A model generated the notes under the pieces. The model saw nothing but the letters and a program-made list of their open reading frames with translations, was not told the origin of the DNA and did no database searches. Positions 1-64,000 of a DNA stretch of 64,000 nucleotides are shown here, one piece after another. The DNA is from Candidatus Bathyarchaeia archaeon (GTDB taxonomy: Archaea > Thermoproteota > Bathyarchaeia > Bathyarchaeales > Bathycorpusculaceae). The stretch's first letter is position 1, and each line of letters begins with the position of its first letter. Location of the stretch: NCBI GenBank assembly GCA_049512935.1, contig JBEKWR010000002.1:96001-160000 (forward strand), written 5' to 3'. The translations under genes were made by a program, and so were the position numbers.

Positions 1-1469
1 TCGGTATTTTTCAATAATGCGGATGCAAATTCAACATACGAGATACATCCACCATTGCATAGCTCATGGAAGGGGCCTTCGAACCGCAACTTTTCTTTCG
101 GATGTAAACCCGAGTCGACTTTGGTGTGGAAGGAGTTTGTGTAAAATCCCTTTTTAGACGCGTCATTGCCATAAATGTCATTGTCGATGGATGGAAATCT
201 TCCAGAAACAAATTCGGCTGAAGTACCCAACAAGGAGAAGTTTAAGTTGCATTCTTTCCGGTACTTGTCCACCACATCTCTCATATGTCTGGCAATATCT
301 ATGGCAATCGCATGGTTTTCCTCGGAGGCGTAGTATTCATGCCCAGTCAGGAGTTCCACCGTTTCTGATAACCCTATGAATCCAATAGCGAGGGTCCCAT
401 TTTTGAAGACTTCTTCCAATGAGCCATTCGCAGGGAAGTCGTTTGCCCAGAGTTTGAACCTGAGATTGCAGGGAAAATCATCTGAGTCTAGCCTTAGTAG
501 CCTGTTGTATCTGTCAATTAGGAGGTCTCTAACGATGTCAGCGGTCTTGTCCCATTCCTCCTTGAACATGTGGATCTTTTCAGCGGCATTAATCCCTGGG
601 TATGACTTGTCTATCTCGAGGGCAATTCTCGGAAGGTTGATAGTGGTGAAGGCGATGTTGCCGCGACCTATGGCGGTGTTCTCGCCGAAGAGGTTATGTA
701 CGACCCTTGTCCTGCACCCCATGATTGCCAGGTAGTGGGGATTGATGTTTTCATTGGGCTTGGAGTCGCAGAGCAGGTAGGTTGGTATCATCTTCTTGCA
801 GGTTGACTCTACCGAGAGGCGGAACAGGTCAAAGTTGGGATCATCAGGCAAGTAGTTGACACCTTTCTTCACCTTGAAGATAATATTTGGTTTAATGCAT
901 TCCATGGATGAGTCTTTGAAATGGTTCAATACTGAAGAGGTCACGAGCCTGGCGACCTTCCCCGTTCCGAGACCTATATTAAGCGAAACATAGTAACCGG
1001 TTTCTCCGGCTCTTTCCCTTGCCCGGTTTATCCAGTCAATGAACGCTACAATGGATTCGCTTAGAATCTGAAGGTTAGACTCAGTATCCGTGAGACCTAG
1101 TCTGTGGAACAGGGTCTCTACCTCTTCATCAAAGTTTGGAAAACCCATTCCGCCTGATTGTTCATTAGCAAGTTTTGCGATGACATCTTTGAAGTGGTCA
1201 AAAATTCCGAATATTCGGCTTGGCTCTGACACGCCATGGAGCCTGTCGAAAGGGAATCCGTTAATTGTGTTGAGCATAAGACAATTGTAGGTTTGCCCGT
1301 ACGCCTCGATGTTGTGAATGTGTATCTTCCCTTCACGGTGCAAGGTTGAGAACCTTGGGTCTAAGCTATTTAGGACCTCGCGCTTTCTGAGGTCTGCCCC
1401 CACCTCAAACACTGCTCCCATGAAAGATTTGCGCCTAGACGCATTATCAAACTTTGTTCCCTTAGACAT
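1..1469 (-). CDS. nrdD: Class III anaerobic ribonucleoside-triphosphate reductase, 3' end outside window (not in ORF track)
   Basis: Manual translation from ATG 1469: [11 protein letters not shown]...[18 protein letters not shown]...NEQSGG...[23 protein letters not shown]...MGCRTRV...[14 protein letters not shown], typical NrdD motifs; start overlaps the nrdG stop. Confidence 0.9.
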
Positions 1470-1908
1470 TCGCGTCCCCCAGCTCAATGAACTTCTGGTT
1501 GGAAGAGCCGACGTAGGGAATTGTTGTCGAACGTTTTTCTTGAAGGTATTTTCCCACTTTTATGTGTCTCAAGTATTTCATTATTTCCTTTGGTACCTGC
1601 TCGAGCTCGAAACCCGTGTAAAGCGCAATGTCAAAATCTGCAAGATTACGCACTAATTCGAGCACAGCTTGGTATTGTAATAGCGGTTCTCCTCCTGATA
1701 TTGTGAGTTTCTTGTTAAGCGACTTCGTGCGCAGCTCTTCAATGAGTTGCTCTGTATCAATGGTCTTCCCATTACTGATATCCCATGTAGAAGGGTTGTG
1801 GCAACCTCGACAGCTCAACTCGCAGCCTTGAACAAAGAGCACCGTCCTTATTCCCGGACCGTCTACCGTTGAGCCCCTGTAGTCAATCGAGTTAACCACG
1901 ATCTTCAT
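1462..1908 (-). CDS. nrdG: Anaerobic RNR activating enzyme (radical SAM)
   Basis: [24 protein letters not shown] (CxxxCxxC), TISGGEP, C-terminal GSSNQK. Confidence 0.92.
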
Positions 1909-1993
1909 ATATTTCGCTTCTTCTCTAACGAAATTTCGTAAATAGAACTATGGGCACTCTTTGATTAATATCTGATTGTTGTGAAGCCCTGTG

Positions 1994-2674
1994 TTATTTG
2001 AGAAGCATACAAGTTTCGGAAACCCATGCAAAATAAAGGTCAATTTCATCGATTCGTTTTGCAAGATAAGCCTTATTGGGAAAGGCCTTTATCCCGAACA
2101 AAGCCACAAATTTTGAGTAGTCACCAAACCACTTAGAGTCTTTGCTAAAAGAATGAATAAGCATCACTGCTGTTGAGGCGCCAAACCGTTTAGCTTCTAT
2201 AAGAGCGGAGGCTGCGCGATGAGTAAATTGGTAACGCACGTCTTGAAAATCGCGGAAGCGTATCCCAAGAAGACCGCTAAGGAAATCGAGTCGTCTAGTC
2301 TTGCCCTTTGAAGGTGTATTCAGCCACTCAGCAATGGTTTCTCCAAAAGGTTCGGATACTTTTCCTTCAACGGCTATAACGGCTAGGCCTTTTTTGAGTC
2401 TGGCTAACACAAGAATATCGTTCTGAGAAGGATGCCCACCACCAGGCAGGTATACTTTATGCTCGACAAATCCAGCGAGAAACTGTATCGGAATAAAGGC
2501 TTCATTTTCGCATAAAATATTCTCCACTGACTTAGGCAGCCCTTTTGCATTCATCCAGCAATAGGCTAATGTTTTAGCGGAGTATCCATCTTTCCATTGT
2601 CTGTCTGGCTCTGCTAGAAATAATTGCCAATCTTCCGGTTTCGAAGTTCTAACAAAGAAGGCCATCCTATGCAA
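1994..2674 (-). CDS. DUF6946-like protein, PD-(D/E)XK nuclease-like
   Basis: QWKDGYSAKTLAYCW, SQNDILV...VEGKVSEPFG (D...ExK), RYQFTHRAASA. Confidence 0.65.
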   Translation of the reverse strand: MHRMAFFVRTSKPEDWQLFLAEPDRQWKDGYSAKTLAYCWMNAKGLPKSVENILCENEAFIPIQFLAGFVEHKVYLPGGGHPSQNDILVLARLKKGLAVIAVEGKVSEPFGETIAEWLNTPSKGKTRRLDFLSGLLGIRFRDFQDVRYQFTHRAASALIEAKRFGASTAVMLIHSFSKDSKWFGDYSKFVALFGIKAFPNKAYLAKRIDEIDLYFAWVSETCMLLK

Positions 2675-2721
2675 CCCAGTGAAATGATAACCAAGGTATT
2701 GTGTGAATGAAGGAAATAACG

Positions 2722-3699
2722 TTATCTGGAAAACACATTGTCTGGATCATACCCAAACCTTTTGAAGGATTCAAGCCTTAGCATCCAGGCAAAATAAAAG
2801 TATTCGTCAGCTAAGGCATCGGCAATGGGGTGAATAGCAACCACACCTGCCGATTGAGTGAAATGATCCCCATGCGTTACTGCCCTAACAGAAGACCTAC
2901 CATTTTCTAGTGCAAACTTGCCGTCATAGATGTGATGAATTGTCCACCCATGGTTAATGTCTCTACGGTTAGGTCGTTCTCCACCAGCAAGTAAATATGA
3001 CATAATCGCCGGTCCGTTCGTTCTTGTATCGACTAGGATTCCTTTTTCCTTGAACTTTCGAATTAACTCAGGTGAATAAGGAGGGGCCTTATCCTTTGGT
3101 CTAACTAGACCTGGAATTAGCAAGATGCCTTCTTTGGCCCATTTTATGTAGTCATCCTTGTTAGACCAAACTTCCAATATTATTTTCCGTTCAGATGGAG
3201 TAACTAGATCCAGTTTCTTTTGCAGAAATTCGGTGAATTGCTTTTCACCCATAAAAGAGATAGCCGCGCTTTGGGGTTGCTTTAGTAATTTGGGCTCAGG
3301 TTGCTGCATTGGAACCTGCTTTTGGCTGGTTAGACTTTTGCCAAGCATATCCCATCTATCTTTGTATCCCAAGATGAATTGCGATAATTCATGACTAAGG
3401 TCGAATGGTTGCCTCCAGGTGTATCTGCTGTTAGCGTATGCAGACGTTTGCCGTTTATTGAAAACAAATGGAAAATTGAAAAAACCATTAGCAGGCACTA
3501 CGCACGTTGGTCCTCCAGCCTTGGAGTAATCAAAAATTAAACAATAGTAATCCTTCCAAGCCTCGTCCCAACAAACCCAAATTTTGCCGTTCCTGAATTC
3601 CCTAGCGACGACTTGAACGATCTTGTCTCCATTAACCCAGTTGGTTTCTCGGTTTCTTTTATAGCCACGAGATAAGAGTTCGCTTTCAATTTTTTGCAC
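2722..3699 (-). CDS. Two-domain hypothetical protein with HNH-like C-terminal region
   Basis: Probable start GTG 3699 after GGAGG (ORF track 3753); C-terminal GWTIHHIYD...HFTQSAGVVAIHPIAD resembles a beta-beta-alpha-Me motif; Q/P-rich linker. Confidence 0.5.
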   Translation of the reverse strand: MQKIESELLSRGYKRNRETNWVNGDKIVQVVAREFRNGKIWVCWDEAWKDYYCLIFDYSKAGGPTCVVPANGFFNFPFVFNKRQTSAYANSRYTWRQPFDLSHELSQFILGYKDRWDMLGKSLTSQKQVPMQQPEPKLLKQPQSAAISFMGEKQFTEFLQKKLDLVTPSERKIILEVWSNKDDYIKWAKEGILLIPGLVRPKDKAPPYSPELIRKFKEKGILVDTRTNGPAIMSYLLAGGERPNRRDINHGWTIHHIYDGKFALENGRSSVRAVTHGDHFTQSAGVVAIHPIADALADEYFYFAWMLRLESFKRFGYDPDNVFSR

Positions 3700-3710
3700 T
3701 TTTTTGCCTC

Positions 3711-6700
3711 CTAGTCGCATAAGCATTTGTAGTCGCATTGGGTGCATTCCCATGTGCCTTTTTTGGGCTCAAACGCTGCTGCCTTAATTTTAGCTGCCAT
3801 ATCTGCGATTTCGGCTTGCATAGCATCAATGGCTTGTTTTTCAGGTTCGAAAAACACTTTTTCGTTTGAGCGCAAGAACCAGTTTCCGACCTTCAATGGA
3901 TTGCCATCCGGATAGATCTCTTTGACGGCAAGCGCGTAAACTAGCATCTGCATGTCCTTTTTGAGTTCATTTAGCGATGGCGCCTTCTTGCTGGTCTTAT
4001 AATCAACTACGGTGAAGCCGGATCCGTCCTTGTCGATGCGGTCAATTCGTCCTCTTAGTTTAACGTCGCCGATGGATGTTTCAAACCAGCGTTCAATATC
4101 TACGATCTCCGTCGTGCTTTTTCCTTGCTCATCCAGAAAAACCTTCAAAATGGCCTTGGCTTCATCGTAATCTCTCTTTTCATCAATCTTTGATTTGTAG
4201 CCTTTTGGATCCCAGAATTTGGCTAAAAGATCCAGAGCGACTGCCTCGTTGATGTCTGAACCGTATTTTTGCATCCTGGTTAATTGCTCCGCGATACTGT
4301 GAAGCGTGGAACCGAAGTCAAAGTAATATCTGGGCTTTTCAGGAATCTTCATGACATGACGGTACTGGTAGAGCCTGGGGCATTTTTTGTAACCGACAAA
4401 TTGTGATACGCTAAAAACGTGGTCCTCGGTGACTGTAAACGGTAGCTCTTCACAATGCTCAAGTGTTGAGTAGTCAGGTTCAGCTATCTTTTCTATCAAT
4501 TCAGTCTTGATGTTGAGGTTCTTATCGGTTGATTTTGCGTAGAGAAGGACATCTTGGATTGCTTCTTTGAATTTGTTGGTTGTGAGATTAGACATTACTT
4601 GTCTCATGAGGCGTGTTTGTGTTTCGTCTTCTATTGTGGTTGACTCAGTTGGTATTTCTTGAGAGTCAACTTGGTTAAAGACAATGTTTTCATTGTTCTG
4701 ATAGTCTATTTCGGATAGGAATCTTGAGGGTTTTGAGTCGGTCTTATTCTCGCCGTACCGTTTGGCATAAGTTACAATCAGCCTCTCTTTTGCTCGGGTA
4801 ATGGCTACATAGAAGAGCCTTCTCTCTTCTTGGATATGGAGTTCTTTTTCTTCAAATTTGGATTGGATGCCTTTGAGCAGTTCTTTTGGTATGGCGAATT
4901 TGTCCCTTTGATAGGTTGTTGGTAGCCTGCGTTCAATAACGTCTGGAATTATCACTACTGGGTATTGCATGCCTTTGACGCCGTGAATAGTGGAGATGAC
5001 TACGGCTTGTTCCTCGAGGTTCTTTTCTTCGATTTCGAAGTTTGCGGCAAAGGATAGGTAATCAGTGAAGTCTTCGATGTCGTTATTTGGATAAATGCTG
5101 TCAAATTCTTCCGCAAACTCGTAAAACTGGTTTAGAAGCTGGATATTTCGGTCATTTTTAAGCGCTATTTCGTACTTATAGAATTCCCTTTCAAAGAGCA
5201 AAGTGTGGATTAGATCGAGTGTTCGTAGTCTCTTCTTGGATCCAAGCATGTCAGCGAGAGTGTGTTTGACTTGGAGGAACTTGAATTTGTCAACGTCTAT
5301 CTCATTTAGGTGGTCGAAGACTTCGTACAGTGAAAGTTCGTTTTGGTCTGCATAGCAACTGAATTTGCAGATATCTATTTGTTTGATGCTGAAGTTTTGG
5401 CGGTTTAGGATCCTGACGATTTGGGCGTTGCTTTCCAGCGGGTTACTGATTATTTTGAGGTATGCTGAGACGTCTTTTATTATTGGTTCTTGGAAGAATC
5501 CGGTTTCGCCGACAAAATTGAACCGTATTTTTTGTTTTCTGAAGGCTTTTATTATTGGTTCAGCGGTTGCTCTTCGCCTGCACAGAACTGCTATATCTTG
5601 CAGGGGATATTTTTTGAGGAGCTCTTTTACTTCTTCAAGAATATAGTTGGCTTGCGAGCTGTCGGTTGGAGTCTCGATGACTTCTACCTTTTCTCCTTCA
5701 GGGTTGTTTGTAAAGAGTCTCTTAATTGTTCTTTCGGGGCTATTTTCTATCAGTTTGTTAGCCACAGCTACTATTTTTTTGATGCTACGGTAATTGTGTT
5801 CCAGCGCTTTTTCGACGTAGTTGGGGAACATTTTTTTGAATTCTGCAATGTTGGTTAGGTATGCGCCTCGAAAGCGGTAGATGCTCTGATCGTCATCTCC
5901 TACTACGGTAATATGGCCGTGCTTGCTAGCGATGAGATAGACAATCTGCAATTGTATGTAATTTGTATCTTGGAATTCGTCAACTATAACAAACCTGAAC
6001 TTTTCTTGATAGTTTCGCAGAACGAGCGGTTTGTTTTTCAGTAGATTGAGTACTGTGCAGAGCATGTCTCCAAAATCTATCATGTTATTTTGGAGTTTGT
6101 AGTCTTCGTAGGCACGATAGATTTTTAGAATATCTTTTAGGTTGTTTAGGTCTTCTTGTGCTTCTTCGTCAAGTGAGGCTTTTTCCTGTTTCCCGATGTA
6201 GTGCTGTATATCGTCTGGGCTTATGGCTTCGTCTTTGCATCTTGAGATGAACTTTCGCATTTCTTCCGCTAAGGTGTAAGGTTCATGATTAAATTCCAAA
6301 TGTTCAATGCCAAATCGGTTAATGTTTTTAGTTAGATAGACCAGTTGAGCGGTGTCTGTGATCACCTTAAAGTTTGCATTAAGTTTAGTGTTTAGAATAT
6401 TGTCTTGGATGACTTGGTTGCAGAACGAATGAAAAGTGGATATGCTCAGGTCCTCAGAGGTTTCTAGCATACCCATGACCCTTACTTTAAGTTCCTCTGC
6501 AGCCTTCTGATTAAATGCCAATGCTAGTATGTTCTCGGGTTCTGCACCCTGTTGGATCAAATAGGCGATTTTGCTAGCAACAGTAAGTGTCTTTCCCGAT
6601 CCGGCACCTGCAATTATTAGAAGTGGGTTATCAATTTCTCTTACAGCTTCTTTTTGTTGAGGATTTAAGGAGGCAAATATGTCCTCTGTTGTTTCTGGTA

Positions 6701-6722
6701 ATCGAGAGTTTGCTGATTGCAT
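3711..6722 (-). CDS. UvrD/PcrA-family SF1 helicase fused to RecB-like PD-(D/E)XK nuclease with 4-Cys cluster
   Basis: AGAGSGKT, VDEFQDTN, VGDDDQSIYRFRGA, EERRLFYVAITRAK; C-terminal CPR...GRIDRID...DYKT...Q..Y...CTQCDYKCLC. Confidence 0.92.
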   Translation of the reverse strand: MQSANSRLPETTEDIFASLNPQQKEAVREIDNPLLIIAGAGSGKTLTVASKIAYLIQQGAEPENILALAFNQKAAEELKVRVMGMLETSEDLSISTFHSFCNQVIQDNILNTKLNANFKVITDTAQLVYLTKNINRFGIEHLEFNHEPYTLAEEMRKFISRCKDEAISPDDIQHYIGKQEKASLDEEAQEDLNNLKDILKIYRAYEDYKLQNNMIDFGDMLCTVLNLLKNKPLVLRNYQEKFRFVIVDEFQDTNYIQLQIVYLIASKHGHITVVGDDDQSIYRFRGAYLTNIAEFKKMFPNYVEKALEHNYRSIKKIVAVANKLIENSPERTIKRLFTNNPEGEKVEVIETPTDSSQANYILEEVKELLKKYPLQDIAVLCRRRATAEPIIKAFRKQKIRFNFVGETGFFQEPIIKDVSAYLKIISNPLESNAQIVRILNRQNFSIKQIDICKFSCYADQNELSLYEVFDHLNEIDVDKFKFLQVKHTLADMLGSKKRLRTLDLIHTLLFEREFYKYEIALKNDRNIQLLNQFYEFAEEFDSIYPNNDIEDFTDYLSFAANFEIEEKNLEEQAVVISTIHGVKGMQYPVVIIPDVIERRLPTTYQRDKFAIPKELLKGIQSKFEEKELHIQEERRLFYVAITRAKERLIVTYAKRYGENKTDSKPSRFLSEIDYQNNENIVFNQVDSQEIPTESTTIEDETQTRLMRQVMSNLTTNKFKEAIQDVLLYAKSTDKNLNIKTELIEKIAEPDYSTLEHCEELPFTVTEDHVFSVSQFVGYKKCPRLYQYRHVMKIPEKPRYYFDFGSTLHSIAEQLTRMQKYGSDINEAVALDLLAKFWDPKGYKSKIDEKRDYDEAKAILKVFLDEQGKSTTEIVDIERWFETSIGDVKLRGRIDRIDKDGSGFTVVDYKTSKKAPSLNELKKDMQMLVYALAVKEIYPDGNPLKVGNWFLRSNEKVFFEPEKQAIDAMQAEIADMAAKIKAAAFEPKKGTWECTQCDYKCLCD

Positions 6723-6850
6723 GTCAGTCTTTTAAAAGCGATTCTAAATTTAACTCTTCCCTGAAGACGCTTTTTTCAGGGTTGATTTATCTCGACTATC
6801 GCTTCTCAAAAAGTTTCTAATTAGCGTACAAAGTAAATGCCATAGTCCAA

Positions 6851-7285
6851 TTACACTCTGCAAATTAGTCTGTGGCATTGGTTGGTTTTCATTACCTTGA
6901 CGCCCTTTTTTGCCAGTTCCTTTTTCACGTTACCTTGAAAATCGCTATCCTCTGAAACAAGGATTTTATCAGGAGTTCTTATAGAGACACAAGCGAAACA
7001 ATTATCCATTTCCTGTAAATTGCCAATTTGGAACCCTATCCCCGGTCTCTTTTTTACTTTATTTCTCAATCTCATATTCATAAACCAAGTTATAAGCGTC
7101 TGATTACCATTTAAATGAGGATTGTATTCTCGTTCAACAATTTTTCCTTCGTTATCAACGGCGATAGATTGATTTTGATCATTAAGGATTCGCCAAATTA
7201 ACTCGCTAGCTTCACTGTTGAAATCACTGCCGTGCTTGGGCGTTGCTAATTCCAAAATATTCGTATCAAGAACCAACATCACCAT
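6851..7285 (-). CDS. PIN-domain protein (putative RNase effector)
   Basis: LVLDTNIL N-terminal motif, E in EREY, MDNCF, LVSEDSDF acidic set; overlaps upstream ATPase. Confidence 0.7.
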   Translation of the reverse strand: MVMLVLDTNILELATPKHGSDFNSEASELIWRILNDQNQSIAVDNEGKIVEREYNPHLNGNQTLITWFMNMRLRNKVKKRPGIGFQIGNLQEMDNCFACVSIRTPDKILVSEDSDFQGNVKKELAKKGVKVMKTNQCHRLICRV

Positions 7286-8642
7286 TTTCGACTTCCTCTG
7301 AATGCTTGTTTGTTTGTGCCTTCAGGTGCTGCATGGTTTCTTGCAAGTCAGTTTCAAAAAAACCTGCAGGCCAGTATTCTATGTTTCCGTTTTTATCAAA
7401 ATCAATTCGCTTGACAATTGTGCCGTTTGAATCTAAAGTAAATTCGTACAAAACAATATCTTCCCTTTTCAATTCGCCTTCTGCAATTCTACGCGCAAAT
7501 CTTAGCATCATGTGTTCACTGTGAGTCTCTATTACAGAGGTCTTATCGCTTTTGGCTAGATCAATAAATAAATCAGCTAATTCAGCCTGAGCTTTGGGGT
7601 GAAGGTGTATTTCTGGCTGTTCGATTAGTAGAAGCGTACCCTTCTTAGCCGTTATTCCTTCTGTAACGATCGGCAGTACTTGTGAAATGCCGAAACCAAC
7701 GTCTTTTAAGTTATCGTTAGACCCGGTCCGCATGTTTTTAAGTTCAACTTTCCAGATACTCGCTTTGGGAGAAAGTTTTTCAATCGTTATACTCTCTGCC
7801 ATTTCGAATTTTCTGAACCAGTAATTAATTTTGCGAATATTCTCTTCATACAAGGAATACAAGTAATCTATTGTTTTCTCGCCTCGAAGACCTACGTCTG
7901 AGGGTTTCTCGCCTGAAGATATGTAGTACCTTTTGGGATATTCTCTGAGAGGGCCTAAGTATAAGAGAAATTCTTGGAAATATTCTTCGATTGCATTGGG
8001 ATATCTTCTTAGCCAAAGTTCATTGATCATAACTCCCTTTGTCTCTAAGGGCATAGAAACAGACCACATAAAATGTCTCTGGGTAACGAAAATACGACTT
8101 GTTCTAGGCTCTTGTAGACTTTTATCTGACGAAATTTCAATTGGTGTCTTAAGATCTTTATTGAAGAGGCTGACTATAACCTTATTTTCAACATTAATAA
8201 GGGAATCTGCCTCATTTCGATTCACTTTCAAATCTTTCAGGAAAATTGTTTCGCTTCTCTCGTCATATTTTACTCGGAAAGTGATTGAATGTGGCAAAAA
8301 TCTGGAAATTTCAAAGATAGAACTGTTTTCGCTGCTATTTGGTGCCCTAAGGAGTAGGGCAGAAAAGCCTTTTTTTGAAAAAGTAAGCCCTACCTCAATT
8401 TCATTCTCTATTTTATGTCCGTAAACAACATCTCGGTAACTGCCTAGTTGAACTAATGGTCCTTCTAAGATTAAGGGAGATTTATCGCTGCGACTACTCA
8501 ATGTTTGCTTAAGAGTCGTCAACAGAGAAATTAATGAAGATTTGCCGCTGTTATTTGGACCTATTAACAGTGTAATCGGTTTAATCTCAAATTGCGCATC
8601 GTGCAGCGATCTGAAATTCTTCACCTTAATACCATTCAGCAA
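7266..8642 (-). CDS. ABC-type AAA_15/AAA_21 ATPase with DUF3696-like C-terminus
   Basis: KNFRS, Walker A GPNNSGKS, signature DVGFGISQ, Walker B/D-loop LLIEQPEIHLHP, ETHS, C-terminal WPAGFFE. Confidence 0.88.
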   Translation of the reverse strand: MLNGIKVKNFRSLHDAQFEIKPITLLIGPNNSGKSSLISLLTTLKQTLSSRSDKSPLILEGPLVQLGSYRDVVYGHKIENEIEVGLTFSKKGFSALLLRAPNSSENSSIFEISRFLPHSITFRVKYDERSETIFLKDLKVNRNEADSLINVENKVIVSLFNKDLKTPIEISSDKSLQEPRTSRIFVTQRHFMWSVSMPLETKGVMINELWLRRYPNAIEEYFQEFLLYLGPLREYPKRYYISSGEKPSDVGLRGEKTIDYLYSLYEENIRKINYWFRKFEMAESITIEKLSPKASIWKVELKNMRTGSNDNLKDVGFGISQVLPIVTEGITAKKGTLLLIEQPEIHLHPKAQAELADLFIDLAKSDKTSVIETHSEHMMLRFARRIAEGELKREDIVLYEFTLDSNGTIVKRIDFDKNGNIEYWPAGFFETDLQETMQHLKAQTNKHSEEVENGDVGS

Positions 8643-8719
8643 GAGTCATCACCAAACGACTGTTAGCCTTATTGCCTATCAATTTAACAGTAGGTTTGTT
8701 TTTAATTGTTTCTATAAAG

Positions 8720-8760
8720 GAAAAAAAACCAGCTTTCTAAATCGAACAGTGCAAAAAAAG
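8720..8760 (-). terminator. Oligo-T terminator-like tracts after brxL
   Basis: Two T7-8 runs on the minus strand just downstream of the brxL stop. Confidence 0.4.
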
Positions 8761-8784
8761 GAAGGTTGTTAAGAAAGGGTTTCT

Positions 8785-10836
8785 CTAACTGACTTCGATA
8801 GCCTTAACTAATGCATCTCGTGCATCAGAATAAAATTGGATAGCAATCTTGGTTGCCAACTCATCAGGCAAGTCAATAAGCTGGCGCCTGCTGGAAATGG
8901 GCATCAGTAAACTCGTTGCACCTTTTTCTACTGCTACTTCGGCCATAGAAACCGGATTATTGAGAGGTTCAATCGATCCGCCAAGAGCGATTTCTCCAAC
9001 AATAACTAGCCCGCCGCGAACGTTTCTCTTCAGTAGGGACGTACAGAGAGCAATTAACGTTGCCACTCCTAGCTTGGCACCTGATTTCGAAAGATCAAAA
9101 GCTCTTAGTTGGACGGTGAATTCGTGGTTTCTTGGGTCTTTATCGCCGACTAATTGGACCGATCGAGCGTAGAGGTTTTGTTCTGCATAGCTGACGCTTT
9201 CCCGGAATGCGGAAGGTGCGGGTTTGTTGAGGATCTTTACACCTGTTCCTGGTCCCTCATTTACCTCTATTCTGTATAGTCCGGGATGCTCGTCAGCTAC
9301 GTCGGGGTTTATGGTCCACACTTGCCCTGGCTCCAGAGGGTCTCCACCTATGCTGTTTTCGCTAAGAAGTTCAGGTGTTGAGACAAATTTTTCGATACCG
9401 TCTACTCCGAGAACGTAGCTAAAAGCGGTGTTTCTGAATTCTGCTGAGCCTATTCTCTTCTGCTGCTCCTTGACTCGGCGTCTAGACTCCATTGCTATTC
9501 TGATAGCCCACTCGAGTTCTTCATCGGGGATTTCTGAGTTAGGTTCTGGATAGAGTAATTTCAGTAATCCGCTGGCAGTTTTATTGACTGCGTTGACATC
9601 TCTGGGGCTCAGTGCTCCGCCATATAGTGCTCTGCCTTGGAGTTGAGGGAGTCTGCTTTGGTTTCGCAGCTCGCTCCAGCATTCAGAAAGGAAATCGCTT
9701 ACTAGCCCAAAGTGATTAGTAAGAAATTCTTTGCCGATTTTTGGCACGTCCCACCCCGGTACATAGGCATGAATGCGATCCATAAATGCGGTATCGTTCC
9801 TAATTTCCTCGGGCATAGGACCAAAAAGATGCCCTATTCTTTGCTGATGCTCGACGTCGACCTCGAAATTGCCTACTAGAACTATGCTTCCTGCGGCGCG
9901 TATGTTTTCTTTTCCTCTACTGAACTCGCCTGATTCCATGTAGCCTTTCATTATGTTTACGCCGTCTTTTTGGTCAAAAGAGATGCCTGATATTTCGTCG
10001 AAGCAGACGACGTCGTATTGGCAGACGAGTCCTCTTTGACCGGTTGAGTTATTAACGAACATTTTGGCCACGGTGGCTTTCCCGCCTGAGATTAAGTGGG
10101 CGTACGGTGAGATTTGTTGGAAGAGGTGACTTTTACCGGTGCCTCTTGGTCCCAATTCTACTTGATTGTAGTTTCTTTCTACGAAGGGCACCATTCTTAG
10201 AAGTAATGCGTTTTTTGCTCTTTCCTGTAGTGTTGCTGATTCGATTCCTATGCTACGGAGCAAAAAGGCTTTCCACTCTTCTGTTGAGAAATTCTTTCTG
10301 GCTTTTGCTAATATGTCAAGTATATCATGTTTTGATAACTGAATCTCCCTAAGATTTGTTACTCCGAAAGGTCTACCTTTGTTTTCTTCAGTGATTGTTG
10401 GATCATAGGTTAATGTGATTTCAGCGTAGAAACCTCCAGTAAGCATTCGCTCGTGTTGTCTTACCATTTCATCTGGAATCCGAGCGTCTGTTAATTGGAG
10501 GCTTGGCAGGGTTGCTACGTATGAATCGGTTTTGGCATCCAGCCTTGCCGTGATAAGGTCGATAAGTTTTACTTCGCCGTTTTCTCTGGCTCTTGACTTG
10601 AATAATTCCTCTTCCCCGGCTTTGACTGTTCGGGATTCTAGCTGACGTTGGACGATCTCTAAGCCTTCGTCGATTTCTTTTTGGTTTATGCTTGCGCAAT
10701 AGCGTCCTAAGAGGAATTCCACTACGTATGTTGGGACGGGGAATTGGCGGCTAAAAGTGCGAACAAGGTCTTTTCTAACAATGTACCCATCGAGCGAAGA
10801 TGCGGCTAACTTGTCTATTTGGTCTAATTCGGTCAT
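8785..10836 (-). CDS. brxL: BREX Lon-like protease/ATPase
   Basis: VPTYVVEFLLGRYC, ELGPRGTGKS, VCFDEI, AFMDRIH, C-terminal Lon-like domain; last gene of the BREX operon. Confidence 0.93.
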   Translation of the reverse strand: MTELDQIDKLAASSLDGYIVRKDLVRTFSRQFPVPTYVVEFLLGRYCASINQKEIDEGLEIVQRQLESRTVKAGEEELFKSRARENGEVKLIDLITARLDAKTDSYVATLPSLQLTDARIPDEMVRQHERMLTGGFYAEITLTYDPTITEENKGRPFGVTNLREIQLSKHDILDILAKARKNFSTEEWKAFLLRSIGIESATLQERAKNALLLRMVPFVERNYNQVELGPRGTGKSHLFQQISPYAHLISGGKATVAKMFVNNSTGQRGLVCQYDVVCFDEISGISFDQKDGVNIMKGYMESGEFSRGKENIRAAGSIVLVGNFEVDVEHQQRIGHLFGPMPEEIRNDTAFMDRIHAYVPGWDVPKIGKEFLTNHFGLVSDFLSECWSELRNQSRLPQLQGRALYGGALSPRDVNAVNKTASGLLKLLYPEPNSEIPDEELEWAIRIAMESRRRVKEQQKRIGSAEFRNTAFSYVLGVDGIEKFVSTPELLSENSIGGDPLEPGQVWTINPDVADEHPGLYRIEVNEGPGTGVKILNKPAPSAFRESVSYAEQNLYARSVQLVGDKDPRNHEFTVQLRAFDLSKSGAKLGVATLIALCTSLLKRNVRGGLVIVGEIALGGSIEPLNNPVSMAEVAVEKGATSLLMPISSRRQLIDLPDELATKIAIQFYSDARDALVKAIEVS

Positions 10837-13184
10837 CTATTTTCTTCCCCGCCAACGAAAGTATCTATTTGGGCTACGAGTTCCCCTTTTTGATTGATAA
10901 GTACTATGGTGGAATTGGAACCTTCTAAGTCTTCGTTTTCCACCACGACTGATGCTGTTCCGTTTTCCTTGAGGGGTTGAGTGCGAACCACAATGCTTGA
11001 TGTTGAGTCACCGGGCTGCGTTCGTATGTCTAAAGAGAGTCCTTCATAGACGCTGTCGGTTGCGATTGTGCATCGCAAACCCTTCCATGCTATATCGGTT
11101 ATTTCAGGCGCAATGTGGAAAGTATGCGATTCGCTAGGGGAGACTTCGAGTTCCATGATTACGCATTCCTGTAGGCTGATTCCGCCGTGGTCGTATTCTG
11201 TTCCGTTACGAAAGCAGCTGATGCCATTGGCTAGGGCAAAGTGTTGGTTAGGATTCCAGTACCATGGATACAACTGTCCATCTGTTACTGCGCCAGGTTT
11301 TATGGCGGCGCAGCGGCCCCATTTAGTTGCAGTTTGAGCGCTTGGCAACTCAATTTTTGGTAGATCACCTGGCATGAGGAGCCAACCGTGATCTGTAACT
11401 ATTTTGACTTTTTTCCATCCAGAATTTAATAATGTGATTACTTGGTCACTTATGTCGGCCAATATTGCGTCAATTTGTTTAACTATTTTCCATCCTCTTT
11501 CATGTCCCGCACGGTCGATGTCTCCAAATTCGATCCATCCATTACCGTTGACATCGCCGCTTTGGTTGACGTCGAGAATTTGCCATCCAGCTTCAATCAA
11601 TAATTTTTTGAGATAGTATGCATTGAGAGGTTGACCGGTATCTGCAACTGATGGTTCAAACGAATTCGCAGCATCCTTTCCAACAATTCTGTTTTTAATT
11701 GGAGAAACAGCAGGTTTGCCTGTTGAGGTAACGGTTGGAAGTGGAGCCCAAGCAGGCTTTTCTTTAATTTGGTAGCCACACACTTTTAGCAAGCCAGCGA
11801 GCCTTTTTGCCGCATCAAACCGTAAGCCATCTACAAAGAGTATACAGTCCCCGTTTTTATGGTCGCCGTCTTTCTTTTTGTCTGAACGTTGAAGTGGGTA
11901 ACCATTTTCGTCTATCACTTTTTGAAGGTATCTTGCTGATTCTTCAGCCCAGGGAACGTAGATGGCTCTTATTGATTTGGTTATCACCTCAATATCTTGC
12001 TGTTTCTCTACATAGGCCAACGCTCGTAGCACAGCATCATCTGCTTGCCAACCTGTGCTTTGGTATTCTTTCATGAGATCGTCTGCGGAACCCATCACCA
12101 GTCTCTTAGCTGTTGTCTCTGCGAGAATAGCCAGGTGTTCCAGTGATTGAGCAAGTGGGGCTTCGCATAACTCTGCCCATATTAGGTTTCGTCTTGACCG
12201 GTGTTCTTTTTCAAGTTCCAGGATTTTTTCCCTTGCCTTTAAGGGCGGGTTGTTGTCAATATCGCTCAAGCTTTTTCGGAGATTGTTTTCTTGTGCGTCG
12301 TTCCATTGAGGCCATCTATTGTACGTTGTCTTTCCTGGGCTATACCAATCCATGCTTGCTGGCGGCTTGCAGTTCCTAACCCTTTTTGGTATATTGGGGT
12401 AACGTTTTGGGGCTTCGCAGAATCTGTCCCATACAGGTTGCCATTGGCTGTCTCGAGATGCCAGCTTTTTAGCGCCTGAAAGTGGGCCATCTTTGTCGGG
12501 ATTAAAAGTTAGCTTTGATTCGCACATTTCGACAAATGCTTGCCATCTTTTCTCGCCCAAGTTTGTCTTGAAGGAGTCGCCTTGATCAAGCCACTGCAGA
12601 ACAAGCCGTACGTAATCCCCAGCGTAAATCGAGTTGAAAAAATCTTTATCAAGTCTTTCTCCCTTGAGCGCTTCTATATCCATGTCTAAGAGTGGATCGA
12701 GTGCTCGAAGCATGGCGTTCTTGGTGTCATTGTCTTGAGCTACATCTAATCCCAAGCCGCCTTGATCTGATTTGAGAAATGCTAGTACTGTCCAGTCTTT
12801 GGAGTTAATTTGTGACCACACAACGCTTCGATATTGGAGTTCTGCAAGAGGCCTTAGCGCTTCTTTGATTTTGTCGGCTCTAAGATCTTGACGCCCTGTT
12901 CCAGGTAAATAAATAATGGGAATTCTATCTGTGGGAAGTTGAATTTCATCTGCTTTCCCAGCAATAGCACAGCGTAGCCAGATTGCAGGTCCCGTACGTT
13001 TCTCAGGACAGTATTCTCCAAAAACCAGTAATTCAGGCAGCTTGGTCAGAAAAGCTTGAGTTGCATCTTTCCATTGGTTTTCGCTGTCAAGCCATAAGAC
13101 GCAGGCTGGAACAGTTTGTATATCTGGGTTGTAGTTTGTTGCCGTAGCGTGAATTTTATTTATGAGATAGTCAATAACCTGCAT
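10833..13184 (-). CDS. pglZ: BREX PglZ phosphoesterase (type B-like)
   Basis: LFVDGLRFD, PTVTST, DIDRAGH, IVTDHGW, HGGISLQE alkaline-phosphatase-fold motifs. Confidence 0.93.
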   Translation of the reverse strand: MQVIDYLINKIHATATNYNPDIQTVPACVLWLDSENQWKDATQAFLTKLPELLVFGEYCPEKRTGPAIWLRCAIAGKADEIQLPTDRIPIIYLPGTGRQDLRADKIKEALRPLAELQYRSVVWSQINSKDWTVLAFLKSDQGGLGLDVAQDNDTKNAMLRALDPLLDMDIEALKGERLDKDFFNSIYAGDYVRLVLQWLDQGDSFKTNLGEKRWQAFVEMCESKLTFNPDKDGPLSGAKKLASRDSQWQPVWDRFCEAPKRYPNIPKRVRNCKPPASMDWYSPGKTTYNRWPQWNDAQENNLRKSLSDIDNNPPLKAREKILELEKEHRSRRNLIWAELCEAPLAQSLEHLAILAETTAKRLVMGSADDLMKEYQSTGWQADDAVLRALAYVEKQQDIEVITKSIRAIYVPWAEESARYLQKVIDENGYPLQRSDKKKDGDHKNGDCILFVDGLRFDAAKRLAGLLKVCGYQIKEKPAWAPLPTVTSTGKPAVSPIKNRIVGKDAANSFEPSVADTGQPLNAYYLKKLLIEAGWQILDVNQSGDVNGNGWIEFGDIDRAGHERGWKIVKQIDAILADISDQVITLLNSGWKKVKIVTDHGWLLMPGDLPKIELPSAQTATKWGRCAAIKPGAVTDGQLYPWYWNPNQHFALANGISCFRNGTEYDHGGISLQECVIMELEVSPSESHTFHIAPEITDIAWKGLRCTIATDSVYEGLSLDIRTQPGDSTSSIVVRTQPLKENGTASVVVENEDLEGSNSTIVLINQKGELVAQIDTFVGGEENR

Positions 13185-13213
13185 TTATGTTACCCTAAGC
13201 TTGATTTATCCTT

Positions 13214-16200
13214 TTACTGGATGACAATTGGTCCTTTATTTAGTGCTGCCTTAAGTTTTTCTCTGACTTCTTCAAGCCATGACTCGATGTCTTCTTCAGT
13301 CTTGAGGGTTCTTCGCGGGATTTTTACGATTTGCGTTTTAGGTTCAAGCTCTTTGGCGGCCAATTCTCGGGCACGTTCGAAGCGTCCTGCAAGTGCATCT
13401 ATTCGGTCGTTCCATGAGTGGAGAGGATGCTGTTTGAGTTCTTCTATTACGTCTTCTCGTGTTCCGATTGTTATTTCGTCTATTTCTGCTATGTTGGATT
13501 TTTCTTTTATTTCCTCTTGTGACGTCTGAGTTAGTTCCTTCCATGATGAGTCTCGTTCTAGCAATTGGTTTTGATTAGTGAATTCGATTGTGTAGCGTTT
13601 GTTGTATTGAGTGATTTCTTTTCTTAATGCATCTTCTAATGGTCGGATTAGCGGCGAAATTAGGTCGGGTTCTGCAAGTAATAGCCGGTGTTCTTCAATG
13701 GCTGTTGCTTGTTGCTTTGTTGCCTCGGATTCTTTTATGTCGTCGGTATATTGGAGTAACTCCTTGAGGCTTAGCCATGATTCCCACCGTTTTTGTATAT
13801 TGGCGGCAAGTGCTGTCCACTCGTCGAATTTTTTTGTTAATTCTTCACTGCGGTTATAGATAGCCAGAAGTTGCTCATTGCCTGCGGTCCGTCGAATTTC
13901 ATCTATTATTAATTTGTCTGGTTGTGCTGGTTTTGGGGGGTCTCCGCCTGCGTTTGTTGCTAGTTCTTCCATTTTCTCGATGAAGCTTTCGGTATTTGCT
14001 AGCTCTTCGCCAGGTTTTGTTGCGATGCCCGCATGTTGAAGTAGTTTGCGAATTTGGAGTCGTTGGTCTGTTGTTACTAAGATCGATTCTATTTTGAATG
14101 TTGCCTTGCCGATTGCTTTTCGTTCCAGGTCTTTGGGGTCTACTATTTGCCAACGTTCATCTTGGGCCAGAATTAAATTGCATATGAGGAGCACTTGGAT
14201 TCCGCCATCCACTGCATCTCTGGACCAACCGTACGGCGGGTCTTCGAAGTAGGTACGTATCTCTGTTCCCTTTTTACCCCCTGCAATGTACCCTAAAATA
14301 GCTTTGCAAACAGGATTCTTTGCGGGTTCGCCGTCAAAGTGTACAGTTTTAAGTGCATCTGGTGAACCTTGTTTGGCTTTGATATAGACGGCTCCCCATC
14401 CAGCGTCATCAGCAGTATCAAATTGGGGATAGAGCCTTTGGAATGATTTCTCAGATGCGTCTAAAATCATTTCTTGCAGATTGCTTCCAGGAATTTCGTT
14501 TCCGCCGCCTTGGTAGACTCTGGCTCCAGAGAAGACGTCGTCTAGCAGCTCCTCTATTTTGCTGTCGGCAGTTCTACGTATAGTTTCTATTGCAGCGTAA
14601 GCTTCTTTGCCTTCAGGATTGTCGGGCAATCCTTTTTTTTCTATTGTGGCGTTAGCAGCTTTGTAGTCAATTATGTTTTGGCGTAAATCATCCGCTGAGC
14701 GTTTGGGAATAAAGATGAAGATAGTTGGCGATTGATCCCTTGCTTGTCTTGCGTCTGCAAGAACTGATGCGTCATCTATGCTCCAACCATCCCGTATCCA
14801 GACGTAGACTTTTTTATCACTGTCTGTAGGAAGTTGGGGGTCAAACGTAGGGTGGATTTCTCGTGGGACGTTGGAGTTGCCTTGGTTAATTTGAAGTGTT
14901 TTTACTAGTTTAGAGAAGTGACTGCGGATGCGATCATCTCGTTCTGATTCGATGCGGTGGGAACTTTCGTTTATGAGCGCGGCGCGTTGATTTTGGAATT
15001 CGTTCGACCATTCAGCGCTTTGGGCAGTTTGGATGCGGTATTCGTCGCGTACCTTGATTATAAGTTCCTTGCAACCATCTAACAATCCAGGAAGTTTGTT
15101 TCGTAGAGAGCTGCTTCCTTCATTTAAGTCCTCTACCATTAAATCAGCAATTGTATCTACGTTTGCTTTGATGCCTATTTCGCGATTGCTAGATTCAAGC
15201 TTGTTAATGAGAAAGATAAGACCGCATGCACGTGCTAGAAGACGTTTATCTTCTGAGGGATCATTTTTCCAGCTCTTTGTTTTCTCATAAACGTTCCTTG
15301 GCAGTACACGGAATTGTTGCATCTTATCTGCGGAGTCAAAATAGAGGTAATCCGCCGGAATTACGTTACCTATTTCCTTGGTTATGTTGCTTTGGATGGC
15401 TTTGTGAACCATGCTTAATTGGTTTCGGAGTTGACTGGCAGTTGGATCTAGAACATTGAAGATGCTTTCCCAGAAGCGGCGTCTAACAGGCAAGATTGGG
15501 TAGTCTTGGACAAAATAGTTGAAATCCTCTTGTTTGTGGGCAAGAGTTGTCCCTGAGAGGTGACGAGAAATTTCTCCTATGTTGGTTTGCATTATCTTTT
15601 TGAGGGGATCAATGGCGCTCGGTTTTTTAGCTAAAATTACTTTGCGAATAACTGCATCTACGTCTGTATCAGATAATTCCACTCTGACGGTGAATCGTCC
15701 TTCGAGTTTTCTTAGGTTTGATGTCCCTGTGATGGCTGTTTGCCCCGTGCCTAAGAAAAGCAGCTTTCCTCCAAAGCTCTCGCTGCATGCCTCCACAACT
15801 TCTTGAACATCCAAAGACCGTTGTGTGTCTGAACCGATAAACTGTTGGATCTCGTCTAAGGCAACTAGGGTTAGTGGAAACTTGCCGTCTTTATTTAATG
15901 CCTGACGAATTGCTTTTACCATTTCCTCGCTGGAAACGTCTTGCACATTGGGGTAGAAATTCTTAAGAATTTCAGCACAGGCGGATTGTGTAGGAAATAT
16001 ATTAGGTTTAGCCTTTACAAGTGCCTTGTGAAGTTCTTCGGCGACGTAGAAATTTGCAAGCTCTTCTTCCCAGTTAAGGCCACTTTGTTCAACAGTATGG
16101 CGGACTGTTTCGTAAATTCCTTCGTGTTGGAGCCACATTACAAAGCGGGCAAAGGGATATTTTTCAGGAAGGTTAATCGATTCAAATATAATACTCAGGA

Positions 16201-16636
16201 GGGCTAAACGTACGCTTCCGCTGGGGCTTGCTTCTAGTGTTCCCGATGCCGCGTGGAGTCCACCGTATCGCTTTGCTTGGGTACTAAGTTCTTTTAAAAG
16301 GGTAATAATATTGGTTGGAAGTTGCGCTATGCCACGTGCTGTTGCTCCGTCATCAAAATGCGTATCTACCCACAGGGCTCGAAGCATTTTGACCATGTGT
16401 GATTTGCCTGAGCCGAAAAAGCCGCTTATCCAGACGCCGGGCTGCTTTGGTTGTTCTATATTGTTGAGAAATGTCTCAAGGATGTGTTCCAGCCCTCTGG
16501 CATATTCTCCCTCGCAAACGAAGGTTTCAAGTTCATTTCTGAGTATCGAATTTGCTTGGTCGTTGACATGTGCCACTCCATCGTTGGCGAGTTTATGAAG
16601 GGTTGGATCCCTTAGGTATATTTCTTGGTTTATCAT
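13214..16636 (-). CDS. brxC: BREX P-loop ATPase
   Basis: ELETFVCEGEY, WISGFFGSGKSH, LDEIQQFIG, PPYGWSRD; 1140 aa. Confidence 0.93.
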   Translation of the reverse strand: MINQEIYLRDPTLHKLANDGVAHVNDQANSILRNELETFVCEGEYARGLEHILETFLNNIEQPKQPGVWISGFFGSGKSHMVKMLRALWVDTHFDDGATARGIAQLPTNIITLLKELSTQAKRYGGLHAASGTLEASPSGSVRLALLSIIFESINLPEKYPFARFVMWLQHEGIYETVRHTVEQSGLNWEEELANFYVAEELHKALVKAKPNIFPTQSACAEILKNFYPNVQDVSSEEMVKAIRQALNKDGKFPLTLVALDEIQQFIGSDTQRSLDVQEVVEACSESFGGKLLFLGTGQTAITGTSNLRKLEGRFTVRVELSDTDVDAVIRKVILAKKPSAIDPLKKIMQTNIGEISRHLSGTTLAHKQEDFNYFVQDYPILPVRRRFWESIFNVLDPTASQLRNQLSMVHKAIQSNITKEIGNVIPADYLYFDSADKMQQFRVLPRNVYEKTKSWKNDPSEDKRLLARACGLIFLINKLESSNREIGIKANVDTIADLMVEDLNEGSSSLRNKLPGLLDGCKELIIKVRDEYRIQTAQSAEWSNEFQNQRAALINESSHRIESERDDRIRSHFSKLVKTLQINQGNSNVPREIHPTFDPQLPTDSDKKVYVWIRDGWSIDDASVLADARQARDQSPTIFIFIPKRSADDLRQNIIDYKAANATIEKKGLPDNPEGKEAYAAIETIRRTADSKIEELLDDVFSGARVYQGGGNEIPGSNLQEMILDASEKSFQRLYPQFDTADDAGWGAVYIKAKQGSPDALKTVHFDGEPAKNPVCKAILGYIAGGKKGTEIRTYFEDPPYGWSRDAVDGGIQVLLICNLILAQDERWQIVDPKDLERKAIGKATFKIESILVTTDQRLQIRKLLQHAGIATKPGEELANTESFIEKMEELATNAGGDPPKPAQPDKLIIDEIRRTAGNEQLLAIYNRSEELTKKFDEWTALAANIQKRWESWLSLKELLQYTDDIKESEATKQQATAIEEHRLLLAEPDLISPLIRPLEDALRKEITQYNKRYTIEFTNQNQLLERDSSWKELTQTSQEEIKEKSNIAEIDEITIGTREDVIEELKQHPLHSWNDRIDALAGRFERARELAAKELEPKTQIVKIPRRTLKTEEDIESWLEEVREKLKAALNKGPIVIQ

Positions 16637-19600
16637 TTTTGAATCCTCGAGTTACTTTGAATCATTTTCTCCTCTGCTGTACGTTTCTCAGATAGGCTTA
16701 GATGGTGGTCATTTATGCGGTCACCCGCATGTCCACCATACGATGGACCTAGTTTAAACCATGGTGCGGATTCTACATCTCTACCCCTATCTTTATCCCA
16801 AGTAATATTAGGTTTATTACGTAGCACGCCTGCGCCTTTCTTTCCGTCTGGCATAGTCACGAACGGTCGAATGTTTACTCTTACACCGTCGTTTAAGTCA
16901 GGAGTCCAGCCGATAGGTTGCTGTTCAATGGGTTTCCACCGCACAAAAATGTCGTAAGGCTTTTCGCCTTTAAGAATAAGTTCCAAGCGTTTCTTCAGCC
17001 CTTCGGCGGCGTCTAATTTTGTTTCCGCTCCATCTACACCGCGAGCCTTCTCTTGTCTCTGTTGGCTAATCCAGTCGCCCAAGTAATTATAGATTAAAGT
17101 TTCCAACAGCTTGTAGTCCAATTTGTGATAGTTCACAAGAGCCGCAAAGCCATCATTTAGGCCATCCCAAACATGCCAGATGAACGGTCGATCATGGAAT
17201 AGCCTACAATGTTGAATGAAGAACTTGTCTCTTAACCAAGATTCTAATGTCTTACCCGTATGGTCCGCTTGAGCTAGCAACTCCGCTTTTTTGGCTGGTG
17301 ACCACTCAGCACCAAAAGCAGCTGCGAGAAGGTTTTCCAAACGATCTTCAGCTTTCTGTTCTCCCCTTATGGATGGAATACACACAACACCGTTCACATC
17401 AGCAAAGGACAGCAAGGCATTTGTCTTCTTTAACCATGAGTTCGTTTCGCTCGAAAGCTCCATTTTGCAATTAAGTTCGCCAGGCCATCGATAACCTAGC
17501 AGGCGAGCTATTGCAATATGTAAATGATGTTGCCCTTTAGCTGGATTTCCGTGGAAGACCCATTGAGTTGGATCTTCAGAATATGGTTTAGGCAATCCCA
17601 TCGGATATTTTTCCTTAGCGATTGCTCTCCAGCATTCTATATCAAATGGTATTAACTTTAAGTATTCATTATCAACGCTCAGTTTTTGATTCACTTTTCG
17701 TACATCCTGTTCAAAACTACCGCTCGAACAGTAACTCCAAATCGATTCTAAATCTTCGGGATTATTTGGGATTAGGATTGCCGCATTATCGTCAAACAAC
17801 TCTCCTGTATAAATTGTTGCAGATAAGCCAGCGACCCGACTGACAGAAACGCCTCTTTTACCCCAAGCGGTATTTCCTCTAATCCATGCGCTGATGTTGC
17901 CGTCTAGCCTTTCCTTAACATATTTTACGAATTCGCCCGCACCATCTTGCCAAAAAAGAATGCCTTCCATACCAGAAAACATGTTCGTTTCACTAACAGA
18001 AGTACGAAAATTAACCCAGCCATTGGCAAGCTTTGGCTGTTCCCAGAAGTATTGGATGAATCGGGCTGAATCTCCAGTACAAACGCCTTTACTCGTTGTC
18101 AGATAATTGCTCAGCAATTTGCCAGCGCTTAATTCTATACGAGAAATGATGCTTTTAGGATTATGCAACTGTTTTAATTGTGAGAGCGTAAGTATTGAAG
18201 CATCCGCTAGTCTTGATGCTTTCAACTTTGAACCGGTTAATGTAGATACATCAATTCCTGTAAAGCTTGTATTGCTTTGTGGTGGCGATTTCCCGATCAC
18301 TAGAAGTATAGCCTTCACAACTTCGCCGGATATTGAATCAAAAGCACCAGGACCTAGCCACGTAATTGATTTCCAAGTATTTCTTGACAGTAGGCGTTCT
18401 CGAAGCTTTGTGTAGCTTGACAGAAACAACCAATTTTGAGGAAGAACGATGCTTACATTCCCATCATGAGAACAATAATCAAGACATCGAGCAAGAAATA
18501 CGGTCGCTAGGTCATTGTCAGCATAGTCGTAGTTTTTCCTTCCATACTCCAGAAGCTTCTCAGATTGCTTGCCCGCTCCGAGATATGGCACGTTTGTAAT
18601 TATCCACTGATATTTCATGGCAAGTAGTTGAAAGGCTTTCTCCATCCCGTAGACATTTATGCCAATGTTGTTTTCGTAATTCTTTTGCTCATCAAGCTTT
18701 GTTTTAATAATTTTTACGATTTTTTCCCAATCATTGGCAAATAGACTACCTTTTTCAAAAGATATCATAGGATTGAGTAAGCTACCCAATATTGGCGCGT
18801 CTTTAAACAAGGAATAAAGCCTGTCTAAATGTGATCTTAAGTCAGGGTCATCTTCGGCTAGGGTCAACCATTCTTCTCTTTTAATGTTGACTGATTGACC
18901 GCACCATGCAATCTGCAACTCAGGTAACTCTCTGTAACCACCTGCATCTGGATATTTCCATGCCGTTAGTGCCAAAGCAAAGGCAGAAAGCTCAACGCAA
19001 CGCTGATCTATTTCTAGCCCATACAAATTCTCTTGCAAGACTGCATCACAGGCTTTTCTGGCAGAAAGCCCTTCAAGTTCCATTCGCATAGGAACAAGCA
19101 TTAGAAGCGCGGATACTAAAAAGTGACCTGATCCACAGCACGGATCAAGAGCTTTAAGTTCGCTCAAGAGTTTAGGCCATTCGTCAAAAGTTCCAGCCGT
19201 AGGCGCCCATAACCCGTCTTTTTTTACAAAACGCAAATATTCTAAGGGAACGCCTGGCAATGAGGCCTTAAGCCTCAGCTCTTCTTCACTTTTTGCGGCT
19301 GTCAAGTCGTCCTTTCTTAGCCTGTGAAATGCCCACCAGGCACCCAGAGCATTATCCAGCAAATAATTTACCATGTAGGGTTCAGTGAAGAGTTGAGTTA
19401 CTGCAGGCAACTCACGAGAACCGATTTTCAACTCTGATGCGTTCACTTCATCTTTTTGCTTGGCTTGCCAAAACTGGTATACCCAACCAAGAGAATCAGA
19501 CGCAGTGAAAACCTCAACAGGCAACGCATCTAGCAGTTGCTCTAACTCTTGCTGACGCTCAGGAGGTAAGGATAATTGAAATACAGGTGAATTATGCCTA

Positions 19601-20037
19601 AATATCTGTGGAAGCATCCGTGCTGCATAGCGGGCTGCGAGTTCCCAGCCGTTCTTTGCTCCTTCTTTGGCTGCCAGGTCCTCGCATTCTTCAAGTGTTA
19701 TGGGAACCGGATTGGCTGGGTCAGGATACATCAGGAGATTATTTTCGGCTAGAAATCGGGCAAAAAGCATTCGGTGCCAGTGCTCATAAGCGACTTCCTC
19801 GATAAGTCGTTCCATTGTCTGAGTTTTTTCGCCGTTAAGCGAATCGCCCAATTGGCGACCGTGAACTCTAAGTTTGCGTCTTAACTCACGCTCTTCTTCT
19901 GTTAGGTGGGGGAAAGGGTTGGCTTCTCCAACACCTAACTGCTCTAACTTGTCTTTAGCGGCTTTTTCAGCGACTCCTCGTGCTTCTCGCACGGTTCTTT
20001 CAAGCTGATTCCTCAATGCTTTATCTAACGGTTTCAT
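16633..20037 (-). CDS. pglX: BREX N6-adenine DNA methyltransferase
   Basis: PAVTQLFTEPYMV, SAM motif LDPCCGSGHF, catalytic TNVPY, C-terminal PDLNDGVRVNI. Confidence 0.92.
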   Translation of the reverse strand: MKPLDKALRNQLERTVREARGVAEKAAKDKLEQLGVGEANPFPHLTEEERELRRKLRVHGRQLGDSLNGEKTQTMERLIEEVAYEHWHRMLFARFLAENNLLMYPDPANPVPITLEECEDLAAKEGAKNGWELAARYAARMLPQIFRHNSPVFQLSLPPERQQELEQLLDALPVEVFTASDSLGWVYQFWQAKQKDEVNASELKIGSRELPAVTQLFTEPYMVNYLLDNALGAWWAFHRLRKDDLTAAKSEEELRLKASLPGVPLEYLRFVKKDGLWAPTAGTFDEWPKLLSELKALDPCCGSGHFLVSALLMLVPMRMELEGLSARKACDAVLQENLYGLEIDQRCVELSAFALALTAWKYPDAGGYRELPELQIAWCGQSVNIKREEWLTLAEDDPDLRSHLDRLYSLFKDAPILGSLLNPMISFEKGSLFANDWEKIVKIIKTKLDEQKNYENNIGINVYGMEKAFQLLAMKYQWIITNVPYLGAGKQSEKLLEYGRKNYDYADNDLATVFLARCLDYCSHDGNVSIVLPQNWLFLSSYTKLRERLLSRNTWKSITWLGPGAFDSISGEVVKAILLVIGKSPPQSNTSFTGIDVSTLTGSKLKASRLADASILTLSQLKQLHNPKSIISRIELSAGKLLSNYLTTSKGVCTGDSARFIQYFWEQPKLANGWVNFRTSVSETNMFSGMEGILFWQDGAGEFVKYVKERLDGNISAWIRGNTAWGKRGVSVSRVAGLSATIYTGELFDDNAAILIPNNPEDLESIWSYCSSGSFEQDVRKVNQKLSVDNEYLKLIPFDIECWRAIAKEKYPMGLPKPYSEDPTQWVFHGNPAKGQHHLHIAIARLLGYRWPGELNCKMELSSETNSWLKKTNALLSFADVNGVVCIPSIRGEQKAEDRLENLLAAAFGAEWSPAKKAELLAQADHTGKTLESWLRDKFFIQHCRLFHDRPFIWHVWDGLNDGFAALVNYHKLDYKLLETLIYNYLGDWISQQRQEKARGVDGAETKLDAAEGLKKRLELILKGEKPYDIFVRWKPIEQQPIGWTPDLNDGVRVNIRPFVTMPDGKKGAGVLRNKPNITWDKDRGRDVESAPWFKLGPSYGGHAGDRINDHHLSLSEKRTAEEKMIQSNSRIQK

Positions 20038-20591
20038 GAATACAAATCCTTATCAGCTGTAATGGGAAAGGCAAGGTAATTCCAGCCATCATACGCATTA
20101 AATAAACGGTAATTATTATGCTCATCATAGGTTCCGGGGAAAAAAACCAGTAACCTTCCTTCAAAAGCAGGCGCCAATGCATTAACAACTTCTTTCACTT
20201 TTAAAAATCCGAAAAGTGAACCAACACCCTTCAAAGCAACAACCGTATTTCTATTTATTTTGTGAGCTTTAAGAAAGCAATCAAACTCTTTCTTAATAAA
20301 TTCAAGATACTGGGGCAAGAGAGCCGAAAGAAACTCGGGGTTCTTAAAATAACTCTTCTTGTAACGTTGATTTGCAAGCCACACTGCAAAAGTGTCAGTT
20401 AGGTCAAAGACAGCCCATTCATGTCCAGCTTGTTTAGTTACAATTTCGAACTCATCAATCTTGGCTCTAAGCTGAAGTTCATCATCCTCTTTATAAACGC
20501 AAAAAATAACGCGTTGAGGGGCAGCGACATCTTCCCAAGGTAGAGCAATATGAACATTGTACTTTTCAATAAGTCGCTTAATTCTGTTCAT
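20034..20591 (-). CDS. brxB: BREX BrxB (DUF1788)
   Basis: GVGSLFGF...GRLLVFFPGTY...YRLF...NYLAFPI; position before pglX. Confidence 0.85.
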   Translation of the reverse strand: MNRIKRLIEKYNVHIALPWEDVAAPQRVIFCVYKEDDELQLRAKIDEFEIVTKQAGHEWAVFDLTDTFAVWLANQRYKKSYFKNPEFLSALLPQYLEFIKKEFDCFLKAHKINRNTVVALKGVGSLFGFLKVKEVVNALAPAFEGRLLVFFPGTYDEHNNYRLFNAYDGWNYLAFPITADKDLYS

Positions 20592-21378
20592 GAATCCACT
20601 CCCTTTCTTGTGCGGTTAACAAATTTGGAAACTGAACCTCCATAACCTTTCCTATGCGCTTAAAGTTAATCCAGCCTCGACGTGAAGCATCTTCCGCCAA
20701 CTCCACCGCACGTGCAGATGAGCAATCCAGCAACTTTGCGAATTCTGTTGTGAAGAGAGCTTCGCCCCGTACACCGCAAAGATAACCTAAGAAAAGGGCG
20801 TATGCAGTGGACCCCACCGTGGCTTTTGCTTTGGTTCGAATCTTGTTTTCTTTTTCGATTAGGTGTCCTGATTTTGTCCAGGTAGCGCTAAGGTTTCTAA
20901 CAACCGATCTAAGCGAAACTTCAGTGAAACGGTTTGGGTTGTCTCGGTTAATGTATTCTTCGAGTTTTTCCTTGTGAAAGGTTTCTCCTTCTGCTAGCGG
21001 TAGAATCACAGGGGCGCTCATTCTTACCAAACCATCACGCGCATAAGCAGAAAGCAAAGCCAAGAGTGGTCGTCCAGCAACGTCTCGGTCCCAAAAATAC
21101 CTCAGAGCCCTAAACGTGGTGATTGATGGGTCTAAACCATAAAGAAAACCAAGATGCATGCTTGTGATTTTTCTGGTTTTTTCAGAGCGTTTGCCTAAGC
21201 AGTTCTCTTCCACAATAGCCTTAAGATAATCACTCTTGACGGAATTAGGATTGATCACGCACGATAACAAAGCTTGAAGGTCGTCAAGCATCATTGAACG
21301 TGCCGCATGCGTGTTTCCTTTTTCCAGGCGAAAGCCGAAACGAGACAAGATATCACTGTTAAGGTTGGGGTTTTCCAT
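20578..21378 (-). CDS. brxA: BrxA-like DNA-binding protein, first gene of BREX operon
   Basis: EENCLGKRSEKTR, LLALLSAYARD, WTKSGHL; overlaps brxB. Confidence 0.7.
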   Translation of the reverse strand: MENPNLNSDILSRFGFRLEKGNTHAARSMMLDDLQALLSCVINPNSVKSDYLKAIVEENCLGKRSEKTRKITSMHLGFLYGLDPSITTFRALRYFWDRDVAGRPLLALLSAYARDGLVRMSAPVILPLAEGETFHKEKLEEYINRDNPNRFTEVSLRSVVRNLSATWTKSGHLIEKENKIRTKAKATVGSTAYALFLGYLCGVRGEALFTTEFAKLLDCSSARAVELAEDASRRGWINFKRIGKVMEVQFPNLLTAQEREWIHEQN

Positions 21379-21495
21379 GCTTCACGAGCCTCTATTCCCC
21401 CTGCGTCTCGTTAACAGGGCGATCGGAATGCTGCCATCAACGTTACTGCAGGAGAGTTTTGATACTGTATGCTGAGTTTCTTATTTAGAACTTGC

Positions 21496-21503
21496 TATTT
21501 ATA
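21496..21503 (-). promoter_or_regulatory. Probable TATA box of BREX operon
   Basis: TATAAATA on minus strand about 120 nt before the brxA ATG. Confidence 0.45.
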
Positions 21504-21584
21504 GGTAAATCAGGAGAACCTGAATTGCCAAAGGATATTAGGAAACTACGACTAACTTAGGTCTGCGACAAGCCTTACACCTTA

Positions 21585-22160
21585 GTGAGAGCGATGAATA
21601 AAGAAGAAGCGAGAGCAATTGTTCGTGCAAACTTGAAGGGCAAGAAAAAGAAGGAAGCACCGCTACTTGTTATTGCTGAAGCGGTCAGATTACTGGTGTC
21701 CGACCGAGAGTTTGGATCAACCACTAAACTTGCAGACAGCTTTAGTGTGAAAAGACCGACGATAGAATCTTTTGATAAAATGAATGATCAACCCGTTGAA
21801 GTAAAGAAACTTATTAAGGAAGGTAAAATCGGTATTGACAACAATCCTAAATTAGCAAGCATCGTTGATGTGCAAAGACGAATCGCGGTAGCTTATACCA
21901 TAGCAGGCCTAAGAACAAGGGATGCACGGGAAATAATAGCTAAATGCAAGAAGGACTGCAATCTTGAACCTGAAGAGTGCAAGAAAGCCATTATTAATGT
22001 TAAACCGCCAAAGAAACCGATAAAATCACTGGCAATACCTTTAGAACCAGAGGAACATTCTAAATTTTTTGAAGCATCGAAAAAAGCTGGTCTCAGCCCA
22101 AAAGAGGCAGGTAAACAAGCTATCGCTGAATGGGTTAAAGAGCAAGAAAAAAGCAGCTGA
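21585..22160 (+). CDS. Putative DNA-binding protein (HTH/ParB-like helical region + C-terminal RHH-like)
   Basis: TTKLADSFSVKRPTIESF HTH-like; IKSLAIPLEPEEHSKF...GLSPKEAGKQAIAEW CopG-like; divergent from BREX. Confidence 0.5.
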   Translation: MRAMNKEEARAIVRANLKGKKKKEAPLLVIAEAVRLLVSDREFGSTTKLADSFSVKRPTIESFDKMNDQPVEVKKLIKEGKIGIDNNPKLASIVDVQRRIAVAYTIAGLRTRDAREIIAKCKKDCNLEPEECKKAIINVKPPKKPIKSLAIPLEPEEHSKFFEASKKAGLSPKEAGKQAIAEWVKEQEKSS

Positions 22161-22163
22161 CTC

Positions 22164-22910
22164 TTAGATTAAGCACTCACTGCTACAGAGTCTTTTGACG
22201 TAGACATCGGGTAGGGTCTCTTTCTTCTCAAGTTTTTCCTGCAAAGTTCCGAGCGTCCATTTCATTAGCCGCTGTTTAGGGAAATGCTTTGAATTCTCTT
22301 CTAGCTCTTTTGCCTTCATAAACAGGTCCTTATGTTTTTCGTAAATCTCGGTCCATCTCGATAAAGAATTGAACGGACAGAAGAAACAGCCGCTTCTCAC
22401 AGGCATTGAGAAATCGAAGTCTGAGAGCAAGATTATGTCCATGCACTCTTGGCGTGCAATCTGCTTCTCAACTAGAGGGAAGACATTCTTAACGTAGGGT
22501 ACTCCGCTTTCCTTCATGCGGTCTCTTTCTTCATAGGCTATGCCAAGATACTGGTTTACGGGAACGCCAAAAGACCGATAGTGCGAATAGATGGGCGTTA
22601 TCTTGTAGTCACGTGTGGACCAGCGCCAAATCTGTGAGGGTATGACTTTTCGGCGCTTGCAAGTATCATACAGCGTCCCATTCTTAGACCTAACAACCGT
22701 CAACGGTACACCGTGTTTGCTTAAGTAAGAATCAACTGTCTTCAAGTGCTCATAGGTCTCAGGCACCTCGGCGCCCGTGTCGGCGAAAATAACCTCGTCT
22801 AAAGGGTACTCCTTCTCAACGAGCATAATCATAAGAGCCGTCGAATTTAGTCCTGCACCGAAACTAAGAACATACTTCTCATCAGGCTTTCGTTCAAGCA
22901 TTACTGCCAC
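22164..22910 (-). CDS. PAPS-reductase-family (adenine nucleotide alpha hydrolase) protein
   Basis: PP-loop-like SFGAGLNSTA, FADTGAEVPETY, SGCFFCPF, C-terminal CSSEC; possible start ATG 22901. Confidence 0.8.
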   Translation of the reverse strand: MAVMLERKPDEKYVLSFGAGLNSTALMIMLVEKEYPLDEVIFADTGAEVPETYEHLKTVDSYLSKHGVPLTVVRSKNGTLYDTCKRRKVIPSQIWRWSTRDYKITPIYSHYRSFGVPVNQYLGIAYEERDRMKESGVPYVKNVFPLVEKQIARQECMDIILLSDFDFSMPVRSGCFFCPFNSLSRWTEIYEKHKDLFMKAKELEENSKHFPKQRLMKWTLGTLQEKLEKKETLPDVYVKRLCSSECLI

Positions 22911-23034
22911 CGCTTGCAGGACACTATCCTGCGCATGCAGGACATTATGGATTGTCCTGCAATAAAAAATTTTCTAGCCTACCGCTTGAAAAGTTGCCTT
23001 TAGCTGATAAGAATTGGGCGGTTATAGAAAAAAA

Positions 23035-23202
23035 TTATGTCTTGGGTATGGTAAAGCCAAGTTTGCCCTCATGATAATACATGAATGTAGTTTTCTTGCA
23101 GTTGGAACACGGATAGGCTTTAACTTGATAGTAGCCTTTTCTGAAAGGCCATTCTTTCGAAGGCTTGTTAGGTAATTCAGAGCCACATCTTGGACACTTC
23201 AA
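23035..23202 (-). CDS. 55-aa Zn-ribbon micro-protein (not in ORF track)
   Basis: MKCPRCGSELPNKPSKEWPFRKGYYQVKAYPCSNCKKTTFMYYHEGKLGFTIPKT; TTG start, GGTGA SD, TTTATAT box upstream. Confidence 0.7.
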   Translation of the reverse strand: MKCPRCGSELPNKPSKEWPFRKGYYQVKAYPCSNCKKTTFMYYHEGKLGFTIPKT

Positions 23203-23294
23203 GGCAATTCACCAAGCCTATGTTTTAGCATAAGAAGGATATAAATTAAGGCACTCTTTCTTTTGCCTGCTCAGCCACCGAAGGTTCGTTCCCC

Positions 23295-24107
23295 TTATTG
23301 ACGGATCAGATCCATTTGCTCTTTCGTCAAGAGATTCGGAAATTGAGCTTCCATTACATCCTCTAACCGCTTAAAAGAAAGCCATCCCCGAGATGACGCA
23401 TTTTCCGCCAGAGCAATGCAATCATTCACTGGCGAGTCGAGCAAGTGCATGAACTCAGTTGAAAATAATTGCTTTCCACGACTTCCCAATAAGTAACCAA
23501 GAAAAAGGGCGTATGAAACAGAACCCTCTGTAGCTACAGCCCTCGAACGAGTCCTTCCTGCTCTCTGTATATGGCCAGACCGAATCAGACTTCCACAAAC
23601 ATTTCTAACCAATCCACCCAGGCAGAACTCGCTCAATCGACCGGCTGCTTCCTTATCAAGAAACTCTTTGAAAGCCGTTCGATCAATAACTTCCCCTTCC
23701 TTAAGTGATAAAATGTACGGGACGCTCATTCGAAGCAAGCCATCCCGCGAATATGCACTGAGCAATGCTAACAAAGGTTGGCTGCTGACGCCTCGTGTCC
23801 AGAAATATCTAAGAGCTTGAAAGGTAGCAACAGATGGGTCGAGTGAATAAAGAGTCATTAAATGCCTTGCTGAAAGCTCCCGATTTTTCTGTGACCTCTT
23901 CCCCAAGCAATTATTCTCTATAATTACCGTTACATAATCTCCTTTCTGAGCGTCTGGAGATGGAACGCACGAAAGTAGCGTCTGGAGTTCTTCAAGCATT
24001 ATTGTTCGACCGATGTGTACGCCGCTCGGGCCCAAGCGGAACCCTAGCTTTCTAAGAACTGATTTACTAGCTGTGGTTTGATTATGTTCTGCAAGCTCAC
24101 TTAACAC
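23295..24107 (-). CDS. Second BrxA-like paralogue
   Basis: Full-length similarity to 20578-21378 (GFRL, ENNCLGKRS, LYSLDPS, ALRYFW, YALFLGYL, FPNLLT). Confidence 0.75.
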   Translation of the reverse strand: MLSELAEHNQTTASKSVLRKLGFRLGPSGVHIGRTIMLEELQTLLSCVPSPDAQKGDYVTVIIENNCLGKRSQKNRELSARHLMTLYSLDPSVATFQALRYFWTRGVSSQPLLALLSAYSRDGLLRMSVPYILSLKEGEVIDRTAFKEFLDKEAAGRLSEFCLGGLVRNVCGSLIRSGHIQRAGRTRSRAVATEGSVSYALFLGYLLGSRGKQLFSTEFMHLLDSPVNDCIALAENASSRGWLSFKRLEDVMEAQFPNLLTKEQMDLIRQ

Positions 24108-24276
24108 GTTAGCAGCCCCCTGTTAAGTTTTTAGGCGATCCAAACTTAAGCTTTGTTCTTTTTTCCAGCATGCTAAGAGTGGAAAGACTCGAACAACTAA
24201 AAGTGAGGCAAACTCTGCTAAACAACAATTTATAAACCGACAGCACCAACAAAACACATGGACACTAGGTGAAAGA

Positions 24277-24540
24277 TTGGATGCATTTTCCGTCTTGCTT
24301 ACAATCTTTATTGTTTCCGTACTCTTCGTAGGAGCGCTGATTGCCATTGCAATCTTTTCTGCATTGTTCAGAAAAAAAGAATCGCGGCCGACTTACAGCT
24401 CAACAAATCAAGAACCTTCATCTCCGACCAATCAAGCCGCGAGCGACATAATTGAGGATAGTGAGGGGGACGGTTTGATGCTCTTTGACGACCCTATGTT
24501 TCCTCCAGAATTCAATGATGAGGAAGAGGACGACTTTTGA
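24277..24540 (+). CDS. Small membrane protein with acidic tail
   Basis: GGTGA SD, N-terminal TM helix, D/E-rich C-terminus. Confidence 0.6.
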   Translation: MDAFSVLLTIFIVSVLFVGALIAIAIFSALFRKKESRPTYSSTNQEPSSPTNQAASDIIEDSEGDGLMLFDDPMFPPEFNDEEEDDF

Positions 24541-24638
24541 TGGAGAAGACTGAAATTTTGTTTGAAGAAGAACCAGACGACGAAAAGGGGGATTGGCCAG
24601 TTCCAGATGAACCTGATAACCCCGAGAATGAGCCCTAA
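24540..24638 (+). CDS. 32-aa acidic peptide
   Basis: TGATG coupling to upstream ORF; MEKTEILFEEEPDDEKGDWPVPDEPDNPENEP. Confidence 0.4.
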   Translation: MEKTEILFEEEPDDEKGDWPVPDEPDNPENEP

Positions 24639-24683
24639 GCCTTAATGGCTTTTTTATAAGATCATTGAATCAAATATTTGCTA

Positions 24684-25403
24684 TTAGAAAGGCGCAGTGT
24701 TTTTTGTTGAAATGCCGATATTGAAGAGTTCTCTTTTTTCTCCATTTTTTATTGCGTAGAACTTCATTTCAAACCCTTCCGCGAGCGGAAACCGGCTTTG
24801 TGGGGGAAAAATCATACTGGGAAAACCATCAACCGTCGGATTATCAAGATCCAAAATGTAATCTAATTGTCGAGCAGTCTGCGGATGTGATTCTCGCCGC
24901 CCATGGCTCGCCAGCAGCCGATGTACGCTCTTGGCTGCAATTCTAAGGTCTTGTTTGAGAAGCCGAAGCTCTTCATTGACAGTTAACCCTTTATAACGCT
25001 GCTCAAACTCTCTCCTCCGCGCATCCGCAACCTGCATAATTTCCCTGTTGACTTGACCCTTAACGTAGGATCGTGTCTTATCCCAATCACGCTTAACAGT
25101 CCTTGTTGAAACACCAAGCTCATCGGCGATCTGCTTCTGCGTAAAACCCTTCTCAGCCAAAACCCTCACCTGACGTCTACGCTCCCTTTCCCGTTTATAC
25201 TGCACTACACTCTTAGTATAGGCCGAAACCCTGCGATAAGACGCCTCTTTCACCTTAGAATGCTCCTTCTTTGTGCTGAAATGCTCATTTTCTTCCAGCT
25301 GAAAACCCCCATTTTCGCCTATTTCGCGAAAAGGCTCATTTTCCAAAGCTTTCTCCGCAACAATATCCTCCATTTCTGGCAATTTTTCACCATTAGTGGA
25401 CAA
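24684..25403 (-). CDS. HTH-domain protein
   Basis: GFTQKQIADELGVSTRTVKRD. Confidence 0.75.
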   Translation of the reverse strand: MSTNGEKLPEMEDIVAEKALENEPFREIGENGGFQLEENEHFSTKKEHSKVKEASYRRVSAYTKSVVQYKRERERRRQVRVLAEKGFTQKQIADELGVSTRTVKRDWDKTRSYVKGQVNREIMQVADARRREFEQRYKGLTVNEELRLLKQDLRIAAKSVHRLLASHGRRESHPQTARQLDYILDLDNPTVDGFPSMIFPPQSRFPLAEGFEMKFYAIKNGEKRELFNIGISTKNTAPF

Positions 25404-25582
25404 ATTTTACGCTCACTTCCAACATTATTTTGAATTTTAACAGAGCAATTTTTCTAAATTTTGTCACCCTCTGAATTATCATCTTTTCCCTCAAACCTAT
25501 CGCACTTCTGCATGCACTTTACTTCAACTTGCTGAAATCACCTCATCTTCAACAGCAACCTTGAAAGAGTCTGCAGTCAAAC

Positions 25583-25608
25583 CACAGAATACACAGAATA
25601 CTTTATAT
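25583..25608 (+). promoter_or_regulatory. Tandem 9-bp repeat (CACAGAATA x2) abutting TATA box TTTATAT
   Basis: Directly upstream of the RHH gene at 25652; probable operator/promoter. Confidence 0.45.
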
Positions 25609-25651
25609 TTTAAGATTACGCATAACTACCCAACGGAAAGAGGAGTATAAA

Positions 25652-26137
25652 ATGCCAAAAAACGTAACAATTTACCTTTCCGACGAAATAGCCGGAAAAA
25701 TGGAAAAATACCCTGAAGTGAACTGGTCCGAAATCTGCCGAAAAGCAGTAGTAGAATACATAGATACCCGCAGCCAAATAGACATAGCATCAATACTTGA
25801 AAAGCTTAAAGCCGAAAGCAATGAAGCCTACAAGCAAGGCCAGATACTATTCTATCAGATAGCGCCAAAAATGTCTCTGAAAGAATTTGACATATGGTAT
25901 CCACGAGTGAGCGCAACTATTTTGGAAGGCGGTGAAGGCGGTTTGCTTGGTGATTCACCTTCGCTTTCCCCAGAAGCCGCAACATATCAAGCTAAAAAAG
26001 GTATGGCACATATGATGGGCAGTTTTTGCCGAGACAACAGCATAACTTACCCCTCAGACGCTTCTGACGCTTTCTGGGAAGGCGCCATAGCCGCATTCAT
26101 GAACGTCTACACCAAAATAAAACCGAAAAAGAATTGA
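25652..26137 (+). CDS. Protein with N-terminal ribbon-helix-helix (CopG-like)
   Basis: MPKNVTIYLSDEI...PEVNWSEICRKAV; GAGGAG SD. Confidence 0.7.
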   Translation: MPKNVTIYLSDEIAGKMEKYPEVNWSEICRKAVVEYIDTRSQIDIASILEKLKAESNEAYKQGQILFYQIAPKMSLKEFDIWYPRVSATILEGGEGGLLGDSPSLSPEAATYQAKKGMAHMMGSFCRDNSITYPSDASDAFWEGAIAAFMNVYTKIKPKKN

Positions 26138-26215
26138 CTACAACAATGCAGCAATATCAAAGCTTCCAAAACTTTTCTTGGGACAATAAAAAAGCGATAG
26201 GAGGCACCTAAAAGA

Positions 26216-26662
26216 TTGCAATTGAAACGACTGGTTGTGGGCAAAGGAAAAACATCTAGACCTGGCGAAGCAGATGAATGGGTAAAAAACTACTTTGAGA
26301 TTGAAGCGTCTGTCGAAAATCCAGCTGAGCTTGAAGCCGCAAAAGCAAACCTCAGCGGACTTATCGATGGATGGCTTTCCACACATAAACCAGTCCCAAG
26401 GGAAACGCCGAAAAAGACTCAACTAATATCGCAAGATCTTGAAAAGCTGCCGTGGAAAACCTACAATTCAAAAGAAGACTGCAAACCTAACGAGGCAGGC
26501 TGGATCTTCACAAACACGCCTGGGGCAGAAGCTCTCTCAGAATTAATTAAAAAACAAGACAAAGAACCCGTTATCCAAATAGGCGATTGCAACTTCACCG
26601 TAAGATTCAGCGGCGCGGAAAAACAATTCATCGGAAGAGCACCAGTAAAAACCCAAACTTAA
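26216..26662 (+). CDS. Hypothetical protein of integrative element
   Basis: GGAGG SD, 148-aa ORF co-oriented with integrase. Confidence 0.6.
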   Translation: MQLKRLVVGKGKTSRPGEADEWVKNYFEIEASVENPAELEAAKANLSGLIDGWLSTHKPVPRETPKKTQLISQDLEKLPWKTYNSKEDCKPNEAGWIFTNTPGAEALSELIKKQDKEPVIQIGDCNFTVRFSGAEKQFIGRAPVKTQT

Positions 26663-26683
26663 CCAAGAACGTGAGGCAACATA

Positions 26684-27055
26684 GTGACTCCTCTTACTTT
26701 TTCCTTGGGTTCGCCTGTTTATATCCGCTATAAAGACCACGTTCTCTTCAAAAACATTCAGCAACCCATGGAAGAAGCAATGGAGAGGGAAACCATCGGC
26801 TGGCTATCAAGAGAAAACGGCGAAATAATTCTCGTCGAGCACGACCGAACAATGCCAAATGCTGAACTCTGCAGCGGTCAAAGCAACGGACTAATTATTT
26901 TAAAGAGCTGCATCATAGAAATCCGCAAGCTACCACTACAAGAAAGTTCAAAGTGGCACTTAAATTCTCAAGAAACTACAGATAAAGCAGAGTATGCGCT
27001 TCAGCCAAAGAAGCGAAAAACTCCAAAAAGAAACAGGACGGGAGCAAAAAAATGA
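26684..27055 (+). CDS. Hypothetical protein (small beta-rich) coupled to integrase
   Basis: ATGA overlap with the integrase start. Confidence 0.55.
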   Translation: MTPLTFSLGSPVYIRYKDHVLFKNIQQPMEEAMERETIGWLSRENGEIILVEHDRTMPNAELCSGQSNGLIILKSCIIEIRKLPLQESSKWHLNSQETTDKAEYALQPKKRKTPKRNRTGAKK

Positions 27056-28587
27056 AAACCGTAACCATAACGGAGAGCTCCCGAGGCACCAAACTGCAAA
27101 AACCACTAACTCTCACCTTGCCTGAAGCAGAGACAGCCGCAGACAAAAAGCTCCAACAATACATAATCGACGCATTACTAACCAAAATGCCAAGCCTCGT
27201 AACCTTAACCTTCCAAAACACCACAACCATAGAACTAGCAAAACACCTCTTACGTCACAGAACAGGCAGCCCAGCCACCCTCTACCAATACATCTACGGC
27301 GTCCACCGCTTCAGTCTCTGGACAAACACCCAACCCGACCAACTTGTCAAAGCCTGCCAAGATCAAGACGGAGACCCAAAACCAAAAGCTCTTTCGCAGA
27401 CTAGCCGCATGCTAGATGACTTCGTCGCCAACCTGCAAGCCGAAAACTTGGCACCAGGAACCGTAAGCAATCACGTTAAGGGCGTCAAAGCATTATTCCG
27501 CTGCAACGGACTAAAACTTGAACTTCCTTACAATCTGAGTAAAAGAAGCGTCTACGAAGATAGAGCACCAACACCTGAAGAGCTACAAAAAATGCTCGAC
27601 TTAGCCGATCTACGCGAACGAGTAATAATATCGCTACTGGCGTTAGGCGGATTTCGCATCGGCACTCTATCCAAGCTACAGTATCGCCATGTCAGACGCG
27701 ACCTAGAAAAAGGCATAATCCCAATCCACGTGCATGTTGAATCAGAGATAACCAAGGGCAAATACCACGACTACGACACATTCCTGGGACTGGAAGCAGC
27801 CGAATATCTCAAAGCCTACTTGGACTTACGAAAACAAGGCAGCCCAACAGGGCGAAAACAACCAGAAATTATCCACGACAACTCACCATTAATACGCGAT
27901 GGACAAAGCAACCTTGCCAAACCAATAACAACAGGCAGAATTCACTCAGTTGTCCACAACCTCTACGTCAAAGCAGGATTAGTAACCAGCAACCCTCGAG
28001 GAAGACGCTACGACCTAAGAGCCCACAGCATTCGCAAATACTTCCGGACACAGCTAGCCGCACTTAGCATTCAAACCGATTACATCGAATACATGATGGG
28101 ACACACAATCAGCACCTATCACGACATACGCATGAAAGGCATAGAATACCTCCGCGGCGTATACATCTCCTCAGGCCTAAGCATAAAACCAAAAACTCGC
28201 CTAAACAAACTTGAAGCCCTCAAAGAAATGATTCGCGCATGGGGACTCAACCCTGACCAAGTGATGTCCAGAGAAGCATTAGCGCAATCCAATGTAACCG
28301 TCATAGACCGAGCCCAACTAGAACAAACTCAACTGACACAATTAACAGCTGTTTTAAAGCAGCAGATGATCAAAGAAATATACGAGAGTCAAGGTCAAAA
28401 AAGTATGAATTCACGCCTGGGACAAAGTAGCCCGGGAGAGATTCGAACTCCCTTAGGGGCAGTTTTCAGGCGATTTATTAATTTCAGTCATTTCTATAAT
28501 CTCATTGGTAGACGTGGTGGCAATTTGGGATTAAAAGGCTTCTCAACCACAATAAGAGCTTCAAGATTCCAGAACAGGACACAATAG
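27052..28587 (+). CDS. Tyrosine recombinase/integrase
   Basis: Catalytic R (GFRIGTL), K (ITKG), HxxR (HSIRKYFR), H/Y (MMGHTISTY); 3' end crosses the att site. Confidence 0.92.
   Translation: MKTVTITESSRGTKLQKPLTLTLPEAETAADKKLQQYIIDALLTKMPSLVTLTFQNTTTIELAKHLLRHRTGSPATLYQYIYGVHRFSLWTNTQPDQLVKACQDQDGDPKPKALSQTSRMLDDFVANLQAENLAPGTVSNHVKGVKALFRCNGLKLELPYNLSKRSVYEDRAPTPEELQKMLDLADLRERVIISLLALGGFRIGTLSKLQYRHVRRDLEKGIIPIHVHVESEITKGKYHDYDTFLGLEAAEYLKAYLDLRKQGSPTGRKQPEIIHDNSPLIRDGQSNLAKPITTGRIHSVVHNLYVKAGLVTSNPRGRRYDLRAHSIRKYFRTQLAALSIQTDYIEYMMGHTISTYHDIRMKGIEYLRGVYISSGLSIKPKTRLNKLEALKEMIRAWGLNPDQVMSREALAQSNVTVIDRAQLEQTQLTQLTAVLKQQMIKEIYESQGQKSMNSRLGQSSPGEIRTPLGAVFRRFINFSHFYNLIGRRGGNLGLKGFSTTIRASRFQNRTQ
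28426..28452 (-). repeat. att site: imperfect copy of tRNA-Gln 3' end
   Basis: AGTAGCCCGGGAGAGATTCGAACTCCC versus AGTAGCCCGGGAGAGACTCGAACTCTC at 33042-33068 (25/27 identical). Confidence 0.88.
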
Positions 28588-28843
28588 AAAAAGTAAGTAG
28601 AGGCATTAATCAACGAAGAAGCTCTCTTGTTCGCTAAATATCTGAGGAACAGAAAGAGAGAATGGATTCCAAGAGTTAATATTGTGCGCACGCGCTAAAA
28701 TAGGGCTGTTCTAACGTTCTATTAACACATTCTCGATAGATTATGGCTAATTTAGCTTATTGAGCCTTAAGAAAGCTTAAATATTACTTCAGACTATTAC
28801 TTGTCAGCAGTTCCAGTTTTGCCTTGAGGCAGATGGATGAAAA

Positions 28844-29653
28844 TTGTCCGAATTGGACAAGACAGATCTATTAATGGGACTGGGGTTAAGCCCTAATCAA
28901 GCAAAAGTTTATCAAACCATACTTAAATTAGGCAACGTTCCAGTTGGTATGATAGCGAAATCTTCTTCGGTAAGGCGAGAAGATGTATACAAGGTTTTGC
29001 CAGCACTTGAAAAGATGGGTCTAGTAGAAAAGTTACTCGGCAAACCAGCCATGATTCGGGCTACTCCTGTTGCCGGTGCTTTGGCTTCTTTAATAGTTGA
29101 TGAAAAAGTCAAATCTGATGAAAGAATAGCCTCAATGAAAGCGAAATTTCAAGTCCTATCTAAGTCGATGTGGGTACAGCCTATTGTTTTGGGTGAAGAA
29201 GAAAGTCGATATGCTCTAATACCAGAAGGTAAAGCAGTACTCGCTAAAATAAACAGTTTAATTGCCAGCTCTAAAATTAATGTTTTCTGGATTGATACCC
29301 AGAAAGAAATCTCGCATGTCACATCTCTTCTTGTCGCTGAAATCAAAAAAGCAATTCATAACAGAGTGGAAGTTAAAGTGATTATTGAAGATTTCAAACT
29401 TGATGAATCCCAAACGAAAGACGTACAACACACCATAAACATCGAGTCTGTTAGTATTAGGTTTCACCATCAACCCCTGAACCGGTTCGCAGTTTTTGAT
29501 GGCAGAGAAGCCATGATTTCAACCACCAATAGAAAGAGTACGGCTGAAGAAACTTCAGCATTGTGGACAACCGACACCAACCTTATCGGCGTGCTGAAAG
29601 GATACTTTGAGACTGCGTGGAGTGAATCCGAAGAATTAAAAACAAATCAATAA
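28844..29653 (+). CDS. TrmB-family transcription regulator
   Basis: LGLSPNQAKVY...IAKSSSVRREDVYKVL..LEKMGLV; C-terminal FAVFDGREA...ALWT. Confidence 0.88.
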   Translation: MSELDKTDLLMGLGLSPNQAKVYQTILKLGNVPVGMIAKSSSVRREDVYKVLPALEKMGLVEKLLGKPAMIRATPVAGALASLIVDEKVKSDERIASMKAKFQVLSKSMWVQPIVLGEEESRYALIPEGKAVLAKINSLIASSKINVFWIDTQKEISHVTSLLVAEIKKAIHNRVEVKVIIEDFKLDESQTKDVQHTINIESVSIRFHHQPLNRFAVFDGREAMISTTNRKSTAEETSALWTTDTNLIGVLKGYFETAWSESEELKTNQ

Positions 29654-29828
29654 ACAACTAAAGTAACCTATCGATAACAAACTTGGGAAAGTTACGCTTT
29701 AAATCGTTCAAACAATTCAACTTCTCGCAAAGTAGGCCAAACATCAAATCGCCAAAAAAGTACACTGTGTTTTTGTTTGAAGAAACAAGTTTGTTTTCCC
29801 AATAATTTATAGGTGACATCTGTGAGGA

Positions 29829-30161
29829 TTAACAATATTCTTTGTGTTCATTCTGGTTAAGTTCATTCTTTGCTTTGGTTAAAGGGATTTCACTTCTAAT
29901 TTTCACAGTTGGAATCACTTGGTTCAGTTCTTTGAAGTACCTGATCAAGTACAAGCCACGCTCAGTAATCGCGTAAACAATTCTATCCCGCTCAACATAC
30001 TTCGCTTCAACTGCACCTTGTGTAATCAGAAAATCAAAATAATTCTTCAGTACGTTGCAGTTGAGGTTAGCCTTTTGCATTACGTGAGTTATCTTTAAAG
30101 GACCATGACTAGCTAATGTCTCAAGAATGCTCAAACACGTTTCCAGTTTGGATCGTCTCAA
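29829..30161 (-). CDS. Winged-HTH regulator (RRSKLE type)
   Basis: RRSKLE...THVMQKANLN...YAITERG. Confidence 0.8.
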   Translation of the reverse strand: MRRSKLETCLSILETLASHGPLKITHVMQKANLNCNVLKNYFDFLITQGAVEAKYVERDRIVYAITERGLYLIRYFKELNQVIPTVKIRSEIPLTKAKNELNQNEHKEYC

Positions 30162-30317
30162 ATTTAGATTTTCCCTTTTCGAAGTTAAATTACTGTTTTA
30201 ATGTTTTACCGCATATTTGCTATTGTTCTGCCTCATAAAGGCGGGTCGACCAGTTAATGTATCCTTCGAGAGTAAACGCGCATGAATGCTCATCGCGCCT
30301 CTATCAGAATCAAGAAA

Positions 30318-30638
30318 CTAAGTATCGTTTTGTTGGGTCATTTTTATCAGTGTAAGTTGGCTTAGCAGTTGATTGATTTTGCCAGAGGTGACTGCCCTCT
30401 TCTGAGTGTTTCTTTCTTTTTTTCTGTGTTCGGCAACATGAGTCTTGATGGCACGATTCATAGCCTGTAAATCTGGCACCACCAGTATTTCGGCTCCGCA
30501 TTCGCAACTAATGATTGGCAAACCTTCCTTCAAGCGCCCATCCACTTCAGCGGATTTGCCTTCTAGAATGTTAGCAATTCCTATTTCTTCTGTTGGCAAC
30601 AATTTCTGAATTCTCTTAACTCTACTTCCACTACGCAT
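30318..30638 (-). CDS. Hypothetical protein with CxC...HxxxH Zn-binding motif
   Basis: ISCECGAEIL...AIKTHVAEH. Confidence 0.6.
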   Translation of the reverse strand: MRSGSRVKRIQKLLPTEEIGIANILEGKSAEVDGRLKEGLPIISCECGAEILVVPDLQAMNRAIKTHVAEHRKKERNTQKRAVTSGKINQLLSQLTLIKMTQQNDT

Positions 30639-30828
30639 CTAAACTCGAAAATCTCCGTTCACTTTCTTAATGGCTAACTATATTCAAGTAAATTCTTTTT
30701 ATGGTCATGTCTGTATAACCCTCCATCTACAAGGTTAAAATGTCTTCAGATGTACTTGTTTAGCTAAAACTGCCAGTCGATTTGCACATAAAAGTCCCTG
30801 ATCTGATAGATGTTGGATTTTAGAAGAA

Positions 30829-31011
30829 TCATGTGCAGAAGCCTAAGTCTAAAAAAGCACTTCCAACAGAATAATCGTTCTGTTCAGTTGGATCCTCCCA
30901 ATGAAGGCTCCAGCCAATCCACCAGAGAAAGACGGCTATTGGCATTAAAAGGAAAACGCGTGCCCTTCTTCTCCGATGTCGAGGCTGGATGCATATTGCG
31001 TTTTTATTCAT
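30829..31011 (-). CDS. Small membrane protein
   Basis: Basic patch followed by FLLMPIAVFLWWIGWSL. Confidence 0.5.
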   Translation of the reverse strand: MNKNAICIQPRHRRRRARVFLLMPIAVFLWWIGWSLHWEDPTEQNDYSVGSAFLDLGFCT

Positions 31012-31189
31012 ACCTCATAAGGTATAGGGGTTTTTCTGCCTCTTTTCGTCTTTTTTGCTGAGGAATATTCTTTGCGTTATTGATGCTAATAGCCATTTTC
31101 GAGGTCTCCTGTCTTAGTCCTTCTTGAATGATGAAGTAGAATTCATCGTCGTTTAGGAGTTTTTCATATTTCTTGTCTTGAGAACTCGC
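31004..31189 (-). CDS. 61-aa ORF with non-canonical (GCG) or mutated start
   Basis: Perfect SD GGAGGTGA then GAAA-GCG; open frame ends in ATGAATAA overlap with the next ORF. Confidence 0.4.
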   Translation of the reverse strand, partial: ASSQDKKYEKLLNDDEFYFIIQEGLRQETSKMAISINNAKNIPQQKRRKEAEKPLYLMRYE

Positions 31190-31723
31190 TTTCTCACCTC
31201 CCGTGGAAATAAACTGTGCTCTCCTTAGACGCTATTCTTTGTTGCATTTCGGAAAGATTTTTTGAAACTTCCTCCATGCGACTACTCTCAAGCTAGCGAA
31301 TCTTGCTTTTAGGGGGGAAGGAGGACAGATAGAGGCGGTCATAACTGTTTTAGCAAGATTCGCTGCTTACCATGAACATTGATTTAAATTATATATTAAT
31401 ACTATGAATTTGAAATTCATGTTTTTGGCTAACAATGAAACTGGTGCCCCAAAACCAATTACTTGACAATGCAAAATTAAATACGGTCATATTGTCAACA
31501 AAAGACCAAGAAAGCCGTTTTACAATAACCAAGTTTTTGCATTTGAAATGTGCATTTTTAAATATTATTATCAGATAATAAATGTAATTTTCTAATATTC
31601 CATGAGTTAATTCATTATGCCTATAAGCTTGTATCACCACTATAGTGCATGGAGAAGCGTGCACTAACCCCGTGAATAGAAGTGCGTTGTTAAGAAAAAT
31701 GCGCGTCAAAAAAAAGATAATGT

Positions 31724-32017
31724 ATGAGAAGATCTAAACTGGAAATACATGTGGATATCCTGAAGACCTTGGCTCACTGGGGTCCGTTGAAACTGACGCG
31801 CGTCATGTACAAGGCTAACGTTAACTGCAGCGTGCTGAAGGTGTACCTTGACTTCTTGACCAAGCAGGGGCTGGTTGAAGAGAAAATCATTAGAAAAGAA
31901 AGATTAGTCTATGCGATCACGCAACGCGGCGTGACAGTGCTCAAGTATTTCAGAGAGCTCAAAGAAGCACTTCCCATAGTTGAAGAAACAGGAAACAAAG
32001 CATCCCATCCGTTCTAA
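31724..32017 (+). CDS. Winged-HTH regulator, paralogue of 29829-30161
   Basis: MRRSKLEIHVDIL...GPLKLTRVMYKANVN...YAITQRG. Confidence 0.85.
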   Translation: MRRSKLEIHVDILKTLAHWGPLKLTRVMYKANVNCSVLKVYLDFLTKQGLVEEKIIRKERLVYAITQRGVTVLKYFRELKEALPIVEETGNKASHPF

Positions 32018-32538
32018 AGCGCCAATTCTAGCGCGCGCCTTTTTTTCTTGCTGAACTCCTTTATTTTCGCTTATTTCAGAAAAATGTTCGTTTTCCAAGC
32101 TTTTCCTTCCTGCATTTCTTCTTTTTGAGCGGAAAAATCTGCCAAAAGAGAAAAATTTAGCGCTCACCACGACGTGAGTCTGGACGGGCCAAAAACTTTG
32201 CCTTCAGGGTTCTCCTTAAACGTCCGTTGTTAACCCAAAACTAGGTCTCCAAATATAGCCTTTTCCCCGTTTTGGCAACACGGCGAGACAGAAATCTGCT
32301 GGTCAAACGAAGACGCCTTGAATAGGAGGTTGCTGCGAAACCCTAAAAGCACAGTTTAACACAGTAGTATTGAAGAATCTGGGCAAGAAGCCTAAATCCG
32401 CGGCTTTCAACGACGGAAACAAGCATGAATAAGCATATTTTAGACACATCGGTGGCAGTTTCCTACGGTTTAAACCCAAAACTGGAGGTGCACTATGTTA
32501 GATGAGGCCTTGTAGGTTTTGCGGAAAACTAGTTCCTC

Positions 32539-32976
32539 TTGAACAATACGTGTGCCCACACTGTGGAGCAGCCAAACCGCATGGATGCGTCTGCCATGAA
32601 CGCATCAAATAAGCGTGGACGCCGAGGGCAATTACTCGGAGGCGGAAAGACGCCTAAAAAGAAGATTCTGTTCGTTTGCACCTACGCGAAAGCTCGAAGC
32701 GCCACTGCCGAAGAGATGTTCAACGGTGTAGGGGGAATCGAAGCTAAATCCGCTGGCACAGCAAAGGATTATCCGAACTGCGTAACTAAGGAACTGATGG
32801 ATTGGGCTGAAGTAATTTTAGTCATGGAAGAGATACACAGGCAGTACTTGATTGAAGTTGATGGTTCATCAGCGCACAAAATTTTGGTACTGGATATACC
32901 AGACTTGTTTGGCAGAAACCAACCTGAATTAATACAGCTCCTCCATGAGAAAGCCCAACCCATCTTAAAATACTAA
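32539..32976 (+). CDS. Low-molecular-weight protein-tyrosine-phosphatase family
   Basis: ILFVCTYAKARS (CX5R), SAGT, LDIPD; best SD points to ACG at 32650. Confidence 0.8.
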   Translation: MNNTCAHTVEQPNRMDASAMNASNKRGRRGQLLGGGKTPKKKILFVCTYAKARSATAEEMFNGVGGIEAKSAGTAKDYPNCVTKELMDWAEVILVMEEIHRQYLIEVDGSSAHKILVLDIPDLFGRNQPELIQLLHEKAQPILKY

Positions 32977-33043
32977 ACATCGATTAGGCGTGGATTCATA
33001 GACGTTTTTGTGGTCAAGTTGTAACCGGAAAAGTGCAACGTAG

Positions 33044-33116
33044 TAGCCCGGGAGAGACTCGAACTCTCGTCAAGGGCTCCAGAGGCCCCTATGCTTGACC
33101 GCTACACCACCGGGCT
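33044..33116 (-). tRNA. tRNA-Gln(CUG)
   Basis: AGCCCGG acceptor, anticodon arm GGGGC-CTCTGGA-GCCCT, T arm GAGAG-TTCGAGT-CTCTC; upstream TTAAATAT box. Confidence 0.95.
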
Positions 33117-33153
33117 TCGCGCACAACACAAACATCGTTCACGATATTTAACT

Positions 33154-33366
33154 TTAATGTTGCGATGCGCCGCCGTTGTTTTTCTTCGCTTCCCTGACGC
33201 AGTAGCATTCTTGGCTGACCCTGTTGTAGCTTTCGCAGTGCCACAGCGTCTCAACTATGGGGTCCTTGTTTTGGGCGTAGCGGGTTGAACAGAAAACTTT
33301 GGTTGGGTAATCGTAACTGTTGTGGCTGTCACAGTTGCCGCAGTACTTTTCGTCGTTTTCCGCCAT
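33154..33366 (-). CDS. Small Cys-rich hypothetical protein
   Basis: CGNCDSH...C...HC...ECYC; follows dhs in operon. Confidence 0.65.
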   Translation of the reverse strand: MAENDEKYCGNCDSHNSYDYPTKVFCSTRYAQNKDPIVETLWHCESYNRVSQECYCVREAKKNNGGASQH

Positions 33367-33371
33367 GTTTT

Positions 33372-34394
33372 TCAGCTTCCTTTCCCTGCTGGTTTTTCAA
33401 ACTGCAAGAACGGCGTCCGCTTGAAGCCTTCGCCCAGCCGTTCAGTCACGGAGGCAACCAGGAACGGGAAAACCATAAGCGCTTCGCCGATGACCATCAC
33501 GTGGTCTGCTTCACCCTTCATTTTTCCCCAACTCACCGTCTCCTCCAACGTTGAACCCGACAAGCCGCCCGTTTCAGGCCTATCCAGGGTGATGACGATG
33601 CCGTAGTCTAAGCCTTTCTTGGATGCCAGGGCGGATGACTGGATTGTGTTGCGTGGCACTCCGCCGCCGATGACTATCATCCCGTTCTTGGGTGATTTGG
33701 CGCAGATTCCGCAGATGGTCGGCACATCCTTGAAAGCGTCTAACTGCAGCACGGGCTTTGGCTTTTCCTGTGCGGCGTGGAGCCAGTGGATGAAGCCGAA
33801 TTCTGAGTCGCGTACGGCTGGGAGGAATATGGGCACGTTTTTTTCGTAAGCCGCTCGAAGGATGGAGTTTTTGTCGGAGAGGCGCTTGCCTATTTCCCAG
33901 CTGAACTCGTTAGAAGCTAAGCTTTCCCCTTTTCGTTCGCGGGCGATGTCATCGTAAATTTCAGACATTTTGACGTCTAGTCGAACGTAATCTTCCTCTG
34001 GAACAAGGATATCGTAGATTCGGAAAAGATGGTACTTGTAGAGTTCCGCGTCGTTTACTGCCAAGTTTCCCTTGTAATGATGCCCACCCAAGGCTTCGAT
34101 GGCGTCGTGAACCATGCATGCGCCCGTGCTTACAATCACGTCGACAAGCCTTTTTCTCACCAAATCCGTGATTAGCGTGCGCATTCCCGCGGGAACCACG
34201 GCGCCTGAAAGCGCCAAGAAAACCGTGCAGTCTTTGTCTTTGAGCATTTTCTCGTAGATGTCGCACGCCGTCGATAATCTGCCCGCGCCAAGAGAACCTG
34301 ACTTCTTGTATTGCTGCATCAGTTGGTCAACGGTTTGGGCGCCGCCTATTTTTATGTGCTCAACAGGGTTTTGCAGGTAGTCTTTTCTTTCCAT
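33372..34394 (-). CDS. dys: Deoxyhypusine synthase family
   Basis: SGAVVPAGMR, GGGVPRN, ETGGLSGSTLEETVSWGK (catalytic Lys). Confidence 0.9.
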   Translation of the reverse strand: MERKDYLQNPVEHIKIGGAQTVDQLMQQYKKSGSLGAGRLSTACDIYEKMLKDKDCTVFLALSGAVVPAGMRTLITDLVRKRLVDVIVSTGACMVHDAIEALGGHHYKGNLAVNDAELYKYHLFRIYDILVPEEDYVRLDVKMSEIYDDIARERKGESLASNEFSWEIGKRLSDKNSILRAAYEKNVPIFLPAVRDSEFGFIHWLHAAQEKPKPVLQLDAFKDVPTICGICAKSPKNGMIVIGGGVPRNTIQSSALASKKGLDYGIVITLDRPETGGLSGSTLEETVSWGKMKGEADHVMVIGEALMVFPFLVASVTERLGEGFKRTPFLQFEKPAGKGS

Positions 34395-34485
34395 ACGAGC
34401 TGCGCCTGACCGTTTTTGTTTGATGGATAATGGAGTGCCTTTTTCATATTTAAAGTTGAATCAAATCGGGGAAAAAATTGCTGAC

Positions 34486-34734
34486 TCAAAATTCGCGGTT
34501 ACTGAGCCTTTCCTGGACCTCTTTTAGCCTTTGCTCTGAAAGGTAATATTTCCCGTTGACTTCAATGAAGATTCCGCTCCTGCCAAGCCGTCTCTGCATT
34601 GCCTCTTTAAACCGTGGCGGAAGCCCCAGTTCCTCCGCTGACATGGCTTTTTCAGGGCTGATGGCGCCTTTTTCCTTGAATTTTGCAATTAAGGCGGTAA
34701 TTTGTTTGCGGATTTCTTCTCTATTTCTAAACAT
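34486..34734 (-). CDS. Small basic hypothetical protein
   Basis: 82-aa ORF, KGAISPEKAMSAEELGL...GKYYL. Confidence 0.65.
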   Translation of the reverse strand: MFRNREEIRKQITALIAKFKEKGAISPEKAMSAEELGLPPRFKEAMQRRLGRSGIFIEVNGKYYLSEQRLKEVQERLSNREF

Positions 34735-34754
34735 GGGTTACCACGCCGTTCAGG

Positions 34755-35132
34755 TTACTTTTTTAAAAGCGCCAGAATGCCGCCTATGACGCCGAGGATC
34801 AAGCCGATGAGCCAGCCGCTGCCGACAAAGATGCTGAGCACTGAGAAGATTAAGACGATTACGGCACCCGTGGCTTCCATTCTGGTCCAAATAAGGTAGG
34901 CGCCGACAATGATTACTACTCCGAATGCCACAGCTATTCCACCAAGCACATTCAATGCGACAGCCGCTAGGAATCTGTGCCTGACCACGTCTGAACCAGC
35001 GAACGCTAAAACATCGCCTACCGCGATTCTGACTAGTCCTCTCAGTAGAACCAGTATGCCACCCGCCAAGGAAAACGCAAAGGCGAGACTCGCCCGCTTA
35101 GTTGTAGGTTGCTGAGTGTTTGTTTGCTGCAA
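34755..35132 (-). CDS. Four-TM membrane protein
   Basis: Gly-rich hydrophobic helices, GWLIGLILGVIGGIL. Confidence 0.7.
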   Translation of the reverse strand: MQQTNTQQPTTKRASLAFAFSLAGGILVLLRGLVRIAVGDVLAFAGSDVVRHRFLAAVALNVLGGIAVAFGVVIIVGAYLIWTRMEATGAVIVLIFSVLSIFVGSGWLIGLILGVIGGILALLKK

Positions 35133-35280
35133 AATGCTCTTTCTCCGAAAAATGGCTTAAGCAAGCGCTAATTTAAACCTTCCCAAAACGGCTTTACTGA
35201 GCGTTCATTTTGGTTATAAAACGATTGCTTTATCGGGCGTCCATGCCGTTCAATCGCAGAATTTTCCTTCTCTGGAGCTA

Positions 35281-35404
35281 TGGCGGGCGGGGAGGGATTT
35301 GAACCCTCGACCCCCAACTTAGGAGGCTGCTGCTCTATCCATGCTGTTTAGAAAAACAAAACCCGCGAGAAACTGAGCCTGCTGCCGGGAAAACCGCTCC
35401 GCCC
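35281..35404 (-). tRNA. tRNA-Arg(CCU) with interrupted or missing 5' end (pseudo, intron-containing or att remnant)
   Basis: 35346-35281 gives D-loop through CCA with loop CTCCTAA; 5' pieces GGGCGG and GCTCAG are separated by inserts. Confidence 0.6.
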
Positions 35405-35440
35405 ATAACCGACAATGCCGTCAACATGGGGTCAACATTG

Positions 35441-35570
35441 AAAGTCGCAATCCGCCCATCCCAAAGTCGCAACGTTCAATCAGCCTCAAGCCCTAAACCC
35501 AAAAAGCAACAGGGAACGCAAACTGCCAAGGCCGAAAGTCGCAACTTTCACCAAGGCAAAAGTCGCAACT
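35441..35570. repeat. Four copies of AAAGTCGCAA
   Basis: At 35441, 35463, 35535, 35559; last two extend to CCAAGGC..AAAGTCGCAACT. Confidence 0.8.
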
Positions 35571-35690
35571 TAAAAATTAAAACCAAACAAAAAACCCGCA
35601 AAAACCCCGAAAACAGCGAAAACCAACTGGTTTTGGACAAAAAATATAATACGTTGGATTCAGAGAGAGCTTTTGAGGTTGAAATGAATT

Positions 35691-35885
35691 ATGCCAGTGG
35701 TTCAGGTTTCAGTTTGGGAAGGGATGAGCCCTGAGAACAAGAAGAAAATGGTCGAGGGAATAACCAGAGTGTTCGAGGACATGGGAATCCCGAAAGACGC
35801 CGTAACCGTCATCATTTACGAAGCGCCCAAAAGCAATTGGGCAACAGGCGGAAGATTGCACTCGGAAATTCACGCGAACCGCTAA
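35691..35885 (+). CDS. 4-oxalocrotonate tautomerase family
   Basis: N-terminal catalytic Pro (MPVV), NWATGG; GAGGTTGA SD. Confidence 0.88.
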   Translation: MPVVQVSVWEGMSPENKKKMVEGITRVFEDMGIPKDAVTVIIYEAPKSNWATGGRLHSEIHANR

Positions 35886-35917
35886 CCCGCAAAACACTAA
35901 CCGCGAGGACACACACT

Positions 35918-36211
35918 ATGTCGCAGAAAAAAATCAAGCTCAAAGCAAACGTAAGCAGCGAAAACCCCGCAGCCGTAAAACCCGTTTTGGAACGGATAAT
36001 CGCCGCAAACGGCAGCATAAAAGCAACAGCAGACGGATTTGAAGTCACGGCGGAACTCAAAGGCGAAAGCGCCAAAGACCTCAACCGCACGCTACTTTCT
36101 GAACTTCGCAGGGCAGAAAAGAAAACGAGGCTACGCTCCGAATGGACAGTTGACGGCACAACCGAGAAGTACTTTGACTACGTGCTCAAACAAACACGCA
36201 AAGCCGTTTGA
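35918..36211 (+). CDS. Hypothetical protein
   Basis: Probable ATG 35918 after GAGGA; LNRTLLSELRRAEKKTRLRSEWT. Confidence 0.6.
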   Translation: MSQKKIKLKANVSSENPAAVKPVLERIIAANGSIKATADGFEVTAELKGESAKDLNRTLLSELRRAEKKTRLRSEWTVDGTTEKYFDYVLKQTRKAV

Positions 36212-36503
36212 AAGGCTAAACGCCCGTTTTTCCCCGCTTATTCTTTAGGCAGGTAAACGCAGTAGGGCTCTTCCTGCAAGTAATCCTTGTTTATCCGATA
36301 ACGCCCAGTTCACGACTAATGTCTGCAAATGAAACGCGGCAGTTAAGCTGCGGTTTAAGAGTCACACCTTGAGGCTTACCCAAGAAAACTCTACCGAACA
36401 AACAGTTAGAAAAGCAAGAAATTAACCGTTTGCTTCCAGCCGCCAAGGGCAGTTCTGCGAAGGCTTTTAAAGCTAAACCGCTTGACTCTGGTTTAGGGAC
36501 GAC

Positions 36504-37835
36504 ATGCGCACACGCTTAGCAATTTTAAGTCTTATTCTCATTCTCTCACTAACCCTTACTTTTCCAAGCAACCATATTGCGGTGGCTGCCAGCACTTCCA
36601 GCCAGATCGCTTATGGAGCAAATTTAGCTCAGATGCGCCCACCAATTGACGATTACGCATTCGCTTTTGACGCAAGCATTCCGCCACAGTACGGCGTTAA
36701 CTGGCTTAGAGAAGCAGCGTTTGTGGATCCAGTTCACGCGGCGAATTTCACACAGTTGTATAATCAGTACGCCCCGTACGGGTACAATTGGGAGCTTAGG
36801 CTTGACATTTTAGCCGTAACTGACCTCTATGGAACAAACTGGACCCTGCCACAGTGGGACACGTATGTCACCACCGTAGTTCATGATTTCCCGAACGTTC
36901 ATGTTTGGGAGGTTGGAAATGAAGTTTTAAGCGGACAAACTCAGTACAACACGGGTTACCTTGCAAGCGGGAACCTTTCGCTTGCCTACTTCAACATTCT
37001 GAAGGACGCCTACACGATAGTGAAGCAGCATGACTCTTCAGACACGGTCATAGCTTTTGGTGGTCAAGACATTTTTGTCCCAACCGAGTTAGCGGCTTAC
37101 AATTCAGGAAACTTCCAAGATGCCTCGTATCAGCTTGCAGCGCAGGTGTGGGCAGACGGAGGCGCAAAATACTGTGACGCTATTTCACTGCATTGTTACG
37201 GAGACAACACAGGCGGAGCATGGTTACCAAACGAAACCGTCACCTACAACGGAGTAACCTCGACGCTTACGCTTCAGCAAATATGGAACAGCTACATCAA
37301 CGAGTACGAACAGCTAACAGGCAAGCCAATTTGGTTCACTGAAACGGGAGAACCCATCGACACTCCGCCAAACGACTCGACACCGCCAGTAATCAGCAAT
37401 TCACTGCAAAAACAGGCGGCGTTCCTAACCCAAACCTTCACGTTCCTCTCAAGCTTCTCGTTCACCAAAGCAATCTTCTGGTTCAAACTCGTCGGACTCT
37501 CACAGTACTACGACAACAGCGGTAACTTCCTCTTCACTTTGGACGATGGACTCTTCAACCAAGACGGAACAGCAAGACCCGCCACTGAAGCCTTCCAAAG
37601 CTTCGCACAGCCCACGGCAGTCTCCTCTCCAACTCCAACTGCGCCGTCGAACACATCAACCCCAACGCCATCCCCGTCCTTCTCCGCATCTCCCACGAGT
37701 TCACCTTCGCCAACAAACACGATCCCAGAATTCCAAAACTCCGTTTTAATAACCACATTGTTTGCCTCGGTAACACTGCTCCTTTTCTTTAAACACGCGA
37801 AGAAAGTCAAAAGCGGGGTTTCATTGAACCATTAA
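36504..37835 (+). CDS. Secreted clan GH-A glycoside hydrolase with S/T/P linker and PEF-CTERM anchor
   Basis: Signal peptide; WEVGNE acid/base; PIWFTETG nucleophile; IPEF-TM-basic tail. Confidence 0.8.
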   Translation: MRTRLAILSLILILSLTLTFPSNHIAVAASTSSQIAYGANLAQMRPPIDDYAFAFDASIPPQYGVNWLREAAFVDPVHAANFTQLYNQYAPYGYNWELRLDILAVTDLYGTNWTLPQWDTYVTTVVHDFPNVHVWEVGNEVLSGQTQYNTGYLASGNLSLAYFNILKDAYTIVKQHDSSDTVIAFGGQDIFVPTELAAYNSGNFQDASYQLAAQVWADGGAKYCDAISLHCYGDNTGGAWLPNETVTYNGVTSTLTLQQIWNSYINEYEQLTGKPIWFTETGEPIDTPPNDSTPPVISNSLQKQAAFLTQTFTFLSSFSFTKAIFWFKLVGLSQYYDNSGNFLFTLDDGLFNQDGTARPATEAFQSFAQPTAVSSPTPTAPSNTSTPTPSPSFSASPTSSPSPTNTIPEFQNSVLITTLFASVTLLLFFKHAKKVKSGVSLNH

Positions 37836-37951
37836 CCTTCAAAAGCTCTTCAAAAGCTAAAAAGAGAATTTGAAATAAAGAGACTTTCGCGGTCTTGCTT
37901 CAGAAAAGTTATTACCTTCAAAACTTACCTAGTTGCGATTAAGGAAAAAGG

Positions 37952-38845
37952 ATGGTTACAACTTCGAGCGCCTCTCAGCCGCGGGATGAAGAAAAAATCG
38001 TCAAAGTTGGACTGATTCAAACTGCTGCTTCAGACGACATAGCTGATAACATGAGAATGACCGTTGAAAAAATTGAGGAAGCAGCAGGGAAGGGCGCTCA
38101 AATCGTCTGTCTGCAAGAGCTTTACAGAACAAAGTATTTTCCCCAAGCAGAAAAACAGGACTTCAGCAGCCTAGCGGAAACAGTTCCTGGCGAATCCACG
38201 AGGACTTTCTCCGCGTTGGCTAAGAAGAACAAGATAGTTATAATTGCGCCTATTTTTGAGAAGGCTTCAAACGGGAAATACTACAATTCAGCCGTCGTAA
38301 TCGATGCAGACGGGAAAACCTTGGGTGTCTACCGCAAGGTGCATGTGCCTCATGACCCCCTGTTTTACGAAAAAAACTATTTTGAAGCGGGCGACACAGG
38401 CTACTGCGTCGTCAAAACCCGTTATGCCCGCGTTGGAGTGCTTATCTGTTATGACCAATGGTTTCCTGAACCCGCAAGAATCAACGCCCTGATGGGTGCA
38501 GAAATCATCTTTTACCCCACAGCGATCGGCTACGTCAAAGGCGAAAGCCTATCAGACGGCGACTGGAAAGACGCTTGGAAAACGGTGCAACGCGCCCACG
38601 CCATAGCGAACGGCGTCCATGTTGCCGCCGTGAATCGGGTGGGTGAGGAGGGGCAACTTCAGTTTTGGGGTGGCTCATTCGTGTGTGACTCCTTCGGCGT
38701 GATGCTTAAAGAGGCAAGCTGCACGAAAGAGGAAACGTTGGTTGTTGATGTGGATCTTGCAAAGAACAAGAGGATCCAGGAAGGCTGGGGATTCCTTCGA
38801 AATCGGCGACCTGACAATTACAGGGCGCTTGTGGAGGGCACCTGA
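37952..38845 (+). CDS. aguB: N-carbamoylputrescine amidase (nitrilase family)
   Basis: CLQEL, YRKVHVP, ICYDQWFPE triad, RNRRPDNY; next to agmatine deiminase. Confidence 0.85.
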   Translation: MVTTSSASQPRDEEKIVKVGLIQTAASDDIADNMRMTVEKIEEAAGKGAQIVCLQELYRTKYFPQAEKQDFSSLAETVPGESTRTFSALAKKNKIVIIAPIFEKASNGKYYNSAVVIDADGKTLGVYRKVHVPHDPLFYEKNYFEAGDTGYCVVKTRYARVGVLICYDQWFPEPARINALMGAEIIFYPTAIGYVKGESLSDGDWKDAWKTVQRAHAIANGVHVAAVNRVGEEGQLQFWGGSFVCDSFGVMLKEASCTKEETLVVDVDLAKNKRIQEGWGFLRNRRPDNYRALVEGT

Positions 38846-38849
38846 GTCG

Positions 38850-39923
38850 ATGGCGACTGGCGAGTCGGTTGTGAGCAGGACGCCGCGGGAACTTGGCTAC
38901 TGCATGCCTGCAGAGTGGTCTAAGCATGAGGCGATATGGCTGGCGTGGCCGCACGACCCAACCACTTTCCTTTCAGGGGTTGAGAAAGTGGAGGAGACTT
39001 ACGTTCAAATTGTGAAGCTAATCCACCGCGACGAATACGTCAACCTCTTCGTCAAAGACCAAGCCATGAAGCAGAAGGCAACAGGGCTGTTTGAGAAGAG
39101 CGGCGTGGATTTGAAGAAAATACGTTTCTTCATGTTTGACTACGCCGACGTATGGTTCAGAGACTACGGCCCGATCTTTGTCCTAGGCAAAGATTGCGAG
39201 TTAGCGATGGTTCACTGGATTTTCAACTCGTGGGGAGAAAAATACGAAGAACTCCTCAAAGACAAGCAGATTCCTCAGATAATAAACGACGAAATGCACT
39301 TGAAATGTTTTGAGCCAGGCATCGTTCTTGAAGGAGGCTCCATAGACGTTAACGGGAAAGGAACCCTCCTCACCACGGAGCAGTGCCTCTTAAACAAGAA
39401 CAGGAATTCTTACCTGAAGAAAGAGGAAATCGAGAAGTTCCTGAAAGACTATTTGGGTGTCACCTGCATCGTCTGGTTGAAGAACGGCATCGCTGGAGAC
39501 GACACCGACGGGCACGTTGACGACCTCGCGCGGTTCGTTAACCCGACAACAGTCGTGTGCGCTTATGATGATGGAGACGAGGAGAACAGTGAGGCGTTGA
39601 GAAAGAATTACGAGCTGCTTTGCCAATCAACCGACCAAGACGGGAGGAAACTTGGGGTTGTCAAGCTGCCCATGCCTGGAAACGTAGCCTACGACGGAAA
39701 AAGGCTGCCTGCAAGCTACACGAACTTTTACATCGGCAACCGCACAGTTCTTGTTCCAACCTTTGAAAGCAAGAACGACAAAGTCGCAATATCCATTCTT
39801 AAGCGACTTTTCCCGAGACGGAAGGTCGTCGGAGTAAACTGTGTTGACTTGATATGCGGGTTCGGCGCGATCCACTGCATCACGCAACAACAGCCTTCAA
39901 GCGATCAAGATTGCTCCGATTAA
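38850..39923 (+). CDS. aguA: Agmatine deiminase
   Basis: MPAEW, WFRDYGP, LEGGSI, DTDGHVD, GAIHCITQQ. Confidence 0.92.
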   Translation: MATGESVVSRTPRELGYCMPAEWSKHEAIWLAWPHDPTTFLSGVEKVEETYVQIVKLIHRDEYVNLFVKDQAMKQKATGLFEKSGVDLKKIRFFMFDYADVWFRDYGPIFVLGKDCELAMVHWIFNSWGEKYEELLKDKQIPQIINDEMHLKCFEPGIVLEGGSIDVNGKGTLLTTEQCLLNKNRNSYLKKEEIEKFLKDYLGVTCIVWLKNGIAGDDTDGHVDDLARFVNPTTVVCAYDDGDEENSEALRKNYELLCQSTDQDGRKLGVVKLPMPGNVAYDGKRLPASYTNFYIGNRTVLVPTFESKNDKVAISILKRLFPRRKVVGVNCVDLICGFGAIHCITQQQPSSDQDCSD

Positions 39924-40113
39924 GTTGAAAGCGTTGACCTGAATTGCAAGAGGCGGCCCTGTCGGGGTGGCAGAACTCAATAAAGCAGTGATGGCTAAGA
40001 AAAGCGCTCTTGCGAACCGCCTTTAAGGTTTAAATGAAAAATCAATGTGGGCTAGCTTAAAGCAAGCGGTGCACGAAAAGTTTGGTTCTAATTTCAACGC
40101 GAATGGAGGCAAG

Positions 40114-41109
40114 TCAGGTGGCTGCGGTGTCTCGGGCAAACGTCGATGTGTACGTTCTGGGGAGCGGCCATTTCTCCGTTAGTGGCCCAGGTACTGTTTC
40201 TAGTCTCTTCACACCTGGAATTCTTGTTATGCGATCGCCCGTTTCAAGCATGTCTTGAACGTTTTTGACCATAAGCATCGCGCATATGTTAAAGTCTCCA
40301 TTGCATTTCATGAGGTAGAAAACGTCTGGGGTTGGAAATATCTCGCGAATTATAGTGTCTACCTCGTATTGGGGCAGGATTCTTAGGTAAAAATTAGCTA
40401 AAGCTGAATATCCTATCTTAAACGGGTTAACTTGAATTCTGGACATTATGACGCTTTCTTCATTCAGTTTTTGGCATCTTCTTGCCACCGTATCAATTGA
40501 AACGCCTAATTGTTCCGCCATAGTTCTGAAGGAGAGTCTGCTGTCCTTTGCCAAAGCGCTTATGAGGTGTAAGTCGATCTCATCGGCGTCAAATACACGA
40601 TTGTCAACCGATTTTTTGTTTGCGTCCACTGGTTGAATAGGAAGAAGAGTCAAGTTTTCTGGAATAAACCACACGTCAGTCCAAATTGAGGAGCTTATTT
40701 CTTCTATGCATAACTTCCTTCTTAAATCGTCTTTTATTTTACCTAACTCGCTTATGGTTTTAAGAGCAACCACTGCCCTCAAGCTGTAGCGGGAGGCGCT
40801 TAAGAAAGGCCCGAAAACTTCGGGTACGTTGGCTTCGATGTATTTGCTATCTTGTTCTAGTTGGGACGGCTCAACATCCAGCAGAAGCGTCCCAACGGCG
40901 TCATATCCTAATCTCTTGAAATTTATCTGAACTGTGGCACCGGTGATCACGCCTTCATACTTCATTTTCCTGTAGCGGCTCCAAACTGCATTTTTGGAGA
41001 TGCCTAATTCTTTTCCGATTTCCGCAAAATTTCTCCGGGCATTCTCGAACAAAAGACCAATTATCTTTGTGTCAATTTCGTCTCTGGCCCAAGATTGTGT
41101 TTCCGCCAT
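40114..41109 (-). CDS. Tandem double Lrp/AsnC regulator
   Basis: Two DEID..II..L...R...IA..LG.S HTH units each followed by a RAM domain. Confidence 0.88.
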   Translation of the reverse strand: MAETQSWARDEIDTKIIGLLFENARRNFAEIGKELGISKNAVWSRYRKMKYEGVITGATVQINFKRLGYDAVGTLLLDVEPSQLEQDSKYIEANVPEVFGPFLSASRYSLRAVVALKTISELGKIKDDLRRKLCIEEISSSIWTDVWFIPENLTLLPIQPVDANKKSVDNRVFDADEIDLHLISALAKDSRLSFRTMAEQLGVSIDTVARRCQKLNEESVIMSRIQVNPFKIGYSALANFYLRILPQYEVDTIIREIFPTPDVFYLMKCNGDFNICAMLMVKNVQDMLETGDRITRIPGVKRLETVPGPLTEKWPLPRTYTSTFARDTAAT

Positions 41110-41358
41110 TACACCCCTCTTAGAATAAAATATTGGAACCTTCGATTTGCTTTTAAGTTTTGCTCAAAATTCTATGCAGAATCAGAAATGCGGTATTGTC
41201 ACAAATCAACCGACTTTAGCATTAATTTTTTACGATATTATTGGGCACATACATAAGTTATTTAAGGCAAGACAAAATAAAAAAAAGGAGCGGACAAAAA
41301 GAAGCGTTAAGCTTCTTCAACCCTAAGAATGAAATCAGGAGTTAGTCCTTTAAAATCC

Positions 41359-41477
41359 GGTGAGAAAACGTGGGGGGCTGAGAAGGCTTTGGCGATTGAG
41401 TGCCAAATGTTCACTCATCGAAGGCGTATGCTATTCTCCTTAAGCTTTCAGAGCCTCAGCAAACCCTTACTTCCACC
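41359..41477 (+). ncRNA. Candidate structured RNA with BHB-like motif
   Basis: Nested stems GTGGGGG/CCCTTAC, CTGA/TCAG, GGCTTTG/CAGAGCC, CGA.TGAGTG/CACTCATCG; G-U pairs work on + strand; TTATTTAA box at 41258. Confidence 0.4.
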
Positions 41478-41766
41478 AAAAGACGAACGCCATGATCTGT
41501 TTTCAGAAGCCTCGATGAAGCTGCTTCAATGGGAAATAATGACCTGAAAAGTCTGAATCAAGATTTAAGGTACGTCGCCCGAAACAATCTGGTTGTCCGA
41601 GTCAAACGCAAGTGACAGCCCACGAATTGCGGACTACGTTTTGTCAGAATTCAAAAATCGCCCCGTAGATTTCGACTCTTAATTAATGGAAATCAAGTGT
41701 TTAGCGGTAGACAATAGTAAAAAAAATGGAAATGGGGCTTGCTAATTTTGATATGCTTTGGGTAGT

Positions 41767-42777
41767 CTAAAGCTTTGAGAGCTTTGTTTGTGGCTTGCGT
41801 TTGTAGTAGATTATGAATCCTGCTGCACATGCTGCTAAGGCGGCGATCGCTCCATAGGCTGATTCTGGAAGCACATATATTGATCCTGCGACGCTGACAC
41901 TGTATGACTTGGCTAAGTCTAGAGTTGGACTTGTTCCGATTATGTCTTGGGTACCTGACTGGCCTGATTGGCCAGTGAGGTCTAAGAACTCTGGCCACAC
42001 GGTTTGGGTGCTGGCTGTGACGGTGATTATTGAGTGGCTCGGTGCATTCGAAGGGACTGTAACGCTGAATGCAGTTTGTCCATTAACGTCTGTATAGGCT
42101 TTCGTCGGGCTAACATATGTTGAGTCTAATGGCGTAGACGAGCCTTGAAGCGTCGCGCTAAAATCGATTTGGACGTTTTGCCGTGCTGGAGTGAGTTGCA
42201 CTTGGAAAGTTACTTTTTCACCTGGAGTTGCCGGTATAGGGGATGCTGGGCTTGTGCTGGGCGATAATGTCAATGTGCTGCTTTCCGGGTACGCTACATT
42301 CATGCCAGCGACTTCGGTTGCCAATGAGGTTCCTGCAGAAATAATTGAGGGACCCAAGTCAAAATCAGAATATTCCGGATCGGCTAGTGTGCCTGCGGTG
42401 GGGTATTGTCCGTAGAGTTCCCAGATTGCAACTTGATCAACTTCTGCGCTAGTGCCGTCTGTCGGAGCATACCAACTCAGAATGTAGCTGATTGCGTCAA
42501 ATGCCGAATTGGCTGGCGCTGCGGATTCGTCTGCTGTGTAGGTTCCGCCAATGTCGATTGTGCCGCCAGGCGTTAAACAGTATGCTTCTCCTGAGTATTG
42601 TGTGCCATGGCTATTTGTTATTGTGATTGGAAATGCTCCAATATAATAGCTACCTACTTGGACGGCCAAATTTGGAGATCCTATGTATACGGAAACTGTT
42701 TGGGCATAAACGGTTGCACTTATCGCTGCAAGCATTAGGACTATTACTAATATTGCCAATATTGCACTTTTCTTCAC
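41767..42777 (-). CDS. Cys-Gln thioester-domain surface protein with PEF-CTERM-like anchor
   Basis: Signal peptide; EAYCLTP, DQVAIWEL, GTQDII motifs; VLPES-TM-KRK tail. Confidence 0.72.
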   Translation of the reverse strand: MKKSAILAILVIVLMLAAISATVYAQTVSVYIGSPNLAVQVGSYYIGAFPITITNSHGTQYSGEAYCLTPGGTIDIGGTYTADESAAPANSAFDAISYILSWYAPTDGTSAEVDQVAIWELYGQYPTAGTLADPEYSDFDLGPSIISAGTSLATEVAGMNVAYPESSTLTLSPSTSPASPIPATPGEKVTFQVQLTPARQNVQIDFSATLQGSSTPLDSTYVSPTKAYTDVNGQTAFSVTVPSNAPSHSIITVTASTQTVWPEFLDLTGQSGQSGTQDIIGTSPTLDLAKSYSVSVAGSIYVLPESAYGAIAALAACAAGFIIYYKRKPQTKLSKL

Positions 42778-42986
42778 AGTATAATTCTCCCTCTCTTATG
42801 TTTTCTAAATGAGTTGTATACTTTTGTCTGCTCACCTGATTTAAACCAGTATATAAAAGAATGCCTTGCTTTCTAGAAAACTATGTTGCGGTTGCCATAA
42901 GCTAAGATGCTCCCGCATGCGATTTCCAAATGTTGTAGGGGCACTGATTGAGAAAGCGTCCAAGAAAGTTCAGCTATGCGGGGAAG

Positions 42987-43061
42987 CGGGTCCGGTGGGA
43001 TTTGAACCCACGACTTTCAGCTTAGAAGGCTGACGCGCTATCCGTACTGCGCCACGGACCC
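42987..43061 (-). tRNA. tRNA-Arg(UCU)
   Basis: GGGTCCG/CGGACCC acceptor, TCAGC-CTTCTAA-GCTGA, GTGGG-TTCAAAT-CCCAC. Confidence 0.95.
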
Positions 43062-43200
43062 ACTTTGCAACAATGAAACCCCTGTTCCCATTTTAAGCTT
43101 TTTCTTCAAGACCGAAAAGAAAATCTGAGCCTTGAAAGATTTCGATGCGGCTTGAAGGGGGAGCGAGCTTTTAATATTTAGACCCTGTTTAGCCTTTCTT

Positions 43201-44148
43201 ATGCGAATAAAAAAGACTGTTATCGGAAGCTTTCCCAGATCAAGCAGACCCTTAGCTGTGGCTCTTAAAGAAGTAGTTGACTTGCAGCTGCATTATGGCG
43301 TTGATTTGATTACCGACGGCGAGCAGCGAAGCAACATGATTCAGTACTTTAACCAGATTCCGGGAACCGAAGTAGCGGGCAGCAGCTTGAGAATCGCTGG
43401 AAAAATCAAGCCCTTAAAAGCCGAGTTGTTAGACGAGTTTTACAAAATCAAGGATTACCGAACTATTCAATCAATCCTCAAAAGCAGGGGGAAAGAGAAC
43501 ACAAAAACGAAAATCACAATTACGGGTCCCATAACCCTTGGCACCATCGTTGCCTCAACAGACATCAACAGCACAGCGGAGCATTACAACTTGGACGATG
43601 AGGAAACGCTGTTCTCCGACTTCTCCGACGCGCTCCTGCCCATAGTTGAAAAAGCGTTGAGCCTGGGGGCTTACGTGCAGATCGACGAGCCCCAACTTTC
43701 CACCGGGCAGGTAACCCTTAAGACCGCCAAGAAAATTCTCAAAAATTTTACGTCACGTCTCCCAGCAAACGCCATTAAAGAGGAAAAAGTCAGCTGCCAC
43801 GTATGCGGGTCAATAAAAAGCGTGGCTGGACTCTACGATGTGCTGCTGGGTTTGGATATTCCAATTTTAAGCTTTGGCTTCAGCGGAGACACTGAAAGGG
43901 AGAATTTCGACGTTGTTTCCAAGGCTTCGTTGCAGTCGCACGGCAAGAAGCTTGGGGCAGGCTTCATCTCAAACGTAACTGTCGAGGAAGACCGCGCCGT
44001 TTTGGAGAGGCTTAACAGGATCGTGGGGCTTGTGGGAGTAGAAAACATCAGGTACCTTCACCCTGACTGCGGCTTCGGCTTGACGCGGCTTGAAAAAGTC
44101 AAGTTGATCCTGAAGAAAATGCAGAAGATAGGCGACGCCGTCAACTGA
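43201..44148 (+). CDS. Single-barrel (core) cobalamin-independent methionine synthase-like
   Basis: VIGSFPR, TDGEQR, ITGPITL, QIDEP, HVC, HPDCGFG. Confidence 0.82.
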   Translation: MRIKKTVIGSFPRSSRPLAVALKEVVDLQLHYGVDLITDGEQRSNMIQYFNQIPGTEVAGSSLRIAGKIKPLKAELLDEFYKIKDYRTIQSILKSRGKENTKTKITITGPITLGTIVASTDINSTAEHYNLDDEETLFSDFSDALLPIVEKALSLGAYVQIDEPQLSTGQVTLKTAKKILKNFTSRLPANAIKEEKVSCHVCGSIKSVAGLYDVLLGLDIPILSFGFSGDTERENFDVVSKASLQSHGKKLGAGFISNVTVEEDRAVLERLNRIVGLVGVENIRYLHPDCGFGLTRLEKVKLILKKMQKIGDAVN

Positions 44149-44469
44149 AAGCCGATGACCTCGCCCTCAGCGCCAAATATCAGGGGGAAGCGTACAAGAG
44201 ACAAGTTTTTGCTTCGGTTAGGAGTTTTTTGGCTAAAAAAGTTAAACGGGGGAAAACAGGTATCAATGGGTTTATACCTGAAAAATTAGCCGAATTCATG
44301 TTTTCTGCACGGAAAAGCAAAACTTTCAGCGCCTGATTTGAGCCCTAAACCAAAAAAGCAACCAAAAACAAGCCCCTGAACAAAACCGCCTACCGAGGGA
44401 GGGGGTCTACTATTTACATCAAAATTCCATTGTAAAAATGGAGCCTCAGCGCCTCGCACCCGCCTGGGC

Positions 44470-45471
44470 TCAAGCCTTTTCGTAGCCCACCCGAAGCTTT
44501 TCCACCTCAGCCTTATCGGGAACAGCCACGGTTAAAGATTTGCCCAGCGCTTCTCTGCCATAGCACACTTTGACTTCGCCTGTTTCCGCGTCAGAGTAGA
44601 AAGCAGTTAACTTTGCGGCTAACTCGACGGCGGCCTTGGTTTTCGATCCCTGCAGAAGGGTTACTGGACCCACAATGTCAGGCGACTCAAAATAGTAGTC
44701 GCTGGGCGATTTTTGTTCGGTTAAGAACTTGTTTTCTGCCTCGTTTCTTCCCACGATTATCTTGTTTGCGCCCACTCTGAAGTGCCTGCCAACCCTGAGC
44801 AGGGCGATGTCAACCATTGAGACGCGTTTCTTGTGGATGAACAGGTCTCTTAGCTTCTTCGCGTACTCCTCGCACGTCAAGAGGCAGCCCCCTGCTGGCG
44901 ACGGGTAACACGTGATCCCAAACTCCTTCGCAACCTGGAACTGAGGCTTCCGCGACCTGCCCGAAATGCTCAGAAGCCGTGCCCTGTCAACCAAACCCGC
45001 CTTTTCAGCAGCCGTTTCAGGCAGCAACTTTGCGGACAGCGGCCTCAAAAGTTTACCCTTCAACCCAGACTCCACCTCGATGATGCGCAACGCAGGAGCA
45101 TGCTGCGACTTAGGCCTTTCGCCCAAAACCTCACCTGTGAAAATGAAGTCAGCTCCGATTTCCCGTGCGTACTTTTTGGCTTTCTTAATCATGAATATTT
45201 TGCAGTCAATGCAGGGGTTCATGTTTTTGCCGTAGCCGAACTTTGGGTTGCGAAGCATCTGCAAGTAATCCCCTTCGACGCACAACACCTTAAGAGGAAC
45301 CTTCAACTGCCCCGCGGCTTTAACCGCCTCGCTTACTCCGTCTTTGGTCGCAGTGCCGAAAGGAGTCTTAACGTTGAAAGCAACCACTTCGATACCTTGC
45401 CGCCGAATAAGCTCCATGGCAAGGATGCTGTCTAACCCGCCTGAAAGCAAACCTAAAGCCTTAACACGCAC
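44470..45471 (-). CDS. ThiI/MnmA-like tRNA thiouridylase (DUF814-type C-terminus)
   Basis: LSGGLDS, NPCIDCK, TGEVLGERPKSQ, PAGGCLLT, GRHFR. Confidence 0.85.
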   Translation of the reverse strand: MRVKALGLLSGGLDSILAMELIRRQGIEVVAFNVKTPFGTATKDGVSEAVKAAGQLKVPLKVLCVEGDYLQMLRNPKFGYGKNMNPCIDCKIFMIKKAKKYAREIGADFIFTGEVLGERPKSQHAPALRIIEVESGLKGKLLRPLSAKLLPETAAEKAGLVDRARLLSISGRSRKPQFQVAKEFGITCYPSPAGGCLLTCEEYAKKLRDLFIHKKRVSMVDIALLRVGRHFRVGANKIIVGRNEAENKFLTEQKSPSDYYFESPDIVGPVTLLQGSKTKAAVELAAKLTAFYSDAETGEVKVCYGREALGKSLTVAVPDKAEVEKLRVGYEKA

Positions 45472-45743
45472 AATACATCGCCAATAGCATTCTTCGGCAC
45501 AGATAATAATTTAGCGATGCCAAAGCCAAGAAAACGCCAGAAAAAAGCAAACAAACACGAAAAACATGGTTTCAAGCGCTCCTCAAACAAACGGCTTACA
45601 GTTCACTATGTTAATGGCTTTTAGCGTCTGCATGTATGCTTTGTTAAGGGAACTTCGCTTGCTCGCGCCTAACTTCAGAAAATTTTAAAAACCTATATGA
45701 GGATAAACCAATTGAACCCACGCTTGCCTGTTAGTGATCTGCT

Positions 45744-46853
45744 GTGGATATCAGCGTGTTTATTCCAGTTTACAAAGAATCGAATCAGTTAGCGGGCATG
45801 CTAAACGAGCTGAGTTCGCAGAACGTAACTAAAGAAATCTTCGTAACCGTGGACGAGCCCACTGAAGAGTTTTCTGGAGAGATAAAACAGCTAAAGAAAG
45901 AAAACGTCAAAATCATTGTTAACGCGGAACGAAAGGGAAAAGCAAACGTGTTAAACGACGCCGTCAAATTGTCTTCGGGACAAGTGCTTCTTTTCTTAGA
46001 CTCCGACGTCCAAATCACCTCCGACCCCGACTTCCTGAGAAAAATCATCATGGAAATGCAAATGACAGATGTGCTTGACATCAAAAAGAGGGTTAAAAAA
46101 GAGAAATCATTCCTTTCAAAAATGGCTTATTACGAGTACTTCACTTACAACGTTAGCGCCTGGCTGTCTTCAACTTACATGAAGCAATGCCCCGCCATAA
46201 ACGGCGCCGCCTTCGCCATCAAACGGGAAACCTTCGAGAAAGTCGGCGGCTTCCACAAGGTCGTCGCTGAAGACATCGATCTCGCCACAAGAACTTTCCT
46301 GCAAGACAGCCGCTGCGCCTACACAGCCGACGTTGAAGTGAAAAACGTAGTTTACAGTGAATGGAGCAAATGGTTCAAGCAGCGACAAAGATGGGCAATA
46401 GGCCAAGCGCTGTGGACAGTTGCGTGGTACCGTGAGCTTGCGAAAAAATTCGCCAAGAAACCGCAGGTTTTTCTGCCCGGACTCTTTTTCCTCTACCCTT
46501 CCATCGCAATTTTCGTTGCAAGCGCGATGGTGCCGAGTTATTGGATGTACAGTTCACTGTTATTTTTTTCATTCTTCCTGTCGGTAAAATTCAACATTAT
46601 GCTCCCCGTTTTTCTTGTTTCCCTTTCCACTGCAAACTTGCTAAAAATCGGGGTCATTTCGCTCGCAGGGTTCACGTTAACCGGGCTCACTTTTTACGGT
46701 TTATCAAGAAAACTCGGATTCAAAGAAATGAAACTGCACGAATTCTTCGTCTACTACTTCTTCTACTCAACCGTTTGGATCGTGCTGCAAGTTGTTGGCT
46801 TCGTCCAAGTGATTGCTTTACGCAAAAAAGCTGGACCAGGCTGGAAAACATAG
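45744..46853 (+). CDS. GT2 membrane glycosyltransferase
   Basis: IPVYKE, FLDSD, AED, QRQRW, C-terminal TMs. Confidence 0.88.
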   Translation: MDISVFIPVYKESNQLAGMLNELSSQNVTKEIFVTVDEPTEEFSGEIKQLKKENVKIIVNAERKGKANVLNDAVKLSSGQVLLFLDSDVQITSDPDFLRKIIMEMQMTDVLDIKKRVKKEKSFLSKMAYYEYFTYNVSAWLSSTYMKQCPAINGAAFAIKRETFEKVGGFHKVVAEDIDLATRTFLQDSRCAYTADVEVKNVVYSEWSKWFKQRQRWAIGQALWTVAWYRELAKKFAKKPQVFLPGLFFLYPSIAIFVASAMVPSYWMYSSLLFFSFFLSVKFNIMLPVFLVSLSTANLLKIGVISLAGFTLTGLTFYGLSRKLGFKEMKLHEFFVYYFFYSTVWIVLQVVGFVQVIALRKKAGPGWKT

Positions 46854-46869
46854 CAACTTAGTTGACTCC

Positions 46870-47619
46870 TCAGACAACGGTTTTTTTCAGGACGAAAAAT
46901 GAAGCTGAGAAGAAAATCAGTCCAAAACCTATAAGCGCTAAAAAAGACAACCATGGAAAAAGCTGTCCCAAAGCAGCCGCCCGTAAACATTCGCTTGAAT
47001 GTGTAAGCGGCAAGCAATAAAGCGCAATCTTTACTGCTTCAGGGACTTGTGTCAGAGAGAAGAAAGTGCCGCATAGAAAAGTCATCGGCAAGATGACCAA
47101 AGTGTTGAAGGTGCTCATGTGTACATGATTATTGAATAATGAAGCGACGAGGACACCGAACAAGGCAAACACAAAACAGGACAAAAACAGGGTTAACGCA
47201 AAAACGGGACTAACAATTAACGTCGGCAACAGGATAAGCCCAACGACCAGTATAGCGACGGAGCTAATTAAGCCCCGAACTACACCTATCAATGACTTGC
47301 CTATAACCAAGGAATACAGGCTCACCGGCGAAATCAAGAACTCATCAAAGCTCTTGTAAAAAAGCCGATCCACTTGAAGTTTTTGTGCAGAACCATTAAA
47401 ACTGGAAGAAAAAGCTGTTAGAGCAACGATTCCTGGAATTACGAACGCAAGATAGCTCACCCCGCCAAAACTAATCCCTCTGCCTAGTCCATAGCCAAAA
47501 GCTACCAGATACAAAAGAGGCTGAATGAGGCTGGTGGCAAGAGTTGAGCGCCAGTGGCGACTTAGGTTCCGTAAATCTACCCACAGAATGGAATAAATGT
47601 CTTTTAAAGAATCTAACAT
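46870..47619 (-). CDS. ABC-2 type permease
   Basis: SYLAFVIPG, PMTFLCGTFF, 6 TMs. Confidence 0.88.
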   Translation of the reverse strand: MLDSLKDIYSILWVDLRNLSRHWRSTLATSLIQPLLYLVAFGYGLGRGISFGGVSYLAFVIPGIVALTAFSSSFNGSAQKLQVDRLFYKSFDEFLISPVSLYSLVIGKSLIGVVRGLISSVAILVVGLILLPTLIVSPVFALTLFLSCFVFALFGVLVASLFNNHVHMSTFNTLVILPMTFLCGTFFSLTQVPEAVKIALYCLPLTHSSECLRAAALGQLFPWLSFLALIGFGLIFFSASFFVLKKTVV

Positions 47620-47625
47620 TCAGGG

Positions 47626-48489
47626 TCACACAGCCCTCTCGCCAGTCTGCTCCACAAAAACATCCTCCAAGTTTGAATCACGGATAACTATGGATTTGAT
47701 GTTAGGCGGCAATTTCTCAACATAACATGTAGCTGCGGCTCTATCGGCAAAAAACTGGTAAAGCGTCTCTTTATTGTCTACAAGCGTCTCAACAACTATT
47801 GGCCCCAACTTGTTTCGCAATTCTTGAGGCGTTCCAACAGCAATCAACTTGCCGTGATGCATTATACCGACGCGCCCACATAAAGCCTCAGCCTCTTCAA
47901 TGTAATGGGTCGTAAGAAATATCGTGGTACCGTCGGAGTTTAGACGACGAACCAAACTCCAGAGTTTACGCCGAGATTGGGCATCTAGACCCACGGTTGG
48001 TTCATCTAAAAACAGGACTTTAGGTTCATGTAAAAGACTGCAGATTATTGCCGCTCTCTTTTTCATTCCACCTGAAAGCGTATCCACCATTTTATCGGCG
48101 TACTCTTTGAGTTCAACGTAATCAAGCAGTTCCGCTATGCGGAGCTTGCGATCTGAAGAACTCAAGCGGTGGAGCCGCGCATGAAACTCCATGTTTTCGC
48201 GCACAGTCAAGTCTCTATCTAAAGTCAGATGCTGCTGCACTACACCAATGATCCGCTTAACTTTGTCGGCGTCTTCTGTGACGTCGAAACCTCCAACCGA
48301 TGCGGAACCAGAAGTTGGATGAGTCAATGTGGTCAAGACACGGATGGTTGTGGTTTTGCCTGCTCCGTTAGGTCCTAAAAAACCGAAAATTTCTCCGCTG
48401 TGTACTCTTAAATCGAGGTCATGTACGGCTTGCACGGTACCGTAGTTTTTGTTTAGCTTTTCAGTTACTATCGATTCTTCCATCAACAA
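47626..48489 (-). CDS. ABC transporter ATP-binding protein (DrrA-like)
   Basis: GPNGAGKTT, LSGGM, FLDEPT, TTHY. Confidence 0.92.
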   Translation of the reverse strand: MLMEESIVTEKLNKNYGTVQAVHDLDLRVHSGEIFGFLGPNGAGKTTTIRVLTTLTHPTSGSASVGGFDVTEDADKVKRIIGVVQQHLTLDRDLTVRENMEFHARLHRLSSSDRKLRIAELLDYVELKEYADKMVDTLSGGMKKRAAIICSLLHEPKVLFLDEPTVGLDAQSRRKLWSLVRRLNSDGTTIFLTTHYIEEAEALCGRVGIMHHGKLIAVGTPQELRNKLGPIVVETLVDNKETLYQFFADRAAATCYVEKLPPNIKSIVIRDSNLEDVFVEQTGERAV

Positions 48490-48500
48490 GAAGTTGCCTT

Positions 48501-49286
48501 CTACTTGTCATGTTTCTCTAAAGCCAAAGTAACCGCACTCTTGGTTGCAAAAGCAATCAACTCGCTCATCTTAGTATGACCGCTAGTTACATGCAACGGC
48601 TTACCCATCTTTCCGGAAACGATAACCATATTATCAGTACCTGTGCCAGTTGCCTGATATCGGGGTGCATAGGTGCTTCTAACATCCAAATCCTGAAACG
48701 CGGCGGTCTTTGCCTCCGTGGCTGTTATTATGGCTCTTGCCATCGCCGCTTCGCTCAAGGTAGCATTGGTTAAAAGGATCAAGTTAACAGTGCCAATGGA
48801 GCCCACGTGTCCATCCCTCTCCACGTATCTTGTCACATCAACGCCCGCCCGCATCGCATTCTCCTTCGCCCCAGCAGTAGCCAAACAGCAAACTTTAAAC
48901 TCTTCATAGGATTGCTCACAAACAGCCAAGTCATCCATGTCGACTGCAGTGATCAAGAAACTTATTTCCTTCGGGTCTATTCCTAAGGCCAAAGGCAAAT
49001 TTCTTTTAAATTCATCAAGGTTTTTCATCATGTAATCTTCCAGTGTGGGAGGCGTGTAGGTGTTGGCAACATAGGGCACCTCATTGTAACCGTCCAACGT
49101 TGAAAGGACACGGCATTTCTCATCAAAGGAGACAAGCAAAGTGTTGACTTTCGACTCTCTGAAGAGGTAGTAAATTATCTTAGCATGCATTTTATCCAAC
49201 GATGTTTTTATTTTTCTTTCGCTTAGTTTTTCGCTGATTTCTTTCATCCCATCCTCTCTCTGCTGATAGCTTGCTTTTTCTTCCAT
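48501..49286 (-). CDS. cbiZ: Adenosylcobinamide amidohydrolase
   Basis: ITAVDM, ATAG..NA, GTVN, TATEAKTAA, ATGTGTD. Confidence 0.85.
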   Translation of the reverse strand: MEEKASYQQREDGMKEISEKLSERKIKTSLDKMHAKIIYYLFRESKVNTLLVSFDEKCRVLSTLDGYNEVPYVANTYTPPTLEDYMMKNLDEFKRNLPLALGIDPKEISFLITAVDMDDLAVCEQSYEEFKVCCLATAGAKENAMRAGVDVTRYVERDGHVGSIGTVNLILLTNATLSEAAMARAIITATEAKTAAFQDLDVRSTYAPRYQATGTGTDNMVIVSGKMGKPLHVTSGHTKMSELIAFATKSAVTLALEKHDK

Positions 49287-49749
49287 TAGCTTGCTTGTAC
49301 TTAAGTTAAGCTATTTCTATCATGTATTAGAGTTTCAACATGAATCAGCCCACTTGAAGAAATCAGAGTTCGCTGCATTTGAGCGCTCCCATACCTGGAG
49401 CCATTGAAAAACTTGTCAAGATAAAAGCTAGCTTCTGGACTTGCGAACCTAATCAGCTGAGCCATGGTGCAGTGCCTTTTTATTTCCGAAAAAGGATAAA
49501 GCGCGCGCTTAAAACTTTCCCATGGACCTTTTTTCTCATCTTTCGTTTCTGGCTCTGCTCAATATGGCTGTATGGTAAATTACGCGTTGGTCAGTCGGCA
49601 ACTGTTGAACGTGACTATTTGTTTGCATTTGAATGGGAAAATTTATGGGAATTGGCTTCTAGTTTCGGGTACGCGTCGGATTGCCCTATAATTCAGAAAG
49701 TTTCTTATAGCGGGTTGGATTATCCACCCTAACATGAGGGGATAATAGG

Positions 49750-50724
49750 ATGGTAAATAGAAACATCATTTACATTGCGACCGTAATAATCATCGTAATA
49801 ATAGTTTCAGGCGCATTCATCTACGCCGATTATAAAACTACAAATCAAAACGGCAAGACAGGCATTACTATAACCGACGACGAAAACTACAATACCACTC
49901 TGGCTGCTATTCCACAAAGAATTGTGTCATTGGCTCCCAGCTGCACCCAAATTCTATTCGCAATAGGAGAGGGAAGCAAAGTTGTAGGTGTCACAAGCGC
50001 TGACGATTACCCATACAATTTTGCAGCATGGGCGGCGGCTGGCAACATGACAATTGACGGAGACTACGGAAACCCAAACATGGAGGCTATTGCAGGGCTT
50101 CGTCCCGATTTGATAGTTACAGACAGTATTAATGACCCCAAGCTTCCAAGCATGAGAAGCCTTGAATACAACGTGATAGAACTAAACCCATCTACAGTCG
50201 AAGGAATCTACAAAGATATAGCATTAATGGGGAAAGCGACAGGGGCCACCACTGAGGCGAATACAGTAATCCAAAACTTGACAAGCACAATTAATTCGAT
50301 AGCGACAAAAATCGCTAATGCGCACGTGACTCCGCTGAAGGTCTTTTACGAAGTTTGGACCCCGCCACTTATTACCGCTGGCTATACGACCTGGATCAAC
50401 GATGTCATAAGCAAGGCTGGCGGTGTCAACATCTTCAGTAACTCAAGCGACACCACAGCGTACCCGACAGTTTCCTCTGAAGCCGTTGTTGCACTCAATC
50501 CAGACGCGATATTCCTACCCACAGAAATGGGACAAGCCCCGTTCTATGGAAGCGTCAACGATGTGAAGGCAACGCCAGGGTGGAATACAATCAGTGCAGT
50601 GCAAAACAACAAAATCTTCGTCGTCAACGGAGATGTCTTCGCAGAACCTGGCCCCAGAGTTGCTGACTGCGTCTATGCTATCGCATCCGACTTGTATCCA
50701 CAGCTTTTCAATTCCACCTCCTAA
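49750..50724 (+). CDS. btuF: Cobalamin/iron-chelate ABC substrate-binding protein
   Basis: PQRIVSLAPSCTQILFAIG, LNPDAI, PGPRV; next to cbiZ. Confidence 0.82.
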   Translation: MVNRNIIYIATVIIIVIIVSGAFIYADYKTTNQNGKTGITITDDENYNTTLAAIPQRIVSLAPSCTQILFAIGEGSKVVGVTSADDYPYNFAAWAAAGNMTIDGDYGNPNMEAIAGLRPDLIVTDSINDPKLPSMRSLEYNVIELNPSTVEGIYKDIALMGKATGATTEANTVIQNLTSTINSIATKIANAHVTPLKVFYEVWTPPLITAGYTTWINDVISKAGGVNIFSNSSDTTAYPTVSSEAVVALNPDAIFLPTEMGQAPFYGSVNDVKATPGWNTISAVQNNKIFVVNGDVFAEPGPRVADCVYAIASDLYPQLFNSTS

Positions 50725-50741
50725 TTTTTTTGTCGTGAAAT

Positions 50742-51818
50742 ATGATGAGTGCAGAGGGTAGCTACGTCAAGCGTTCGTCGCGATGGAAAGTAATCTTAGC
50801 CGCATTAGTGTTAGCTCTCGTTTTGACCTTAATAGTGTCTCTTAACATAGGTTACGCTTCTTACATATCCTTCTCGCAAATCTTGGCCATATTAGGCAAG
50901 CAGATTCCGTTCCTGAGCGGCTCAATAAATTCAGCCTCAATATCGCCATCCGATCAAGCTATAATTTTGCTAATTCGTTTTCCGCGTGTGCTCGCTGCCG
51001 CTTTAGTCGGAGCAGGACTGGCCGCGGCGGGTGTCATTTATCAGGGTGTTTTCAGGAATCCCATGGCTGACTCGTACCTGCTGGGTGCCTCAGCGGGCGC
51101 GTCAGTGGGTTACGCCATCGCTATCTTGTATGTTTCGACTGCCTTTACAATTGTGGGTCTAGGAATAGCGCAGGCTTTCGCGTTTATGTTTGCCTTGTTA
51201 GCCGTGTTCTTGGTGCTTTTTGTTGCGAGGGTTGGCAATAGAATTCCAGTCACCAACCTGCTACTCACAGGCTTAGTCTTCAACATCTTCTTTCTAGCTT
51301 TGTTCTCAATTATGGAAGTTCACGCTGGTCACGCTCTCAGCGGGTTAGTTGGTTTTACCCTAGGCGGATTCTCCGACATTGTTTGGCTGCAGGTCTGGGC
51401 TGTATTTCCTTTCGTAATTGCTGGCATAGCCATAACGTTCTTCTTTACCCGCGACCTAAACATGCTCTCCATGGGCGACGAAACCGCGCAGCATCTGGGG
51501 GTGAACACGGAGAAAGTGCGCCAGATGCTGCTCATTATCGCGTCTCTGATGACGGCGGCGTGTGTTGCAATCAGCGGCGTCATAGGTTTCGTAGGCTTAA
51601 TTGTTCCCCACATGACCCGGCTGGCTATTGGACCTGACCACAGAATCCTCCTTCCCGCCTCAGCAATCGTCGGAGCCATGTTCTTAGTGATTTGCGACGC
51701 ATTTACAAGAGTCGCTACAGGAGCATCTGAGCTGCCTGTCGGGGTCATAACCGCCCTCGTCGGCACGCCGGTCTTCATCTACCTGATTAGGAGGAGAAGA
51801 ACAGCCTATTCGCTTTGA
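50742..51818 (+). CDS. btuC: FecCD/BtuC permease
   Basis: QGVFRNPMAD, GDETAQHLGV, IGFVGLIVPH. Confidence 0.88.
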   Translation: MMSAEGSYVKRSSRWKVILAALVLALVLTLIVSLNIGYASYISFSQILAILGKQIPFLSGSINSASISPSDQAIILLIRFPRVLAAALVGAGLAAAGVIYQGVFRNPMADSYLLGASAGASVGYAIAILYVSTAFTIVGLGIAQAFAFMFALLAVFLVLFVARVGNRIPVTNLLLTGLVFNIFFLALFSIMEVHAGHALSGLVGFTLGGFSDIVWLQVWAVFPFVIAGIAITFFFTRDLNMLSMGDETAQHLGVNTEKVRQMLLIIASLMTAACVAISGVIGFVGLIVPHMTRLAIGPDHRILLPASAIVGAMFLVICDAFTRVATGASELPVGVITALVGTPVFIYLIRRRRTAYSL

Positions 51819-51832
51819 GGAGACAGAAAAAC

Positions 51833-53188
51833 ATGGTTTCACTGAATATCGATGGGGTCGAATGCCGTTACGGCTCAATCAAAATCTTAGAGGACGTGAG
51901 CCTATCGGTGAAGGCAGGTGACTTCGTGGGGATTTTGGGACCCAACGGCTCCGGCAAAACCACGCTTCTTAGAAGCATAAGCCGAACGCTCAAACCGTAT
52001 AAGGGCGCTATCATGCTAAACGACAAGGACCTTTACTCTCTTAAAAACATAGAAGTGGCAAAGCAGATGGCTGTGGTTCCACAGGACAACTCAATCAGTT
52101 TCAGCTTCACCGCGTTGGAGGTTGTTTTGATGGGGCGCAATCCGCACATGGAGCGGTTCCAGATGGAAACTGAAAAGGACATGGCTATCGCCCGAAAAGT
52201 CATGAATTTGACAAATACGTGGCATCTGGCATCGAGACCTGTGAACGAACTCAGCGGCGGAGAGCGGCAACGTGTAATTATTGCCCGGGCCTTGGCGCAG
52301 GAACCTAAAGTTCTGCTCTTGGACGAGCCCCTCACATACCTCGATATCATCAACCAGTTAGAAGTCATGGATTTAATCAAGTCGCTCTGCGTGGCTGATG
52401 GAATAATAGCCATGGCTGTCGTCCATGACCTTAATCTTGCAGCTCGATACTGCAACAACGCTTTACTTCTTAAAAACGGGAAAGTCTACGCCGCGGGAAC
52501 TATAGATACGGTGTTGACTAGCGAAAACATAAAAAACGTCTTCAGAGTAGACGCTTTAGTGAGGAAAAACGCTGTCACCAACTCCCTCTATGTCACCCCG
52601 CTGTCACCTCAGAAAGCTTCGACTCCGAGAAACTGTTCAATTCACATAGTCAGCGGGGCAGGAACAGGAACCGTGCTGATGAAGGCTCTCCAAGAAGAAG
52701 GCTACACCATAACAGCCGGCGTTCTTAACGTTTTAGACACCGACTTCGAAACCGCGGAATTTCTGAATATACCCGTAGTTAGTGAAGCGCCATTTTCCCC
52801 AATAACCGAAAAAAGCTGCATGGCAAACTTTGACATGATGACCAAGGCAGGATTTATCGTCATAACCTCGGTTCCATTCGGCTACGGAAACCTTTCCAAT
52901 CTGGAATCGGCGCTTGCAGCTGTCAAACTGGGAGTCCAAACCTACGTTATCGAAGAAGAACCTATAGAAAACCGCGACTTCACAAGCGGCAAAGCAGCAG
53001 CCTTAATGGAAGAGCTGAGGAAACATGGTGCCGTCTTCATCAAACATGCCTCCGAGCTGCCGACGCTGGTCAACGCAAACCATGATTTGATGGAACTGCA
53101 GAAAAACGGGCAGAAAGAAATTCCAGGTCACACAAAAAACGTCACCAAAGAAATTATACAACCTACAAAATGTAAGGAGCAAACCTGA
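51833..53188 (+). CDS. btuD: BtuD-like ABC ATPase with C-terminal extension
   Basis: GPNGSGKT, LSGGE, LLDEP, HDLNLA; extra domain IHIVSGAGTG. Confidence 0.85.
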   Translation: MVSLNIDGVECRYGSIKILEDVSLSVKAGDFVGILGPNGSGKTTLLRSISRTLKPYKGAIMLNDKDLYSLKNIEVAKQMAVVPQDNSISFSFTALEVVLMGRNPHMERFQMETEKDMAIARKVMNLTNTWHLASRPVNELSGGERQRVIIARALAQEPKVLLLDEPLTYLDIINQLEVMDLIKSLCVADGIIAMAVVHDLNLAARYCNNALLLKNGKVYAAGTIDTVLTSENIKNVFRVDALVRKNAVTNSLYVTPLSPQKASTPRNCSIHIVSGAGTGTVLMKALQEEGYTITAGVLNVLDTDFETAEFLNIPVVSEAPFSPITEKSCMANFDMMTKAGFIVITSVPFGYGNLSNLESALAAVKLGVQTYVIEEEPIENRDFTSGKAAALMEELRKHGAVFIKHASELPTLVNANHDLMELQKNGQKEIPGHTKNVTKEIIQPTKCKEQT

Positions 53189-54298
53189 GTGCCCTCAAAA
53201 ACAAACCCTGAGCTAACATTTGGCGTGGAGAAACACGGCAGAAGGCTGGATCATTTCATCTGGTCATGCACAAGGGCTTACCCTGTTAAGCACGCTTTTT
53301 CTCTCGGCGACGGAAAACCATTACCGAACGAGTTGACAACTGCGGAAGCTAAGGTTATGCTTAAGAAAGTGGCGGATTTCGGAGCCGACAACCTGTTCAT
53401 TTCCGGCGCTGGCTGGACTGGAGAACCTCTGATGCGTAAAGATTTCTTGGAGCTGATTCGTTATGTCGCAGAGTTGGAGCTGGCGCCTTACGTGAAGGTC
53501 ACTGGCTGGCATTTCAATCGCAAAGTCGCGGAGGAGTTGGCTGAGGCGAAATGCAAAGCTATAGTTTGCTTCGCGGGGCTCAAGGAAACTGATGCTAAAC
53601 TGCGTGGGGAAGATGCGTTTGATGAAAGCTTAGCCGCGGCGAAATTGTGTAAAGAGTTCGGAATTCCTTTTGCTGTAAGCGTCATAAACACAAAGTACGT
53701 TGCCAACCAAGTTTCTGCTTTAGTCGAGTTTGCCATTGATTTAGGCGCTCGCAGTTTCCATTTGGCTTCACTGATTCCTCAGCCTATAGACGTTGAGAAC
53801 CAGCTTAAGGTGCTTGGTCCGCTCGAGTCTACACCCCAGGAAAAGGAAACTCAGCTCGAAGAAATTTATGAACTAAACAAAAAAGTAAGAGATAGAATCC
53901 TTATAGTTCCTTACGAAATGTTCAATAACCGTCTTTTGAAAACGAAGGAACCGCAAAGAGAATTGCGCAGCACCTGCAGCATGTGCGACAACCTGGTCAA
54001 AAACGAGTGGCTGGAGATTTTAGAGGACGGAAAAGCATACGCTTGCGCCCCTCTCGGCTTAGAGTTTGGCGACATAAGAACAGACAGCATTCAACAAATC
54101 ATGGATCGCATGCGTGTATCCGACAAAATTAAGACGCTGGCAGACCGATCCAACCTCAAAGGCAAATGCGGCATCTGCCAATTCAAAACTATCTGTGGCG
54201 GCTGCCGAGCCCGAGCTTACATCTACTCGAAAGACCCGTTAAACCAGGACCCGGCGTGCGTTTATCAGCCGAAAAAAGCAACGTTCGAGGGCAACTGA
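53189..54298 (+). CDS. Radical-SAM/SPASM-like protein lacking the CxxxCxxC motif
   Basis: ELTTAE, TGEPLMRKD, SPASM GKCGICQFKTICGGCRARA...DPAC; N-terminus WSCTRAYPVKH. Confidence 0.75.
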   Translation: MPSKTNPELTFGVEKHGRRLDHFIWSCTRAYPVKHAFSLGDGKPLPNELTTAEAKVMLKKVADFGADNLFISGAGWTGEPLMRKDFLELIRYVAELELAPYVKVTGWHFNRKVAEELAEAKCKAIVCFAGLKETDAKLRGEDAFDESLAAAKLCKEFGIPFAVSVINTKYVANQVSALVEFAIDLGARSFHLASLIPQPIDVENQLKVLGPLESTPQEKETQLEEIYELNKKVRDRILIVPYEMFNNRLLKTKEPQRELRSTCSMCDNLVKNEWLEILEDGKAYACAPLGLEFGDIRTDSIQQIMDRMRVSDKIKTLADRSNLKGKCGICQFKTICGGCRARAYIYSKDPLNQDPACVYQPKKATFEGN

Positions 54299-54321
54299 AT
54301 TTCGCTAAGTAGGTCAGAACA

Positions 54322-54954
54322 ATGACACAAGATGAAAACAGAAAATCGCTTGAGTTCCTAAGAAACCGAGCGTTAGATTTAGGCGCCGTTGACGCAAAAA
54401 TAATTCCCGCCGAAAAAATCGTGGTAGCAGACCGCGTTGTTTTCAAATGCCGTCTGGGCTGCGAAAAATATGGAAAAACATTGGCTTGCCCCCCTTACGC
54501 GCCGACCCCCAGTGAGTTTCGAAAAATCGTCAGTGAATACCACCACGCGTTGTTCATGAAATTCAACTCGCATGCTGAAGGCAATTCAGAACTCATAAAA
54601 TACCTTGCAAAAGCCGATGACCCGTCTGTTCCCCCAGAGATGAAGGCGAAAGTGGAAGTTTTCTGGTCCGCATGGAAAGATGACATGAAACATTTGCTTG
54701 AAACAGTTTTAGAACTCGAAAAAGCAGCGGCTGAAAAAGGGTATCTTCTTGCCGTAGGATTAGTTTCAGGATCATGTCAACTATGCGAAAAATGCAACGT
54801 TCAGAATGGGATATGCGTGCATCCCGCTAAGAGACGATTCTCCGAAGAGGGAGTGGGAGTCGACGTGAAGGCAACTGCCGAAAACGCTGGCGTAAAATTT
54901 ACTTTGCCTTTCAATAAAAACCCTGAAACCTTTGCCCTGCTCTTGATAGATTAG
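54322..54954 (+). CDS. DUF2284 metal-binding protein
   Basis: KCRLGCEKYG...CPP, GSCQLCEKC...C, SEEGVGVDV. Confidence 0.82.
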   Translation: MTQDENRKSLEFLRNRALDLGAVDAKIIPAEKIVVADRVVFKCRLGCEKYGKTLACPPYAPTPSEFRKIVSEYHHALFMKFNSHAEGNSELIKYLAKADDPSVPPEMKAKVEVFWSAWKDDMKHLLETVLELEKAAAEKGYLLAVGLVSGSCQLCEKCNVQNGICVHPAKRRFSEEGVGVDVKATAENAGVKFTLPFNKNPETFALLLID

Positions 54955-55175
54955 GCAAATGTTGCGCTGGGTTTCCTCGGAAGGAATTTTGGAAATTAGA
55001 GATTTTCTGGTCCGCACGCTGGTTTATCGGCCACTGAAGCAAAAACTTGCTCAGCAAACTCATCTTGCTCTTCGTTCCCGCTGACCGCGCGCTGACATTT
55101 TAGCTGACCAAAAATTTTCAAAAAATTTTTCGTTCGCTATAAATTGAAAGTTAAAAAAAAGCCATTTGGCAGGTC

Positions 55176-55886
55176 TTAATCTTTCTTCATCGCTTCTACC
55201 TTTAGCTCTTTAGGCATAAGCTCGATAGCGTACCTCAAAGCTGTTCGAGGCATGTCGGCTTTGTTTTTAACAACATACTCGAACACTTCTTTTTGGTGTC
55301 TCCTGCTTTCCTCTTTCAACAGCCACCCATAACCCTTCTGCACCATATCATCCTCATCAGCCAACAGCACGTCGCAGATTTCAAAGGCATCTCGCAGGAA
55401 ACAGCCTTTTTTTGCTGGAACAATAAGCGACACAGCAGCGGCACGTCTAAGCCAACGGTTCCCGCTTTTAGCCCAACTCTTAACTTCGCCAAGAACCTGC
55501 GGGTACTTCTGGATTAAGTCGCCGACTGTGTGGTTGCAGAAACCGTCGCATTTAGCCCAATTATCAATGTAGTTTTCAATCCACGCTTTGAAGGTTGCCA
55601 AATCAGCTGGTTCAAGGTTGCAAACGTAGTTGGGCAGCCAGAAGGCAACTATGAACGCTTCCTCTGTATAGTCTGAACGGTAAAGCTCCTCGCAAAGATT
55701 GAAAATCGCTTGCTTGCTTAGGGTTTGTACTTGCTTCCAGTATTTTTTAGCTATTTTCCCGACAGTTGGTGTTTTCACACCGTAATATTTTACCTGCTCT
55801 TTGAAAAAGCGTTGAAAGGTTTTTTGAGTTTGCGGGTCAGTGTTAGCTTGCAAATCTTGTCTTATCTGTTCGAGGATAGTGTTCAT
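55176..55886 (-). CDS. AlkD-like DNA alkylation repair protein
   Basis: DNWAKCD, WLRRAA, DMVQKGYGWLLKE, PRTALRYAIE. Confidence 0.88.
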   Translation of the reverse strand: MNTILEQIRQDLQANTDPQTQKTFQRFFKEQVKYYGVKTPTVGKIAKKYWKQVQTLSKQAIFNLCEELYRSDYTEEAFIVAFWLPNYVCNLEPADLATFKAWIENYIDNWAKCDGFCNHTVGDLIQKYPQVLGEVKSWAKSGNRWLRRAAAVSLIVPAKKGCFLRDAFEICDVLLADEDDMVQKGYGWLLKEESRRHQKEVFEYVVKNKADMPRTALRYAIELMPKELKVEAMKKD

Positions 55887-55971
55887 GGCTGTAAAACGGT
55901 ATTTTGTTAATAATAGCTTTTCGTAAAACTTGAAACAAAATTACAATTAAAAGTGGAAGAAGCCTTAGCGG

Positions 55972-56265
55972 CTAATATTCTTCCATTTGGTAGAGGTTAA
56001 GGTCGATGTTGAGGGTTTTTTCTGGCGTGTGTGCTTCTTCCAAGTCATAGAGGTTGTGCGTGGCTTTCTCCAGACTGCTTGTTATTTCAGGAGCCATTTC
56101 GGATTTAGCCATCCCAACTTTCATTTTAGTCTTGGGCTTGCGGACTACGTGGGAAGTGCCTATTACCATGGAGTTGTCGATCATTTTTGGGACAACTTCA
56201 ACTTTAACGTCTTCAATCATTAACGTGTTCTTGAGGGCTTCGTCGTGTAATGCGTGTTTAGTCAA
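55972..56265 (-). CDS. Hypothetical 97-aa protein coupled to cdrS-like gene
   Basis: TTG start overlapping the RHH stop with GGAGG upstream; tail LNIDLNLYQMEEY. Confidence 0.55.
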   Translation of the reverse strand: MTKHALHDEALKNTLMIEDVKVEVVPKMIDNSMVIGTSHVVRKPKTKMKVGMAKSEMAPEITSSLEKATHNLYDLEEAHTPEKTLNIDLNLYQMEEY

Positions 56266-56413
56266 CGCCTTTTCGCCTCCAAACCTCGGCACTGATTAGG
56301 TCGCGGATGGCTACCCTGATGGCTTCGGCGCGGTTAGGATAGAACCGCTCGTCAACCAGCTGATCCAAAGCTTTTATATATGTTTCAGGCAGATACAGAG
56401 TGATTAGTTTCAT
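56258..56413 (-). CDS. 51-aa ribbon-helix-helix regulator, CdrS-like (not in ORF track)
   Basis: MKLITLYLPETYIKALDQLVDERFYPNRAEAIRVAIRDLISAEVWRRKGVD. Confidence 0.85.
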   Translation of the reverse strand: MKLITLYLPETYIKALDQLVDERFYPNRAEAIRVAIRDLISAEVWRRKGVD

Positions 56414-56627
56414 TAGTTTATCTCTCCCAATTTGTGATTGAACAAACAGACAGAGTCTCGCAACCTATACATGTATATAATATGCTGTAAACATGCCTAT
56501 AACATGTTCATGCCACAGCATATAAGCATTTGAAAGACCATGCTGCAGCTATCTGTCAATTTCCACTCAGGAACCTTTAAGTTTTTATTCTTTGTTGAAA
56601 TAACTAACATGCTGGTGTACATGCTTA

Positions 56628-57917
56628 TTGCAGGTTTTCCTTAAGAATTTCGGCTGCTCAGGAAACATCGCTGACGGCGAAGTCTTAGCTGGCTGCCTAC
56701 AACAGGCTGGCTTCCAACTCGTTGCCTCAGAAGCCGAGGCTGACGTTTTAATCTACAACACCTGCGCGGTGAAAGGACCAACGGAAAACCGAATCATAGA
56801 CGCCATGAAACATGCGCCGGCAGCCAAAAAACTTGTCGTTGCAGGTTGCCTGCCCAAAATAAGTTTTGAACGGCTGCTTAGGGAGGTACGCTTTGATGGT
56901 GCAGTCGGTCCCGCGGTTGGCGCGGAAATAGTCGACGTGGTTAAGCGTGTTGCGGCAGGCGAAAAAGTCGTCGAGTTAGACGAGTTGAACGTGAAGCCGG
57001 AGCTTGATTTGCCGAGAGTCAGGTCTAACCCTGTTGTGAGCGTTGTCCCGATAAATTATGGTTGCTTGGGCTCTTGCGCCTACTGCTGCGTTGTCTTCGC
57101 AAGGGGACACCTGAGAAGCTACAGCATCAAAGAAGTCGTTGACCGAGTGAAAGCCGACGTTGCAGGTGGCATGAAGGAGTTTTGGGTGACCTCTCAGGAT
57201 ACCGCATGCTACGGAAGGGATCAGCACAGCAACCTCGCGGAGCTACTGCAGACGCTGGGCGACTTGCCTGGCGATTTTCGAGTTCGCGTAGGCATGATGA
57301 CCCCAAACATGGTAACTGACATGCAGGATGAGCTGATTGATGCTTTCAAAAGCGATAAAGTCTTCAAGTTTCTGCATTTGCCCGTGCAGAGCGGCGATGA
57401 CGAAACTTTGAGGCGCATGCGCAGGTTTTACACGGCAGCCGAATTCGTGGGCGTTGTTGAGGCGTTTAGGGCGCAGTTTCCTCAGTTGACGCTTGCCACC
57501 GACGTCATCGTTGGGTTCCCAGGCGAAACAGAGCAGGCTTTCCAGAACACTCTCGAACTCTTAGAGGAAGTCAAACCTGACATCGTCAACGTTTCCAAGT
57601 TCTTTGCTAGACCCAAAACTTCAGCGTGGCGGATGCAGGATGGCTTGGTTGCAAAAGAGGAGATTAAGCGCAGAAGCGCCGTTGCGGCGGAGTTGGCTAA
57701 GCGGATTTCTCTAGAGCGGAACCTGCGTTGGGTAGGCTGGGCTGGGGAAGTGCTAATCGATGAGAAAGGAAAAGTTGAGGGTTCATGGATGGGACGCAAC
57801 TTCGCCTACAAACCCGTCGTCGTAGAGAACAAAGATTACTTGCTGGGTAAAAAATTACAGGTCAAGGTTGTGGAGGCCTCGGTTACTTATCTCAAGGGCA
57901 TAGTCGCCCTAAACTAA
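56628..57917 (+). CDS. tRNA t6A37 methylthiotransferase (archaeal MtaB/MiaB-like)
   Basis: FGCSGN, NTCAVK, AGC, GCLGSCAYC, HLPVQSG, TRAM domain. Confidence 0.9.
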   Translation: MQVFLKNFGCSGNIADGEVLAGCLQQAGFQLVASEAEADVLIYNTCAVKGPTENRIIDAMKHAPAAKKLVVAGCLPKISFERLLREVRFDGAVGPAVGAEIVDVVKRVAAGEKVVELDELNVKPELDLPRVRSNPVVSVVPINYGCLGSCAYCCVVFARGHLRSYSIKEVVDRVKADVAGGMKEFWVTSQDTACYGRDQHSNLAELLQTLGDLPGDFRVRVGMMTPNMVTDMQDELIDAFKSDKVFKFLHLPVQSGDDETLRRMRRFYTAAEFVGVVEAFRAQFPQLTLATDVIVGFPGETEQAFQNTLELLEEVKPDIVNVSKFFARPKTSAWRMQDGLVAKEEIKRRSAVAAELAKRISLERNLRWVGWAGEVLIDEKGKVEGSWMGRNFAYKPVVVENKDYLLGKKLQVKVVEASVTYLKGIVALN

Positions 57918-58037
57918 CGTGTTAAAAAGCAGCTTGAATCGAGTTAAGGGCTTAACGAAGACTGCTTCGTAATCTGAGCTTTAGCTATTATAAGAATTTT
58001 TATATGTGCGCTCATCCCTTAAACAGTTGGGAATTGC

Positions 58038-58262
58038 ATGCGAGACTTCGACGTAGTTCTCTTGGAAGATGAAACGGGCGGGTACGTAGCTATAGTGCCT
58101 GCTCTGCCTGGATGTCATACGCAAGGCGACACGTTAGCGGAAGTTATGGAAAACGTGAAAGAAGCTATTGACCTTTATTGGGAAACGTTAACTGCGCAAG
58201 AGAAGAAGGATTTGCTGAAAGAAAAATTCGTTGGCATACAAAAAGTGAAAGCGCTTGCCTAA
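58038..58262 (+). CDS. hicB: HicB antitoxin
   Basis: GGYVAIVPALPGCHTQGDT...EAI. Confidence 0.88.
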   Translation: MRDFDVVLLEDETGGYVAIVPALPGCHTQGDTLAEVMENVKEAIDLYWETLTAQEKKDLLKEKFVGIQKVKALA

Positions 58263-58488
58263 AATTCCGCCGATAAATTCTTTGAAGTTAATAAAAATTC
58301 TGGAGCACGAGGGCTTCAAAGTTATCCGTCAGAAAGGCTCACACGTTATCCTGATTAACCAGGAAAAAACAAGAATAGTAGTTCCATTGCATCCTGGAAA
58401 AGATATTAAGCCTGGACTTTACAGAGCAATACTACGGGAAGCGGGGATAAATCGCGAAAAATTCCTTAAACTTTTGAGGGAGAAATAA
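58255..58488 (+). CDS. hicA: HicA toxin
   Basis: RQKGSH, VVPLHPGKDI. Confidence 0.88.
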   Translation: MPKIPPINSLKLIKILEHEGFKVIRQKGSHVILINQEKTRIVVPLHPGKDIKPGLYRAILREAGINREKFLKLLREK

Positions 58489-58490
58489 AC

Positions 58491-59969
58491 ATGCAAACAA
58501 ACATTTGTTTTTTTAACACGTTAACCCGCAAAAAGGAAGCTTTTGAGCCGTTGGAAACTGGAAAAGTGAAGATGTACACTTGCGGCCCCACGGTTTATGA
58601 TTATGCGCACATCGGGAATTTTCGGGCTTTCCTTTTTGAAGATTTGCTTAAACGTTGGCTTGTCTACCGCGGGTTTGAGGTTACGCACGTGATGAACCTG
58701 ACTGACGTGGATGACAAGACGATTAAGGGCAGTCAGAAGCAGGGTTTGCCTCTTAGGCAGTTCACCGACTTTTACGTCAAGGCGTTCTTTGAAGACATCA
58801 AGGCGCTGAACATTCAGCCAGCCGACGTTTACCCGAGAGCCACCGACCATGTTCCCGAAATGGTTGCGTTAATCAAGACTTTGATGGCTAAGGGCTACGC
58901 TTACCGAGGCGAAGACGGCTCAATCTACTACGCCGTGTGCAAGTTCCCAGAGTATGGGAAACTCTCAAAAATCAAGACTGACGAGCTTAAGGCGGGCGCG
59001 CGGGTTTGCCAAGACGAGTACACCAAAGAGGAGGCTCAGGACTTCGCTTTGTGGAAGGCTTGGACGCCTGAAGACGGCGATGCTTACTGGGAAACTGAGC
59101 TTGGAAAGGGCAGGCCAGGCTGGCACATAGAGTGCTCGGCGATGTCGATGAAGTACCTGGGCGAAACCTTTGACATTCACTGCGGCGGCGTAGACAACAT
59201 GTTCCCGCACCATGAGAACGAGATTGCGCAGAGCGAGGCGGCTACGGGCAAAAAATTTGTCAACTACTGGTTGCACAATGAGCATTTGCAGGTTGAAGGC
59301 AAAAAAATGTCCAAGCGGTTCGGAAACTTCTACACGCTCCGAGACCTCTTAGCGAAAGGGTATGACCCGATTGCAATTCGGTACCTGCTGATGTCCACGC
59401 ATTATCGGCAGCAGTTCAACTTCACGTTTGACGGGTTAGAATCTGCGAAAGGAGCCGTGGATAGGCTGCGGAATTTTGTTCGGCGCCTGCACGAGATTGA
59501 AGGCGTCAAAGACAGCAAGGGAACAGTCGCCACGTTAACAGCTAAGCTGGAAGCATGCTTCGGCGGGTCAATGGACATGGACCTTGACATTGGGACGGCA
59601 CTCGCTTCACTTTTCGATTTCGTTCGGGAAATAAACAACTTGCTTGACGCCAACATGGTTAGCAAGCAGGAGGCGGCTGACGTCGGCGGGTTAATGATGC
59701 GGTTAGACGAGGTTTTAGGCGTTATCGGCAAAGTAGAAGTATCCCATCATTATGATAGGCATATTACCGAAAGTTTGACCTTAACTTACCGCATCGAAGC
59801 TGAAGAAGTCTTGCCGCCAGACATTGATGTATTGGTGCAGAAGCGTGAGGAAGCCCGAAAAGCCAAGAATTGGAAAGAAGCTGACGCAATAAGAGCGCAA
59901 CTTAAGGCGATGGGTATCGTGCTTGAGGACACGGCGCAAGGCGTAAGGTGGCACAAGGAAAAAGCCTAA
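58491..59969 (+). CDS. cysS: Cysteinyl-tRNA synthetase
   Basis: CGPTVY, HIGN, GRPGWHIECSAM, KMSK. Confidence 0.97.
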   Translation: MQTNICFFNTLTRKKEAFEPLETGKVKMYTCGPTVYDYAHIGNFRAFLFEDLLKRWLVYRGFEVTHVMNLTDVDDKTIKGSQKQGLPLRQFTDFYVKAFFEDIKALNIQPADVYPRATDHVPEMVALIKTLMAKGYAYRGEDGSIYYAVCKFPEYGKLSKIKTDELKAGARVCQDEYTKEEAQDFALWKAWTPEDGDAYWETELGKGRPGWHIECSAMSMKYLGETFDIHCGGVDNMFPHHENEIAQSEAATGKKFVNYWLHNEHLQVEGKKMSKRFGNFYTLRDLLAKGYDPIAIRYLLMSTHYRQQFNFTFDGLESAKGAVDRLRNFVRRLHEIEGVKDSKGTVATLTAKLEACFGGSMDMDLDIGTALASLFDFVREINNLLDANMVSKQEAADVGGLMMRLDEVLGVIGKVEVSHHYDRHITESLTLTYRIEAEEVLPPDIDVLVQKREEARKAKNWKEADAIRAQLKAMGIVLEDTAQGVRWHKEKA

Positions 59970-60751
59970 GCGATTTTGCCCTTGAAAACCCACTCTTTGG
60001 TCGCATACTTCTCTTTGCACAAACGCTCGGCAAGCTCCACTTCGTCAGAAGTCAACTCACCTGGTTCCAGCTTGACGTTCAAAACCGACCTGAAACCCTC
60101 AGCCAAAACGTCCGCAACCCTTTCAGGCGCAACAGAGTGCCCTAACTCGTTTTCTACACTGGTGATTTTGCGTTTGGCGATGTCTGCGGCTTGGGTACAG
60201 CTTGCGTTTTTCAGTTTCAGCAGCGTGAACATTTTGGGCAAATCGACGCTTCGCAGAACCGTGCCATGCTGGAGAACGACGCCGCGGGTTATGGCTTGGC
60301 TGCTTCCCGAGATTTTCTTGCCCTTAACCGTCATGTTGGGGCAGTTTTTGGCGTCGCCCGTGCTAAAGTCGGCTGCTATTCCGAGAAGCCTTAGCGCTCC
60401 TTTTATGGCTTCGTAGATTTTCGCGTAAACAACAGTTATGTCTCCGGTGCCGAACGCTTCGGTTTTGGCGGTTACGCTGTAGGTAACTTCGCCCTCATAG
60501 TCGTGATAAACGGTGCCGCCGCCGCTCATCCGCCTGACCACATCGACGCCCAGCCGCCTGCAAGCGTCAAGGTAAACTTCGGCTTCAGGGTTCTGGTTCT
60601 TGCCAACGCTCACGGCGGAGGGCTGCCAACGGTAAAAACGCAGGGTGTTCGGCACCTGTTCTTCGATTCGGGCAGTCAGGATTGCCTCGTCAATCGCCAT
60701 GTTCATGAATGCGTTGCTAGTTTGCAACGATATTAACCGCCAGATATCCAT
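59966..60751 (-). CDS. lplA: Lipoate-protein ligase A family
   Basis: NMAIDE, RRMSGGGTVYHD, KKISGSSQ, LQHG. Confidence 0.88.
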   Translation of the reverse strand: MDIWRLISLQTSNAFMNMAIDEAILTARIEEQVPNTLRFYRWQPSAVSVGKNQNPEAEVYLDACRRLGVDVVRRMSGGGTVYHDYEGEVTYSVTAKTEAFGTGDITVVYAKIYEAIKGALRLLGIAADFSTGDAKNCPNMTVKGKKISGSSQAITRGVVLQHGTVLRSVDLPKMFTLLKLKNASCTQAADIAKRKITSVENELGHSVAPERVADVLAEGFRSVLNVKLEPGELTSDEVELAERLCKEKYATKEWVFKGKIA

Positions 60752-60874
60752 GATCTTCGAAGCCTTTCTTGAATGAAATTGCGTTTTGCCTAAAAACCTT
60801 GTGCGAACAGTAAAGATTTTGATGGAGATAAATTCATATTCAAGCTTAGATTAAGGTATGGCGAGGGTTACTGC

Positions 60875-61108
60875 ATGGTTGCTCGTAAATTCACCGTTTT
60901 GCTTGAACCTGCCGAGGAAGGCGGTTTCGTCGTAAAGTGCGTAGAGCTTCCAGTTGCAAGTCAAGGGGAAAACAAGAAAGAAGCCTTAAGCAACATCAAG
61001 GAAGCCATCGAGGGTTATCTTGAGGTTAAAGCTGAGCTTCTTGACCGTAAAACTAAGGGTGAAAAGGCTGAAGTAATTGTCGAAGCTCCCTCTGCTCTCA
61101 TGGCGTGA
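60875..61108 (+). CDS. hicB: HicB antitoxin
   Basis: EEGGFVVKCVELPVASQGE...EAI. Confidence 0.82.
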   Translation: MVARKFTVLLEPAEEGGFVVKCVELPVASQGENKKEALSNIKEAIEGYLEVKAELLDRKTKGEKAEVIVEAPSALMA

Positions 61109-61295
61109 AGTCGTCAAAGCTCTAAGAAAAGCTGGCTTCCAAATAGAGCGACAAAGAGGCAGCCATTTAATTCTTGTCAAAGATGAATTAATAGTACCTG
61201 TTCCTAAGCAGAAACAACTGAAGAGAGGGCTGCTTATGGCAATTATAGAAGAGGCTGGTTTAACAAAGGAAGAATTCCAAAAGCTTCTAAAATAG
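61077..61295 (+). CDS. hicA: HicA toxin
   Basis: RQRGSH, VPVP...LKRGLL. Confidence 0.85.
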   Translation: MSKLPLLSWREVVKALRKAGFQIERQRGSHLILVKDELIVPVPKQKQLKRGLLMAIIEEAGLTKEEFQKLLK

Positions 61296-61362
61296 GCTGA
61301 CAGCACCACAGATAAAGGCTTAAAACCTGAACTTGCATTTTAAAGGGCAAGAGGCAAAGTAA

Positions 61363-62244
61363 TTGAAGGTTATCTGTGGTCCAGCGTCTAAAGAGCTTGC
61401 TGAGCGGGTTTCAGCGTTAACTGGCTTTGGAAACGTTCCCGTATCACCTAAGATTTTTCCAGACGGGGAATCTTACGTCCGATTGGAAGGCAATGTGCAG
61501 GGCGAAAACGTTGCGATTGTGCAAACCACGTGCCCTCCTGCTCAGGATGGGCGGCTTTTCCAGTTGGCGTTCATGGCTGACGCGGCAAAGCGCGGCGGCG
61601 CCAAGAAAGTCACGGCTGTTGTGCCGTATTTGGCTTATGCTCGTCAGGACAAGATGTTCCTTGCAGGCGAAGGCATCAGCGTTGAAACCGTGGCGCGAAT
61701 GCTCAAAGCCGCGGGAATCGACGAGCTCTTAACCGTTAACATTCACTCGGAACCCGCTCTCAAGCAGTTTCCGTTTCCAGCCAAAACCCTAAGCGCAATA
61801 CCGCTGCTCGCCGAGCATTTTGTGCAAAAGGGCTACGGGGGCGCGTTCGCTCTTTCCCCCGACAAGGGCGCCATGTACATTGCCGCACAGGCGCAGAAGG
61901 TTTTAGGCGGCGAAGCTGGACACCTGGACAAGCACCGTGACCGATACACGGGGCAAACAGTGCAGACGGCTGAGGGCTTAAACGTAAAGGGTCAAACCGT
62001 CATAATCTTCGACGACATCATCAGCACAGGCGGCACCATCGTGGGGGCAGCAAAAATCCTCCGTGAACAAGGAGCCAAACACGTTTTCTGCGCTTGCGTG
62101 CACGGCTTGCTCATCGGCGACGCTGAAAAACGCATTCTTGACGCGGGCGTCGAGGAAATCGTGGGCACCGACAGCGTACCGGGAAGCGTCAGCAAGGTTT
62201 CGTTGGCGCCGCTACTCAGCCAGGAACTTAAGGCGCAAAACTAG
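61363..62244 (+). CDS. prs: Ribose-phosphate pyrophosphokinase
   Basis: FPDGE, PYLAYARQD, DDIISTGGT. Confidence 0.95.
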   Translation: MKVICGPASKELAERVSALTGFGNVPVSPKIFPDGESYVRLEGNVQGENVAIVQTTCPPAQDGRLFQLAFMADAAKRGGAKKVTAVVPYLAYARQDKMFLAGEGISVETVARMLKAAGIDELLTVNIHSEPALKQFPFPAKTLSAIPLLAEHFVQKGYGGAFALSPDKGAMYIAAQAQKVLGGEAGHLDKHRDRYTGQTVQTAEGLNVKGQTVIIFDDIISTGGTIVGAAKILREQGAKHVFCACVHGLLIGDAEKRILDAGVEEIVGTDSVPGSVSKVSLAPLLSQELKAQN

Positions 62245-63293
62245 TGGCAAAAATCTTTTTTCTCTTGTCAGGCGAAAGCGAGTCGCTTCCCGCAGCGGAA
62301 GTTAAGGCGATACTGGAAGCCGAAGGCTACGGCTACGAGAACCCCCAAGTTTTGGACCAGACCCTGCGTTTGGAAGCAGAGGTTGGCTGCGTCAAGGCTG
62401 TGCAGGTGCGAGCCGCTTTTACCAGGCTGTGCGCCCTTGAGGTTTTCACTTCAGAAGCGACAGAAACCGCCGCCATCGAAGCCGCGAGCAACGCCGACCT
62501 CCAAGCCGTCCTGAAAGCGGGCGAAAGCTTTTCGGTGCGGATTAACCGCATAAAAAACTACGCTGACCAAGCCATCAACACCATGCGGCTGGAGGGCAAA
62601 CTGGGCAAAGCGATACTTACGAGTGCTCCCGAAGCCAAAGTAAACTTGAAGTGCCCAGACAAAACCTTCATCGGCATAGTCACCGAGGAAAAACTTGTCT
62701 TCGGCTTAAAACTCACTGAAATCCAGAGCCGAACCTTCTCCGAGCGCAGACCACGCAAAAAACCCTTCTTCCACCCGTCAGCCATGCCTTCTAAGCTTGC
62801 CCGCTGCATGGTGAATCTGGCGCATGCGAAAGCGGAGAGCCTTCTGCTTGACCCGTTCTGCGGCACAGGAACTTCGCTTATTGAAGCCACCTACATCGGC
62901 TGCCACGCGGTGGGCGTTGATGCCCAGAAACGAATGATTATGGGAACAAGAAAAAACCTGCATTTCTTCAACATCGCTGCCGAAGGACTGGTTCTAGCTG
63001 ACGCCCGCCAACTACCCCTCACAAAGGTTGACTGCGTGGTCACCGACCCGCCGTATGGCCGCTCATCAAGCACTCTCAAGTCGACAACTAAGCAACTGGT
63101 GAAAGAAGTCTTGGCTTCAACGCATGGCCTGCTGGGGGTGGGGCAACGGATTTGTATTGCTTCTCCTAAAACATTAAACATTAAAGCGTTAGGCGTCGCC
63201 TTGGGCTACAGGCATGTAGAATCCCACTTCGCCTACGTGCACAGAACCTTAACAAGGGAAATCGCAGTGTTCGAAAAGGTGCAAAACAAGTGA
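62244..63293 (+). CDS. THUMP-domain tRNA m2G10 methyltransferase (Trm11-like)
   Basis: RPRKKPFFHP, LDPFCGTG, TDPPYG. Confidence 0.88.
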   Translation: MAKIFFLLSGESESLPAAEVKAILEAEGYGYENPQVLDQTLRLEAEVGCVKAVQVRAAFTRLCALEVFTSEATETAAIEAASNADLQAVLKAGESFSVRINRIKNYADQAINTMRLEGKLGKAILTSAPEAKVNLKCPDKTFIGIVTEEKLVFGLKLTEIQSRTFSERRPRKKPFFHPSAMPSKLARCMVNLAHAKAESLLLDPFCGTGTSLIEATYIGCHAVGVDAQKRMIMGTRKNLHFFNIAAEGLVLADARQLPLTKVDCVVTDPPYGRSSSTLKSTTKQLVKEVLASTHGLLGVGQRICIASPKTLNIKALGVALGYRHVESHFAYVHRTLTREIAVFEKVQNK

Positions 63294-64000
63294 GTCTCCG
63301 CGTGGTCTTCCTGGGAACAAGCGGCAGCGTGCCAACATTGAAGCGGAGCTTGCCGTCAGTGGTTATCGACTGCCCACGCCAACTCTGGATGTTTGACTGT
63401 GGAGAAAACACTCAGCGGCAGATGATGCAGTCAAAAGTAAGCTTCCACAAAAAACTAAAAGTCTTCCTGACCCACCTGCACGGCGACCACGTACTCGGGT
63501 TGCCCGGCGTTTTGCAGACGATGGCGCTGATGGACCGCAAAGAACCCGTACAGGTTTACGGACCAGTGGGAATCAAGGATTTTCTTGTCTGCACCAAAGA
63601 AACACTCAATTTCGGCTTAACCTTCCCAGTGGAAATCAACGAAATCCTAAGCGAAGGCACCCTCGTGGACGAGGAACACTACAGCCTCGTCGCAGCCAAG
63701 TCAAACCACGCCGTTGAAAGCTACGCTTACGCTTTTGTTGAAAAGCCGCGTCCGGGAAGGTTCTACCCGAAAAAAGCCCAAGCGCTCGGGATTCCAGTCG
63801 GCGAAATGTGGTCAAAGCTTCAAAGCGGCAACACAATAAAGCTTCCAGACGGCAAAGTTGTGAAACCAAGCGATGTGATGGGTCCACCTCGGTCGGGACG
63901 CAAAATCGTCTACACGGGCGACACGGGACCTTTCGACGGGTTTGCCGAGTTTGCGGCTGACGCTGACCTAGTGATTCACGAGAGCACCTTTGACGATACC
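63290..64000 (+). CDS. rnz: Ribonuclease Z, 3' end outside window (not in ORF track)
   Basis: Manual translation MSLRVVFLGTSGSVP...MFDCGE...FLTHLHGDH...YTGDT...LVIHESTF. Confidence 0.93.
   Translation, partial: MSLRVVFLGTSGSVPTLKRSLPSVVIDCPRQLWMFDCGENTQRQMMQSKVSFHKKLKVFLTHLHGDHVLGLPGVLQTMALMDRKEPVQVYGPVGIKDFLVCTKETLNFGLTFPVEINEILSEGTLVDEEHYSLVAAKSNHAVESYAYAFVEKPRPGRFYPKKAQALGIPVGEMWSKLQSGNTIKLPDGKVVKPSDVMGPPRSGRKIVYTGDTGPFDGFAEFAADADLVIHESTFDDT

Follow-up and report, generated by a model that had tools for sequence, protein, structure and literature searches.

A type 1 BREX locus of a Bathyarchaeia archaeon with a probably autonomous PAPS-reductase-family gene

In the window (64,000 nucleotides from a Candidatus Bathyarchaeia archaeon), a gene of the PAPS-reductase family stands upstream of a PglX-containing BREX operon, together with a second brxA copy and a Zn-ribbon ORF (Table 1). 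This raises the question whether the enzyme is coupled to the BREX machinery, for instance through BrxA2 as a dedicated adaptor, or works on its own. The reading favored here, with a probability of roughly 0.55, is a composite locus, in which a complete type 1 BREX has received an autonomous, self-regulated putative DNA 'writer' that is independent of BrxA2. The first part would be a Bathyarchaeia type 1 BREX (PglZ type B) with an older 5' tandem of brxA2, Zn ribbon and brxA1. The second would be a module inserted at about 21585-23034, where it separates the Zn ribbon from brxA1. It would have delivered two genes: the PAPS gene, accompanied by a TATA box and a GCAGGA operator of its own, and the convergent p191. 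This module would represent the 'writer' half of a cassette that is mobile and that, at other sites, couples the highly conserved PAPS enzyme with a swappable trio (ParB_N protein, ParB-HTH protein, small nuclease).

Table 1. Features of the locus, in window positions
Feature	Position	Strand	Characteristics
brxA2 (second BrxA paralogue)	23295..24107	-	270 aa; PADLOC BrxA PDLC02450, E 3.3e-82
Zn-ribbon ORF	23035..23202	-	55 aa; CPRC...CSNC; TTG start
PAPS promoter region (putative)	22911..22975	-	TATA-like TTTTTTATT and two palindromic operators
PAPS-reductase-family PP-loop enzyme, putative DNA 'writer'	22164..22910	-	248 aa; PF01507, E 3.2e-8
p191, ParB-HTH-like without ParB_N domain	21585..22160	+	191 aa
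brxA1, the BrxA at the head of the BREX operon	20578..21378	-	PADLOC BrxA PDLC02450, E 5.3e-100
brxB	20034..20591	-	PF08747; PADLOC BrxB PDLC02469, E 1.5e-75
pglX, N6-adenine methyltransferase	16633..20037	-	PADLOC PglX PDLC02528, 1690 bits; Eco57I/N6_Mtase domains
brxC	13214..16636	-	NCBIfam BREX_BrxC NF033441, 877 bits; PADLOC BrxC PDLC02489
pglZ (BREX-1 type B)	10833..13184	-	NF033450 BREX_PglZ_1_B, E 4e-275
brxL	8785..10836	-	PF13337 and PF20442; TIGR02653, 634.8 bits

On the minus strand, the genes follow each other as brxA2, Zn ribbon, PAPS gene and brxA1-brxB-pglX-brxC-pglZ-brxL, with a 14-nt overlap of brxA1 and brxB. The original prediction had placed brxA2, the Zn ribbon and the PAPS gene before brxA1-brxB-pglX on one strand, and every one of these elements was recovered. 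Its inventory overlooked the plus-strand p191, which sits between the PAPS gene and brxA1 and converges with the former at a distance of 3 nt. An assembly artefact was considered and rejected: contigs from further public runs bridge the junctions with zero differences, spanning brxB-brxA1-p191-PAPS (X4 record 4, 20097-22247), PAPS-Zn ribbon (X4 record 5, X6 record 21) and Zn ribbon-brxA2 (X4 record 6), and the same order is found in the 94%-related lineage L190. Purifying selection acts on all genes of the hybrid arrangement (omega 0.08-0.24), with values against L190 of 0.11 for PAPS, 0.15 for p191, 0.17 for both BrxA2 and BrxA1, and 0.08 for BrxB. Neutral evolution of brxA2, which the original prediction had named as evidence against itself, is thus not observed. 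Between the window and L190, pglX is only 63% identical, with 93-98% for its flanking genes.

The BREX part corresponds to type 1 (brxA-brxB-brxC-pglX-pglZ-brxL) with a type B PglZ. All six genes are intact with strong family matches, and PglX is a methyltransferase as in that type. The locus deviates from it in the tandem brxA paralogues with the Zn-ribbon ORF between them, in the position of pglX ahead of brxC (brxB-pglX-brxC, not brxB-brxC-pglX) and in the PAPS-reductase-like and ParB-HTH genes inserted in the 5' region. No description of a type 1 BREX with a PAPS gene was found in the searched main-text passages of PMC12839542.

As anticipated, the two BrxA proteins are intact and align end to end, with 130 of 258 residues identical (50%, E 1e-99); both match the same PADLOC family. 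It had been further proposed that the PAPS enzyme has a dedicated adaptor in BrxA2, together with the Zn ribbon, and PglX in BrxA1, giving two modification arms on one BrxC/PglZ core. The order of brxA2, Zn ribbon and PAPS gene on one strand in the window and L190 agrees with this proposal, as do the purifying selection on all three and the description of BrxP, in which a PAPS domain is naturally fused to the BrxA-like DUF4007 (PMC12839542). It is nevertheless very improbable, as the brxA tandem also exists PAPS-free. In the congener G477, brxA2 (86%), Zn ribbon (96%), brxA1 (63%) and brxB are consecutive, and 237 bp without a PAPS gene separate the Zn ribbon from brxA1. G236 carries brxA2-brxA1-brxB-pglX-brxC-pglZ-brxL without Zn ribbon or PAPS gene, with ~100 bp between the brxA copies. 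In G032 and L193, the sole BrxA is a chimera, A2-like over ~200 residues and A1-like after SYALFLGYL. The PAPS query had no match in G477, G236, G401, G554 or G032 (0/5; completeness 92-97%). Also against dedicated adaptors, each of the 14 Chloroflexota PAPS-BREX loci has a single BrxA, and the Zn ribbon has no homologue that could be found in the other PAPS loci (L007-L169). Moreover, the PAPS gene has its own putative promoter-operator, located 124 bp downstream of the Zn ribbon and conserved with or without BREX, and the usual partners of the enzyme are ParB proteins, one of which (p191) adjoins it here.

Orthologues of brxA2 (62-94%) occur in G477, G236, G032, G401, L190 and L191, and a BrxA2-like gene is present in 6 of 332 genomes from the window's family. 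The Zn ribbon is 98% identical in L190 and reduced to a truncated remnant in L191. Judged from these arrangements, brxA2 is part of the BREX lineage and not of the PAPS module, and the Zn ribbon travels with it. Because PAPS-free brxA2-(Zn ribbon)-brxA1 tandems and a brxA2/brxA1 chimera exist in congeners, the PAPS gene and p191 can be read as an insertion of ~1.45 kb. The spacers of the window and of G477 and G236 do not align, and the sequence fits insertion in the window's lineage and loss in these two congeners alike.

The likely start of the PAPS gene is the ATG at 22901. The best match of its product in the defence library is SspD (PADLOC PDLC02782, E 1.2e-32, covering 1-225 of 277), and BrxP is also matched (E 1.1e-11), in agreement with the predicted membership of the DndC/SspD/BrxP superfamily. 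All subfamily-invariant residues are kept (SxGxGxNS, DTG, C84, SGC175xxC178PF, C242 and C246), including five cysteines. The motif SFGAGLNS, which had been flagged as unusual, is real and represents the invariant PP-loop variant of the subfamily (S16, G18, G20, N22). Two residues of SGGKDS, Lys and Asp, are absent from it, and it aligns with the SFG / DTGxxxPETY motifs of CysH. Since the PP-loop is CysH-like without these two residues, ATP-dependent adenylation should not be assumed. In the predicted model (pLDDT 90), the best solved fold is PAPS reductase (Z 13.0, 14% identity), followed closely by the tRNA thiolase NcsA (Z 11.9); a sequence search found no close solved structure (best E 0.012).

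By analogy with DndC, SspD, BrxP and TdpC, the enzyme may mark DNA with a sulfur-type (phosphorothioate-like) modification, at GCAGG-type sites or close to them. As described in PMC12914056, BrxP and BrxC make phosphorothioate together, while TdpC alone suffices and so provides a precedent, likened here by description and not by sequence, for a single enzyme of this kind. The window's enzyme resembles SspD, DndC and TdpC in its PAPS_reduct fold and cysteine-rich motifs, and differs from them in the variant PP-loop and in having no solved relative by sequence. SspA, SspB, SspC, DndD and DndE were not found among the window ORFs scanned (PADLOC). That this mobile gene has come to lie beside BREX in unrelated microbes as well hints at a second route for marking the cell's own DNA.

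An enzyme that does not modify DNA would share some of these properties, be it of a sulfur-metabolism or RNA-thiolating type, or one that serves a mobile element in anti-defence or immunity and simply rides in defence islands. The CysH-like motifs, the PAPS/APS reductases as best folds and the proximity of NcsA are in line with this. The predicted virus-like character was also borne out: the enzyme resembles the phage PAPS reductases of phrog_424 (E 1.5e-40), a family classed as auxiliary metabolic gene, and 416 relatives lie on viral contigs. A phage PAPS reductase can promote Dnd evasion, as described in PMC13551039, and an integrase and HTH genes are located 0.6-4.5 kb upstream. However, the enzyme stays far under the cysH cut-offs (TIGR00434, 16.6 vs 165 bits; NF002537, 21 vs 154 bits), 42 of 47 loci partner it with DNA-binding ParB proteins, nucleases or BREX, its DNA operator is conserved, and sulfate-assimilation genes were not seen among the annotated neighbors. 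A role outside DNA modification is therefore improbable.

The origin of the module is indicated by its relatives. At ≥40% identity, the 47 PAPS loci comprise 27 ParB-linked, 15 BREX-linked and 5 that are neither or truncated. In a careful tree, the window's protein nests in an 8-row Bathyarchaeia clade (support 100/100), of which the other seven rows are ParB-linked. Its closest relatives (74-85%) lie in ParB_N/ParB-HTH/nuclease cassettes, with no BREX within the 12-20 kb stretches examined. In these congener cassettes, the PAPS gene is accompanied by ParB_N, ParB-HTH and an AlwI-like gene, or by p103, ParB_N, ParB-HTH and p222.

The neighboring p191 is homologous to the cassette ParB-HTH proteins, though at only 24-36% identity (31% to p191 of L009, E 3e-17). 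These proteins match PF17762 at 3e-9; the match of p191 itself is weak and under the cut-off (E 0.01, 16.4 bits). Its convergent orientation relative to the PAPS gene recurs in Nitrosopumilaceae loci. On this homology, p191 is what is left here of the enzyme's partners in the ParB/PAPS cassette. Neither the ParB_N protein nor the nuclease is present in the window's locus, where BREX flanks the module instead, and the module may therefore be a remnant of such a cassette. No published description of the ParB_N/ParB-HTH/nuclease/PAPS cassette was found in the literature searched, including part of PMC10853773. The nearest named pair is IbrA/IbrB; the window's enzyme is not of the IbrA type, since the domain scan reported no DUF3440.

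The module has also kept the GCAGGA operator of the cassette. The TATA-like TTTTTTATT at 22969-22961 is followed by the palindromic operators TGCAGGACA-N-TGTCCTGCA and GCAGGATAGTGTCCTGC (within 22914-22962). The operator pattern is matched 3 times in the window, where 0 matches were expected, and the site upstream of the PAPS gene is the only place in the 2.3-Mb genome where the hexamer forms a palindromic cluster. Of 44 subfamily loci, 33 have at least two copies of the GCAGGA/TCCTGC repeat upstream of the PAPS gene, compared to 0.6% of 8,355 control windows. In L190, the operator arms are conserved and the spacer is changed. All 14 BREX-linked Chloroflexota loci likewise have the palindrome, and they contain no ParB-trio homologue. 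L043 and its sister loci have nothing but the PAPS gene in common. This conserved region probably functions as a promoter, and the PAPS enzyme itself may bind the motif there and limit its own expression. The PAPS module would act self-contained beside BREX and not via BrxA2.

Linkage of the PAPS subfamily to PglX-containing BREX, for which a tree and neighborhood check had been suggested, does recur: it is found in the window and in 15 of 68 genome loci, with at least three independent origins in the tree. The BREX in question always has a long BrxA and PglX, and each of its proteins is detectably homologous to its counterpart in the window. Because three independent BREX neighborhoods exist, one of them stable in 14 species, the enzyme appears to be more than a bystander. 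This would favor a functional hybrid without dedicated adaptors, in which BREX replaces the ParB/nuclease trio as effector or 'reader' of the PAPS mark, and two self-marks (m6A by PglX and a SAM-independent PAPS-type mark) serve one BrxC/PglZ/BrxL machine. In the 14 Chloroflexota species the PAPS gene is the terminal gene of a conserved BREX block: of 13 alignments to L019, 11 stop ≤7 bp from the PAPS stop codon and two within the gene. Where ORFs were called, the operator lies between the divergent brxA and PAPS genes, in a gap of ~85 bp. ParB-trio homologues were not found in any of the 15 BREX-linked loci, and of the genomes checked for both, the window's alone has a BrxA2-like and a PAPS gene, which are adjacent.

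Type 4 BREX (brxP-brxC-pglZ-brxL), described as phosphorothioate-based (PMC12839542, PMC12914056), offers a parallel to such a hybrid: its PAPS domain is fused to the BrxA-like DUF4007 in BrxP and yields phosphorothioate with BrxC, and in the window a PAPS-superfamily enzyme adjoins BrxC, PglZ and BrxL and is encoded beside a BrxA-like DNA-binding protein. In contrast to type 4, the window has PglX, its enzyme is unfused and covers no more of the 779-position BrxP profile than positions 134-247, and its BrxA2 predates the probable arrival of the PAPS enzyme. A hybrid of this kind remains a tentative and rather unlikely reading, as defence genes group in islands regardless, PglX is kept in all these BREX loci, and the window's BrxC belongs to the type 1 family, that of type 4 being SspC-like. 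The composite reading, with its self-contained module, agrees with the PAPS gene retaining its own putative promoter-operator and with the same BREX running PAPS-free in close relatives.

The window holds a complete BREX type 1 gene set in one cluster (brxA, brxB, brxC, pglX, pglZ and brxL; PADLOC and NCBIfam). The gene for its PAPS-reductase-family (PP-loop) protein, hereafter the PAPS gene, lies within the leader of this cluster. The predicted gene order, brxA2-ZnR-PAPS-brxA1 ahead of BREX, where ZnR is a small Zn-ribbon ORF, is confirmed by the coordinates and family matches. As was also claimed, the two BrxA paralogues are intact and about half identical (50% across 258 residues). Both match the same PADLOC BrxA model, and neither is recognised by Pfam or NCBIfam. 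The original prediction omitted p191, a ParB-HTH-like ORF between the PAPS gene and brxA1. It is convergent with the PAPS gene, at a distance of 3 nt. The arrangement is no assembly chimera, since contigs of other public runs bridge each junction of brxB-brxA1-p191-PAPS-ZnR-brxA2 with zero differences.

Features of the window, with omega (dN/dS) for the window's lineage against L190
Feature	Coordinates	Strand	Product or match	Omega
brxA2	24107-23295	-	270 aa; PADLOC BrxA PDLC02450	0.17
ZnR ORF	23202-23035	-	55 aa, CPRC...CSNC	0.24 (4 changes only)
Insertion (simplest reading)	about 21585-23034		PAPS gene and p191, ~1.45 kb	
Two TGCAGGA-built palindromes	22914-22962			
PAPS_reduct-family gene	22910-22164	-	248 aa	0.11
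p191	21585-22160	+	191 aa	0.15
brxA1	21378-20578	-	PADLOC BrxA PDLC02450	0.17
brxB, pglX, brxC, pglZ, brxL	downstream of brxA1, to 8785	-	family matches	0.08 (BrxB)
pglX	16633-20037	-		
AAA_15/AAA_21/DUF3696 ATPase	7266-8642		PADLOC NsnB/HEC-03B/PDC-M55A, E about 1e-69; overlapping 144-aa ORF	
UvrD-helicase/PD-(D/E)XK fusion	3711-6722			
343-aa ORF	downstream of brxL		matches no family	
DUF6946 protein	downstream of brxL			
Tyrosine-integrase ORF	27052-28587		511 aa	
25-bp copies of tRNA-Gln 3' end (1 mismatch)	28426-28450 and 33042-33066			
tRNA-Gln	33043-33116			

BrxC matches NCBIfam NF033441 (BREX_BrxC, 877 bits), PglZ matches NF033450 ('BREX-1 type B', E 4e-275), BrxL matches TIGR02653 (634.8 bits) and BrxB matches PADLOC PDLC02469 (E 1.5e-75). 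PglX is read as a divergent PglX subtype, because it misses the cut-off of NCBIfam BREX_1_MTaseX (NF033452, 348.3 bits vs 500) but matches PADLOC PDLC02528 over its full length (1690 bits).

The origin of the leader can be followed in relatives of the window's archaeon. A search with BrxA2 found 4 matching genomes among 401 of the class and then 6 among 332 of the family (G000 included). Among brxA2-type proteins, P0123, P0124, P0125 and P0128 are 74-83% identical. The matching genome loci and five metagenome loci make up a series of 5'-end variants. In G477, the order is brxA2 (86%, one frame change), ZnR (96%), brxA1 (63%) and brxB, with a gap of 237 bp and no PAPS gene between ZnR and brxA1. 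G236 displays brxA2-brxA1-brxB-pglX-brxC-pglZ-brxL with about 100 bp between the brxA copies, and upstream it shares synteny with the window in the p87 region. In G032 (locus L089, 4830-5696) and the metagenome locus L193, a single chimeric BrxA is found, which is A2-like for ~200 residues and A1-like past the shared SYALFLGYL. Such a chimera is the expected outcome of recombination between tandem brxA copies, and it suggests that these copies recombine and thereby delete the intervening DNA. G401 and L191 contain brxA2 fragments, or brxA2 with a ZnR remnant, without BREX, and G554 contains two degraded tandem brxA copies. In G236 (L086) and G554 (L188), stops or frame changes interrupt many genes. 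The BREX genes brxL, pglX and the two brxA copies are split over several frames there, so that either BREX is pseudogenised or the long-read assemblies contain indel errors.

The PAPS query found no match in any of G477, G236, G401, G554 and G032 (0/5; genome completeness 92-97%). Among the loci of the series, PAPS and p191 occur between ZnR and brxA1 only in the window and in L190, a 94%-related lineage with the same gene order. On this comparison, brxA2, brxA1 and ZnR appear to belong to BREX rather than to the PAPS gene, and the simplest reading is that PAPS and p191 were inserted between ZnR and brxA1. The same distribution may instead reflect loss in the other lineages and not gain in the window's lineage. 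As the G477 ZnR-brxA1 spacer aligns with neither side of the insertion, the junctions given here are approximate and the direction of the event, gain or loss, is provisional. In contigs of four DNA runs, no joints and no deleted or insertion-free variant were found; because contigs drop rare variants, this does not bear on their absence. BrxA2 and ZnR had been proposed as adaptors dedicated to the PAPS enzyme. This proposal is not supported, as the brxA2-brxA1 tandem is present without PAPS in G477 (with ZnR) and in G236. brxA2 was also considered as a fragment of a mobile element's attachment site that had been duplicated; this was rejected, since the gene is full length, 50% diverged and conserved across several species.

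When L190 is compared with the window's lineage, all genes of the hybrid arrangement show constraint. Neutral evolution of brxA2, which had been named as a point against the original prediction, is not observed: its low omega against L190 is matched by a value of 0.15 against the A2-like part of the G032 BrxA.

The PAPS enzyme itself belongs to a wider subfamily. In a protein search, 554 relatives reached an E of 1e-5 or better; most of them are stand-alone proteins of 240-270 aa. Three congeners carry a PAPS gene that is 74-85% identical, with other partners and no BREX within the 12-20 kb examined. They show two layouts, one with ParB_N (271-274 aa), ParB-HTH (189-191 aa) and a protein that has an AlwI-like nuclease domain (313-315 aa), the other with p103, ParB_N, ParB-HTH and p222. 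A third cassette layout combines ParB_N and HTH with a 131-143-aa protein that matches no family. The layouts were drawn from L007, L008 and L013-L016 (Bathyarchaeia), L009-L012, and L027, L028, L037-L039, L046 and L047 (Chloroflexota). At six loci, an 8xMP-family membrane protein lies upstream of PAPS. PADLOC v2 recognises only the PAPS member of the cassettes, as SspD/BrxP.

When one genome per species was scanned and partners were scored by tblastn, 68 PAPS loci were obtained. At 47 of these, with at least 40% identity, the partner is the ParB_N/ParB-HTH pair (27 loci) or BREX (15); the last 5 have neither or are truncated by a contig end. The other 21 loci (27-37% identity, with canonical SGGKDS) have neither the ParB pair nor BREX. 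Recurring BREX neighbourhoods and a tree of the enzyme had been named as checks on the original prediction. Linkage to PglX-containing BREX does recur, at 15/47 loci. A careful maximum-likelihood analysis of 87 rows, after removal of 4 fragments <200 aa, places the window's enzyme inside an 8-row Bathyarchaeia clade in which the other 7 rows are ParB-linked (support 100/100). L043, a BREX-linked Chloroflexota locus, lies within an 8-row ParB-linked Chloroflexota clade (100/100), and the PAPS gene is the sole gene that it shares with its sister loci. The remaining 14 BREX-linked Chloroflexota rows form their own clade (99/98), joined by L035, a locus truncated by its contig end. On the tree, 4 changes of the BREX label are required, equivalent to three independent captures.

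The window appears to keep only the ParB-HTH member of the ParB trio. p191 aligns with the cassette HTH proteins (E 3e-17), and its own PF17762 match (E 0.01) is below the cut-off. The ParB_N, AlwI-like and p222 queries gave no tblastn match in the window, and the sole strong ParB_N match of its genome is on another contig. Compared to the enzyme, the partners are much more diverged: identity to homologues is 24-36% for p191 and 45-85% for PAPS. The convergent layout of the window's ParB-HTH is also that of the Nitrosopumilaceae loci.

A long-lived union is seen in Chloroflexota, where a divergent PAPS gene adjoins brxA-brxB-brxC-pglX-pglZ in 14 species. Collinearity with the BREX-linked locus L019 stops no more than 7 bp from the PAPS stop codon in 11/13 comparisons, and inside the PAPS gene in the two most divergent ones. 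The DNA past the gene differs among the loci, and none of 30 ORFs from 7 ParB-linked Chloroflexota loci (ParB_N, HTH and ~135-aa proteins) has a homologue at the 15 BREX-linked loci. PAPS and BREX are thus inherited here as one block. In its available part, the preprint of PMC12914056 files a cluster of sspD and BREX genes from a Chloroflexota bacterium under type 4, which may belong to this family; the term 'Chloroflex' is absent from the accessible text of the journal version (PMC12914056).

The PAPS enzyme matches PF01507 and, over its residues 12-233, positions 1-225 of 277 of the PADLOC SspD profile (PDLC02782, E 1.2e-32). The resemblance to virus-borne homologues noted in the original prediction is upheld, as the strongest family match is phage phrog_424 (E 1.5e-40) and 416 relatives are on viral contigs; just two of these exceed 40% identity. 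The cysH cut-offs are far from reached (TIGR00434, 16.6 vs 165.1 bits; NF002537, 21 vs 154). The SFGAGLNS motif, rightly described as differing from SGGKDS, is the PP-loop form of the whole subfamily (S-[FY]-G-[AG]-G-x-N-[ST]). Canonical SGGxDS is absent from it, and SGGKDS is seen only in the distant relatives L060-L076. Invariant in the alignment are S16, G18, G20 and N22 of this loop, D44-T45-G46, C84, S173-G174-C175-x-x-C178-P179-F180, C242 and C246. As the variant PP-loop is closer to CysH than to SGGKDS, ATP-dependent adenylation is only an assumption.

The AlphaFold model of the enzyme (pLDDT 90) places it in the adenine-nucleotide alpha-hydrolase (PP-loop ATP pyrophosphatase) class. 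The best solved folds (Foldseek, VIA) are PAPS/APS reductases (Z 13.0, rmsd 3.6, 170 aligned), followed by the [4Fe-4S] tRNA thiolase NcsA (Z 11.9) and GMP synthetase (Z 11.6). No solved fold is nearer than generic PAPS reductases or PP-loop enzymes. A sequence search of solved structures returned none at E <=0.01 and, at E up to 10, CysH (0.012) and PptA (0.026). The alignment of PptA (21fy_C, 270 aa) with the subfamily is weak but covers almost the full length, with the G...CxxC and the cysteine region of the C-terminus inside it; PptA may be its nearest structure. A literature search gave no paper linking PptA to DNA modification.

A conserved DNA element travels with the enzyme. Directly upstream of the window's PAPS start lies the TATA-like TTTTTTATT, followed by the two palindromes. 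At least two GCAGGA/TCCTGC copies are found within 170 nt upstream of the PP-loop motif at 33/44 subfamily loci; among 8,355 control windows taken from these loci, this holds for 0.6%. The 11 exceptions mostly carry variants, e.g. GCAGGT x4, GGCAGGG x4 or ACAGGAGA x2. All 14 loci of the BREX-linked Chloroflexota clade contain GCAGGAG-N(10-24)-CTCCTG[C/T] after a -10-like hexamer and before GGAGG-ATG. This palindrome, of the form GCAGGAGA-N-TCTCCTGC, is located in the divergent brxA-PAPS gap of roughly 85 bp (loci with ORFs called). In L190, the operator arms are intact and the spacer is changed. In Chloroflexota the element takes the form of inverted repeats, in Nitrosopumilaceae and one Thermoplasmata locus that of direct repeats, which speaks for a DNA site bound by a protein and against an RNA hairpin. 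We infer that the enzyme itself, rather than the ParB-HTH protein, recognises GCAGG, as it is the sole protein common to all operator-bearing loci. This cross-domain operator may reveal the enzyme's DNA specificity. Genome-wide, GCAGGA shows no avoidance and no enrichment (observed/expected 1.01; it ranks 2337 of 4096). A restriction-type signature is absent.

Several known systems resemble the locus in part. One is the ParB/PAPS cassette, with which the window shares the subfamily enzyme, the GCAGG operator and an adjacent ParB-HTH; ParB_N and the nuclease are absent. IbrA combines PAPS_reduct with DUF3440 and is partnered by the ParB_N protein IbrB, whereas for the window's protein only PF01507 was reported and it has no ParB_N neighbour. 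With the Ssp system (SspABCD) the window shares the SspD-like enzyme, but SspB (DUF4007), the SspC ATPase and the SspA desulfurase were not matched by PADLOC in the 15 ORFs of 1994-24107, nor was any Dnd model (DndC/DndD/DndE). Unlike BREX type 4, the window has PglX and no PAPS-DUF4007 fusion (the BrxP profile is matched at positions 134-247 of 779 only, E 1.1e-11). Its BrxC matches the general BREX_BrxC model; the Pfam copy used, which may lack DUF6079, gave no hit to that family. According to the available parts of PMC12839542 and of PMC12914056 and its preprint, BrxP combines SspD and SspB in one fusion protein, with a BrxA-like fold in the DUF4007 part, and BrxP plus BrxC suffice for phosphorothioation. 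In the Tdp system, as cited in the accessible text of PMC12914056 and its preprint, TdpC alone suffices. The main text of the 2026 BREX survey (PMC12839542), as far as it is available, discusses PAPS only for type 4.

Overall, the gene content and its distribution describe a type 1 BREX with an apparently ancestral brxA2-ZnR-brxA1 leader, into which an autonomous, self-regulated PAPS/ParB-HTH module, a putative 'writer', would have been inserted. BrxA2 and ZnR are then probably not its dedicated adaptors. A functional link between the enzyme and BREX is plausible because their union is repeated and, in Chloroflexota, long-lived, even if the odds stay on the low side. Slightly less likely still (about 0.2) is a dual-mark BREX that combines m6A with a SAM-independent sulfur-type mark, set by a site-specific single-protein putative writer. 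The PAPS-like protein would here be a single-polypeptide, sequence-specific DNA 'writer' with a GCAGG recognition site in its own promoter. It would plug into swappable 'reader/effector' modules, which would be the ParB/nuclease trio in most hosts and type 1 BREX in at least three lineages. The PAPS-type mark could then serve as a SAM-independent back-up against phages that starve BREX of SAM.

BREX is among the commonest anti-phage systems. To our knowledge, its self/non-self discrimination beyond PglX methylation is unsettled and BrxA has no agreed role. A dual-mark BREX, if true, would form a natural link between types 1 and 4 and give access to the way in which BREX reads 'self'. The repeated joining of a PAPS-type enzyme to PglX-containing BREX blurs the divide between these types. 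The 5'-end series in one genus (A2-ZnR-PAPS/p191-A1, A2-ZnR-A1, A2-A1 and the A2/A1 chimera) can reveal the roles of the second BrxA and ZnR. Should the enzyme be unrelated to BREX function, the locus is still a clean example of defence-island assembly by insertion into operon leaders.

Some further features surround the cluster. Two 25-bp copies of the tRNA-Gln 3' end, one of which lies in the 3' end of the tyrosine-integrase ORF, bound a 4.6-kb segment of low GC (39-40%) with TrmB-like regulators. Two readings fit: a small integrated element, or an integrase whose att site is internal. A third copy, which could delimit an integrated element carrying BREX, is not found on the window's contig, and the sole other match (1 mismatch) is on another contig; BREX is therefore only a candidate cargo of an element. 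Further defence-type genes lie downstream of brxL (3711-8642). In G554, a UvrD homologue (about 80% identical) directly adjoins the tandem brxA copies. Between the window and L190, BrxA2, ZnR, PAPS, p191, BrxA1, BrxB and the BrxC start are 93-98% identical, and for PglX (L190, 11068-14445) the identity is just 63% along the full protein. The pglX difference looks as if the entire gene for the specificity subunit had been exchanged for another allele. There may be a connection with the window's unusual gene order, brxB-pglX-brxC, compared to brxC-pglX at the Chloroflexota BREX loci.
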